Shown: positions 1-64,000 of the stretch, piece by piece
Numbering within the stretch: position 1 is the stretch's first letter
Layout: each line of letters opens with the position of its first letter
Source: Podarcis filfolensis
Lineage: Eukaryota
Length of the DNA: 64,000 nucleotides
Strand: one strand, 5' to 3'
Assembly (NCBI GenBank): GCA_964270895.1
Contig: OZ185444.1
Program-made: the position numbers and the translations under genes
The notes under the pieces: generated by a model
Database searches by the model: none
What the model saw: the letters and a program-made list of their open reading frames with translations, nothing else
Told to the model about the DNA's origin: nothing

Positions 1-160
1 ATTTATCTACTTGCACTTGAGGGTGCTTTCGAACTGCTAGGTGGGCAGGAGCTGGGACCGAACGACGGGAGCTCACCCCGCCGCGGGTATTCGAACCGCC
101 GACCATACGATTGGCAAGCCCTAGGCACTGAGGTTTTACCCACAGCGCCACCTGCGTCCC
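1..160 (-). mobile_element. Sauria SINE, 5' part (tRNA-derived head), cut by window edge
   Basis: Reverse complement reads GGGACGCAGGTGGCGCTGTGGGTAAAACC...GGTTCGAATACCCGCGGCGGGGTGAGCTCCCGTCG...CTAGCAGTTCGAAAGCACCCTCAAGTGCAAGTAGATAAAT, matching the lacertid Sauria SINE consensus as I recall it; same family at 43168-43467. Confidence 0.9.
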
Positions 161-997
161 TCAAATACAGCTTAGTCTAGACTAATTAACTCCAGAATTC
201 TCTTGCTAAATGAATTGTTAGTAAAATGTACCTATTGTACAAAATGTGACAATATGCCTTGACCTGGCTGCAAAAGAACTGTCAAGCCTCTTGTGCCTCT
301 TTGTTAAATCTATTTTGATAAGCTCCTCTGCAAGCCAACATACAGTCTCTGACATTGTGAGGTGCTGTTATTCACCTGAAAAGTCCTGTTGGTAGTTGTG
401 GAAATATTTACCAGACGGTCTGTAGAATAATAAGTATAAATGTCAGTTTTCTAAATTGCTATGTGCTCATGGTTGTCTTTTCTTCTAATGACCCTGTTCC
501 ATGTTCTCCTTCCCATATACCTCTTCTCTTTCCCTTGTCCTTAATGCTACCATACCTGTATACATAAAATCAGATTACAGAAAGACTTTATGAAAAAGCA
601 AGCATTTTTATTTTTCTTAGCACACTTGGACATAATTTAGATGTCATATTCCTAATTTTGATTTTTGTCCGAGTAAGACAGAGTAAGTATGTGTATTTAT
701 TAAAGGACTTAGCTAAATTAAATTGGAGGTTGAGATCCTGCTTAATGTTGCTTCATAGAAGTCACTGTCAGATAAAAATTGAAGCAATAGGTGATTGATG
801 CCATTAATACCAATCTTAGAAAAAGAAAAGTGTATAAGCCATTAAACCACATTATTATTGAATTTTTTTAAATGAGCATTAAAAGCTCAACATACGTGTT
901 AGAAGAGGATGTATCCAAATTACTGAAGCAGCTTGCAGTTTTTGGGACAGTGGAAGGGAAAAAATATGATTAGGCATTACTGTCATGTAACTTGTAG

Positions 998-1186
<189 letters not shown>

Positions 1187-1505
1187 TAAAGAAACTAACC
1201 TCTCTTTACATTGTACTCCTCTGATTAATGAAGATACAAATTTTCCGGTCTGGTTTGCTGTATAGCATAAACATAATCCAGTTGCGTAGCTGGTATTTTT
1301 TATTAATTCAACTTGTGTCTGTTTTTATAATTGTAAATTGTTGCAACCTGCCCCAAGACCTTATTGTGAAGGGTAGGTAAGATAATCTTAACCATATATA
1401 AATGCACATTTTTGTACTGTTCTGCTACCACGGTAGATTCTCCTTTGCTTCTTCAATGTAAAACTTGGAATTAAGGGACAGTTTGGATTTGCAAAAATAC
1501 AAGTA

Positions 1506-1751
1506 CGGTGGTACCTCTGGATGTGAACGGGATCCGTTCCGGAGCCCCATTCACATCCTGAGCAGAACACAACCTGCGTCTGCGCGGGTCGTGATTCGCC
1601 GCTTCTGCACATGCGTGTGACGTCATTTTGAGCTTCTGCACATGTGCGAGCAGCGAAACCCGGAAGTAACCCATTCCGTTACCTCCAGGTTGCCACGGGA
1701 CGCAACCTGAAAAGATTTAACCCAAAGCGACCTTAACCCGAGGTATGACTG
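1506..1751. mobile_element. Tc1/mariner-pogo-type MITE
   Basis: TA|CGGTGGTACCTC at left and GAGGTATGACTG|TA at right (imperfect TIR, TA target duplication); TIR related to copies at 13555, 23359 and 43674 but with a different interior. Confidence 0.8.
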
Positions 1752-2017
1752 TACCATAATAATGAAATAGAAAGTTTCTGTGTGGTTTTCAAGCTGTGCA
1801 TATCTATGGGTTTTCTTTTAGCCCAAGAATGACGAACATGCGGCCCTCTGGATGTTTTTGGACTCAAAACCCCCATAATCCCCAGCCAGCATGATCAGTG
1901 TTCAGGGATGGTGGGAGTTGTGGTCTTCAGAAGTTGTTGCGCTAAAGGATGCCCACCCCTATTTTATGCCATGGGTTAAATCTGATTTTAAAATGTCTTG
2001 AATCTTGTCGTTGCCAG

Positions 2018-2120
2018 GCTTTTGGGTCACTGGGAGGAGTCTGCACATGACCTGGCATTAGCCTGTAAACTGGATTATGATGAAGATGCTAGTGCCATGC
2101 TGAAGGAAGTGCAGCCCAGA
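2018..2120 (+). CDS. ST13: ST13 coding exon: (R)[34 protein letters not shown]
   Basis: ttgccag acceptor, gtgagt donor, 103 bp, phase fits preceding exon. Confidence 0.97.
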
Positions 2121-3969
2121 GTGAGTGACAACAGGAATACATATTTATTTTCTTACATTTTCTATCCTGGCTTTCTTTTTTTGTGGACCTGAACACAGTG
2201 TATATGTGATTCCCCAGAGCTCCTTAGCTTAAACAGAGTGGTGGCCTCATGTGCCTTCAGGCTGTACCTTGGGACATCAATAATTTATTGCCTTGTTCAT
2301 GGTTTGTCTTCTGTGGTGTTAGGCAGATCTTATTTCAGAAATTGGTGTCTGTTGGAATTATGCATGGCCTCATAGTTCAAAACTAAGGATGCTGTGGTCC
2401 CATCCTCTAACTTCCAGACGATTGCTGGAAGTAGACAAGTTTGCCATGTGTCCACTGCATGTCTCTGAGTAAGCTCCTATAACATCTGAAGGGGAAATGT
2501 GTGTGTATGATATGGGCATGTGTTCCCAATATTTGTGGGAAAGGAACAGTGGGAAAACTGTAGATACATCTGCTGCATAAAATGTGGATCATCCGAGATC
2601 AGTGCATTGGCTAGAACGCAGTATTTTTTTACTGATTTGCATCATTGCCACATGGGAGTGCTGTCAGCTGTGATTACAAACAGTTAAAAAAATTCTTAAC
2701 TTCAGCTTTGTCTCTAGAGAATCACTCCTTGTTTTTGCAAGCTGGCCTATATATTCAAAGAATATTTTTGAATAATTATTTAACTGTACTGTTTCATCTG
2801 GTCTGGCATTCTGGAGATCATACGTGGAGACCTTTGGCCCTCCAGATCTTGAACTAAACTCCCATCTTCTTGACCATTGGCCATGCTTGCTAGGGGTGAA
2901 GGAAGTCTTAGTTCAGCAGTGTCCATAGGGCCAAATGTTTGCCCTTCCTACTGTAAGTTTAGGATTGACATTAGCAAAGGATAAATCTTAACCTTGTACA
3001 AAAGGAAGACCCATCAAGTAGGTCATAAATTTTGATATCTCATAATCATGTGTATAATTGAACATTTCTGAAGCTTTGATGTGAAAGCCTGGCTTCTGCT
3101 TCCTCTCCCTGCCACTGTGTATCTGGAGCTGCTCTCTCCACTGTATTATATCCCACAGATAGAATGAAAATTTGATTCAACAAGCCTAAGTCTTCCACAT
3201 ATTCTTTTTACTTCATTGACAGTTCCTAAAGAATGGCATACGTCTCCCCTTCTCCATGGCTTTTATGCATGAAAAGAAGAGAAGGCATTTCAGGAAATGC
3301 CTCTGCTCTGTCCATACTCATTGTTACAGTCTCCATGTCTATTGCTTTATTGTTTGCCACATGAAGAGGAGTGGGGATGTTTAGGAAATGCCTGTTGTTG
3401 CTAGGTGGCCAGGACCAACTCCTGTGAAGACGCCTTAGGGCAGTTCCCTCCTCCTACTCATTGAAACTGCAGCACACAGAATGATAATAAAAACATGAGC
3501 AACTAATTGAAACAGTATAATTTCACAAGACAGAGAACCAAGTAAGATAGGCTAGTCTCAGCCACAGGGATTGAAATTAGCAGGGTGCCAGGCGCATTTC
3601 ACGCCCAAAGATTCTCCATTTGCAAAAAGCTCAAAAGGTCTAGGTGCCATTTTTTGTGCCTGGCTGATACTCAAGGATTTCTGAAATGTATATGCTTTGA
3701 AGCCTCGAAATATATGTCAGGGATAGCCAAAATGTTAATAAGGAGTTTAACAGTAAAGAGTAGGGTGTGGTGTACCAATATTTTTGTTGTAAGCACCAAA
3801 TGAAACATGTATTAACAATTTCTGTTAAAATGTGATATTAACAATGTGTCACTTATGTGATTTGTGTATTAGTTCATGTGTATCAAAATAATAACTAAAG
3901 TGTGTTGCCAAAATTTGGCTCCTAGCTTTTCTATCCCAGTTTCTAGCACTGCTGAGCCAGGGCAGACTT

Positions 3970-4106
3970 AGAATCCTAGAATTGTAGAGTTAGAAGCACG
4001 AGGGTCATCTAGTCCAACCGCCTTCAATGCAGGACTCATTTGCCGAAAGTCAGGCTTGAACCCATGATCCTGAGATTAAGAGTCTCATTCTCTGCTGACT
4101 AGGCTA
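3970..4106 (-). mobile_element. tRNA-derived SINE with CR1-like 3' tail
   Basis: Reverse complement has a tRNA-like head (TAGCCTAGTCAGCAGAGAATGAGACTCTTAATCTCAGGATCATGGGTTCAAGCC) and tail GGTTGGACTAGATGACCCTC...CTCTACAATTCTAGGATTCT. Confidence 0.7.
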
Positions 4107-5160
4107 TAGTTGAGACTTGACCTAGTTGGGAGCCTACTACTGAAAGTCTCTTTAAAGTTTTTGATAAAAGATGCAGAAAGGCGTCCTTTATAATATCTGG
4201 AGAAGCATCTGGAAGCTGAAACCTATGAAAAATAGTGTAATGGCTTCTTTAAGTAGCAGTGTTATGGATACTAGGAGCTTTTGCTGCCAAATACTGATGG
4301 CATGTTTTTTTCAATACATCATGTTTTGAGAAGCCTAGTTGATACCACTGACCCAAAATGTGATATCCCTAGAGCCTAAAGTTTTGTGTGCCAAGTGTGT
4401 AGTATACTCCCTGGTATTTTACATTTTGAACATTGGTTTTAGCATTTCTGGCTTCTAAATATGCTATGTTGTCTAGATCAAGGGTAGCAAATTTGCAGGC
4501 TAGCCTTGGCCTGCCAAGCCATTTCTGGTGACCTACCACCCCTTGGGAAAATTGACTTATCTCCTCCATCCACAGGAGTGCCTGTTCACACCAGTTAACA
4601 TGGTTCTATTGCTAAGGGGTCAAGCACTGCAGAAAGAGGAAGGTTGGTCAATTCTTTCCACCACAATGCTGGGTTAGGAGAGGATCCTAACCCAATGTGG
4701 CCCTGAGGCTGAAAAATGTTAAGACACTCCATTATTGATTAAGACTTTTTAAGTGGCAGTCTTCATCCTTTAGCTTGGCTTGGCCAGAACACTATAAGCA
4801 ATCCTCTCAAAATATTTTTACACATGAGTTGTAGTATAAACTCCTAGATAGGTTTCCAGACTTTTAAAGCCTGGATAATTGTTTTCACTATGTTCACTCA
4901 TACCATCAGCAGCTTCAGGCTGCAAGTTTTGCCCTATTGTGAAATACTGACTTCATATCCTGTGGGACCCAGCAACATATTGAATCTTAAGTTGCCTGTT
5001 GAAGAGAAGGTATGTGTCTTAAATATCTAATTTTCAGTACTAGAAAAGAATTGGCAGAGTACCAAAACAATTAAAACTAGTTGAGGTAGGTAAAGTGCTA
5101 AGATGGTATTTTAAAGATGCTCTGGATTCATATGACCAATACCCACCCTCTGTGCTTCAG

Positions 5161-5277
5161 GCTCAGAAGATTGCGGAACACAGAAGAAAATATGAACGAA
5201 AGCGTGAAGAAAAAGAAATCAGGGAAAGGATGGAAAGAGTAAAGAAAGCTCGAGAGGAACATGAGAGAGCTCAAAGG
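5161..5277 (+). CDS. ST13: ST13 coding exon (charged coiled-coil): [39 protein letters not shown]
   Basis: cttcag acceptor, gtgaga donor, 117 bp, phase 0/0. Confidence 0.97.
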
Positions 5278-5469
5278 GTGAGAGCTTAATAAAGCATGTA
5301 CAACAGGAAAATAACCCAGCATAACTCTATCCAAAAAATGTGCATGGGAATAGGCTAAAAAAGGGGCACTTCTACAGTTTCAAATGCTAACCTATATTTT
5401 AGAATGTCTGTCTTTAACTGAGTCTGTATTTAGTTGCAGAGAACTTCAAAATGATAACTATTTTTTGTA

Positions 5470-7806
5470 CAGGTAACTCACATCTTACACTTATTATACG
5501 TACTTAACATGATCACTGCTTTATGCACATCACCAATTTTCTTTTTAATTATTTTTTTTAAATACCATGAAAATGTGATGCACGGGGTGGAAAGGGGTGG
5601 CTGAGCAGGAAGAAACTGCAAAAGATCCCGGTAGTCTTTGTGAAAGTGTTTGAGTGTGGTTGAAGAGTCTGCAGAGTGTGAAGAGAAGGCAGAGGAGGTA
5701 GCAGAGAGTTAGAGTGGCTGATTGGTGGAGACCAAAGAGACTTGTGGAGAAGTTTGGAGAGACATTGGGGGAGGTTGGAGTGTGGAAGAAGCAGTTGGAG
5801 AGGGAGATTGAAGGAGGTTGGAGAGACATCACAGGAGTTTGGAAGAGGTGGTTGGAAGAGGTCTGAAGGACTTGTGGAGGGGCTTGAGGAGACTTGGAGG
5901 ATTGTGGATGAGGTGGTTAGAGCTGCAGAATGGCCGCAAAACACAAGGCATCCTCATTATCATCAGCTGCTGAGAAACGAAAGAATAAGTGAAGGATGGT
6001 TCCCACACTGGAAAAGCAGTTGGCTGTGCTGAGCTGCTTGAGAGCTGGCATGTCTGTGTGTGCTGTGGCACGCAAATATGGCCGGAATGAGTACAGCATC
6101 TGTGCCATCAAGGTGCATGAAAATGAGGTCCATGGAGGAGTGGCAGTAAGTGCATCCCTGGCTGCAAAGGTGACCAGCCAAGTGCAAGACATGGCTTTGG
6201 TGAAGACAAAGAAGGCACTGAACTTGTGGCTGGAAGACAAGAACCAGAAACATGTTGCTATGGATGGCAGCTTCTCGTGCCACAAATCTCTCAGCCTCTG
6301 TGGCCACAGTAAACTTTCCACTACAGTTGGGAATCAGCAAGGAATTTAAAGCCAGCTCAGGTTGCCTTAAGAGCTTTAAGATCTGTTTCAACCTGAAGAA
6401 TGTCCAGGCAATAAGGCAGGCTTCATCTGCAGACAAAGAGACTGAAAACATACCCTGCACAATCAAAGTAGCTGCTGGACAAGTCCTGTCTTCCAGAGCA
6501 AGTCTTCACTTTAGACAAGACAGGACTTCTCTGGAAGAAAATACCTGAGCAGACTTGCATTGCCAAAGCTGAAAAGCAAACCCCTGGCTTCAAAGCTGGA
6601 AAGGATAGAGTAGCTGTGCTGCTCTGTAGCTATGCAGCTGGACACTTAATAAAGCCATGCTTGCTGTACAGGTCTCAAAACCCCTGTGCAAAAGGCAAGG
6701 AGAAGAATCTACTTCCTGTATTTTGGTAATTTTGGTATTTTGGTAATCCAATGAAAAGGCCTGGGTGACATCATCATTTCTAGACTGCCTCCATAACTGC
6801 TTCTTTCCAGAGGTGAGACAGTTCCTCAGAGAGAAACAACTGTGGTTTAAAGTGATAATGCTTATGGACAATGCTGGGCATTGAAGGACTCTGCTTCACA
6901 CACAGCAAGGTAGCCCCGCCCCGCCCCCCGCATAGGACATCCCTCATCTAGCCTCTGCATCAAGGTGTGATCCACTGCTCCAAGACTACTCACACGAAGC
7001 TCATCACCTGGATTATCAATGCAATGGATGCTGATCCAGCTCTTGACTCCACGGTATGCTGGATGTCCTTCAGCGTTACCCATTGCGTCACCCATTGTGG
7101 ATGCAGTCAAGCCTGAAACAGTGAATGCATGCTGGTGGAACTTGTGGAAGGAATGTGTGCATGATTTCAAGAGATTTTCAAGCACGGTCACTGAGGTGGA
7201 GGGCATTGTGCAGATGGCTAGGCAAGTAGGTGGTGATGGCTTTGTTGGCCTCATCCAGGAAGAAGTAGAAGAACTAATTGAGGGCCAACAGGTATTGACT
7301 GCTGAATAGCTAGAGAGAAACTGGTCAGATCAAGTTTAGAATGTGAGGATGAGGATGGAGAGCAAGTTGGAACCTGCAGAAATTTTCTCAACTCTTCCAA
7401 GTCATAAAGCACACAAATGATCTGATTGCGGAGTTTGATCCCCTCATGGAACTCAGCCTCAAGATCATCTGTGGGATTACAGACATTGAGACCATGCAAG
7501 GAAATGTTTGATGCATTCAAGAGACAATAGTGGCAATTGTGCTCATGCAATCCACCCCTAGATCTGAACCGCAGCCAAGCACTTCTTCTGGCTATCTGGC
7601 AACCCCCCATGTCCTCATATCATCCCCTAAAGCATCATTTAGCAAGGAAGAGGAGGAGGAAGACTAAGAGCCTTATTTGTCACCCACTGATGAGTGCAGT
7701 GATTTATTTATTTTTACAGTTTTCTAGGGGTCGTTATGGCTTTGCGCTGCTTATATGTGCAATGGCCAAGAACATAACCCCTGCTGCGTAAGATGCGAGT
7801 TACCTG
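5470..7806 (+). mobile_element. Full-length decayed Tigger/pogo-family DNA transposon (CENP-B-type HTH + DDE transposase relic)
   Basis: TA|CAGGTAACTCACATCTTACAC ... GCGTAAGATGCGAGTTACCTG|TA (21-bp TIR, 19/21 match, TA duplication). Frameshifted pieces give KALNLWLED, FKASSGCL, LDKTGLLWKK (6511), PGFKAGKDR, KAWVT, MDNAGH (6864), I*PLHQGVI, ACWWNLWKECVHDF. Confidence 0.92.
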
Positions 7807-8080
7807 TAGTTTGAAGCCCAGTGCTATAAACACTGAGGGAGCAGCAACAAACTTGAGCATTAAAATAAATATCACAACTATTTTCTTTTCAAAACTCACT
7901 CTTCCAGGGGCCTAGAAATTCAGTATTATCCTGGAGTGAAGCAGTAGTGCAGAACCTAAGAGCATGTAGGGTCTATATAGTAGGCTTTGGATCCAGTTGT
8001 AATAGCCTTCTCAGCTTTCTATATCTAAGCTTGATTAGTTGGAGAGCATGTGAAGTTTTCTCATGATTTATTGATTGCAG

Positions 8081-8144
8081 GAGGAAGAGGCTCGACGACA
8101 AACGGGAGGACCTCCGTTTAGTGGCTTCCCAGGTGGTTTCCCAG
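8081..8144 (+). CDS. ST13: ST13 coding exon: EEEARRQTGGPPFSGFPGGFP(G)
   Basis: ttgcag acceptor, gtatgt donor, 64 bp; with next exon (125 bp) restores frame. Confidence 0.93.
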
Positions 8145-10117
8145 GTATGTGTTCATTTCAAAGCATGAATAGCAACAGAGAGATGGTAACTTAATGGATC
8201 TGGGTCATAGCATTTTGTTTAACTTGCTACTGGGGCAAAAGAAAAGTTTTACTTATGTAAGTTTGGTTTTTCTAAGCAAGAGGGAAAGTTGTTTGGCTGT
8301 TGGAAGGGAATATCTGTATGTGAAGGGAACACATAACTACTCATAGGAACAAACACTCACTGTAGTGGCCTAGGAGACCATGAAAGTGACTTGGGGGCTG
8401 GAAAAGAGGGAGATGTTAGAGCCTCACCCATATCATCCTGCCTCCACACACTCTCACTCCTTTGCAACCAAAGAGAAAGCCTTTCTGGACATGGCATTCC
8501 ATCTTTAAGCACATGGCAGCCATCTGTAGGCACATCCCCAGAAAGGCTCACCTCACTGCTTTTAGGGACCAGAGAACCTCTTTTTATTCTTTTTGTATTT
8601 TAGGCATTTTACGGTCTTAACTGCTTGCTGTGTTTAAACTGCGGGTTGTTTTTTATGTGGTTGATTGTTTCTTAATCCTTTAATTTTATGAACCGCCCTG
8701 GAACCAAATCTAATGAAGGGTGGTAGATAAACAAACTTGCTAATAGCAAATCTTAGAAATCATGTACACTGCAGAATTGCTTGCCCATACAGCCTCCTCT
8801 CTTGTGTTTTGCTTTATTGGTAAGATCGTATAGAGTATATACAACTTGCTGTGCTGCAGTAATCCTTCACATACAATTTGCTAAAGAGGCCATGATAATA
8901 CATTCCTCTGTTTATGATAAGACAAAGCCTTGAGGTAGCATAACTATTTCACAGGTAACCTCCAGCTGAAAGCAACCATATTTGGACCCGGAAGATTAAG
9001 TGGGTATAGGAGTGGGTATTGGAACACAGGATAAAGTCTTGACCTTTGTTCAAGAAAAGTTTTAGTTCCCTTGCTCTCCTAGCTATAGGAGGCTTCCAAA
9101 GAACGGTAATATGTAAGGATGTAACACACATGTGAAAGCAGGGTATGCTTTGCTGCAGGGTTTGTACCCACAGGTGCCATGGAGCCCCCAAAGGCCTTCA
9201 TTGGCACCTGCAGGCATCATGCTGCCTGTGAGAGCTGGGTTGGTTTCCCTTGATATTGGGGCGGGGGGGGGGGAGGCGGGCTGTAGCGGATTTTTAATGG
9301 CAGAGCAGTTGCTTCAGCTGGAAAGGCTGCTTCCTTGCATTCTGGTTGGTTTGGCAGGATGTTTGAGCGGCGGGTTAGGAAGTGGCAGGGATGGCCCATC
9401 CTGTTTGCTTGTTGCCCACCAGCTATGTGGAACTGGCAGCAGGCACTTGTTGCTTGTTCACCCCATGTAGGGGCTCCATCTGTGTGTGTGATTAAGATGC
9501 ACTTTGGAGATGGAGAAGAGGTATGTGTGACAGAGAAGGAAGCAGAGGTATGTATGTGGTGCAGTCTGTAAGGGTGGGAGGGCAGGAAGTACGAATGTGT
9601 GGTCTCAGAAAGAAGAATGGGTGCACTTGGACAGAGAGGGAGGGAGAGAGAGAGAGTTGTGTTTGAGTGGGAGTACGTGGCATATGTGTGTATGAGAGAG
9701 ATTTATGTGTATATGTGGTCTATTTGGGTGCTCTGTGCATGCACATGCATAAAAGTGTGTGTGTGACCACTTTGTATATTTTTCCTTGAACTGCGGATTG
9801 CTCCCCATTACTAGACAGCAACATCACTGGTTTGTGCATGGGTATTCAGTACAGTGTGCAATCAGATCTAGCAGGACATAGCTGACTTCCCATGGTAAGC
9901 ATGAGATTGTCCAGGGGGTTGGGGAGAAAGCAGCAATGACTGTACTCACTCTAATTTTTTTGTTATGCCACACCCCTCATGACAACCATTTTGCATTATG
10001 CCACACACCCTATGGTAGCCATTTTGTGACTAGCATCCATAACACTTTCTCAAAATGTGCCCTCTGGTCCAGAAAGATTGTTGATCCCTGCTCCAAGTCT
10101 ATGCTTTACATTTTCAG

Positions 10118-10242
10118 GTAATTTTCCTGGTGGCATGCCTGGCGGTATGCCTGGCGGTATGCCTGGTGGCATGCCTGGAATGGGGGGCATGCCTGGTCTC
10201 AATGAAATTCTCAGTGACCCTGAAGTTCTTGCAGCCATGCAG
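10118..10242 (+). CDS. ST13: ST13 coding exon with GGMP repeats: (G)[41 protein letters not shown]
   Basis: ttttcag acceptor, gtgaga donor; GGMP repeat and start of the STI1/DP domain typical of Hip. Confidence 0.96.
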
Positions 10243-10505
10243 GTGAGAACATAGAACAAGTAAAATAATGATGATTGAGAGATTTATGGAGCCCTGATTC
10301 TTCATATGAGTTGTGCTTGTTCTCTAAGGACCTTCCCCCAAATAGTTGATTATTCCAACATTCATTTATTTTCAGTCATTTTTATTCTGCTTTGAAACTG
10401 CCCTCAGGGTAACATGTGGCCTTTGTAACAAATGACACCTCTTAACAAGAGGAATCTTAACTGCAAGAAATACCACTTGATGTGGCTAAACAGCCTATGA
10501 ATACA

Positions 10506-10620
10506 ATTTTTATATAATTGTTTTTATATATTTTATATTAATTTTTATATAATTGTTTTTATATATTTTTATACTAATTTTATATATTTTTTAAAACAAT
10601 TATATATAATTATATAATTG
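10506..10620. repeat. AT-rich low-complexity tract with an imperfect ~36-bp duplicated unit
   Basis: tttttatataattgtttttatatattttatattaa-like unit repeated 2-3 times. Confidence 0.7.
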
Positions 10621-10897
10621 TTCTCAAGGCCGATGGGGGTCTTGTCATCTGGACAGCCCAGGACCTCCATATATACTTGCCGAGGTTTGCATCCCAGTGA
10701 GGTCACTTCAGTGCTGCTAACACAGAGGTTTGACTTCAGCCCCAGAGATGCAGTCCATTGTCTCTCAAGACAGATGGATGCCAACAACAACTAGCATATA
10801 GTTGATTTTATATTGTATTGTGGCCTTAACATGAATATGAAAGCCCACTTAATTTCATACAACAGTACAAGCCATTTCCCCCCTTTTTGTTTTACAG

Positions 10898-11026
10898 GAT
10901 CCAGAAGTCATGGCAGCTTTCCAGGATGTTGCACAGAACCCAGCAAACATGTCAAAGTACCAGAATAACCCCAAAGTCATGAATCTCATTGGCAAACTAT
11001 CAGCCAAATTTGGAAATCAACCCTAA
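10898..11026 (+). CDS. ST13: ST13 last coding exon: [42 protein letters not shown]
   Basis: tttacag acceptor, TAA at 11024-11026; matches Hip C-terminal STI1 domain. Confidence 0.97.
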
Positions 11027-12362
11027 AATCCCCTTCCATTGCAAGAGGTGGGGGATGTTGCAATAACACAAACCATTGTACCTATAATTCTCAGAAGAGA
11101 ATTAGGGTGCTCTGGATAGAATCCCTTTTCCTCCTCCCTCCGTGCTTCAGAAATGGCAGTCACTTTGATTGTATTCAGGTTTTATTTCAAAAAAATACAT
11201 TTCCCCCTCTCAGCACCTTTGCCCAGGAGTTTGTCTTACTCAACAGTAGTGCAGTTTCTTTTAAATTTTTATTAATTGTAATCTTCCAGTAGATTGTACC
11301 AAAATGTGTTGGGTGGGGGGGCTATTTTCAGAGGGGCGTGTTTTGTTTTAGTTTTTTTTTTTTTTAAAAAAGTAATAGTGTTGGGTTTCTGCTTCCCAGT
11401 AACTGAACTTCTTTGTGAGAGCTTATAACAATTCTTAAGTTCTAACATAAGTGAGGATCAGTATTTTTTATTTTAACTGGAAGAAATAATACACAATTAA
11501 TATTCTTTTTTATATATTCACAAGGGTGACTTAAATAGTTGCAATCAGATTCTTCACAGATCAGATCCCTGCAGCAGTGGGTTAGGCTTTTAATATGTTG
11601 ATACAAATGCTGTTGAGGCTGGACTACTTATACAATCAATGTTGAGCCAATTAACTTGTTAATTGTCTCTGTCAAGTTGTGTAGGGGGCAAATGTTTTTA
11701 TTAACATTAGTCAGCTGAATAACTTCAAAAGGTAGGAGCATTTCTGTAACTATTGAACATTATTCTTGGTTTAATTTCCTAATATTGTAGGAGGAAAACA
11801 AATTGGTTGTATTCATTCTTTAAATAATTCAGAATGAATATATACAGCATAGATCTTAAGATTGTTGAAGTTCTGGATTCTCATTTCATGGAAGCTCTAA
11901 TGAACTTACATATCTTTTGCCAGAACCTTACATATCTTTTGCAGCTGAGTACTTCCCTATTTCCATATATCCTAGTTAGAGTATCAAATACTGATTTTTA
12001 TAGGGCAGGGGGTTGTTTGTCATACTATCACATTGATACTTGTGGAGCTTGAGTTGAAAGGAAGAGAAGGAAGATCTTTGTTGGAATGGCAAATCTTCAG
12101 TATAATTACAGCATGTGTATTCATTGGACACTTTGCTGAAATGTTCATTGATAACTAATACAATTAAATCTGTTATTTTCTCTCTACTAAAATTTTGATT
12201 CCCGCTCTTAATGTTGGAAACCTTGTTATAATTACGTCTTGGTCTCTTCTAGGGCTTTTGAATGTTTCCTGTTCTGTGCTCTTGTAATTTTGTCTGAACC
12301 CATAAGTGATGTATGCTTTCTGTTTGTTTAAATCTGAACAGATTTAGGAACTCACTTCAAAA

Positions 12363-12487
12363 AATAAACTCCAGAAAGTTTTTTTTCTTCATACAATAAT
12401 AATCTCATTGAATGAAAAAAAAATGAATCCATTTTTGCTTAAGAATTAGTTCTGAAAATACTTCTAGTTGCCTTTAAAAACAATAAA
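12363..12487 (+). terminator. Candidate ST13 polyadenylation signals (AATAAA at 12363 and 12482)
   Basis: Two canonical hexamers about 1.35-1.45 kb after the stop; U/GU-rich sequence follows the second. Actual cleavage site not determinable. Confidence 0.5.
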
Positions 12488-12781
12488 GACTGGTTTTGAA
12501 TAATCTTTTTTGTTAATTATTGCATAAGTGGTGCTTATATATGCCTTAAAACAAATTCATGGGGAGCTATTCCAGGTTTTAAGTTGGAGGGGTTATTACC
12601 CCTCTATTATTGTCCATGCTGGGTTGCTCAACCATTGCTACTGTGTCTTTTCTTTTAGCAGATCAAGATGATCAGGTGACAGGAAAAACTGCAGTGTTTT
12701 TAGCGGAGGCAATTAGAATAAGATGTATACCCCCCCCCAAAATGTATTTTCTATAGTTAAGTTTTTACCTCTATCTTCAGT

Positions 12782-13065
12782 TGTAGTAGTAGTAGTAGTA
12801 GTAGTAATAATAATAATAATCCTTAATTGTCATACACTACCAGCGTGCAGTGAAATTAAACGAGCCCCCCCCCCCATACACTCAGTCTTGTTCACGCTCT
12901 GTGTGCTTGTCAGAAGTCAATTACACCACTATTTTTTTCCATGCAGCAGCCCAACAGCCCACGGATAAAAGCTGTTCTTTAACCTGTTGGTGCTGCTGAC
13001 TATACTTCTGTATCTCCTGCCCGAAGGTAGGAGATTAAAGAAGTGCTGGCCAGGGCTTGAGTCAT
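12782..13065 (-). mobile_element. Rex1/Babar-clade LINE 3' end with (TAT/TAC)n tail
   Basis: Minus strand translates PGQHFFNLLPSGRRYRSIVSSTNRLKNSFYPWAVGLL, the Rex1 ORF C-terminus as I recall it, followed by a trinucleotide tail (12782-12818). Confidence 0.8.
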
Positions 13066-13205
13066 CCCTTTAGTGCTATGGCTAGTGGCTGATGCAAATA
13101 AAGATTCTTCTCATTCTGCAGCTTCTCAGCAGTTACAATCTCGCCAGTCTAGAAGTAGTCTAGAATCCTGTTGTCGGTGAGGGGAAATCTAAGGCAAATC
13201 AGAAT

Positions 13206-13290
13206 ACAAGAGCCTGCTGAATGAGCCCAAAGGCCCACCTGGTCCAGCGTCCAGTTTTCACATAAGTGGCTCATGGGAAGCCTGAAAGCA
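13206..13290 (-). mobile_element. Squam3-type SINE 3' fragment
   Basis: aagagcctgctgaatgagcccaaaggcccacctggtccagcgtccagttttcaca is the reverse of the Squam3-type tail (compare 62195-62312). Confidence 0.55.
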
Positions 13291-13554
13291 TGGGACGCTT
13301 GAGCGCAACTTTCCCCACTTGTTCCTACAAATGCAGATCGGGTATTGTGTGGCACTTGTAGGTGTGCCAATCGAAGCGGCCGAGCAGCCACACCCAAGGC
13401 CATCTCACAGAAGTTTGAAATAGATAAAGGCCAAACTGCAGCGCCCTCGGGTTTTGCCTTTCCCTGCCAGGGCTTCTTATCTGCGGGTGCTCACTCTCTC
13501 CTGCAGGCCTGACAGGACTTGCCGGGCAAAGTTTTACTGCCTGCCCTCGCTGTA

Positions 13555-13769
13555 CAGTGGTACCTCAGGTTAAGTACTTAATTCATTCCGGAGGTCCGTA
13601 CTTAACCTGAAACTGTTCTTAACCTGAAGCACCACTTTAGCTAATGGGACCTCCTGCTGCTGCCGCGCCGCCGGAGCACGATTTCTGAAGCAAAGTTCTT
13701 AACCTGAAGCACTATTTCTGGGTTAACGGAGTCTGTAACCTGAAGCGTATGTAACCCGAGGTACCACTG
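13555..13769. mobile_element. Tc1/mariner-pogo-type MITE (215 bp) in the SLC25A17 promoter
   Basis: TA|CAGTGGTACCTCAGGTTA ... TAACCCGAGGTACCACTG|TA; internal TAACCTGAAG repeats. Confidence 0.92.
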
Positions 13770-13779
13770 TACACCCTTT

Positions 13780-14420
13780 TGACGCGGCTGCGCCTGCCCC
13801 TCCGCAAACCAGCCTGCTTCGAGCTGCTCTGCCCCTCTCACGTATTCCCCGCCCTCTCACTCATTGCGCGCCAGCCGTTGACGGAAGAACCCTTTTCAGC
13901 CAACCGAAACAGCCGTAAACCCCGTCAGCCGAAACCCGCGCGCCTGAGCCGGGAGTAAGGAGGACACGCCCCTTTCTGCTTTGCGGGGGGGGGGGGAGGG
14001 TGGCAGCCGGCGAATAGCGCTCCTTCTGCCGGGCGAGCCCTCCCACCTGCGCCGAGGTATTACGAGCCGCCGCCTGATAGGTGCGGAGCTGGCAGAAACG
14101 TCGCGGCGGCGCTGGAGCCACGTGACGCCGAGTGTCATGGAGCGGGGCGGTGACGGAGACGCCCGCTCTTCCTTGGCCAGCGCTTCCTTGGCTCCCGCGG
14201 CGCCGGAGGTTCAGCCATGGCCGTGGTGTTCTCTTACGAGAGCTTGGTCCACGCTGTGGCGGGGGCTGTGGTGAGTTTGACTGCTGCAGCGGAGGTGGTG
14301 CGTTAGTGGGGGCACCAGGGCTGGGCTTCGGGGGCTGCTGGGCTCACTCGCCTCGTGCAATACTAGGCTACGTGCTAAACTGCACCTGGTCGCCTTGGGA
14401 TGAGTATTCGGGGCAGAGAT
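13780..14420 (+). promoter_or_regulatory. CpG-island promoter of SLC25A17
   Basis: Abrupt GC/CpG enrichment spanning exon 1; E-box CCACGTGAC at 14118-14126; ETS-like CGGAAG at 13882. Confidence 0.85.
14217..14270 (+). CDS. SLC25A17: SLC25A17 exon 1: MAVVFSYESLVHAVAGAV
   Basis: gccATGg Kozak context, gtgagt donor, 54 bp; matches PMP34 N-terminus. Confidence 0.97.
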
Positions 14421-15379
14421 CCCCCCCCCACTCGCACCAATTTCTGCCTTAGTGGGTGCCTCTCAACTAGTCCATGTCGCTCCGAGTGAATACAAACGGC
14501 CACTGTATGATTGTGCGTGGCCCCAGTTAGTATAGTCCTCGTCGGTGGTGCCCTGCTAAATGAGGACGGGGAGGATTTTACCGCTTCTGTATTCCTCTCC
14601 CTCACGGTTTGTGGAGTGTGTGTATTGCTCTGATCGTTACTGTTACGGTGTGGTTATGGGGTAATTCTCCTCGCCCCTGGAATAGGATGCTACAGGTGAA
14701 CTGTCCTATCGGGTGCACGTTCTGTTGTTAAGCTATCAGTTTGATTGCCTATACTCGCCTGCCAGGGTTTTCTGCTTGGGATTAAAATGCCTGTCTGGGG
14801 ACAATCAAATGTCCAAACTTGCTGTTGAACTGCAGAAGCAAAATCAAAGAGGGACAGTGGTTCAGAAAGTGTAAAAGGGTTGGGGAATTGTCCTTTATGT
14901 TTCAGTCTCAGCTACAGGATCAATATTTGTAGTAACCTAGAAATAGGTTGCTTATACCCAATCACTCTGTGCTGTATTGGGATGCCAGGATTATCCTTTT
15001 TTTCTATCTTCCCTGCTTTTTCAGCTTTTTGTTCCACAACTGTCTAAATGGTATTTTCTTTGATACTAGTAATTTTGAGGCTAGATGCAGCTGGCAAACC
15101 TGACTCAGGTCAACTGCACAGATCTCTCGTACAAGATTAGGGCAGGTTACAACAATTTAAAATTCAATATTAAAAACAGATAAAACAAATGAAAATTAGT
15201 TACAAATACATATCCATAAAATGAGAATTCTCTGAATCTCGCGACTTCCCCCCCATCCCCTCCATGGGTCTTATTGTCCACATTTCCAGCTACATGTTAT
15301 TTCATAGTCTGTGTTTTGTATCTATCCATATTGTCGCAATAATAGGTTGGGTCCTGAAGACATACACTTCTGGTAACAA

Positions 15380-16120
15380 AGCCCAAGGTAAAAAGGTGTG
15401 CCTTTAACATTTGCCAAAAACTGCCCCACAAAGAGAGCATTCCAGTAATCACATGCGGAAGTTACCAGAGTGTGGAGTGCCGTGACCCAGTGATCTCTGT
15501 TCAAAAGGGACCATAGCTGGCAAACAAGATGGAGCTGGAAGCAGACACACCTAGCCACCTGGGTCTCAAGTGGCAATCCAGGAGTACCCCCAGTGACAAA
15601 CCTCCTTCCATAGGAGTGCAACCCTGTCAAGAGCAGGTCATCTTTTCACCTCCTGGACTTAAGAATTGAAACACATAACACCTCTGTTTTTTTTCTGGAG
15701 TCAGTTTTGATTTGTTGGCCCACATTCAGCCCATCACTGCCCCCAAACACCCATCTAGTACCTTGGCCACCTCTACTGATTCAAAGTTAACAAGGAGATA
15801 GAACTGGGTGTCATCTGCATATGGGTAACACTTCACTCCAAAACTATTGAAGACAGTTCATATAAATGTTAAATAGAATGGGGGAAAAGATGTGATCCTG
15901 GGGCACACCACAAGAAAGCTTCCATAAATTCCCCCACAACTGCTTTCTGCAAATAGCCTGGAGACAGAGGCAGAATCACTGAAGTACAGTGCCCCAGCCC
16001 CCACCTTCTTGAGCCACTTCAAAAGAATACCGTCATTAATGGTGTTGCAAGCCACCAAGGCCAATAAAAAGGAACAGGGTTGCACTCCCTCACATCTCTC
16101 AATGCAAGGTCACCTTCTCA
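15380..16120 (-). mobile_element. Decayed L2-clade LINE ORF2 fragment (RT and C-terminus)
   Basis: Minus strand gives NDGILLKWL..GAG.TVL, GVPQ....SPILFNIYM, YADDTQFYL and LHTLVTSACDYWNALFVG, with stops and frameshifts. Confidence 0.8.
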
Positions 16121-16967
16121 GTGAATGGTGCTTAGAGCCTAAGCTGGGGGTAGATGTAAATATCCCCCCACTCCCAGCCTGATAGCCCCTCGGTCAGCAA
16201 TGTTGGCTCACTCAGCAGCAGGCTTTATCTAGCTTCTAGGCATACTGTTTTATGTTTGCTGTCCTGTGCTCTTTTTGGGGAGGATGGATGAGATACAAAA
16301 AACACAGATTCATAAATATAAACAAGTTATAAAGCAATGGTCCCAATACACATGCAAGAGGGACATGGGCATGGCAGGCGGGCAGCTGGCCTCCCCAATC
16401 AAGTAAGTAAATAAGAATACTTAACCAACTGACTAATTGCATCACAGATAACTTGGATCTGCTCCCCAACCAGTGTTAGAAGCTGGGATAGAAAAGCTAG
16501 GAGCCAAATGGCTCTTGGGACCTGGGTTAAGGGCACCAAAACAGAATGTCTAGTCACCATTTTGGGGAGAGGGGGTTGCCCACACTTTTTATTTATTATT
16601 TTGATAAGCATGAACTAATACAGAGTTCACATTAGTGATACATTGTTAATATCACATTTTTAACATGTTTAATTTTGTGTTTACAAGAAAAATATTGGTA
16701 CCAAGCTTCAGTTTTCAAAGCACTCTACTCTTGTTAAACACCTTAACATATTGTCTATCCTTAACATATACTTCGTGGCTTCAAAACACATACATTTCAG
16801 TAATCCTTGAGTGTAAGCCAGGCACAAAAAATGGCACCTAGACTTTTTGAGGAGCTCACAAATAGAAACTCTTTAGGCACAAAATGCACCTGGCACCCTG
16901 CTAATTTTGAATCCTGTCCCCAACGTAAAACCTTCCCCCCCAATAAATCCTGGCTACACCCATGATG

Positions 16968-17050
16968 GGGGACCCCATTTCTTACATCTTTCCATTGTGA
17001 GAACTGGCAATTTATCCCTGCATGCTGCTTCCTACTTAACTGATTAAAAA
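16968..17050 (-). mobile_element. CR1 LINE RT fragment
   Basis: Minus-strand RKQHAGINCQFSQWKDVRNGVP resembles the CR1 RT segment QRVGINGQFSQWREV.SGVP. Confidence 0.6.
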
Positions 17051-18175
17051 GTCTCTCGCAGAAATTGCTACTTGTCTTGAAATTATCTTCACAGCCACAA
17101 AGGCTATACATTCTTTGAGAAATGTGGTCCTCAGGATTCTAGCAGACACCAGAGTCTTTATTGAAAACCAGATACTGTAGTTCTTGGAACTGAGCAGATT
17201 TCCCCCCTGTACTTTGTCCATAACATTCTGTTATCACTGGGATAGGATACATTTGTAAATAATAAACTTTGTGGGACGACTTGTCCTCAATATACAGCTT
17301 AATACTTTTACATTGATGCCTGCAGCCTTAGTACTGAGAGGATCAATTAGTTTGTGTAACTTGTTGAAGGTGCAGTCAATCATTACTAGTCTTCATCTAC
17401 CCATCCCACTAATACATTGTTCAGACTTGTAAAGGTGGAGCAGCAATTGGAGTGAAGTTGAGCTGTTTTATTTGCCCACTGACGAGGCTTTCAGAGCAAC
17501 ATTTTAATTTCTTTAAAGACTTTATAGGATTTAAAACACAAATTTCAAGCCCTTCCCTAACCATGTCTGAGAAGTCTTGATAATTCATAAAGAAATTAGG
17601 GTACTTTCTGCTCCAAATAGCGGCTGCTTAGATATGTGTTAAATGCAAATTGGTGTTGTTTAGTTGGGGGTGGGGCTGCCCCTAAGTCCTTTCCACATGA
17701 GAAGGATCTGAATTTTTGAAGAATATAACTTGGGAGTGCCATAACATGCATATGGAGCCTAACCTAAACAAATAAAGAAAACACATTTACAAATGTGTCC
17801 CACTTGCCTGCATTAAGGCTACTTTCAGAACCAAGTGCAGGGGAAAGCTGGCTGTGCCCTCCAGATGTTTTGGGCTCCATTCAACTCCAGGCCAGCATGA
17901 CCAGTGGTCAGGGATGATGAGAACTGTAATTCAAAGTGAAAGTAAAACTCATAGTTATCAAATGGAATTTTCTTTTCCTTGTCAATTTTTAAAGACTTCA
18001 GCTGTTTATCTTGCAAAAACCTGCGTTTTTAACAAGAAGTTCATTCAAATACAGAAATACTTCAAGGCTTTTTTGCTCAGATATTTGTTAATCATTGTTC
18101 TAGCTTTATTACAGATTTGTAAAAAACAACAACCATGTGGTACAGTAAAGTTAAATTTATTTTTAAACTTTTTAG

Positions 18176-18236
18176 GGTAGCATGACTGCAATGACTGTGT
18201 TTTTCCCCCTGGATACAGCTAGACTAAGACTTCAAG
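18176..18236 (+). CDS. SLC25A17: SLC25A17 exon 2: GSMTAMTVFFPLDTARLRLQ(V)
   Basis: tttag/gtaagc, 61 bp; carrier signature PLDTARLR. Confidence 0.97.
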
Positions 18237-18944
18237 GTAAGCAAAGATGTACTAAGTAATCTAAGAAATAAAGATATTCATCTGGGCCCATAAGAAAATG
18301 TCAAAATCAATATTCGGATAATGCCTTCATTAGGTCAACAATAATAGTGTGGAATCTTTCTTCAGAACTTTTAACCAGGCTAGATAGTAAAAGTAGAGTG
18401 GAGGGAGCTAACGAAGTTGGCTTATAGAATCTATGTCTGGTCAGTCTTGAAATGATGTGTAGGACGCGAAACCAGATAGTCAGATGAAGCTCTGATAGGT
18501 TCTTCAGGTTTCAGACTGCACCTTCAAAGCGTCTTGAGACTGACCAGATGCATCCTCCTTGACTTCACCAACAACCAACTTTTTTTGCCCCTCTCGCATG
18601 TACTCTATTGACTATCTAACCCTATGATGAACAGTTGGATCTTCCCCACCCCATACATGCCATCTTTTGATGGGTGGCTGGGAGCATAATGATGTCAGGT
18701 GACATCACTGTCAAAGTTCCAAGGAGGTTACTGTAATTGCCAGTCAGTGGATTATGGATTATTGTTGCAACAACCTCCTTTGAAGATGCACTTTCAGTGC
18801 CAATCAGCTGATACAAAGTTCTGAGGAACTCAAAAGTTTGCACACTATTTTGTGATGTTCTGCTTGCACTAATCAATGTATTGCCCTACTATTCAAATAT
18901 ATGTTATGTTTACCCTTTGTGTACAATGTCTTATTGTCTTCCAG

Positions 18945-19011
18945 TTGATGAAAAACGCAAATCTAAAAGAACCCACAAAGTTCTCTTGGAGATAATAAAA
19001 GAAGAGGGCAT
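18945..19011 (+). CDS. SLC25A17: SLC25A17 exon 3: (V)[21 protein letters not shown](I)
   Basis: ttccag/gtaagt, 67 bp. Confidence 0.96.
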
Positions 19012-20097
19012 GTAAGTATAGAACCTTGTAACAAGCAGTATGTGAATATTTACAAATGTTGAGCGTTCATCACATCTTTGTCCCTCTACTTCACATATTG
19101 TAGTTTCTTAATTTGCCCAATATTTGAGGGGTATTGAGTTTCACACTAAAATGTATGAGCTCCTTTGCAACGAAGCTTTAAAAAACCAGAGTGCAATCTT
19201 TTTTAGTCACAAAGGCTTAAGTCTTTTTGGGTCATCTTAAGGCAAACTCCTTCATTAGAAAGGGGAGAGTCCAGTGATTAATAGCAGGCCTTTCTATAGC
19301 CTCTGTAACTCTTGTTGCACATAAAACGTGTAGAAACCAAGGGCATGCTTTTGAAAACCAGTCCTTTCAAATACTAATTAGAAACTTGGTGCCACAGATT
19401 GTAATTTGGAAGCGGGAGGAGGGAGTCCAGTCCTTGTCCTTTTGTGACCTAAAAATGATTGGTTGAAAAATGGGAATTACTTAGAAAGTACAGTACAAGC
19501 AAGTTGATGTCATATTTGTATTGTAATTCAAAACACTGTAAAAACAAGGGATCAGCTATTCCCGTGGTAGCAAATACCGCTGCAATACCGTTCCATCCTT
19601 TGGAAAGGGCTGAAACACCTGTCAGAACCAGTTCCCCCAACCAGCCAGATGCTTCTGGACACATGCAGGCATCTTTAAGGCCCTCAGTGTGAACTGAATA
19701 ATTTTCTTAATTATTATAGGGAACAGTTGTAGTAACTGTCAGTTTAATAAGCATGCATAATATGACAAGGAACTATTTCTGCTAGGGAACCTTGGGACAC
19801 TGGTACTGTTGTTTCTTCCCATCCTGTCCATCAGTAAAACGTCTCTAGTTATTTGCACATTTATTCAGAAGTAAGTAGCACCAAATTCATTTAGAGTTAT
19901 TCCCAAGTAAGTTTGTGTAGGATTCTGATCGTTAAAATACACTTTGTTGTACCTGCTTATAAATACTTGTTTTATTTTGTAGGCAAACGCTATGACTTCC
20001 CAGGTTCTGGATTAGGCTGCAGATGCTGTTGCTTTATTTCTTGCTTATTTGGTGATTGCATGATAGTTACTTTTTGCTTTTATTGCTTGTTCCTTAG

Positions 20098-20249
20098 CCT
20101 GGCACCATATCGAGGGTGGTTTCCTGTCATCTCCAGCCTTTGTTGTTCCAACTTCGTCTATTTCTATACATTTAACAGTTTAAAAGCTGTTTGGGTCAAA
20201 GGACATCATTCAACCACAGGAAAAGACTTGATTCTTGGGATGGTTGCAG
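20098..20249 (+). CDS. SLC25A17: SLC25A17 exon 4: [50 protein letters not shown](G)
   Basis: ccttag/gtaata, 152 bp. Confidence 0.97.
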
Positions 20250-20866
20250 GTAATAGAATCCTATCAGTTGTGCTACAAATCTGCTAAGATTTTAAGGGGT
20301 TGAACCAGTTTATTACATTCCCTGCATGCACTTTTTATGCTACCTATGCTACCTTATTATTATAATTAATATTACTCAAATGCATGTAACTTGTAGTGGA
20401 TAGAAAAACATACTGGTAGGTAAAATCTAAACCTGACACACAGCCTCTTGAAGCATTACTTTTAAAAAATAATTTGCCATTTCTGATCTTCATTAAGAAG
20501 TACATGATTCCATGACCTAGATGAATGTGGGAGGCTTGCGTCAGTCCAGGGAAGTTATTTGTGAGCACTAAGGTGTGTACCTGTTATGAAAATAAACTTG
20601 CTTTTCCTGCTTGCTTAAGCAATTTGTGAGTATCCTCACAAGGCATTCTGCCAGCTATTAGTATGGTGCAGAAATTAGAGCAAAATCCTCAGTATAAGAT
20701 TTCAGAATGTGTGTCTTCTGGGGTTTTTTTGGGGGGTGGGGGGATTGTACTTTTCTATATATCTTAATTATTTTGTACATTGGATCATTTTTGTACATGA
20801 AGATTCAACCTGCTTTTTAAAATGTTAGGGCTCTTTTTACTCAACTTTTTGTTTGTGTTGTCTTAG

Positions 20867-20983
20867 GTATTGTGAATGTATTGTTGACTACTCCACTCTG
20901 GGTAGTGAATACACGTCTGAAACTCCAGGGGGCCAAATTCAGAAATGAAGACATTGTGCCGACTAACTACAAAGGCGTTGCAG
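20867..20983 (+). CDS. SLC25A17: SLC25A17 exon 5: (G)[38 protein letters not shown](D)
   Basis: tcttag/gtaggc, 117 bp; PLWVVNTR variant signature of PMP34. Confidence 0.97.
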
Positions 20984-22701
20984 GTAGGCATTTGTTGTCA
21001 TTTCTGTTAGTTTGCATTGGTACTTTTTAGTAGATTTGTGGACTGAAGGCTTTCATTTACAAAATGGATGCTATGGTTCAGTTTTGCTGTTCAGTTTATA
21101 GATACAACCACTTTTAAAACAGTGAGCTATTAGATAATCAGGAAAGACACATAACAGTAAGAAAGTTTATAGTGTATTACTCTGAGATGGGATGAGTCTA
21201 ACTGTAACTGAAATTAGACATGTGTGCCAGCATATCCAACACTGACTCAGCCATCACTCTTTTCTGTTCTCCTATGCTCAATCCAGTCTCTACCCTTTTA
21301 AAAATGAAATCAGAAAGTGCCACATAAATATTAATACGTTTAATAGTCATCTGTCCCCAACTTTTTTTTTTAATGAAATGGGGTTGGTTTCCAACAATGT
21401 GATCCCAGTAGCGCAATGACTTCATCTTCTCTGTGTATGCAGTCTAAGGCCCCCAAATAAGTCCTGGGGTTTCCCCCAACTCGCTGGAGAAGATTTGGGG
21501 AGGAGTGTGGGGAGAGGAGAGGGAGTGGACTTTCCTTTAGTACAGGCAGAAGTCCTTGTGCTAACTGGACAATCAGGATACAGCCCTGATAGTTTAAATT
21601 TCAAAACAGCTTAGAAATGGGAGGGAGGTTTCTTGGTGGTGTTTTATTGGTGGGAAAACTGCCAATCAGTATTGGAATCAGGACTCCTACATTACCTGTT
21701 GTTGTGTTCAGAGTTTTTGAAAGTATGGTTGCCATGATTACATTACAAAACACGTTCCATTACAAAACATGTCCTGGGTGAACTAAGTGATTGCTGCGTG
21801 TGATAAAAATGCTCACCGTAGTATCTTATCATTTCACTTAGTCCCCATAACTGTGTGAGAATATATTAGAGCAACATCTTGGGGCCTGGGATGGATTAAG
21901 AGGATGAGCAGAATATGTGAAATGACATAGCTTAGACTGCAAGATTGGGTTCAGCTGCAAGCTTCTAGTACAGAAAGTGATTGGGAAGAGAGAATACCAT
22001 GTTTACTCTGATGTAAGTCACAATTAATTAAAACAGAACTTACCCAAGTAAGTGTGCATAGCACTGCCAATTCCAGTGCATGTGGCTTGATATATTTATT
22101 TGCTTTACTATATCGGACATCCTTTGCTTTTCGTACCAAGATAGTTGTAAAAAAACAACAAAATATAAACAGTTTTTTTGAAGTGAACCCACTCTTGGCT
22201 CTCCAGGCAGGCAGTGCTTTTAAATGCACATGGACTGTGTATGTGTGTTTTCTTCAGGTGGTTTGTGCCAAAGGACAAGCTGTGTTACCTTTTTGTACAT
22301 ACGTGTGTGAGAAGAGTGGGAAGAGAGAGGTAACAATGAACTGGATAACTGTTGCAGGCACTAGATGGTGAAGCTTTGGCAGGGTCTGTGAGGGAAGAGA
22401 GGAGAAGCCCAGAGGAAGGGAGATAGGTAGGTTTTTGGGAAGCCCAGAGGAAGGAAGGCAGGGAAGAAACTGCCCAGAAGGACCTTGTCATAGTCAGATC
22501 TTGGTCCTCAATGAGACCAATACATCAATGAGACCAATAGAAAAGAAAAGAAAAATATTCCTCATCCCTGGATTACAAGTTGATAGGCAAAATATGCAAT
22601 TTGTTTCTTCCTCTGTGCGCAAACTGTTGTTGAATATTTAAGATCCCTGTATCGTAAATATTCTTAAAAAATTCCCGCTTCTTCTTTATCCTTCCCATTA
22701 G

Positions 22702-22847
22702 ATGCCTTTCATCAGATAATAAGAGATGAAGGAATCTCAGCTTTGTGGAATGGTACTTTTCCTTCGCTGCTCCTGGTATTCAATCCTGCCATACAGTTCA
22801 TGTTCTATGAAGGGCTTAAGAGGAAGATTCTGAAGAGGCAACTACAG
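22702..22847 (+). CDS. SLC25A17: SLC25A17 exon 6: (D)[48 protein letters not shown]
   Basis: cattag/gtgaga, 146 bp. Confidence 0.97.
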
Positions 22848-22998
22848 GTGAGATTCCAAGGCCTGCAAATAATTTAGTTGAACTCTGACTTTAAACGTTG
22901 GTCCTATGAAACCTTTTCCTTTATTCACTTTGTTAAATTCATATATTGCTAGATTTCTTTCTGCAGCCATATAACCTTTTCTTTATTTACACTTACAG

Positions 22999-23094
22999 CT
23001 TTCTTCGATAGATGCATTTGTTATTGGAGCAATAGCCAAAGCGATCGCTACTACGCTCACTTACCCTATGCAGACAGTACAGTCCATTTTACGG
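22999..23094 (+). CDS. SLC25A17: SLC25A17 exon 7: [32 protein letters not shown]
   Basis: ttacag/gtgggt, 96 bp. Confidence 0.97.
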
Positions 23095-23358
23095 GTGGGT
23101 ATCCATTGCACCAGATCACTTTCATTTTACTGTTTCTTTATACAGTTGCCTTTGGCCAGTGTTCCAGAACTCAAATTGACAAACATCTATTCCATCTTAA
23201 TTTGTTGCTGTGGTTGAAGAGCACACCTTCTCTTAACTAAGTCTAGAAAGCTCCTTGAGTCATAATCACTCTAACTGAATGGGCAAGAAACTGCGGCAAA
23301 TGTGAGGTTACACTTCTGATTGTAAACAAAAGCATATTTCTTTCGGGGGAAATGAGTA

Positions 23359-23600
23359 CAGTGGTACCTCGGGTTACATACGCTTGAGGTTACACACGCT
23401 TCAGGTTACAGACTCCGCTAACCCAGAAATACTGCTTCAGGTTAAGAACTTTGCTTCAGAATGAGAACAGAAATCGTGCTCCAGCAGCGTGGCAGCAGCA
23501 GGAGGCCCCATTAGTTAAAGTGGTGCTTCAGGTTAAGAACAGTTTCAGGTTAAGTACGGACCTCTGGAACGAATTAAGTACTTAACCCGAGGTACCACTG
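23359..23600. mobile_element. Tc1/mariner-pogo-type MITE (242 bp), inverted relative to the 13555 and 43674 copies
   Basis: TA|CAGTGGTACCTCGGGTTA ... TAACCCGAGGTACCACTG|TA. Confidence 0.92.
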
Positions 23601-24077
23601 TAACTGTTTTAGCGTCTTGTGTTCTAACTGCATAACATATGCTCTCCATATTGGATGCTCTGGGCAACTTTTCCTACTTCTTAGAATACATAACTACTTA
23701 GCACTTAGGCTAGATTTCCCAGTTGGCTCTCTGCATAGACATTGTATGTGGGAAAAGTCTGACAACCCCATATTCTTTTGCTTAGAGAGGACATCTTTAT
23801 TCTACCACTGCGACCACTCCAGCCATAATGAAAATGCATAATTTTAATGTGTATGGCTTTGTTTGGTCAATATTTAACATATTTTGGGGTGAGGGGAGAC
23901 TGCAAGCTGCTCTGACCTGAGCAAGAAACATATTATTTAGCACTGAACAATTGGATATGGGAGAACGATTTGAATACAGGGCTGGATCACTGATTGGAGA
24001 TCAGGCATTGTAAATAGAAATTAGGAGAAAATAAAGCAGGAAAAGTTGCTCATTGATTCATTTTGTCTCCTTTTCAG

Positions 24078-24160
24078 TTTGGACGTCACCACCTGAACCC
24101 AGAAAACAGGAGACTAGGCAGCCTTAAGAATGTTATCTACCTTCTTCGACAGAGAATAAA
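24078..24160 (+). CDS. SLC25A17: SLC25A17 exon 8: [27 protein letters not shown](K)
   Basis: tttcag/gtaagc, 83 bp. Confidence 0.97.
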
Positions 24161-25121
24161 GTAAGCTTTGTCTTTATTTTATCCATATATATCTTAATAT
24201 TGTCCTCTACTGTATCAACATCCTGATAATCTGCCCTAAATAGCTGTATAATTTTTATTTAATAAAAAGTTGACCTTTAAAGCACTAAAAGGGTCATACG
24301 AGATCAATAATCCTCTTTATGAAGACTTTTTGATCTAGTGTGATGGAAATATTAAGCAAGCCGGGTCATTATTTTCCAAATATAATAGTCACTGCTAAGT
24401 TTACCACTTAATTTATCTATTTTCCCCTACTCTGCATTTGCACTCAACAGGCATGTTAGGCAGCTTATAATGATAAAACTACAATGTAACTTGCAGCAGC
24501 CTTATGATGAAATTATGGGTATTCATTGTAGTGCTAGGAAAATCCTTGTACGAGCAGAGTGATTTCCAGTTGCACAACAGGGCTCCCGCTAAATTTGTTT
24601 GGGAGGTTCACCCACCCCTCTGGAGCAGAGGTCATTTTGGAGACTATTTTCCAGGCACCCCCACCATCTGAGGTACAGATAGAGCTTCTCATTGGTGGAA
24701 TTCCTTCAACAGAAAGGCTCACCTGATACTGTATTAGATTGGTATATAAAATGTATTATACTGGTATATAAAACACCCTAGAAGCTTTGAGAACAGATAG
24801 TACATAAATAATTTAAAAAAATAAACAGGCTTTTCACTTACCAGTAGTTTGAGATTTGGGGGAAAGCAGCAGATGAGAGAAGGGTTAAGCATTCTTCTGT
24901 CGGACACTTTTCTCCTGTAAATCATGCTCCCCCCGCCAGCACTCTCTTTGAAAAGAGGACCAGTAGCACTTGGAGGAAGAACGTTTCAATCCTAGGTAGT
25001 TTTAATAGTTGGTGGTGGAGGCAAGAACAGACATACTTTATGATGTCCTGGCATTGTATGCCATTTTCCCTATATTTGTAAAGTACTTTCTTACCATATG
25101 CTAAATCTGTTTTCTCGATAG

Positions 25122-25269
25122 GCGCTTTGGATTAGTAGGTCTCTACAAAGGCCTTGAAGCAAAGTTGCTCCAAACAGTCCTCACTGCTGCACTGATGTTC
25201 CTGGTCTATGAAAAAATTACTGCTGCTACTTTCACAGTCATGGGATTAAAACGTTCACTTAGGAACTGA
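25122..25269 (+). CDS. SLC25A17: SLC25A17 exon 9: [48 protein letters not shown]
   Basis: gatag acceptor, TGA at 25267-25269; nine exons sum to 924 nt = 307 aa, the length of human PMP34. Confidence 0.97.
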
Positions 25270-27842
25270 AGTCTGGGCCTCCACAACACATTAAACTCGG
25301 GGAAAGAAAGACACAAGCTGGGACACAACTGGGTGCCATGGAAGCTTCCTCTCAAAGGCTACAGGACTCTTCCGCTGTGTTCTTGCTCTCAAAGCTTCAG
25401 AATGTACCTGAAGGGGAAGCTTGAAGAGTAATCTGGAACTCTGCACTGTCAGTCACCGTATGATGGCTTGACCATCTTTCTCTGCAGCTATTTTGATTAG
25501 GAAGCAAACTGGAAAATAAAATTTCACTATTGAGAAAAAGAAGTCTACTAAACTCATTGGAGAGCTTTAGTTACTCAGTGTGTATAATTCATTCTCCATT
25601 TGCTGTCAGTGTTTTTCACGGGTTTGATATTGTATAACCTCATCGATTATTGGCCCATTAAAAGACTTCATTAAATAACTATTCTTTTAGTATAAGCTTT
25701 CTTTTAATTTTCACAGTTGACCTAAAAGAACTGTCCTGAAGAGTCTTCTGCCTACAGTAGACTAAGGTCTATGCAAATACATTGCTTTAAGCTCAACTTT
25801 GTTTAGTATCCCAATGTCTCATCCACTGTGGTAAAAATTATTAATATATATCAAAAATTGGTAACCTTTTTGGCCAGAGGGTCACATTTGCACTTCACCA
25901 GCAGAATCACTAGAAGAGCACCTTCCTCATTGCCTCTCACATTTCCCAATGGGGCATTAGGAGTGTTGAGTGGCCTATGCAAATGGCTCACTTCCCAAGA
26001 TTATATTTTTCAAGTTGTGAGAGGAACCTTGTTTCAGGTGTTGACCAGTGCTCCTCATACCCTTGAAGTACTCAGAGATTCCTGAATCTCGCTCACAAAA
26101 TTGGGAGTGGAGGACTCTGCGAGACTCTCCACTGCCGTTACTATTATCACCCCACATCTGCATTGTTCGTTTTGTTTAGCAGTGGAGCCACTTCTTTCAC
26201 CAGTGCTGCCACCACCGATTCCAGCAGCAAATATGGCAGGTGTCTTTCAGGGCAAACAAGGTCCTTGCAGGCCAATTCTGGCCCATGGGGCAGTTGTTCC
26301 ACATGCTCAGTATACACCAGTGATGAAAGTCTATCAGATTCCTGCTAGAACTGGTCTTAACGGATTCAGATTCCTTAAGTTTAAGAAATTGAAAAGTTCC
26401 TTATATTCTCTTCTGCACTGTGACATATTCGATCTGAAATGGAAAATTGGGAGTTTATACAAGTAGTAATCTGAAGACTGCAAAACCATCTTATTCATAT
26501 TCTAGTACTCTGTTTTCATGAGTCTCAAAAATGCTTTACCTGAGGTTCTGAAAATCTGAATCATTGGCTAAAACCTAGTTTCTGTCAGTATTGAATAGAG
26601 TGGAGTATCCCTTTCTTACCTCCAACCCACCAGAAAGGCCATCTTGGAAATGACAGCTTCAACTCAGTATTATTACTATGTGAGCTGGTTCAACCTTCAT
26701 GATAACACAGGAACAGGTAATGTTCAGCCTTGGGCTTTCACACTTTCCCCCTCCCTCTCTTGTAGATGGAGCCACGAGGACAGCAGCAACATTTACTTCC
26801 ATTTTTCGCTAACTGCAACTGGTTTCATCTGAAGCCAACAAACCACCCCAATAAAGCTAACTTCACACCGCAGAATAGTGAAGCTGACTTGTTTTAACAG
26901 ACCATAGTTAAGTTTCACCACAATTTAAGGTTCAGATGTAAAGTGAAAGCTGCTGAAGAGATTAATGGAACGCATGAGCCAATGCTTTATTCTTCCATGA
27001 CAAACAATGGTATACTGTTAGGCTGAAATTGGCTTTGTTTCTTAGTAAGTGTCAATATGACACAGAATTAAAACTGCAACTGAATTTTGAAGGAGAAAAG
27101 TTGGACAAAACAAAAACCAAGCGCCAACCATATTATTGTAGCTTGTGATTTGGCAGTCTTTTGTTGTATTCAAAGCAGTGCAAAACTGGAAAGTATGCAG
27201 TAGTGCTTTTTGGTATTTCTTCCAGCAGCTGCTGCCATTCCTTTTCGGACCATTGGGTCTGCTGCTGGAACATCAGCTTCATCTGTTTTCGAGTGCTGCT
27301 GTTCCTCCATTTCTCCTAACTCAAGCACACCTCACTCAAGTTCCTCCTCTAATAAACCCAAATCCCACTTCTTACACCTGTGTTGCATGCTACCCCAGTC
27401 TCTGAGCAGTGAGAGATCCCAGGAGTTCCAAACACTTTCCCAGTATACAATCTGAGAATGAGGGAGCTCACAGCATTAAAAAAAACCCATAGAGTCTGCT
27501 ACCTCTTTATGTTTCCAGAGAAGCCCTGAAGTCCAGCTTAGGCTCAGCACCAGGCAAGACATGTGTCTCTGTCAGCCACTTCCAACCTTTCACATCTGGT
27601 TATTGTTCTCCTATGTACCAGCTAAGTAAGTGGAGCGAGTGAAGGGCCCACCCATTTGTTCTATGGCACAGAACAACTTATTTGGATATTCGAAATCACT
27701 CTACTTAACTAGCCAGCCAAAGCCATTACCTTGTGCTATAAACACATGCCCAGATTGGTAGAGTTTATGAATGCCTGCGATGGGCAGACCAATTTTTGTG
27801 TGTGAGAGTCAGTTACCTCACTCTGTCTCTGTATTCTTCAGC

Positions 27843-27848
27843 AATAAA
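27843..27848 (+). terminator. Candidate distal polyadenylation signal of SLC25A17 (other AATAAA at 25515 and 26850)
   Basis: AATAAA followed by U/GU-rich sequence; usage unknown. Confidence 0.35.
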
Positions 27849-30800
27849 ATGGGACAGATGCTATATGTAAATACTTTATTTTGTAATAATGTACTGAACA
27901 TATATGTGTGTTTCGTTTAGCCTGTGATGTGGCTCAATTGATTGCAGTATTTGGTATGGTTTGATCTGCAAATGCTTTCTTCATCCCAGCTTTCTGCTTA
28001 TGATGACATCCTTTTGTCTTTGGTTATGTTGGGTTGAACTGTGAGAACTTCAAACTGTGTGGGTGTTTTGCTTGGCAGAAGTGATCTAAAGATGTGGCAA
28101 TGCAATTCAGGGGGGTAAATACCTTTTGCTATTTAATCCCTTTCTCCTCAAACATATTATGTTCCCTAATCCTACCCCAGTACCTACATCTATCTTTCAT
28201 TTCATTTTACTTAAACAAATGTATATTAAAAAGTAGGTAGCATCTCAATTCAGATTTGGGCCACTTATCTCAGCCAACTTGTGGCCTGCATAACACACAT
28301 CAGAAAGCTATTAACTACAGATTCATTACATATCTTGCATCAACCAAGCTCATCTTTCCAAATCTGTCCCTGCATCTGTGCAGACCATTTCTCTGGATCT
28401 TCCTTGCTGACATAAGTAATAAAACTTTGCTACATTACATGAGTCCATTTGTCCTTTTGTTCACCAGTTTTTCAAGCTGTGCAACATTCCATACCATGAG
28501 TCCAGAGAAATCTCATCGCGTACTTTCCTATTTTGAAACCCTAGCCTAGCTGCCACCAGCAAAAACACTTAAAGTAATAGGTCTTTTTCTGCATTATCCC
28601 CTTGTCTGCCATAACTTTCCACAAACATATTTCCTGTTATTTATTACCCTATCACGCTTTGTGTTGATTTCGAGTCCTTGTCAGCTCCAAGTTGACCATT
28701 CATAATTGAACAAAGGCGTGAAAAGGTTAAGTGATCACTGTCAGGTCACAGACTTGGTCTTTATTTCTTACAACTTAACTTACTGCAACATTTTTGAGAA
28801 ATCAATTGTTCATCCTCCGCATCTCAGTTGGTACTGACAGAGACAATCTACCTATAACTGGCTAATAGAGTTGCAGTGGTTTCAGACACCCAGTTTTTCA
28901 GCTGCATAATGGCACTTAGCAATTGATTTCAATAAGGCAAAAGTTGTGTGAAGAGTATCTTTCACATTTCAGCTCTGCATCCAGCAGAGTTGGTTGTTTC
29001 CAAGGTGCTCTCCAGGTACCAGAATAGATGCACAGATGCTAATTGTGTTGGGACCATGGGCAGTACCACAAGGGAGGCAAGAATGAGTTTTTAATTGAGC
29101 TTTAAAGCTTCTGAAAACTAGTATATTTATTAGTAAGATCAGAAACTTGCTTTTTACATTAGTGTCAATTCCAATAAGATTAGCTGTGTTACAATAAACT
29201 AGTTATGCCACTAGATTCGTTCTGCTTTAAATGCAGTTGGAAATTTTTGTTATGTTCGTAGCCTATTGTAAACACACACCAGATTCTGGCACAATAAAAC
29301 TGCAAAGAGTTTAATATTCAAATGGTGTTAATTATAGTCATATCTAAAAACAAATTCCCACTGCTGTAACTTGTTCCAGTGATCTGTATACAGTAGTTTA
29401 ACATAGAAATGCTATTATATGGTACAGCCACTAGAGGTCATAGGATGCCAGGAAATACATTATGCTATGTGCAGTCTTAGGTATTTTTAAATGGAAGTGT
29501 TCAAAGTAGGTCTTAGGCTGCATACTTAGAATAATTTAATGGAAACCATGTTATTCCTTACACTGTTTAACCTCTGTTGGCCTTAAACAGAAAGGAGTTT
29601 CAGTATTGTTAAGTGGGGAACTTTTCCATTCTTTCAAATGATTGGGGAATTAAAAGGAATCTTATGCACTAGGCAGTGATTGAGAAAACATTATTGCAGG
29701 ATTGTGATTATTTTGGATTAGTAAAAATAGAGCACAAGGGTGTTAATCTGTGCTTTATGTAGCATTAGTGAGTCAAAAAAAGATAAAATGTTGAAGACTT
29801 CCTAAGACCGGGAGAAGCAAATAAAGCATGGAGTAAGTATCTGGTCTACACAAGAGGAAACTAGGGAACCAAATAATATACATATAGAATAGCAGAATAT
29901 CATTGAAGCATTCTAGTACCATTGATCAACAATATGTGGTGTATGTATCTAAAGCTTAAACAAAATGCCTTAATAATTACAAAATGTGGGAGACAGATCA
30001 AGCATGTGACACTTAGGGAAAGCATCAAAACTAATCGACCCTCTTCTAAAGATGTCATTAATTCCACTGTTAAATTTATTTATACTGTACAAGGGGCCTC
30101 AGCTATTTGGAAAAGCAGGAAGATGACCACTTGGAGAACCACATTCCTTGAAGTATAATTTGTTTTGGAACTACAAACAGAGAAAAAACAGCAGGCAGCA
30201 CCTCTGTTTCTACAGCCCCTTAACATGAATGCTTATATTTTTAGCAATATGCTGTCCTGAATTCACCCTAATTTTCTTTAGTAATCTCTGATGCTAGGTA
30301 GTTGAAGTAGTATTAGTATTGGGGAATAGAGGGGCTGTGGTTGTGAATAAGCTGCCTTTGGCAATCTACAGTTATGCAATACATTTATTTGGACTAACCA
30401 AGGTGCCACAAAATAGTGAGCAAGCTTTTGAGTTTTTCTGAACATCAGGCTGGATGTTACATACAGTGAGAGGTAGGAAGAAGGTGAAGCAAGAACATAT
30501 TGGCTTAATGTTGTAGCCAGGTCTGCCCCTACATCTGATGTAGGCCGCAGATATTGGAGGTGGCAAGAGCCACCAACTGCTCCTCCTAAACTAACCTGAT
30601 CTGCACCCCTTAAGTTAGCATGCTACCACAAGGTATGGTAGGGGATGTTATCTCAGCATTGAAATAAAATTAAAATGTTTTAAGTCATCAGTCCAGTTGG
30701 ATTTTGTAAGTGCAACAGGGGGGATGAAAGTCCTGTAGTTACTCAGATCTGCCTTTAGCTCCAGGTCAGAGCAGAAGTAAACAACAACATAGATATTTTT

Positions 30801-31549
30801 TATATTAGCAAAGCTGAAGATCAGTTTTAGGTGATGTACTACTAGGTAAAAAACCCCAAAGCCAAATTAGGTAGTTTCTAATAGGAATTGGGAAATACAT
30901 AACCCACAAAAAGCAAACTCTCTCTTTAGATGGTGGAAAATTCATCTGGTTGTAGATACACACATATAATATCCATTCGGAAAATGCCTTTAAAAAAAAG
31001 TTTTTAAAAATACATTGAGTTTTCCATAAGGCTCACCATTTCCATCTAGTGTCACATTGTATATTGCACTTAAAACACACACAAAACGTTTTCTTTGCAG
31101 CTGTAGAAACTGTTCCTTTTGCTAGATTCCTCCTCAACATGGGAAGCTGTCTTACATCAAGTCAGTTCGGCCCCACCTTGTTCAGTCCTTTTGGCATTCC
31201 TGGATCGAGTTTGCCCCAGCCCTATCTGGAGGTGTCAGGCAGGGATGGAACCCTGTGGCCTTTTACCTGCGAAGCACCTGCCCTACTACTGAGCAGCGGT
31301 AGAAGTTTCAGAAATTTTGCATGCTTGATAGAACTTGTTTTTAAAAATGCTTCCGGTTTTTTCCCCCCTCCAAACCTTTTACTGGCAAGTTAATTCGTGT
31401 TTAAATATACGATATGCATGTTTATTTGGAAGGAAGTCCCCTGAGTTTAATAGGGGCTCCTTCCTAAGTAAATGTGCGTGGGAATGCTTTAGTTCTGTCT
31501 TTTCAGCAACGTGCTTCGGATGCTCCTGTGAAAGATTTATTTATTAACG

Positions 31550-32480
31550 GTCAGAGACAGGCGGGCCAACGTGGGGGTGGGGGGCAGATATTTTAAGCCT
31601 CTGCAAAGGAGTAGCAGCCCGCTACGTGCCTAGGATGGCGCACTGTCCCTTTAAGGGCTCCTCTCCCTCCTTCCTCGCGGCTCCTCCGCGGCGCTCGAGC
31701 ACGCCAGCCTCACCTTCTGCCGATGACATAATTCCTATCCTCTAATTGGCTGCTTCCTTCTTCAGTCACCTTTCTCTGCCCCGCCTGCCCCTTTCCCCAC
31801 CCCGCCTCTCGCCCGTTAGCACCCGGAGTTACTCGACACCCGTTGACGGGCGCTGGCGTCATTCAGTCGCCTCCGCGCCTTCGGATTGGCCGCGCCGCCT
31901 GCTCGTCCCGTAGCTCTGCGTTCTGGTGGGCGGGAGCTTCCGCGGCTGAGAGGAGCTGAGCCGGCGGCGGTGAGGGCCGGGGTTCTTTTTTTTGCGCGCT
32001 CGGGGAAGTTTTCTGTGGGAGGCTGCGGAAGGGGAAGGCGGCCAAGTGCGGGCAGCTGGGATGGAGTCGTGACCAGGTGAGTGTGAGGGAGGCTTCGGGA
32101 GGGAGCGTGCCGGCAGCTCCTCGCCCCGCCCGCCCGCTGAGGGGGGGAATGTCCCTCCATGTATGGGGCAGGGAACCGCCCCTCTGGGAAGCACGAAGCG
32201 GGGCTGCCCCGGTTGCTGGGAGAGTCTGGCCTTGGCTCGCCTCACGCTCCTCCTTTGCCCCGCGGCGGAGGCTGGCGGGAGAACCGCGCCCTCCTTCTCC
32301 CGTCCCACACGAACCACGCAGCCCCCCCTCCGTCGCCCCACGCCGTTCTCCTTCGCAGCGCCCCCTTCCCACGACCGGGCCTCTCCTTCGGGCTACGTGA
32401 CTCTGGCGTGGCCCTCCCGCCCCTTTGCTATTTGCTCGTGAGTAAAACGGCGAATGTTCCGTCTCCCCAGCCCCCAAATA
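31550..32480 (+). promoter_or_regulatory. CpG-island promoter of MRTFA (long isoform)
   Basis: Strong CpG enrichment, GC boxes (CCCGCC at about 31780 and 31801), inverted CCAAT (ATTGG) at about 31746 and 31884, + strand donor CAG|GTGAGT at 32076/32077. Confidence 0.85.
31890..32076 (+). other. MRTFA: MRTFA non-coding exon 1 (start approximate); carries uORF ATG GAG TCG TGA at 32061-32072
   Basis: Strong donor GACCAG|GTGAGT within the CpG island; gene identity from downstream coding exons and synteny. Confidence 0.7.
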
Positions 32481-34508
32481 ATTTGTCTAGAAGAGCCACC
32501 GAAGGTATCCTTTTTCTCCATCAGCCGCCAGCCAGGCTTCTGCTTTTCCCCGTAACGCCCCCCTCCGCTGTGTCATTTCACTGTTTTCCGAATGGGTTTA
32601 TCATCCCTCCCGCTCCACTGTTTTCAGCTATTGGCTTTTTATTGGACAAGAATAAACCTCCAGAATCACCACCACCACCACCAAAAAATTATTGGTTTTT
32701 TTTTTTGTTTTTTTTTTTTTTGGTCTTTGAGACTCTTTTCCTCCCAGAAAAATTTAATTGCAAAGGAAATGTAAATGTACTGGATCTTCTCTATGTAATT
32801 TCAAGAATGCAATATTGCCCCTGATTCAGTTTCAGAATTGTAATCTGCAATCTGTGTGGAAGACTGTTTTGAGAATATGGGCTGAGCTGATCACACCCAC
32901 CCACTGGCACATGTAGGAATCTGCGTTGAGCATATAGATTCAGGATGAATTATCATTTGATGCTTCCCAGAATCCTGTGCTGGAGGGTGGTTGAATGCGG
33001 CTGGCTCATTGTGGGCTGGAGGCCAGCAAGAATACCCTTTGCTAGTACTTTCCCTGCTGCTTAACATCCGAAGATCTGAGCTTGTGAATAGAATCACACT
33101 GGCACTTACAGTTCATCCATAGTTAAGGATGCATCCTCTTTAACAGCATAAAGACATGGGACTCCTCTTGTGTTTACCACTTTGAAAGCATCTGGACATC
33201 ACATGGTAGCAACTTGCAGGAGAGTGAGTGTATTCACTGATTGCAATAAAAGCAGGCTTATGATACCTTAAGGTGGGGGTAGGGAACCTCAGGCCCTGGG
33301 GTGGTGGTGGTTTCCAAATGCATCCTTTTAGGCCTCTCTAGCCAGTCCTTGGGGCTCTGCCCAAGCCACACCTCTTATCAGCCATTTGCCTTCCTTGAGT
33401 GCTTTTGCTTGGCAAGAATTTGTTCTTGAACTGTAGTAATGCTTCTTGTTTGCCTGGATGAAGAGGGCGGGGTGTGTGCATGTTGAGGAACCTCTGGTTT
33501 CTTTGTGGCTTGAATGTACAAATGTAAGCATTGCATCTGTTGCTTTGCCCACTTTTCCACCTCTGGTGTTGCCATGTCTGGTAGGCGAGATCTAGAAGGT
33601 TGCCTGAAAGGCATTGTGGCCCTTAGGCTGAAAACATTTATTATCGCATAAGCTTTCTTGTACACTTCTTGTTTTCAAACACTGGAGTGACTTGTTAGAT
33701 CAGTCCCGTGTTGGTAAGTCTTTATTGCCTAGCTAATTCTGTAGCAAGGGATTTGCATACTTGTTGACCTAGTGAAGGTCTTGAGCAGGAGCCTCCCTTT
33801 TTGTTTCCCAGGGTAGTATCTCAAGAGTGCAGTTCACCAGCTTTGAGGAGTATAGTATGGGAAAATGGTACCTATGAAATTATGGCATGGGATTGTGTAA
33901 CTTGGTGAAATGAAAAGTATAGTATGTGAGTATAGGTGGGCAGAAAATGCATGAGCATGCAAGATTTGGTAGGCATTTTTAATCCAAAGACGAAATAATT
34001 ACATCAAAATTTCCACTGCATTCCATAGTTTGCATCTCTATTTAAGGCACACAGAAAAGAATGTGAAGATTGATATTTCAGGTGTGTAGAAAAATAGTTG
34101 GTATGTGTATAAATATTGATTTTAATTAAAATCATTTATAAACAGCTTGATATTTTAAAAATTGCTCTAAATGGTGTGCAGTATGAAACAAACAATATAA
34201 TTAAAACAAAAATGCAATATAAAACCAATGAATGTCAGTTTTGGTGTCATTGTATACAGATAGAGTATAAGGATGAATAACTTCTAGGTACAAAATATGC
34301 TCAGAAGTAGTTCCTTAATGGATACATAGCAAACTGTACTCTTCATTTGCTTCAGATCATGAAGTTGAAGCCCTGTTGCAGTTGGAGGATGGAGAAAGAA
34401 CTGTGAGCAGCAGGGTGCCCTTTTTCTATAATTGGGATACCCTGGGAAACTCGCCAAGCATATTGCACCTGATGCTGGGTGTGGAGAGTGCACCTGACTG
34501 CTTAATGT

Positions 34509-34642
34509 AGTGTTTCTCAAACTTGGGTCCCCAACTGTTGTTGAACTACACCTCGCATCATCCCTCACCACTGATCCTGCTAGCTTCGGATTATGGGAGT
34601 TGTAGTTCAACTACAGCTGGGGACCCAAGTTTGAGCAACAGT
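34509..34642. mobile_element. Fold-back (hAT-like) squamate MITE
   Basis: Long inverted arms AGTGTTTCTCAAACTTGGGTCCCCAACTGTTGTTGAACTACA / TGTAGTTCAACTACAGCTGGGGACCCAAGTTTGAGCAACA; degenerate relatives near 1830-1960 and 2790-2940. Confidence 0.75.
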
Positions 34643-35351
34643 GGCTTAATGGAACACAGGTGTGTGGGCAGCCAGAGGAAGCTCCATCCACTTTGGTGCC
34701 TGCCCATAAAAGCAAGCCCTGATCATGGGACAGTGAAGCAGCTGGAGAAGATAGGGCAGAGGCTGGAGAAAGAACTGTGAGTGGAGAGGCGGCTTATTTG
34801 TATTAGTGTAATATTTTTATATGTTAATTTTTTTGTAATATTTAGTGTTTGTTTCAATTTTCTGTATACTTCATAGATATGTTTTTTATATATTAAATAG
34901 CGTAGAACTGGTGTAATAAATAAAATTTCACTGATGATACTGCTTCCAGGCCTGTTTCCTGCTTTCTGTGGATAGCTGACTTCATACATGACAGAAATAT
35001 GTTTAGCAAAAACTTGCTCTGCTAATTAAAGTGGGTGCCTAGGAAGTGCAGAATGATTTTTTTGAGGGATATTGCTTATTGGAAGTTTGCACTGCCCATC
35101 TGTTGTCATTATGAAAGCTGAATAACTTGGAGTTTCATTCTTAGTTGAGTTTGAAGTGGATAGTTCTTACATCTATCCTTATGAATCATCAGGTTTTGGG
35201 TCTACTGGGACACTTAAAGAAATCCTTCATGTTGGTAGAATAGTTAATACAATGTATGATGAAAGCTTAAAAGGGAGAAATGGAAGCTAAGGTGGTGGTA
35301 GATTGTAAGCACATGCTATGCTAGCAGAATGTTGAATACTAATAATATTGC

Positions 35352-35543
35352 TAGGAATCTAGTAAATTACCTTATACTGAGTCAGACCTTTAGTCATCTA
35401 GCTCAGTATTGATTACACTGACTGGCAGAGCTTTCCAGGGTTTCTGACAGGAGTTTTTCACAGCCTTTCCTGGAGATGCTGGGAATTGAACCTGTAATCT
35501 TTTGCATGTGAGGCAGATGCTCTAACACTGAACTTATAGCCCT
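35352..35543 (-). mobile_element. Squam3-type tRNA-derived SINE
   Basis: Reverse complement has A-box (AGTTCAGTGTTAGAGCATCTG), B-box (GGTTCAATTCCC) and the body GCCAGTCAGTGTAATCAATACTGAGCTAGATG...GACTCAGTATAAGG. Confidence 0.8.
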
Positions 35544-37039
35544 ACGTATAGCTGGGAATTTGGAAAGTCCAGTGAAGTCCAGATATGCACAGCACTCTCT
35601 CAAGTGAAGCATGATAGCGATAATGCCCTTTGTTACTTGGCCCACCATTGGCTGCTGTAAAAAACTGTCCTTTTTGATGAATTGTTTTAAATATCTGTGT
35701 CTGCTAGTGGTCATCACAACAACCTGTGACAAAGAAATCCATAAATTTTATTACATTATGTGAAGGATTTTCTCATCATGTGCCACAAGTTTGTTGTCTT
35801 TAAGTTCTCTTGGCTGAATTGTACTGAGAATTTTTATTTGCCTCTCCTTGCTATTAGTAGTTTTGTAAACCTTTATCAAATTGAGCCTCACACAAGAACA
35901 TATTTTTTAACCTAAATATTCAGACTTCTTATGAAGAAATGTAGAGGGATATTACTGATTGTTTTAATTTCCCTTTTCTCTATTTTTGTAATTTACTTTC
36001 AGTGAAACTTTAATTCCTTTGTGTTGGTGAGGTCCTACAGGCATTTCATGACTGTTGAAGATTACAGTATCTTTCAATTCATCATTCTGTTAAAACCAGA
36101 TTGCTTGAATTTCAGTGAGACATTCTACATCTGAATATATTGTTTTTACATGTGTTTTTAACTAAAGGAGAAATAGCATGCAGATTGGAAGAGGATGGGG
36201 AAATTAAGTAAAGGAATACTCTGCACACACCAGCCAATTCCAGAGCATGGTGGATGGGATTCAACTAAGTCCAGTCAGTGGAAGCCCTGCACAAGGACTA
36301 CTGCGTGCAATGGGTCTTTTTCCTTTCTCCTCCGTCCACTTTCTCAAAATAGGCTCTGGGATGGTTGGGGATCCCAAATGCTTCCCTGCCAAAACAGTTG
36401 TTTTGGCACAATGTTGAATTCCTCCCATAGTGTTTCTGTGCTTGTGTGCAAGATGTCAGAATGACACAGAATTTGATATTGGTGAGTACAGCATTCTGCA
36501 TGCACAAGGACTTGGTCCTAGGGGTCAGTATGCAAACAGCTATCTGTCCTTTGCTGTGTCTTCCTGCCTAGGCTTTTAATCCCATCAGTTCTTTGCTGCT
36601 TCCTTGTCTCCACTCTTTTGAAATCACATGAAAATATAGGGATGAATTCAGCCTTTGTTCTTAGTTTTGCTGTATATATAAGTTGAAACTGTCTTTATAT
36701 TTTAACTCACTGTTTTGGGTTGCAGCCTTACCTAGGAATAAAGCACTTCAGCTCAGTATAACTTCTGAGTAGACATACCTTGGATTGCATTGCACATTTG
36801 TGGTACTGAAAGTTGTGTTGATTTTAAATAACAGTATAACTTCTAGTATGTTTCCTCTTGCTTGCTCCTCAAGTACTGGAGAAAATAAAGAATCCTTGTT
36901 AAATTCATTTTATTGTGGGCCTAACTTTGGAATGGGCAAATTAGTATAACTTCAGGAGACTACCCAGCAATGAACTCAACTTCCAAACTTCATGTCTTTA
37001 GGAATAGAGAGGATAATAGTGTCTAGTTTGGTTTTTGTT

Positions 37040-37720
37040 TTAAATAACTTTTTATTGGGTTTTATACAAGGATCATAGGAATAATAAATGATACAAATAA
37101 ATAGACCAAGTCTTCTCAATTTGCAGTAATATCTACAACATATGGTCATTATTAATGGTCCATGTGTAAGTTCTTGGCTCGTGAATTGGTCTAAACAAAA
37201 ACAAAGGGGAAAAATGATAGAACAGACTTAACCAATAACATTCAACATCACATAGGTAAATGCCTAATCAGGAATCTTTGTGGTAGTGCTTAGATGAAGT
37301 ATGAGTAATAATCATTTTTCCTATTTATGTTTCCATTGAAATAATATACCATATATTGATGAACATGGGAGTTCAAAGTAGAAATAATAATTTATGTTTA
37401 AATTAACGTTTAGATCAACCAGATTGAACCAAATGCTGATGGAGGGGATTGTTCATTTTCTGGAATACTGACATATGTTATGAAATTAAATCACATGAGG
37501 GTAAAGCCATCTTTCTTGATCTGTCCACATGTCAACCATAGTTTACTTGTTAATCTCTCAAGGAAGGCTGTTTTCCAAACTATTTTGCACCAGTTGTCTA
37601 CCATTGTGCTAGAAAGGTCTTTCTAGTGTCTGCTTATGTTGCATCACGCCGCTTGTAATAAATTACATATTAATTTTTTATTATGCAAATCCTGATTGTT
37701 GTCTTGAAATACATTTAATA
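37040..37720 (-). mobile_element. Decayed L1-clade LINE 3' end
   Basis: Minus strand LICNLLQAA...WCKIVWKTAFLERLTSKLWLTCGQIKKDGF..FITY resembles squamate L1 ORF2 C-terminus; A-rich tail on the minus strand near 37040. Confidence 0.55.
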
Positions 37721-38928
37721 AAGATAATTCAGGTATGACATACAATAGTGTCTAGTTAAACAAAATGCCACTAATCTTGCAAAATGAGATTTCAGTTACT
37801 GCACTGTGTATGAATATTTGAAATTTTGTGGAATTCTTTTTATAAGCATTTTATGGAAAAATAAAATTGATAGTTTGAGGACCATCTTTGTGATACAATT
37901 TTAGAAAAAGGCAAATAGTTTTAACTAGTATATTCGAACTTGCAATTTTAACCTTGTAGTGAATATCAGTTCTTAAATTTAAAAATAATAGTTTGGGAGG
38001 TCTACGAATTTGCTTGATGCTTGTAAACAGCTTGTTTTCCTGTTAATTTTGTGGTATTATGACAAATTTGAAACTGGATACAGTATAGTTAAGCTTTTGT
38101 GGAGTTACAGCAGGAATATAAGGGAGACTGACTTGAGATTAAAATTCCCTTTCACAAAGGAATTCCGAAATATGTTGTGCCACTTGAGACTTTTATTAGA
38201 TGAGCTTTGGACCTGTTGTAAGTATAATTGTGTTACCTCTCTTCCTTAAGCCTTCCCAACTATTCTGGTTTGCCTTGCCCAGTGGCACTTTTCTGTTTTT
38301 TTAAAAAGCTGCTTCATATTGTGTTTTGTTGATCTTACCTTGGTTTGGAGTAATGCAAACATGAATTTCATTAGTTTTAATAGCTGCTAATCAAGCAAAA
38401 AAACCCTGCCTGCTTTGCTGTGTCTGTCACAAATCCATTAGTGGAAAAAGGAAGACGATTGCATACTGGATAGTGACAAGATATCTGTAGTTATTTGCCA
38501 CTAATGTAACCATGGTTCTGGGGTGTTTTCAGTAGTGGGAGAGATTACTCATGGTAATATATGATACATTGGAGTAATTTGCTAGTCTCTGATTACCCAG
38601 GAACAAGGAAAATACATTATGGGAACTTGATTCAGTGTAAAAGCCATTCTTATAGGGAAAGGGAGTCTCTTGTGAGATTAAGTTAAAGGGGGTTCCCTTA
38701 CTAACAACATACGAAACAGATTGCAGTTGGGATAGAGTTGACCTAAGTTTAAAAAATATTGAAGCAAGGATATAATTTTCACAGATAACTTTAACTTGGA
38801 AATAAGGTTTCTAGCTATTGGTTCTTGAATAGCCAATCAGAACAGTAATGTATGCTAGAGATCCCTGATATGGATAGAAAATGTTGAATATTTCATAAGG
38901 GTTTAAAACATCTGAAGGTTATGAAATC

Positions 38929-39420
38929 CCAATTGCACTGGCTGCCAGTTAGTTTCTGGGCCCAATTGAAAGTGCTGGTTTTGACCTATAAAGCCTTAAA
39001 TGGCTCAGGACCACAAATAACTCAAGAACTACTTCTCTCCATATGAACCTACCTAGACCCTGCGGTAATCATGTGAGGCCCTTCTTTGTGTGCCTCTTCC
39101 ACGAGAGGTCTGGAGGGTGGCAACACAAGAATGGGCCTTTTCTGCAGTGGCTCCCCATTTGTAGAATGCTCTTCTCAGGGAGGTACACCTGGCACCTCCA
39201 TTATACACCTTTAGGCGCCAGGCAAAAAGCAAAGCATTCCTCTTCAACCAGGGCTTTGGCAGACTGACATCCTATATGGTTTTAAATGTCTTTATGGGAG
39301 AGGGGTTATATTTTGTTTCATTTTTGTTTGTGTTATTATTATTATGTCTTTTGTGTTTTTAGCTTGTATTTTTATGCTGTGAATCGCCCTGAAGGGCAGT
39401 ATACATAGTTAATAAATGAT
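38929..39420 (+). mobile_element. L2-clade LINE 3' end
   Basis: QLHWLPVSFWAQLKVLVLTYKALNG ... AFSAVAPHL.NAL, then T-rich 3' UTR ending tgtgaatcgccctg. Confidence 0.8.
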
Positions 39421-42244
39421 GATAATAATCCAGCCCTTTGCACACATGCCACTTACAACAGAGTGGCCCACTCAGTGTGCATGATAGTGTTTCAAAGAAA
39501 GTGCACCCTTTAAAGAGGAGTTTGTGACGTGAGAAATGTTTAAAGTGGGCATTTCAAGTGCTTTAAAAATCTAAGCTCTGTCAGAACGCCCAGATGCAAA
39601 GTGTTTTAATAACTTTATTTTTGAGGTCTAAATGAAAGGTCTTTAATGGGATATAAGAAGCTAACTGACCTGTATTGTGAGGCTAATGAGTGGAAAGAGG
39701 AGTCTTTTGGACTTCTATCTGTCGCACTTCCATTGCGGTTTTATTCTGCTTATTGTTACTTTAGTAACCTATGCTTGTTGTGTACTAACATTTCTTGGTT
39801 GTAATAGTTTAGGATTCTTCATTCTTTTTTTTAAATAAAATAAAATTCCAGTTATGTCCTATAGCAGATGGAGTGATTAAAATTAAGAGTTGCAACTCTG
39901 AAAAGAGTATATACTTCAGTGCAGCTTTGGGCAGTGCACACCTTCATTAGGACTTTGCAACGCTACCAAGGACTAGCTGAAACTGCTTGCTGACGCTGGG
40001 CTATGCTTGCTTTTGTCATTTTATTTTGAAGGTAGGTAGATGTCTGCTATCGCCTTAGTATGTTTTTGCAGTGTGACTACTTTGGTGACATTCTTTAATT
40101 ATAGAGAAGGCAGCTTTCATTTTCTGCCTCTGGCCTTCTTAATTTTGGAATTCTAATTAAACATGTGAAAGTTGGGTCAGCAGTTAGTGTTTTACACAGA
40201 GCAGCTGAAACTTACCTTTCTTAGGAACCTTCAAGTTCACATGTACATTTTGGATTCAGGTAATTTGAGAAACTATGGTAGCAACAGTGAACTCCATTCC
40301 AACATGCACATTTTAAATTTGTTTTTGTTAGTGGGATAGCCTTTGCTTGCTTGCTTTTTAGCCTTTGCTTTCTCAGAACCTTCTTTCTTGCCATTGTAGA
40401 AGTTACAGGCATTTTATTTTCTGATTGAATTTGCTGTTTAGAAATCAAGTAGGGAATTTGATCTGATGACATTTCATTTGCTTTTTACTTTACCTTGCAT
40501 CTCCATTACCTTGTCGCTGTCAGAAGTATTCCCATTTTCTTATTCCCAAACAGACAAAACCTCTTCAAAGTGGGCTTGATGTTTAAAGTTGGAGACTGTG
40601 CAGGGTGGAGATGTTGAGTTGCTGAGCTTTGAAAAGGGCTACCAAGCATTTCTTCCTTGGTCTGTTCTGCCATTGTCTACAGATGACAAATTATGACTGC
40701 ATTTAAAGATTTGGGTGCCACAGTACTTGGGTGCCTGGAAGCTTTCAAAAAGTCCTACTTGCTGTGTGTGTCTTGCCTAACTAGGAGGGGAAAGCTAACT
40801 CCTTTCCAGCTGTTCCTACCATGTGACAGGCTTTTTTTAAAAGTGTGGGAGTGTAGGGGTGGGGTCAAGAGCAGAGACTTTGAGATGGAAAGGGAGGCCT
40901 TATGGACTAGAGGTTCATTATTCTTGCTGTACAGGAATTCATAACTTTGATTTGTGGTTTTCATATTGGGGAATAGAGGGAGGGACTCTTCCTTCCTTCC
41001 ACATAGACAACAGAAATCATAATTAGAAACTTGGGATTGTTAAGTTTAGATGAAGGATCCTAGACTCTTGATGGTTGTAGGGAGAGCTATTTGAGCTTTT
41101 AAATATGTAGGAGAGAAATATGTGGTGGGAGAAAGAGGGATATGAAAATTAAACCCCTGTTGTGGCATTCAGATCAGAGGCTCTTTCTTAATGCCAGTTG
41201 GAGAATTTCCATGTTGTTCAACTACTAAACTCTGAGTCACCACTAGCAAAGGCAGATAACCCATTGTAATTGCTAGAATACCAACAGCTTAGCTGGAACA
41301 TGTAAACAATGGTGTATAAACTTTTCCACTGAATTATAAGTTTATGAGCAAGACAAGACTTCTGCATCTCTTACAGTTGACGTTATTTTCTCAGGGGGAG
41401 GGGACTTGTGAAAGTTATTTTATTACAGTACAGTCATACCACACAGCTGGAAAAGAGGTGGGGGAAAACTTCATAGTGGTTCTGTTACCAGCTGTGTAGT
41501 TGAGCTGTGGACATAACATGGCACTATTAAGAAAAATAAAATACATGAGATGATTAAAAATTGCTTTCTTACATATGTTTATTGACTAATCATGTAAGCT
41601 GGGGTGAGGCAGAAAATATGTTGGGATCTGTTGGAATTTGGAACTTAAGTTGTTACTCATTTCCATTGTATGCCCAAGTGGTCTAAAGGGCTTTACCTTT
41701 TCTTTTTTTATTTCTCATTTCTATTTACAATATTTCAAGACCCTCATATTCTGGAGAAAAGAGTTAAGGAAAAGGAGCTTTTATATACCGGTAAATGCTT
41801 TACAGAAGGGCTATCTTAGCAGCTAAGACTAATGGCTAAGCCTTCACTGCAGTAAAGTGTCTCCTACATTGCCTTCTGTTAGAGTCCCAAGCTAGATTTT
41901 TAAAGCTGCAGCATGCCATTGACTTACTAAGTATTACTGGATAGATGTCTATGCCAGAAAAGAAGCAGGTATTGGGAAAGAAGTGCTTTAGCATATCTTC
42001 TCCTGAGGCCTTTAACGTCCACCTCTTGGCAAACTGGCTTGCTAATTATCTGTTGTGGGACTACCCAACAGGCATAAAGGAAGTGGTTGTACGTAGTGTA
42101 GTCATAACCCCTCACCTTTCTGGATATTCCTGGGAACTTCCATGGTAGTTGACTGAGTGATCTTTGGCAGTAGGGAAGTCAATTAAATCTGATGGCTGAG
42201 GCAGTACACTGCACACCCTTGTCTGGAAGATTGTGAGAAGTTAG

Positions 42245-42374
42245 ATAGCCCAGTTGGGTAGAGCATAGTGCAGGCACGATCTTCGTAACGGGCAGCTGCA
42301 TATTCCTGCATTGCATTGGGGTTGAACTAGATGATCCTCAGGCTCCCTTCCAGCTCTACGATTCTTTGATTCTA
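42245..42374 (+). mobile_element. Internally deleted tRNA-derived SINE with CR1-like tail
   Basis: ATAGCCCAGTTGGGTAGAGCATAGTG head and CAGCTGCATATTCCTGCATTGCA..GGGTTGAACTAGATGATCCTCAGG..CTCTACGATTCT tail. Confidence 0.7.
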
Positions 42375-43167
42375 TTTCACCTTTTGTGACTGCTTAGAGC
42401 TATTGAAAGAAACTAAGTTGTGTTAAGAGGCAGGAAGGAATGGTGCTCAAAAAACATGTCATTTTAGATTGCTACTGGCATTTAGGCTAAAATGTGGTAA
42501 AATGTTACCAAAGTACAGGGACCACATCCAGTTGTGTGCATTAAAATTCAATGTTAGACCTATTCTTTAAAAACTTTTTTCTTTTAATGTGGTTTCTCAT
42601 TTGTTCAGTTCTGGCTCTAGAATATGAAGATGCAGAAGCAAAAATCACATTAAATATATCATTCTTGTGATTTGTAGCTAATGCACACTTGTAGAAGCAA
42701 GTAAAACTTAGTCTATTATTATGTCCCTGGCAGCTTCTTCCAGTTGAGAGCTCTTGCTCTTCAAAGATTAAAGCATTCCTTTGCACACACAAATTAATGT
42801 AATGAAAATTTCAAACTGAAATGTTCTGGTGGTGATTACCATCAGGTTCTAGCAACTTTACAGTAGTTTATACCCTTATTTTTCATGAAAACCTGGGCTG
42901 TCACCTAAGTACCAATGCTGCCACATGATGAAGGTTGGAAAAGATAAATGCTAACAGGATAAATATGGGGTTGTATATTTACAACCTTTCCACCTGGCCT
43001 AGGGGGCGAGGCCCAGACTCACCAGCCCTACTGAAGAAGCTCCTCAAGAGGTCAGAGGAACATCATCCTGCCATTGTTTTATTGATTTAATACGCTATAC
43101 ACCACTTTGAGGTTTTTATTAAAAATATAAAGCGGTACAGAAATTGAAAAATTAAAAAAAAATAAAA

Positions 43168-43467
43168 AGAAGGTCGGTGGTTCAAATCCCCGTGATAGGG
43201 TGAGCTCCCGTTTCTCGGGCCCTTCTCCTGCCAACCTAGCAGTTCGAAAGCACATCAAAGTGCAAGTAGATAAATAGGTACTGCTCCGGCGGCAAGGTAA
43301 ATGGCGTTTCCGTGTGCTGCTCTGGTTCGCTAGAAGTGGCTTAGTCATGCTGGCCACATGACCCAGAAGCTGTACGCCGGCTCCCACTGCCAGTAAAGCG
43401 AAATGAGTGCTGCAACCCCAGAGTCGTCCGTGGCTGGACCTAATGGTCAGGGGTCCCTTTACCTTTT
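43168..43467 (+). mobile_element. Sauria SINE, 5'-truncated
   Basis: GGTTCAAATCCCCG..GGTGAGCTCCCG..CTAGCAGTTCGAAAGCAC..GGACCTAATGGTCAGGGGTCCCTTTACCTTTTAC terminal tail. Confidence 0.9.
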
Positions 43468-43673
43468 ACTCAGAGTAGATTGAAATTAATATACCTAAGT
43501 TACTAAGGTCCATTCATTTAAACAAATCTACTCCTGAGTATGACTGGCTTGGCTCATGATCTGTATTTGGTGCACTATTGGTATGTTCAAAGTGGGATAT
43601 GTCTAGGGTTAAGGAAATTTAGATATAGTTCTCTTTGGTAATACTTTTTTCAGATGAAGCGGCTTGTATTGTA

Positions 43674-43915
43674 CAGTGGTACCTCAGGTTAAGTACTTAA
43701 TTCGTTTCGGAGGTCCGTACTTAACCTGAAACTGTTCTTAACCTGAAGCACCACTTTAGCTAATGGGACCTCCCATTGCCACCGTGCCGCTGGAGCACGA
43801 TTTCTGTTTTCATCCTGAAGCAAAGTTCTTAACCTGAAGCACTATTTGTGGGTTAGCGGAGTCTGTAACCTGAAGTGTCTGTAACCTGAAGCGTATGTAA
43901 CCCGAGGTACCACTG
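43674..43915. mobile_element. Tc1/mariner-pogo-type MITE (242 bp)
   Basis: TA|CAGTGGTACCTCAGGTTA ... TAACCCGAGGTACCACTG|TA. Confidence 0.92.
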
Positions 43916-44558
43916 TAATTCCTCATGCATAAGGCATGTGGAGAGTGCACTGCTATTCTAAATTTGTGCACTACTCCATATGTTGCTGCAGTAGCCACTT
44001 AGCAGAATCTGATAATCTGATAGTCCCATTATTGCATAGACATATTCAAGTATATACTCCCATCTAAAACTGTTGCTGCTTTGTGTCACTTAAGACTTGC
44101 TTAGGCTGCATTTAGTATGCTGCATCATTTACTGTATTTGTAAATAAAGACTTTGTAATTTACAAAAACTTTATTTGTAAATAAAGACTGTTTCTGTATA
44201 CATTGTACACTCAAAATTAACCAGTAAGATGTTAAAAGAATCACAGATTGTCTCAACTGGGATTTGATCCGCATATGCAAACAAACCAGGACTGGATTAA
44301 ACCAAGAAATAATTTATTAAGTTGTGCTTGTGAAGGGAGGAGTATTGTTCGTGATTCTCCAAACCACAGGTAGAGGAGGTGTCATCTGAATGTAGCCTTC
44401 AAATACTGTCTGAATCCTGACATTGCTTTAGAGGGGATGCCAAACAACTTAAATTTGGTGGCAACAAGATGGGAGCTGCTTTGTTTTTTATCTATAGGTA
44501 ACATGGCTTAAGTCTTATAGAAGAGATTTGATTTGTGTGATTTCTGTTTCTTTTGTAG

Positions 44559-44612
44559 TGATTGGAGCGCCTGGCATGGAACAGAACTGGATTGATTTGT
44601 GGGAACTATAAG
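44559..44612 (+). other. MRTFA: Putative MRTFA 5'UTR exon 2 (54 nt) containing uORF MEQNWIDLWEL* (44576-44611)
   Basis: Good acceptor tttctgtttcttttgtag and donor AAG|gtttgt; mammalian MRTFA has a short 5'UTR exon in this position (recalled, not aligned). Confidence 0.65.
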
Positions 44613-44672
44613 GTTTGTAATCTTCCAGTTGCATTGCTTCCTTTTAAAATTAATTGCATGCCAAGGCCCATT

Positions 44673-45387
44673 TGATGAATAAGACACGTGGACACCAGTC
44701 TTTTAGGTTAATGGGCTAATAAAGGCCACAACATTATTGGTTACAGAATGTGAATGGTATTGGCTTAGGCATTGGACCCAAACCGACTATATCTGGCTCC
44801 TGCCTGCCATGCAGGGAGTCTCACAAGGGTTAACCACCAGTAGGGGGAGCACCGTTGATGTACATCAACTCGGATCTCCCCTCAGGGTCACCGGTGTGGT
44901 CGTTCCGTGGCCCTAGCCTCTCCCTGGGCTTTGGACAGGAACCACGACCCCTGGATTCTTTTAACGGAATACCCTTAAAGGGGAGAGGGGCAGGTGATGG
45001 CCACAACTTCTCCTCCCATCAACCAAGCTTTTCCAATGCCTAACCACCAAACCTTACAAAGTTGTGACAATTTGCTACAAGGTAGGTGAGAACCAAGTGG
45101 CTGGTGCCAATCTGCCAAGTGGAAAAATTCCTACCAGGCCCCTTCAACAGGCGACCAACCAAGGTCCATAGCAAGGTTAAGTTGTCGAATGCAAGAAGAA
45201 AGGGCGGGAGATCCGCTGAAGCAGGAAGCAGAAGGAAGAGCTCCCAGCTTGGATTGGCTGGCTGCGGGCGTGACGCGGGCCGCGACTCCCTGATGATGCG
45301 GGGGACTTGACTCGCCACCACTAAGTGCGGGAAAGTGTGAGGCCAGCCCGCAACCATGCCCTCCTGCAAAGGAGATTGGCTTTGACA
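44673..45387. mobile_element. Putative solo LTR (~715 bp), probably antisense
   Basis: Begins TG and ends CA, imperfect 4-bp flanks catt/tatt, CpG-rich relative to intron, CCAAT and GC boxes near the right end, AATAA-like signal on the minus strand near the left end. Confidence 0.5.
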
Positions 45388-45894
45388 TATTATAGTTGAG
45401 AGGGGTTGAGGGGAACCTTATTGATACTAGCTTTTTGGATCTGTGTGTAAAAAATTAATTACTATTGTGTATTTTTATACCAAACACAAAATCTGGTAGC
45501 TATTTCAGAACCCATGGTTTTCATGGGCAATGTGAACTTCCTGGAAAATTTTGAATCAGAAAGTTTTTTAAGGAAAACATTTTTTTGGAAAATTTCTTTG
45601 TGCCTTAGATTTTTTTTGCATAATTAATTATAGTGTTCAAACTAATACTTCCCCAGAACAACTCATCTTTAGAAATGTACTTGGGCCCATGGAAAAACAT
45701 AGCTGTGGAAAATTCTTCATCCCACATCACTGATATGTTTGTTAAGTTGCTACCTCTCATGATTTGAAAGAATCACAGACATGCTTGCCTCACCTGACAA
45801 AGGCACTGATGCTGATAATCCAGAAAACTCAAGGTCAGGGGCTCCATGTTCTCATAATCATCCACCTGCCCAAAGGTTCACATTAAGCTGTAGA

Positions 45895-46381
45895 TCGGGG
45901 TGGGGAATCTTTATAGCCCACAGGCCAACTTAAACAGGTGGGCAGTCCAACTCACCTGTCAAAGTCGTTTGTGCAGCACTTTCCAGGCACCCAACAGTGA
46001 CCTAGTTGGCAGGCACTTGGGAACCTCAGTGCAAGGAGCTTTGGAAGCCTTATCTTCAGTACTAGGGAAACTCTGAGCACAAGTCTTGCAAAGCTTTTAA
46101 GCGAAGTGCTTCCCAAATGCCTTACAGCCAGCTGGCATGTGGGAAGTGCTTCATAGTGCCAAGTAAAGTGTTGGCAAAGCTGCTTTCTTCAGGGATTGGA
46201 TATGTGATCAAGTTCCCCTTAGGGAACTGTTGCGTAGCCAAACCCCCTGCATCTCTGCGCCACACCTGATGTCACATATAATATCATGTGAAAGGCAGAT
46301 GAGTGAGGTTTGGGAAACCTGTAGCTTGTGGTTCAGCATGGGTCCCAATTTGACCTGTCAGCCAGAGGTCCCCTAACCCTG
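45895..46381. mobile_element. hAT-like non-autonomous element
   Basis: Ends tagatcGGGGTGGGGAATC ... GAGGTCCCCTAACCCTGctcta resemble hAT MITE termini (CAGGGGTGGGGAACC). Confidence 0.5.
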
Positions 46382-48900
46382 CTCTAAATAAATCACCCCA
46401 TTGGGACCTGCAGTAAGTACTTGATTAGAAATGGCTTCCTGGTGCACGTCTGCTCCATGTTAAAATGTTAGATGCCCGTTTGTCCCTAACACTTTATATG
46501 TGTATATGGCAAAGCATGAGTCAGCAAACATTTCTGCACAAAGTGTGAGCTTGCCTATGGAGATGGCAAAACATCTGTGTTTCTACAGATGGCAGTTTAA
46601 GAGGAGTAGGATGTATGGAGGAGAATAATTTTTGTGGAGGGGAGGGTTGATAAGCTGATAAGATTCTGGAAGAGTTGATTGTTAAGAGCTTGGGAAATCT
46701 TTTTAAAGTCTCTCCCCCCCCTTTTGCTTAATAAACAAATTACCACAATTTGGGGGGGAACAACCTTAAATGTTTAAAAAATACTCATTCATAGATCCAA
46801 GTCTGTGTGCAGGTTGGAGAGTTTTGGATGGTTTAGTATGACAGGTTAATAGACTTCCTGTTGAAATACAGTGGTGAGTCAAACAGCTTTGTGCAGGCTG
46901 TGCTCCTGAAGGGTGTGGATCAGTGCTGAGCAAGTGATGCCTGAACATCATTTGCTAAATGCTGACCTATGATTTGGTTGGACTGGGTATAGAAAAAGCA
47001 TTTTATATTGGGCTTAAGGAAAAAAGCACCACTGGTAATTTTGGAAGCTCTAATTGCTGTGGCTGCATGGACTTCTCACTGAAGCCACACCCATGTGATC
47101 CATCTGTAGAGGGCCATTGTCATTGTGTCCTGCATTTGGGTTTCCTGTAGAGATCTGGCTGGCCATTGTGGGAACCAGTGCTTTTTAGTGGAATGGTATC
47201 TAGAAATGTGCTTCCAGTTATAAATGCATTTCCTCCCTCCTGGGTATGTGTCCACATACTTGGTACAGTAGGCTGACATAAATACTGTTAATATGTGCAG
47301 GTGAACCCAAATCCGAGTCATTTAAATGAAGCTTAAGTATTTATAGGATCACAGCCTTTTCAGATTTTCTTGCAGGGGCACAACTTGTTTTATTACTTCA
47401 TCCTTTCATATCGCAGCAATGATATTTCAGGTGATCATTGCATGTTGTTTATTTATTCCTTTTGAAAATAACGAAGAGGCAAGGTCCAGTGTTGCAGACC
47501 CCCTTCCTGTATCAACATGCCATCTGTCAAATCCTTATCACATTTGCTCCTCTGTCTACATGGATTGCAAAACTTGTTTTGGTCTTTCTCAATCAAGGGC
47601 CTGCAGAATACTTCCTCAATCAATGGATATATAGTTAACATCTGTTGCTTCTTACAACAAACAGAAGCTATAGGACTGATAAAATAACATCAGTGTTGCA
47701 ATTTCCACTTAACATTATTTCTGTGATCACATGCTTTTAGAGCTTGGGAGTGGAAATTTGTGCAACTCGGAAAAAGGACTTTCAAGGTGTCCACATTTCT
47801 GTGCTACCTCTCCCCTAACTTACTGAATATGCTACAAGGGAGGCGTTACTTAGAGACACAATAATTTTCTTTTCGCCTTCTGCTTCTGTTACTGGACTGT
47901 ACACTTTAAAGAGCAACAGTATAATTATTTCCAGTCATACAATCTACAGTAGCTATGCTAGTATGCTATACAACTTTAATATTAGCAATATTTGATTGCA
48001 TTGTTGGCATTTGATTGACTAGATAGTGCCATCCTCTGGACCTGTGGTTAGACTAAACCAGGGTTTCTAGGAAAGGCTTGTTAAGTTAAAATACATATTT
48101 TTATGTATCCATGTGTACCTAAAGACTGAACAGGCGTTGAATTTTCTGTAGACTGGGAGTTACTTCAACTTCCTTGAAGCCTTCCCAGTTGAGTTTGGCA
48201 GGTTTCTGTGTTCTACAATCAAAATTTAGCCCTTCCATGCAAGAAATCCAGTCCATGTACAGCTTTCCACAAGGCAAAATAGGTGTAAAGTAGCTGTAAT
48301 CAAGTAATTCTGTGAACTGTTCAGTTAGGTTGTATGGAACCCATTTTTTGTGTGTGCTCTGTATATGATGGAGATATGTTAGATGACTTCATTGCATAAC
48401 CATATAAAACATTAGTGTGCTTAAATATAGTTGGTATGAATTTGCCTTAAGACTGGTGCTGTTTGCTCTTGGTTGGGGAATGACAAGTCATTGTCCCTGT
48501 GGCATTTCTAATCTGACAAGGAAAGAACCATAGGGATGCAGAAGTTCCTTGTGAAACAGGTGCTTGTACCATTGATTTTCAGCACTGCCAGTAGAAGTAC
48601 TGGATGTACTGTTTCCCTCCTTGCAGTGCTGGGGAGCGACAGGATAATAGGGAAAGCAATGGCTTCTTATACCATTCAGGTTGTACACTGAAAATGAGTG
48701 CACACTTTAGTTCCTTACTTGGAGAATTATTCAAAAGACCACACTCAGGTAATTGTCTGCATAGAGAAGTTCCAAGAAAGAGCATAGCAAGTAGCAGAGT
48801 GGACGTCCCTCTATAAAATAGAACTTCCCTAAATATGCAGATCTCAGTCTATAGTATGCATCTGGGTTCCTTTGGGAGTAAGGGCAGGATAAATGGAATT

Positions 48901-48932
48901 GAATGAATGAATGAATGAATGAATGAATGAAT
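48901..48932. repeat. (GAAT)8 microsatellite
   Basis: Direct reading. Confidence 0.95.
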
Positions 48933-51564
48933 AAAAGAAAACTATGTTGATTGGACTTTCCTGGCCTTATTTTTCAGTTATCTGAACGACCTGTCATGGC
49001 TCTAGGCAGTGCATATTTTTTAATGTATTTTGTTCCTAGATTTAATCCTAAGAATTTCCAGTTGTAGTGTCATTAGTAACAGGGATAGGGAAAGACTTGT
49101 GCCTGAATCTCTGAAGAATTGATTGGAGCACTGATATTTCTGGGTAAATACCCAGTTTTAGGTGATTGTTTTCTGCTTATTAGTAGACTATCAACAACAT
49201 GGTGCTGTTTCCTACTTTTCTGAATTAGGGTTGTCTAGAAAGAATGTTGTCCTCAGCTATAACACCACTGCTTCTTCTTTATCTGTTTAGCTTAAAACTT
49301 GATCCACTTAACACCACTCTGCCTAAAGATTACTTTAGATTTTCTTTTGGCTTCCTGATCACAGTTGCCAGAGACATGTAACAGATGGCTTTTTTTAAAT
49401 GCAAGAAAAGTAGTTACTGCTTCCCAAAATAGCCTACTTCTGCATGCCACCTGCTGCTGCTAGTTGATGCAGGTTGCTTAGCAATTCTTAAATGAGTAGG
49501 AAATTGCCATTACCCTGGTAACCACTCCTAAATAGAAACTGACTTAAAGGAACGAAGAATAAAGAGAAACGTCCATAGCAAGTTTGCTAATGGAATTACT
49601 TCCCCACCTTTCTGTCTTAAAATAATTTGCTAACAACAGAAACCTTGATTGCTGGGGATATGTGGAGAATGACAGTATGCTTTATAATGCAACTGCATCC
49701 TCAGACTTGTAAAGTATTATGCAGTTTATATGGGGGTCACAAACCTTAATCAGTGATCCAGTTTTAAATGGGGGGCTATGAATTCAACATTTTAAAGGCT
49801 TTTTTTTTGTTCTAGCATGTCCCTATTACGTTGACTGAGCAAAACAATATCAAATATATCCCCTCCCAAAAGATGAGTGATATCTTACAACTTAATTCAA
49901 GCTATGTTATGATTCATTGTTTCCAAAGAATATCCATATTCTAATTTTTATAATGTATAAACTGATTAATGAAGAAAAATTCTTTTCATCAGTTGACAGC
50001 CTTAGTTTTTCCACTGTTTCAAGGCATCATTGTGGGTGGATGTTTTTTAATTCCTGTAGAAAAAACCTTGAAATTAGCTGGAGTTATTACTGACAAGTAA
50101 TCACAGGAGTGTTATTACTCTTCATGCATAGTCCCTGTTAGAAATGGGTTTAAAATGTAAGAAACATACTTGTAGAGTTCAGCTTTATAGAAAATTACAG
50201 AACATGCCATATGATTATAGGCTTGCTCTGTGTCCCCATAGCCTTACAAGCTTTGCTGCTATGTGTGAGGACATCTGAAATGAAGAACAGAGGGGTATCA
50301 TAGCCAGTAATGCATAACACCCCAGATCAATTTTCTCCAAGTTCATTCCCACCCAAATTCAGCCCAAAATTAGTCAGTCTTCAACTCTCATTTTACTCAT
50401 TTCCCTTTTGCTCCCAGCTCCAAGAGAAAGAGGAAAGAAAATCTCTGTATTTGTCTTTTCCCCTCATGCAGTCAAAAGTGCAGTAAGCTCAGCCTGGCAA
50501 AGACCCACAAGCCATTAGTACAAACTCTGAGATGGAGGAAACAATGAACAAGGCAGGGAAGGGACTTTCTACCTGAACAGTACATGCGAGTAAGAACTGC
50601 CTGCTCGTACACCTCGCTGTGGGACCATACAAGCTGATAAATGGGCATAAAGGAAGTATTATTGTGATAACGTATGAGAAAGCACTGAAATAGCATTAAT
50701 CTTGTAAATTGGTGGGCGTGGGGGAAGAGGACCAGAGTGGGCTGTTTCCTGGTCTTGTGCAGGCTGTTTCCTGGTGCTTTTTGAGGGAATTTATTAGCTC
50801 TATTAAACTAATAAATTAGAATTATAAAATTGATAACCAGTAAGAATAGTACCAAAATCCACCCCAGTCACCTAGCACTTGTCCAGTGCTGGTGGACTCT
50901 GGTTCCAGTCTAGAAATAACCTAAGCTGTAAGGGCTGCTGTGATGGGACTTGCTTTGCAATTTTAGTGCTCAGTTGGTCAACATTGTCATTGATCCTGCG
51001 GTACATCAGAGACCGCTGTGTTTGTAAGAAGAGGCCCAGCACAGCTACACTAGGTCTTGTAATGCATGCCTGAAGGCTATTCTGAGCTCTTGAAAGTTTT
51101 CTATAAGGATTTTGCAATTTGCCGTGGAGTTTGGGCAGGGCAAAATTAGCTTGTTTCAGGATATGCTGAGCCTTTCCAGAGCCAAACTCAGCAGTTCATT
51201 CAGTTCCTAGTTGTTAATAGTAGCTTGTTTCCTCTTTTGTTGTGTATATAGGCTTATTTGATTATATTACACCTTTAAATAAAGTTAATGTATCCAGATT
51301 ACTCTTATGAATGTGACTTTTCTGAGGTATGAAATGGAAGAAGGAAGACATTTCTAGCTGCTTTGAGCTGTAGATGCTCATAGGTTTTGTATGCAGATTG
51401 TTTGTGCCTATTTATTTTGAACTTGAAACAACGTGGGGGACCCTGCAAAGAGCTACAGCTAGAGAAGAGGCCTACTTCTTGGAAGGTAGAATAATATATA
51501 TATATATATGCCATTGTTCAACTCTTATATGTTCTGTCTTCAGGTTGCCATCACGAAAGCCAAA

Positions 51565-51805
51565 GTGGATTTCTCCGGAGTGCTGTGCCTGCCCCCTTCC
51601 GTCGCTGCTGCAAATGGGCTGGACGGAGGAGGGGCCGGCGAGAATGAAGATGAAGCAGTGTTGGTGTCTCTTTCGGCGGCACCAAGCCCCCAGAGTGAAG
51701 CTGTTGCCAATGAGCTGCAGGAGCTGTCCCTGCAGCCTGAGCTGACCCTAGGTCTCCATCCTGGCCGGAACCCTAACCTTCCTCCACTAAGTGAGAGGAA
51801 GAATG
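51565..51805 (+). CDS. MRTFA: MRTFA long-isoform first coding exon (exon 51544-51805), non-AUG start: V/MDFSGVLCLPPSVAAANGLDGGGAGENEDEAVLVSLSAAPSPQSEAVANELQELSLQPELTLGLHPGRNPNLPPLSERKN(V)
   Basis: cttcag acceptor at 51543, gtaagt donor at 51806; PQSEAVANELQELSLQPELTLGLHPGRNPNLPPLSERKN matches the mammalian MRTF-A N-terminal extension; no in-frame ATG; GTG at 51565 in AAAGTGG context, alternative CTG at 51589. Confidence 0.93.
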
Positions 51806-54800
51806 GTAAGTGGAACAGTAACAGTTCATGCTTTGTGCTTCGTCCCTGACAGTCTTACAAATATTGAAGCAGACTGTTTTTGTACAGGTTTTGGAAGTGA
51901 TGCAGCTTAAATTCTTACCACTGCAAAAGAATCACAGTCAAATTTGCCTATAAATTGTATAAATTATTCAATGGGCAGTAGAGGGTAGTTCTTAAACTAG
52001 TAATATGTATTACACTCAGCAGTTTTCTGCAAGCTGCAGTTGATTGGGATTGGAAGTAACCTGACTGGGAATGCCTTCCATAGTTCACCCCCAAGGAACA
52101 TAAAATTGCATATGGTGGCAGTTCTCCAAGTAGTTTTGATGTGCAGTTGTGTAATTGGAGATCCATATCTGATGGGGATATAAAACCCAGTGCCATTAGT
52201 ACCTACAGAGCTGATCTACTAACACTGAGCTTTGTTATTGCGAAGGCAGGGTTGTTGCCGTGGTGGAGTATTCAAAGCGCTATAGAAAAGCCAAATATTA
52301 TTAGGGTTATTTAGTGTGAGGGCTGGACCATGTTATCCCAAGAGAAAAGCTAAGAATCATTTGCATGCTGTTTCCCTCTCTGGGCTGCCATTCAGTCAGC
52401 AGATCTTGAGTAGCCATGTCAACTTGCCTTCTCGCTGCTGCTGCTGAACATCTGGTCAGTCTAAATCAAACACTTCTCAACCATAATATGATTGTGGAGG
52501 AGGTGACTGACCTGGGGTCAGTCTTGGGTGGGCATGCTCTACTTGCCTGTCTTGGTACTCAGTGCAGCAACAGCATAGGTTCAAGGCTTTGGGGGCAAGG
52601 GATTCCATTCCTCTCCCTCACAGAGGAACCAACCCACCTCAGCCAGATGTGAGGGTTTGTATTTGGTGTTGGGTCAGAGAGACAAATAGGGATCTTGTGG
52701 GTGTTTACCCACTTGCTGCCCAGCTGCCTCCCTTTCTCAGTTGGTAGAGGCAGTCTTGGGGTAGTATTGGAGAACAAGAACAATGGGTTCTGGTGGACTT
52801 GAATGTCCAGCTTGGGGCAGCCTTGGTTAGTCTGGCTCAGGACTTCTTTGCCATTAGAATAGAGTGGGCTGTCTGAATACATCATGGGCTCAGCGTATTT
52901 GCAGATCTGGTTTTTGCTACAGAATAGATTGGAAGTAAACAAGTGTTTGAAGGGGTGAGTGTCACATGGTTTTCATAAATGGATCATGATCTGGTGAGAT
53001 TTGGCTTGGCTGTGACTGACTCCCCCTGCAAGGGTGGGATCCATTGGGTTGGTCCACCCCAGAAGGTGATCTCACAAGCACATCTTTAGAAACCTAGTAT
53101 CTGGAGCAATTTTGCAGTAACTTTAGAAATGAATTTTATGGGCCACATAGAGCTCCTGAGGGCTGTAGTTTGCCCACCTGTGCCATTATTGGTTTGGGGA
53201 AAACTGACCTGATAATATATCCGAAGTTTACATCTGTCTTCATCTTCAGTTGTACAACAGGTAATTTGGGATGTATGATAAAAATAAAATGTAGTTATAA
53301 AGTTAGCATGAAAGCTGCTGTATGTAATACTACTTTTAAAAAAAGCATTTGGCTTTACAGATTTAGGAATATATAATTAGCAGTGTATTTTTACTGAAAT
53401 TATATAATTAGGAATAGATAATTAGTGCTTTTATATTACAATTCCCTATTGAATTCTTAAACCGGAATGTGCAAAGTAGCATAGGTACAGGTAAATGTTT
53501 AATTTGCCATGTCATACACAGGTTTAGCCATGAATGTTTGCTGTCTAGGTGTGATCATTTCCTCCTCATTTTGACCATAGTTGTAACTCTGATAGTGCAG
53601 TGTAAGTGGGCTGCAGTTCATTGTTTAAACACTCCTAGCCTTATCAAATTGGCTCTGGAGTAAACCTGGTGCTGACTGTATGACTAATTCTTATGCTGGG
53701 CAATGGAAAGGATATGCTAGCAGTGGCATGAGGTAGTCATTACAAGGGGCAGAAAAAGTTAACTGTTATTGTTGTTAAGGATTCTTCTGAAGGATTCTTC
53801 TGTTCTCAACTCCAGACACAGTCTGCTGAGTCAGAATTGAGTTTACTTAATGTGCTGAGTAGCCTCCCAGGAGGTTAACCCTCAGTGTGCCTTACATTGC
53901 ACACGTTTTTATAGAAAAAATGTATTTACATAATCTTTTACTAGGAAATGCATACATTTCAACCTCAAAGTCTGAAATGATTACATTTGCATTTGTCTGT
54001 AATGTGGTTCTCCTTGTAATGTTGATGTGCCTGGTAGTTCTGCAAATTGAAGAACAATCTTGGCTCCACAAATATGTATGAACTCCATTTTCTTAGTTAC
54101 CTAGTATGATCATATATTGCTGTAAGTTCAATACCTCAAGACTGGAAACATACAATATGTTAACGAGAATAAACACCATATCATTTCAAAACTCTGTGTT
54201 ACAAACAAAATTGGCAAAAATATATTTGGTTACTAAAAGAAAGCTGTGCTCCAGGAATGTCAGTACTGTATAGCTCAATGAAGATGTCAAACCTGTATGC
54301 AGTAGCTTTGAAAAAGACAAATTCTATGCCAGGGATCATTAGCAAGGAAAGCAAGCAGAGGGTCACCTGTTAAGGATTGTTGTACAATTTAATATGTGTA
54401 AAAATCAATGCCCAATAACCTTCCACCTTAGGACAAGTCCACCATAAGTGATATAAGGTGCCTTTGTCCTTGCAGCCTCCCTAACACATAAAAGAATGGT
54501 TCTGATTTATATAACTCGGCAGGACCAAAGTCGAAAGCCATCTATGAATGAGCTTTAATCCAGCTGAATTCAGGTAGACTTGGTTTGGATTGCAGCCTTA
54601 ACGGTTTTGCTTCCTGGTAGCAATATGTTTTCATGCAGCTCTCAAAAATAATTCTTGTATGCTATTTTTTAATTTCGTAATTTTGGCTTTCACTTACAAT
54701 CAAATGATCACATCACCGTTTCCCTGTGCTTCATCACTTGTACAGCCTTAGTCAACAGAAGTTGTAATCTTTCATATGTCCTCAGGCCATAAAGCTTGCG

Positions 54801-57676
54801 ATTGTATCAGTCTGGGTCTGTGTTGGTTGGTTCTTTCACATTCCTGGCTGTTCGGCTCTCCAGATTGTGCATTGTTAGTCGCATAACTGATCAGAAGAGA
54901 CTGGGTAGAACTTGCAGTAGCTTGTTAATCTGCATTGACATGCATAGCTTAGGAGTTTTCACTGTGTAGAAAAGGAGCCCATTCTGGAGAAACTCAGCTG
55001 TTGGGAATGTACGGAATTTCAGTCTTGAGACACTTCATGAAATGAACTTAATGCCTCAGGTAATGGAGAGTTTCCACTCAGCTATACAATGTTTGGGGCT
55101 CTTTCAAACATGCTGTGAAATTCTGGACATATTGTTCTGGAACTGGAATTTGTCATAGCTAGTGCAGGGTCAGTGTTTAGTATACCTAATAGTTTTTTCA
55201 GCCTTTGATCCCCTGGCTATTCGTTTTCAAGAGATCCATGAATGTTGCTTGCAGATGTGAACAGTGTGCATTTAATGCTGGAAAAACCCACAAGGATCTT
55301 TGTGGAAGCCTGACAAATAATGAAGTTGCCTTGATTCAGCTTGAATCATCAGATAATTGTGCCACAGCACCACCAAAAGTCAACAGATCTAAATCAAGTT
55401 TTTTCTCTCTCGTTTCAGTTCAGACCAAAGGAAATTAGATCATAGCTTTGCCCTGCATTTTTTGTGCCCATGCAGCCTTTCCCAGACACATTATGCAAAT
55501 GAAACAATGTGCTGATAGAATGACAATGAATACATTTGACAAAGTTTTGGAGGTCTATCCAGAGGTATATACTGTGCTTTTTTTCTTTAAAAATGTTTAG
55601 GGGTACTCTCATTTTCCTACGCATATTGAAATACTACCCCTCAATGAGGCCAAACTTAGATTCACAAAAGGTTTGGTTGTATGTGTACCCCCAGAAAAAA
55701 GCACTGGGTACATAGAAGCATAAGAACTTGAGCAAAATTTAATTTGTATATTTGAATAAACAAATGGGCAACTGGAGCATGTTGATTTCAGAACTGGAAG
55801 GAAATGCAGCTCTTCTGTGGTAGCATTTGTTTGGTTTCCACCATGAGAAAGGATAGCCTAGCAGACTGCCTCTCCCTGGTGCAGCCAAAGCCAATCTTTT
55901 AAGATCTGAGAAACTCCTGCTCATCATTCCATGACCAACGTGGAATGCCCGCTTTGAATAATTCATGAGAGGAAGACAGTAATGGCATAATACTCTTTTT
56001 TTGTGTGCACTGCTCAGCGTTATTTGTGAAATACAGTTGCATTTTCTGTTGATCTTGTTTCAAAGGAAAATTTGTTGAATGTTTTATTTTTATTTTTAAT
56101 GTAAACTTTGTAGAGATTTTTAAGTGGTCAAATTTTTAATAAATAATACTTCATCTGACTGATGCCTAATTGACTTTTAGATTCATTAAGTGATACTACA
56201 ATAATATAAAGTATCTTCTGGATATTTATATTTATGTTAAAATACACTTGCTTCATGTTCTCCCATGACAATATACACACTCTGTGTAGAAGAAGACCCA
56301 TTAAGAGGCTCTTATTTTGGTCCCGGTGCACTCAACCTTGTATCTGAGAAACTTGGCCTCAAGTCCCATCTTGGCTTCTGTGCTTGTGCCAGCTTTTGAT
56401 CCAGTTGCAACCTCTTGGCCTCAATTTGTTGTATTTAAAATGGGTGTGATATCAGCTTGCAAGTTAGATTTGTATAAGGGTGAATACAAATGTTATGAAA
56501 TGTGCAACAAACTAAAAATGTGATATAAATAGTTAAGTGCAGTGTCAATAATTCCTTTTCAAGATACTGTGTATCATTGTGCAGCAGTCGCTTGTGTGAT
56601 AGCAAATTTATTCCAGGATCTCTTTGGTTTGTTCTGGTTAGTGCCCCCCAATTCTGAAGGTAGTAATAGCTTTAGAATTACATTTACGCTAGAATTATTT
56701 CAGTATTTAACTTTAGCAAAGAGTAACAGTCCCTATTAGAGTCAGCTTGAGGAGGGGGAATCTTGGAACAAAAGCAATCGAGTAATCCCAACTATGCTAT
56801 TTGAAAAAGTATAGAGCATTTTTTTAAGTGCTGTGCATGGCACAGAATATTCTGAGACACATGTCATAATGCTAGAAATGTTTCAAATGTCTCTTTGGTT
56901 TTTGTGTCGTTTTAAAAAAGCAATCCATGGTTTCAAGAAATTAAATTCATGAGATATAAATTCCTCCAGAAAGAAAGCACATTTAAAAAGTTAGTATTAT
57001 ACTATAACCTACTAAGTTCATAACTTGCTTTGTCTAGGAGAACTACAGGAGAGGGGTGGAAAGGCAGTTGCTGTAATACATTTATTTTATACTAAATGTT
57101 TAAATTAGCTGTTGTAATAAACTTAAAATAAATTTCCTCCTGGAGACAAGAAATAATGACCAAGTAAAATGGGAGTGAACTCCATTGCTACATTTCTCAG
57201 CCTGATTGTCTCATCTGTAAATATTGTTGGATGCAACATGTGTCAGAGTTATTGTACTTCTTGTGGGCTGCAATTTTCAAGCTATGTGAATGTCTCAGTT
57301 TAGAGGGTCATGTGGGTGTACTAATTCCTGGAAGAGAACTCCCTCATTGGTATAGTCCTCTGGGGAATTTAAGAGTTCACATGCAACCTCCTCTTCCTTT
57401 CTCAAACAAGAGGGATTGTGCAAGGAAGCTGTTCACAGAAGGGAGTTCTGAAGGGATCCTTGCTTGCTGCAGCTCGAATCTTTTGGAATTTCTGTAGCTT
57501 GATTTTGCATTGTACCGGTAGAGTGGATAACCTTGGAAATGCACAGAAAAATATCACTTCTTAGTGATAATCTATAAGGATTTGCTTTTAGAAAGAAAGT
57601 CTTGAATGAGTCTGAATCTGCAATCCTTCCTGTATTTTCATTTCATGGATAGTTTCCCTTGAGAAAAGGATTTGGT

Positions 57677-57722
57677 ATGATTCTGCTGGAACCAGAAACT
57701 ATATTGATGGCAGTTCAATCAG
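57677..57722 (+). CDS. MRTFA: MRTFA short-isoform (MKL1_S/BSAC-type) alternative first coding exon: MILLEPETILMAVQS(V)
   Basis: ATG ATT CTG CTG GAA CCA GAA ACT ATA TTG ATG GCA GTT CAA TCA G|gtaact; phase-1 donor identical to exon 3; resembles mammalian MTLLEPEMLMMAVQS. Confidence 0.88.
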
Positions 57723-59541
57723 GTAACTTCCCTTTAGTTAAACAATGTTAATGTGCAAGCAGTACCAGGATCTGGGGAGTGGAACAGAATGTAGAGGTGA
57801 TTTTTTTAAAATAAAAAAAGGTTGTATGTATTTCAACTTTGAGATTTCCTCCCCCATAAGTTCAAATGTTTGAACAATGAGATCACTTCTCTGAATTTCA
57901 AGCAAATAGCTGCCAACCCTTGGGTTCTTTAATGAACTAAATTTTACTGGGAAAGACTCCTCTCCTGATTACTGGCTGTGAGCATGCAGGCTACAGGTTT
58001 TAACTTTTGAGGAGTTCTGCTGGGAGCACTTGGACTAATCTTTGGGAATTTGCTTCTGCTTTTTATAGAATTTTACTTCTACAAAAATTGTTTTTTTGCT
58101 TACGTTTCAAATTCATTGTATGACAGCATGGTTAGTAAAAATTCTTGTAAAGATCCACTCTCATATGATTAAACTGTGTGAAATGAAGAGATTTGATACC
58201 TTTCCAAAGTAAGGATGTACATATACAGTACCTTTTTCCTGTAAAAACACTTGCAGTGGAAATTGAGTGCATGCCCTGTTAAAGTTAGGGATTGTCTAAC
58301 GTGTTGTCTAATGGCAATGCAATATTCTCTTGTTTACAAGAGGTCCAGAGAATCAGCTCTCTTGTGCTAGTGGAATGTTTTGTTCAGATAACTCCTTAAG
58401 AAAGCTGTTTATCCCTTGCACACTGGACAATTCCTACATTCTTTTTTTTAAAAAAGATGAGAGTGGGAATAATATACAAGTCCCAGTTGTTCGGGGTGGG
58501 GTGGGGAATTGCCTTCTTTACTTTGTTCTTTCTAAAAAGTTATGCTAGGGTCTGCAGCCAGGCTAGTTCTTCTAGACATTTATGGATCAGTAATAAAACA
58601 CAGGAAGTGAAATTTGGAACAAAGGACAATTTTTAGAGAGTGGTATACTGTTATGATCTGTGTTGGGATTGATGGCTCCTGTTGGGGCATGTAGGAGAGG
58701 GATTGGAGCAGGAATAGCAAAGAGTCTGTCATTCATTGTCGATTTTTAAAGGAATTTTTACCAAGACCTTTTGTAAGTGCCACAGGGTGTACTGGAGGGT
58801 GCACTGGCAATCCCAAACATGTCTGAACATGTTGTCCAAACCTATCCTCATGGTTTAGCTCACTCCAGAATAACCAAAAGCTGTAAACCAAGAACCAACA
58901 TTGGATATGGCTTGTGGTTAGTCTGGAGAGAAGTAAACAATGAATTGCAGTTTGTTGGACACACCAAGCAATGACAGCTTAGCAGAATGATGGAATGAAG
59001 GGGCTGTGATCTCCTCAAATGACCACATGCTAACACATTGTACTAAGCCACAATTTGGCTTAGCTTGATGTGTTAACTAGGCCAACATGAGCCAGGAAAC
59101 TATGGCTTAAATCCTGCTTGCAATCAAGTGTCTGATCAGGGTTCATTAACCTGAAGAGAGCCATACAGTTGTAGTTTGAAGCTGTGTGTGTTTAAATTCT
59201 GTAACGCTAGTGATTTTTTAAAATAATATAAAGTAATTTTTGAATGTGGCCCTCCTCTCTCAACCATTTCCACTGGAAATGCACTAAAGTCTAATGCACA
59301 CTATTATAGGATGGTGTATGAAACACAATTTATGAAATTATTTGGCATTAAATATTTGCTGAAAGCTACTTGCTTTTTTAAAAAAAGCCTTTACTAAAAA
59401 CAACTTGAGTGCTGTAGCTCTGTCAGTGTTTGGTTTATATGAGTAGATAAGTTTCCGTAAACCTTGTTGCATGTGATCATATGTGTCAGGTTCCTTTTTT
59501 CTGTTTTAAAGAAACTAGTTCCAGTTATTTAAATAGATTCT

Positions 59542-59544
<3 letters not shown>

Positions 59545-59585
<41 letters not shown>
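59545..59585. repeat. (AC)n microsatellite
   Basis: About 20 AC units. Confidence 0.95.
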
Positions 59586-59587
<2 letters not shown>

Positions 59588-60076
59588 TTTTTCTTAAGTT
59601 ACTTCCTTTCATTTTGTCAGTGTGCTGTCCTAGTTTGCAGCTTCCTCTGCAGATAAACTGGAATCGAGGTTTTCCCCCTTCAAAACATTCCCGGCATGTC
59701 CAGTGTTTGGGATGCACCTATTTTTTAAAGTATCTTGGTTCCCAGAAAAAGAACTACTTAAGATTTGTCTTTCAAACTCTGTTTGGCTGATGTCATAAAC
59801 CAGTTCCAGCTGTCTTAGATTAAAGCAAATGCTGATAGTGAAGAGGGATTTCCATGGCATTCTAAAATAGGATGTGTGGGATGTACACTCAACATCCATT
59901 GTAGCTTATGAGGCCACTGCTGCTTAAAAAAAGAAGTGTGTGTGTTTATATAGGCATAAAATCACAATTTGAGTTATGGCTTAAAACAGGTGTGGGGAAC
60001 TGGGTCGGGCTGGCGGGCTGGATTCTGTTTCCCACACCCCATGGGCCACTTTGACAAGTGGTCAGGGCTACCCACC

Positions 60077-60583
60077 TATTATTCTTTGGCGATCACTTGT
60101 AGCAGAGTAAGATTGTCTTCCCTGAACACGGTCTTAACAGTGAGTCCGTAAGTGACTGTGGAGGCCAGTTCTAGATCCACACGTCCTTCCACAGTGGGGA
60201 CATAGGTTTCCAGGTGGGAGTTGATCGCAGTGAGGGTTTGTCAAACGTGCCTTCCTCTTGGCATGTTTTCTCCCTTTCGTCCTGAGTTCGAGCGTCTTCA
60301 AAGTCCATGACACCTTTGGTAAAAGCTGTTCTCTAATTGGAGCGATTGCAGGCCAGTGTTTCCTAGTGTTTCTTACCTTATCTTATATTTGCCTTGAGAG
60401 AGTCTTTAAACCACTTTTGTTGACCACGAGCATTACACTTTCCATTTTTAAGTTCGGAATAGAGTACGGTAGTTGCTTTGGAAGACAAAACCAGGCATCA
60501 GAAAAACATGACCAGTCCAACGAAGTTGATGTTGAAGAATCCTTCCTTCAACACTGGTGATCTTTGCTTCTTCCAGTACGCTG
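60077..60583 (-). mobile_element. RTE-clade LINE 3' end (5'-truncated) with C2H2 zinc-finger relic
   Basis: Minus strand SVLEEAKITSVEGRILQHQLRWTGHV ... ETLAC..RTAFTKGVMDFEDAR ... CPHCGRTCGSRTGLHSHLRTHC*. Confidence 0.85.
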
Positions 60584-60925
60584 TTGACCATGGTACCCTC
60601 ATGGAACAGCCCCATAGAATGGAAATTGGGGGCACTGTGTTAGTCATTCTGGTTCTACCTACTTGGCGAGGTCCAGAGAATAGTTTTGGAGAGTGCTTTT
60701 TGCCTTTGGCAGTTATGCTTTGGGGTTCCACAGAGCACTCTTTTATCCCCAGTGCTTTTTAATATCTATATGAAGCCATTGGAAGTGGTCATTTGGAAAT
60801 TTGGGGCAAAGTATCATTTGTATGCTGATGACACTCAGCTCTATTTCTCCATTGCATCTGAATGAGGAGAGACACTGGGGGCCCTGCACCAGTGCCTGGA
60901 TGCAGTCGGCTATATGAGGGTATAA
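60584..60925 (+). mobile_element. L2-clade LINE RT fragment
   Basis: DHGTLME..MEIGGTVL, GVPQSTLLSPVLFNIYMKPL, YADDTQLYFS (YADD at 60821-60832). Confidence 0.88.
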
Positions 60926-61999
60926 GCTGAGCTCTAGACAAGGCTGCTGTTGACATTCAGACAACTTGCAGGAGACACTGTGTGCTGTCTTCACATGCTG
61001 CTAGGCATCTTCTGAAATGAGAAGATAATCTTGAAGTGCCAATTGCTTGAGTTTCCTTCCTTACTGCTGCTTTTGAACATCCAAACTCTGTAGTTTAATT
61101 ACTACATAATCCTTCATCTTTCTAGTTCACTACCTTCCATTAAAATGGAGTGCCCATGCTTGGCGTATTACATAATCTCTGTTTGAAATAGTCCACACTT
61201 CTAAGGAACTGTACTTGGCACTTGGCTTAAACCCACTTCTGACTCTTGTATTGATTTTCCAGAACTATAGTCTTAGTTGAACAACCATCTTCCTTCAGCT
61301 ATATACCCCCGCATCTTCCCCACCCTTTGGCACTAAGATCTTCCTTCTTCTAGCTTTCATTTTTTCCTGGCAATTTAGAGCTTGCAGGGATCTTTTGCTT
61401 ATGCCTAGATACTATATATGAGGGTGGGGGCCTTGTGGGTTTTAAAAAATGCATCCCATAGTTTTTTTACCTATGGTTATGCTCTTAATGTTGGAAATTA
61501 CTTGATGTATTTTATGTAACAAGCAACTAACAAGTTCAATAAATAATAATAAGCTTAGAGCAGGCGTTCCCAAACTGTGGTCCATGTTGGTGGTTTGTGG
61601 TGTATCTGTGAAGAATGACAGGAGCAGCAAGTGTGCCATCATTCTAATACTCTGTACTGTCAGCAGGGGTGCCAACTTGAATAAAATATTTTTTGGGGGG
61701 AGGGAGGTAAGCCCCACCATCCATGATTGATTACAAGATGCCGCACACACAGGGCATTTGAATGGCAATGCCCATCAACTTGGGAGGGGGCTGGCCCCCC
61801 TCAAATTCTTTATTGGAGAGACTGAAAGGACCTCAGCCCCTAGAAGTAGGCAGCTATGATGGGAAGTGAGCATGCTGCTTGGAAGTATTTACTGTTTAGG
61901 GAAGCTTTTAATGTTTGATGGATTACTGTATTTTAGTATTTTGTTGGAAGCCACCCAGAGTGGCTGGGGAAGCCCAGCCAGATGGGTGGGGTATAAAAA

Positions 62000-62032
<33 letters not shown>

Positions 62033-62194
62033 GGCAGCTAATGGAAATAAATGCACATTTACAAAACATAGTTTTCATGAAGGATGTCTGTTAATAGTTA
62101 TTAGCCTCAGTGACTATGTTCTGCCTTCACTGTTCGAGGCGCTATGCTTCTGTATACCAGTTGCTGGGAATGAACAAGTAGAAGGTGAATGCTT

Positions 62195-62312
62195 TTGCAC
62201 TGAAATCCTGCTTGTGGAATTCCCACTTGTATCTGGTTGGCCACTGTGAGAACAGGACGTTGGATTAAGTGAGCTTTTGGTCTGATGCAGCAGGGCTTCT
62301 TTATGTTCTTAA
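62195..62312 (+). mobile_element. Squam3-type SINE 3' fragment
   Basis: ATCTGGTTGGCCACTGTGAGAACAGGACGTTGGA..GGTCTGATGCAGCAGGGCTTCTTTATGTTCTTA tail. Confidence 0.6.
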
Positions 62313-64000
62313 GTGTGGTACCTTGAGGGGTGATTAACTTTCTTTTCCCCACAAGGGTAGAGTTTTCCCACCCTTCCATTTGCCTAGTTGTGCCTAGTTG
62401 TGTATGTGGCTGAGAAGCAAGGCTTGCTGGAAGCCATCTAGTGAGTTGATGTGTAGGAGGGAATTCTCTTGGCACTTAGATGCACTTTTGAGGATATGTT
62501 ACTTGAACATGTGCAAGCTTGTATTCCATTCTACTTCACCCCCAAGAGATAAAAAACTGTCTAAAAGGAAACAGGTTGTCAAGAATAATGAATAGCACAC
62601 TAATAATAACTTAATTTTCTGTAGACGACCATGCCACCAGTTGTTTTGTGGGTGTGGTTTTGCATTTTGCTCTTAAGGTATATACCACCTTAACTGGACA
62701 AAGTGGAAGTTCCCCAGATCAAAACTATCCTGAACTCTTTTAGAAAGCGTTAACGTAGAGCTTTTTAAAATAGAGGTCAATCTTAATTACCCTTTCACAT
62801 ATATTTTTGTGTCTTTTACTTAGTAAGCATTTATGTTGCCAAATGTTCTTGGAAGAATCTGGAGCTATTGTAATGTATAGTAACTGTCCTTATTGACTGA
62901 ATGCCTGATATTTTCACAGGACACAGTGTACTTGAACAGTGAAATTTATGTTTTTGACAACTTTATTAGATTTCCATCCATTGCCTATCAGATTTATTTT
63001 TAGGAATATTAGAGTGCCGTATCGGTGTGAGAGAGCCATCTACATCAAACCTTTATCATCCTATGTATTTTCCTTGGAGAGGGAAAACAGGGTGTAATAT
63101 GAGCAGATTTTCTCTAGCAGCCTTCAAACACTGTTTAGCATCGGTGGCACTAAAATGTTTGACTTTGCACATCTTCTTTTTAAGTTCCATATAATGCAGG
63201 ATTATGTTAGGCTTTTAGTACTGTGTAGTGGCTCTAAATAAGATGGAAATTCTGATAGGAAAAATGATTTTGTATAATAAATCAGTAGGTCTGTTCTCAG
63301 TATAACTTAGTTGGATATTGCCCATTATCACAGTTCAGTGATACATCCCAACTAGGCAAAAATACTCCAGGAGGGTGGGGAAAGTGCTGTAGGAGCCAAA
63401 TAGAGACAGCCTAGAGCCTGAGGTTCCCATCTCCTGCTTTACAGTTTTTGCAGCCAGTTTGTTTCACAAGCCATTTGCAGCCACTGGTTAACCTACCATT
63501 TTCAGGATTTTATTTATTTATTAATTAATTACATTTCCTGTGTGAGGTGTTGCTTCCTTGTAAGTCTGCTCCTTAACCTTACACAGGATCTTGAATGAAA
63601 AGAAGGAGATTCATAAATTATTTCAGTACAATAAAAATAATTGAGAATGCTTTGTTTCCAAAAGCTCAAAATATCAAGGGAAGTATTTTATCTTTGACTT
63701 TTTAAATAAAAAAGCAGCTTTAGGAATCCCACCTGGGACTAAGGCTCTATAGGTTTGTCAGAGCTTTCTCCTTCGGCATCAGTCATTAATAGGTCATCAT
63801 CAGGCTTAATAACTTTGATTTAACCCGGTAGCACAGAAGCCCTCGGTTTTGTATCACAATAGCCATTGTTGAAAGCAGAGGTAGCTATTAGGTTGACTTT
63901 TCCAGTTTCCAAGATATCTTTATAGTTCTGCCCTGTAGCAACTCTCCTTACAGAGTATCCAACCATCAGTTTGTCAGGAATAGCCTTACCTGACACTTCT

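Follow-up and report, generated by a model that had tools for sequence, protein, structure and literature searches.

The window, the 64,000-nucleotide stretch of Podarcis filfolensis DNA analysed here, contains the 5' end of the MRTFA gene. MRTF-A is an actin-sensing coactivator of SRF that is relevant to fibrosis, metastasis, megakaryocyte maturation and immunodeficiency, and its control has been studied mainly through actin binding and nuclear shuttling. The peptide of exon 3 is 86–93% identical to the N termini of squamate, bird and mammal MRTFA/MKL1 proteins. The king cobra protein P0041, named 'MKL/myocardin-like protein 1', runs from this peptide on into the RPEL exon, and the cDNA products P0042 and P0043 extend it into VLQLKLQQRR..., with a Pfam match to RPEL. 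Judged by sequence similarity, the transcript is the long (MKL1_L/FLMKL1) isoform of MRTFA, represented by its 5' end.

The leader is sequentially composed of a first exon in a CpG island, a small untranslated exon 2 and the 5' part of exon 3 (Table 1). The CpG island was called in 500-nt windows, and the CpG observed/expected ratio falls to 0.05–0.2 outside it. The two leader introns measure 12.5 kb (exons 1–2) and 6.9 kb (exons 2–3). An earlier note on this DNA had proposed these splice sites and exon borders (32076, 44559–44612 and 51544) together with two uORFs, and the sequence agrees at every position. The uORFs encode MES* and MEQNWIDLWEL* from AUGs of strong context and share one frame, with the GTG in another; in the spliced leader they lie 21 nt apart, and 22 nt separate the second stop from GTG. 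An Rfam scan of 31000–58000 gave no family match.

Table 1. Features of the MRTFA leader and start region, in window coordinates
Feature	Position	Strand	Remarks
CpG island, presumably the promoter for the long-isoform MRTFA transcript	31250–32500 (approx.)	+	GC 0.49–0.68; CpG observed/expected 0.73–0.95
Exon 1, 3' portion	31960–32076	+	donor CAG/GTGAGT at 32076
uORF1, ATG GAG TCG TGA (MES*)	32061–32072 (TGA 32070–72)	+	context gggATGg
Exon 2, untranslated cassette exon of 54 nt	44559–44612	+	acceptor ...tttcttttgtag/, donor AAG/gtttgt
uORF2, 11 codons (MEQNWIDLWEL*)	44576–44611 (TAA 44609–11)	+	context ggcATGg
Exon 3, first coding exon of the long MRTFA isoform	51544–51805	+	acceptor ...ctgtcttcag/, donor ATG/gtaagt
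GTG, most likely start codon of the long isoform	51565–51567	+	context GCCAAAGTGG
Predicted GC-rich hairpin, beginning 18 nt after GTG	51586–51640	+	folding and 13-species comparison
CTG, leucine initiator and start according to mouse and rat work	51589–51591	+	within the 5' arm of the predicted hairpin
First AUG after GTG, out of frame (+1)	51614–51616	+	in the loop of the predicted hairpin; read from the sequence
Alternative AUG-started first exon (exon 3'/BSAC type)	57678–57723		downstream of exon 3

The MRTFA locus of reptiles is not known to have been described before. The layout itself, with two noncoding exons ahead of a GUG start, is already known from human MRTFA, in which two untranslated exons precede a GTG start in exon 3 (TV1/3/4) (PMC8079280), and the lizard shares it. 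The leader resembles that of human transcript variant 1 (MKL1_L) and of rodent FLMKL1/MAL(fl) in its two untranslated 5' exons, in starting at a non-AUG codon of exon 3 (GTG in human, CTG according to the rodent work), in the exon 3 peptide, and in the downstream AUG-started first exon; the likeness to human is drawn from the published description. The published accounts found for these long isoforms make no mention of a uORF, a conserved exon 2 AUG or a hairpin after the start.

Start codon and predicted hairpin in exon 3

Exon 3 of the lizard contains no in-frame ATG, in line with the near-cognate main start claimed in the earlier note. The GTG is invariant in all 13 amniote sequences compared and lies in the context GCCAA(A/G)GTGG. 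Upstream of it the encoded amino acids change freely, and after it codons 10, 11, 13 and 16 show synonymous variation only. On this comparative evidence, translation of the long isoform most likely starts at GTG.

Work in mouse and rat places the start at the CTG instead, and the coding sequence of rat FLMKL1 was cloned from CCCCCTTCCGTCATT, the bases directly 3' of the CTG at 51589 (PMC3821035). A long isoform starting mainly at this codon, which would lengthen the spacing between uORF2 and the start from 22 to 46 nt, is possible but rather unlikely. In its favour, rat and mouse papers specify initiation with leucine at a CTG, and CTG is kept in 12 of the 13 species. However, the skink has TTG at this codon, which sits in the predicted stem, and the codons at positions 10, 11 and 13, which vary only synonymously, fall between GTG and CTG. 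The GTG also has the better context, without variation among the species, and human work names GTG as the start (PMC8079280). Both codons may be used. The substitution pattern around GTG bears on this disagreement in the literature between CTG (mouse, rat) and GTG (human). The literature found treats the odd start codon of MRTFA as a curiosity, without mention of uORFs.

The region following the preferred GTG start is predicted to be structured. The segment 51560–51650 folds with −39.4 kcal/mol, at a modest z of −2.2. The 20 pairs of the hairpin are 99.6% paired across the 13 species: three C-to-U changes preserve pairing as G-U, and a single break occurs in the turtle. No compensatory changes are present among these species. 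Synonymous variation affects 2 of the 13 codons inside the hairpin versus 30 of the 40 exon 3 codons outside it (Fisher p=2e-4). The conservation of the hairpin bases, with suppressed synonymous change after GTG, is a new observation from sequence comparison, and the hairpin itself is predicted. The AUG in the loop is conserved in 12 of the 13 species, the exception being Scotinomys (AAG GGG). Its conservation can be ascribed to the Asn-Gly codons (AAT GGG) that contain it.

Starts at GUG or CUG are found in EIF4G2/DAP5, FGF2 and MYC. A downstream hairpin reportedly enhances weak start codons, with an optimal spacing of about 14 (Kozak 1990). The MRTFA start resembles these cases in combining a near-cognate codon of optimal context with a GC-rich stem after it that is predicted to be stable. 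It differs in the spacing, which is 18 nt, and in that the structure is predicted only and lies inside the coding sequence.

Exon 2 and its conserved AUG

Homologues of exon 2 with AG/GT borders are present in swallow, antbird, a bird-like contig, vole and Scotinomys. Across seven species the exon measures 54, 55, 55, 60, 62, 64 and 64 nt, and this variability in length indicates that it is not part of the main CDS. In the lizard, the main frame stays open upstream until it meets a TGA, the first codon of exon 2. A main CDS starting within exon 2 was considered and ruled out, because the species differ in their in-frame stops and their exon lengths differ by amounts that are not multiples of three. 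Searches by BLAST, by motif scans and with an nhmmer profile built from the seven exons revealed no exon 2 in skink (L002), cobra (L010) or turtle (L012) over the roughly 10 kb preceding exon 3, the limit of the flank examined.

The earlier note held that exon 2 is spliced into the mRNA, and RNA data from the lizard and from mammals bear on this claim. In lizard RNA-seq, a single read pair, obtained from about 12% of one run (X24), is confined to exon 2 (about 44557–44615), with zero depth in the intron. Both reads continue into sequence unlike the intron. Bin depths put the overhang of the pair beyond the exon at about 2 nt, consistent with an upstream exon that ends in AG. The strand of the pair is that expected for RNA of the + strand, provided that the library follows the usual stranded protocol. 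No read shows the lizard exon 1–2 junction itself. Contigs of runs X2, X9 and X13 contain nothing on exon 2, a coverage gap that proves nothing; the only feature they match is a dispersed repeat at 44701–44776.

Exons 1, 2 and 3 are joined in the mammal cDNA contig L001. In the rodent-like cDNA L014, exon 1 is joined straight to exon 3, leaving a leader devoid of ATG. The skipping of exon 2 envisaged in the earlier note occurs at least in this cDNA; inclusion (L001) and skipping (L014) come from different species, and the lizard displays inclusion only. A further cDNA, L015, starts within intron 2 and is uninformative on exon 2. The three-exon leader is real, and exon 2 is a true conserved exon.

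In all seven species the AUG of uORF2 is flanked by a purine at −3 and by G at +4, and the longest stretch of the exon without any change is ATGGAA. The recurrence of exon 2 with a strong-context uAUG in seven of the seven amniotes in which the exon was found, as read from their sequences, is new. The rest of the uORF is kept less strictly. It comprises 11 codons and stops 22 or 26 nt before GTG in five species (lizard, swallow, antbird, L006 and L001), in none of which it overlaps the main ORF. The stops and spacing, whose comparison the earlier note suggested, differ in the rodents: uORF2 is reduced to two codons (ME*) in Scotinomys, and in vole, the only species with an overlap, it reads into exon 3 across the start. 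These changes imply that the length and position of uORF2 are not strictly required. In swallow, a 4-nt deletion shifts the frame (MEVSWVCRNCE*), and the length of 11 codons is kept through a second stop in the other frame.

When exon 2, or the final 117 nt of exon 1, is shuffled at matched composition, about 42% of the shuffles contain a closed uORF, and an ATG flanked by R at −3 and G at +4 turns up in 23–33%. The uORFs of a single species are thus no more than expected by chance, and uORF2 is noteworthy only by its conservation across species.

Exon 2 might also be kept for reasons other than translation, such as splicing signals, a regulatory element in intronic DNA or mRNA stability, with the uAUG carried along and the effect of the uORF small. 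The frequency of closed uORFs among the shuffles, the loss of the peptide in swallow and rodents and the shifting uORF length in the latter are compatible with this explanation. In addition, termination ahead of many exon junctions could make transcripts with exon 2 targets of NMD. We nevertheless consider it unlikely, as conservation within the exon peaks precisely at the ATG and the codon after it, in strong context in every species, and swallow has retained the 11-codon length despite its deletion.

uORF1 and the spacing of the leader

The donor at 32076 matches the consensus at nine of nine positions and is the sole candidate scoring at least 7 within 31800–32150. The upstream limit given for exon 1, 31960, is the point where the main frame opens when exon 2 is skipped, the 5' end of the exon and the transcription start being unmapped. 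The ATG of uORF1 is the only one between 31724 and 32076. As far as the sequence indicates, the presence of uORF1 in the mRNA would require transcription to start far enough upstream and the 32076 donor to be used. Its stop lies 79 nt before GTG with exon 2 included and 25 nt before GTG with exon 2 skipped.

The earlier note also described a tandem layout and asked for its AUGs to be compared among amniotes. The AUG of uORF2 is indeed found in birds and mammals, but the exon 1 sequences of both mammal cDNA contigs (L001 and L014) lack an ATG. The candidate exon 1 of the antbird contains an ATG (cggATGg) that is in frame with uORF2 and has no stop between, so that the two are fused. MAFFT alignment of the GC-rich exon 1 ends gave no convincing homology between the lizard and antbird exon-1 uAUGs. 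The tandem arrangement of uORF1 and uORF2 is not conserved.

These observations weigh on the suggestion, made in the same note, that the two uORFs tune translation in the manner of GCN4 and ATF4. After translating the three-codon uORF1, 40S subunits would resume scanning, and phosphorylation of eIF2-alpha would let them bypass uORF2 and start at GUG, so that stress raises the level of long MRTF-A. The lizard leader resembles those of ATF4 and GCN4 in that a very short uORF precedes a second, longer one ahead of the main start. Both AUGs have strong contexts, that of uORF2 is conserved, and the 79 nt available after uORF1 when exon 2 is included would suit such a scheme. However, the sensitivity of these leaders to eIF2 depends on uORF spacing, which is about 90 nt in ATF4 and more in GCN4; the 21-nt gap of the lizard is far shorter. 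The last uORF of MRTFA lacks overlap with the main ORF in most species, the first is not conserved, and the main start is GUG, a non-AUG codon at which starting again 22 nt past a stop should be poor. A literature search also gave no paper tying MRTFA or MKL1 to uORFs. Re-initiation of this type is therefore very unlikely, and uORF2 most likely dampens MRTF-A translation and does not act as an ATF4-style stress switch.

It is hardly credible that the nascent uORF2 peptide (ME....WEL*) stalls the terminating ribosome and blocks scanning, possibly in response to a metabolite: lizard, two birds and a mammal share the N-terminal ME and the C-terminal WEL*, with the final Leu encoded by four different codons (CTA, CTC, CTG, TTG), but Leu accounts for six of the eight YTN codons, which makes this signal weak, the middle of the peptide varies freely, and conservation of the peptide beyond its nucleotides fails in the frameshifted swallow and the truncated or extended rodent uORFs.

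A probable cassette exon ahead of a probable GUG start

The reading that we prefer, and hold to be probable, is that exon 2 is a cassette leader exon that carries a damping uORF ahead of the GUG-started long MRTF-A. Transcripts would begin in the CpG-island first exon, and their coding sequence would start at the invariant GUG of optimal Kozak context in exon 3. With the small untranslated exon 2 included between them, most scanning ribosomes would translate the 11 codons of uORF2 and terminate 22 nt before GUG. This distance is presumably too short for efficient re-initiation, so that exon 2 would act as a constitutive damper of long-isoform synthesis. Skipping of the exon would relieve the damping. 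The conserved hairpin 18 nt after GUG, if it forms, probably slows the scanning 40S subunit and aids the weak start codon.

Alternative leaders that gain or lose uORFs are known from the long and short 5' UTRs of MDM2. The MRTFA leader is similar in that isoforms with and without the uORF-bearing part, seen in different species, would encode the same protein and are expected to differ in translational efficiency. In MRTFA, however, the switch would be a cassette exon as opposed to a choice of promoter, the main start is near-cognate, and the regulation of splicing is putative.

A broader reading is possible, and we advance it tentatively. The dosage of MRTF-A in amniotes may be set by a translational module about 300 million years old, composed of three parts: a cassette exon conserved only in its strong uAUG, a GUG in perfect context and an invariant hairpin. 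Splicing of the 54–64-nt exon, together with the stringency of start-codon selection (eIF1/eIF5, eIF2 availability), might then tune the long isoform with three RPEL motifs against the AUG-started isoform from the downstream promoter. If this is true, the three elements add a translational layer to the isoform choice and dosage of MRTF-A. If uORF2 is inert, the result is just a correct leader annotation for a known gene in a reptile.

Leader anatomy and gene identity

In a protein search, the exon 3 translation matches 33 short products at 86–100% identity, including annotated fragments of skink, swallow, and vole. A further search recovers a king cobra protein named 'MKL/myocardin-like protein 1', along with cDNA products whose sequence continues into the RPEL exon. 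In P0034, an annotated Naja naja fragment, the exon 3 peptide is present twice in tandem in the predicted protein, which suggests a local duplication, an assembly artefact, or an annotation artefact. Human MRTFA contains two untranslated exons followed by a GTG start in exon 3 (PMC8079280); a three-exon leader with a GUG start is already known in humans.

The exon ends, uORFs, spacings, and frames assigned by the earlier note are each correct when re-read in the window, as is the strong Kozak context that it ascribed to both uORF AUGs. The exon 1 donor is the sole candidate scoring at least 7/9 within 31800–32150, and the exon ends inside a CpG island (~31250–32500). In the spliced leader, uORF1 and uORF2 share one frame and are separated by 21 nt, and a further 22 nt lead to the GTG at 51565, which lies in another frame. 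Lizard exon 3, when read through, contains no in-frame ATG. An (AT)8 microsatellite occupies 51494–51509, ~35 nt 5' of the exon 3 acceptor.

Features of the lizard MRTFA leader
Feature	Position	Strand	Description
Exon 1 3' end	32076	+	donor CAG|GTGAGT, perfect consensus
uORF1	ATG 32061	+	MES*; G at -3, G at +4
Exon 2	44559-44612, 54 nt	+	polypyrimidine-TAG acceptor, AAG|GTTTGT donor
uORF2	ATG 44576	+	MEQNWIDLWEL*; G at -3, G at +4
Exon 3	51544-51805	+	first coding exon
Stem-loop	51586-51640	+	RNAfold and RNAalifold prediction

A closed uORF appears in ~42% of composition-matched shuffles of exon 1 or exon 2. The arrangement within a single species does not exceed chance expectation, and any significance must rest on cross-species comparison and RNA.

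Exon 2 across amniotes and in RNA

Every genomic homologue of exon 2 is bordered by AG and GT. ATGGAA is the longest invariant block in the seven-species alignment, and around the uORF2 AUG position -3 is a purine and position +4 a G in all seven. In 5/7 species the uORF spans 11 codons, and 22 or 26 nt separate its stop from the GTG. A 4-nt deletion in swallow leaves the length at 11 codons, as the frame closes at the second stop of the TGAGTAAG tail.

Exon 2 homologues and their uORF2
Source	Sequence type	Exon 2	uORF2
Lizard (window)	genomic	54 nt	MEQNWIDLWEL*
Swallow L003	genomic	60 nt	MEVSWVCRNCE*
Bird-like contig L006	genomic	64 nt	MEVSWVCSWEL*
Antbird L011	genomic	64 nt	MEVSWVCPWEL*
Mammal L001	cDNA	62 nt	ATG GAA ... 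TAA, MEFNFICLWEL*
Vole L004	genomic	55 nt	AUG present, stop lost, enters exon 3 out of frame
Scotinomys L013	genomic	55 nt	ATG GAA TAG (ME*)

The length differences between exon 2 homologues are not multiples of three, and the in-frame stops vary among species, which places exon 2 outside the main reading frame and rules it out as main coding sequence. Judged from the alignment, the uORF2 peptide itself is not what has been kept, since the swallow peptide is frameshifted, rodents deviate, and the Leu-11 signal is weak. Position 11 uses four different Leu codons, weak evidence because Leu accounts for six of the eight possible YTN triplets. No homologue was found in skink, cobra, or turtle within ~10 kb upstream of exon 3, the extent searched; the exon 2 to exon 3 distance is 9.7–11.1 kb in birds and ~29–30 kb in rodents.

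Lizard RNA reads from the raw run X24 (~12% of the run sampled) were placed on 44200–44999. One read pair is confined to exon 2, and intron depth is zero. Both reads run on into sequence that differs from the flanking intron. Bin depths imply cover of ~44557–44615, that is, 2 + 3 matching letters beyond exon 2, and the overhang letters fit an AG-ending upstream exon and a GTT-starting downstream exon, as exons 1 and 3 are. The orientation of the pair assigns the RNA to the + strand, provided that the library was made by the common stranded protocol. It gives thin yet positive support for exon 2 in lizard RNA. Contigs of three other RNA-type runs match this region only at 44701–44776, where many short contigs align at 95–99% likeness with high word depth and the surrounding intron is empty; this is probably a dispersed, transcribed repeat separate from exon 2.

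In L001, a mammalian Logan cDNA contig, exon 1, the 62-nt exon 2, and exon 3 are spliced together. Together with the X24 pair, this supports the 54-nt segment as a spliced leader exon. L001 carries an SGSM3-like RabGAP ORF (MSGSHVPSACGPFSALTPSMWPQE...) at 467–2552, after MRTFA exons 1-2-3. The ORF departs from the human protein, and the contig is presumably non-human. SGSM3 adjoins MRTFA in humans in convergent orientation, so L001 must be chimeric, misassembled, or rearranged.

In L014, a rodent-type ENA cDNA contig, the exon 1 end ...GGCGAACGAGGCG, identical to the other mammalian exon 1 end, is joined straight to exon 3 GTTACCATC..., and the 117-nt leader contains no AUG. Natural MRTFA leaders thus include forms that contain the uORF exon and forms that lack it, seen in different species. 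The skipping envisaged by the earlier note is found in this rodent-like cDNA; in lizard, inclusion alone was observed.

Start codon and predicted hairpin

Exon 3 aligns without gaps in 13 sequences, from five mammals, four birds, the lizard, a skink, a cobra, and a turtle. The GTG is invariant in 13/13, inside AAAGCCAA(A/G)GTGGAT. The four codons opening exon 3 vary in amino acid (V/A, A/T/V, I/N/V, and T/A), and codons 10, 11, 13, and 16 after the GTG vary only synonymously. That the long isoform starts mainly at a CTG is rather unlikely. A rat paper, after mouse work, names a CTG start, with the coding region cloned from CCCCCTTCCGTCATT (PMC3821035), which identifies the rodent CTG as 51589. 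This codon is TTG in skink, and the coding signature begins at the GTG, favoring the human assignment. In turtle (Chelonia mydas, L012:10444–10446), GTG ATG TGC places an in-frame ATG six codons past the conserved GTG, and the turtle long isoform could start at AUG.

The region 51560–51650 folds at -39.4 kcal/mol (z = -2.2). The predicted stem begins 18 nt past the GTG and holds CTG 51589 in its 5' arm; its loop contains the first AUG downstream of the GTG (51614), which does not share the main frame. Across the 13 species, 99.6% of 260 pair cells are paired. Changes comprise three C-to-U substitutions retaining G-U and one pair broken in turtle; with no compensatory changes, covariation cannot confirm the hairpin. 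The ~55-nt coding stretch is nearly frozen across amniotes (51586–51640 and 12 other loci), with far fewer synonymous changes at four-fold degenerate sites than the remaining exon 3. Among codons with invariant residues, synonymous variation affects 2/13 in the hairpin versus 30/40 in the rest of exon 3 (Fisher p=2e-4). An Rfam scan of 31000–58000 matched no family. Work by Kozak in 1990 reportedly found that a hairpin ~14 nt downstream best aids weak start codons; the MRTFA spacing is close to this optimum, for a structure that is predicted here.

Translational readings of the leader

The conserved uAUG, the short stop-to-GTG gap, and inclusion of the exon in one cDNA and its skipping in another lead us to favor, with some reserve, exon 2 as a cassette leader exon whose uORF damps long-isoform output. 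Its strong uAUG would draw most scanning ribosomes into the 11-codon uORF, whose stop would be too near the GUG for efficient re-initiation. Leaky scanning or exon 2 skipping would bring ribosomes to the GUG, whose use may be aided by its own context and the predicted hairpin. A literature search found no link of MRTFA or MKL1 with any uORF; to the known layout, the exon with its conserved uAUG and the nearly frozen hairpin add modestly.

That exon 2 is kept for reasons unrelated to translation is unlikely, although closed uORFs are frequent by chance and the uORF2 peptide is not kept. The GCN4/ATF4-type re-initiation switch of the earlier note is highly improbable: uORF1 is not conserved, the 21-nt uORF spacing is unsuitable, and of the seven species only the vole shows uORF2 overlapping the main ORF. 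Of the two uAUGs, that of uORF2 is conserved in lizard, birds, and mammals; exon 1 contains no ATG in the mammalian cDNAs L001 and L014. In antbird, a candidate exon 1 (L011:9950–10030) at a CpG island edge ends in donor CCGT|GTAAGT and contains a strong-context cggATGg 25 nt before it, in the uORF2 frame with no intervening stop, predicting a 26-codon uORF spanning exons 1 and 2. Absence in the two mammalian cDNAs and fusion in antbird argue that the tandem layout is not a conserved feature. Lizard uORF1 may be what is left of an antbird-like fused frame after it was split; homology of the two exon 1 ATGs was not established by alignment. With exon 2 skipped, frame arithmetic puts the lizard uORF1 stop 25 nt before the GTG. 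Least probable of all is a peptide-stalling uORF2, as the peptide is disrupted by a frameshift in swallow and by the altered rodent forms. Overall, the earlier interpretation is partly supported and its observation confirmed.

Further downstream, 57678–57723 (+) reads ATG ATT CTG CTG GAA CCA GAA ... CAA TCA G|gtaact and encodes MILLEPETILMAVQS. This is an MKL1_S/BSAC-type alternative first coding exon (human 'exon 3''). Its AUG start and splice phase, equal to that of exon 3, indicate that a downstream promoter of MRTFA also gives a three-RPEL isoform whose translation begins at AUG.
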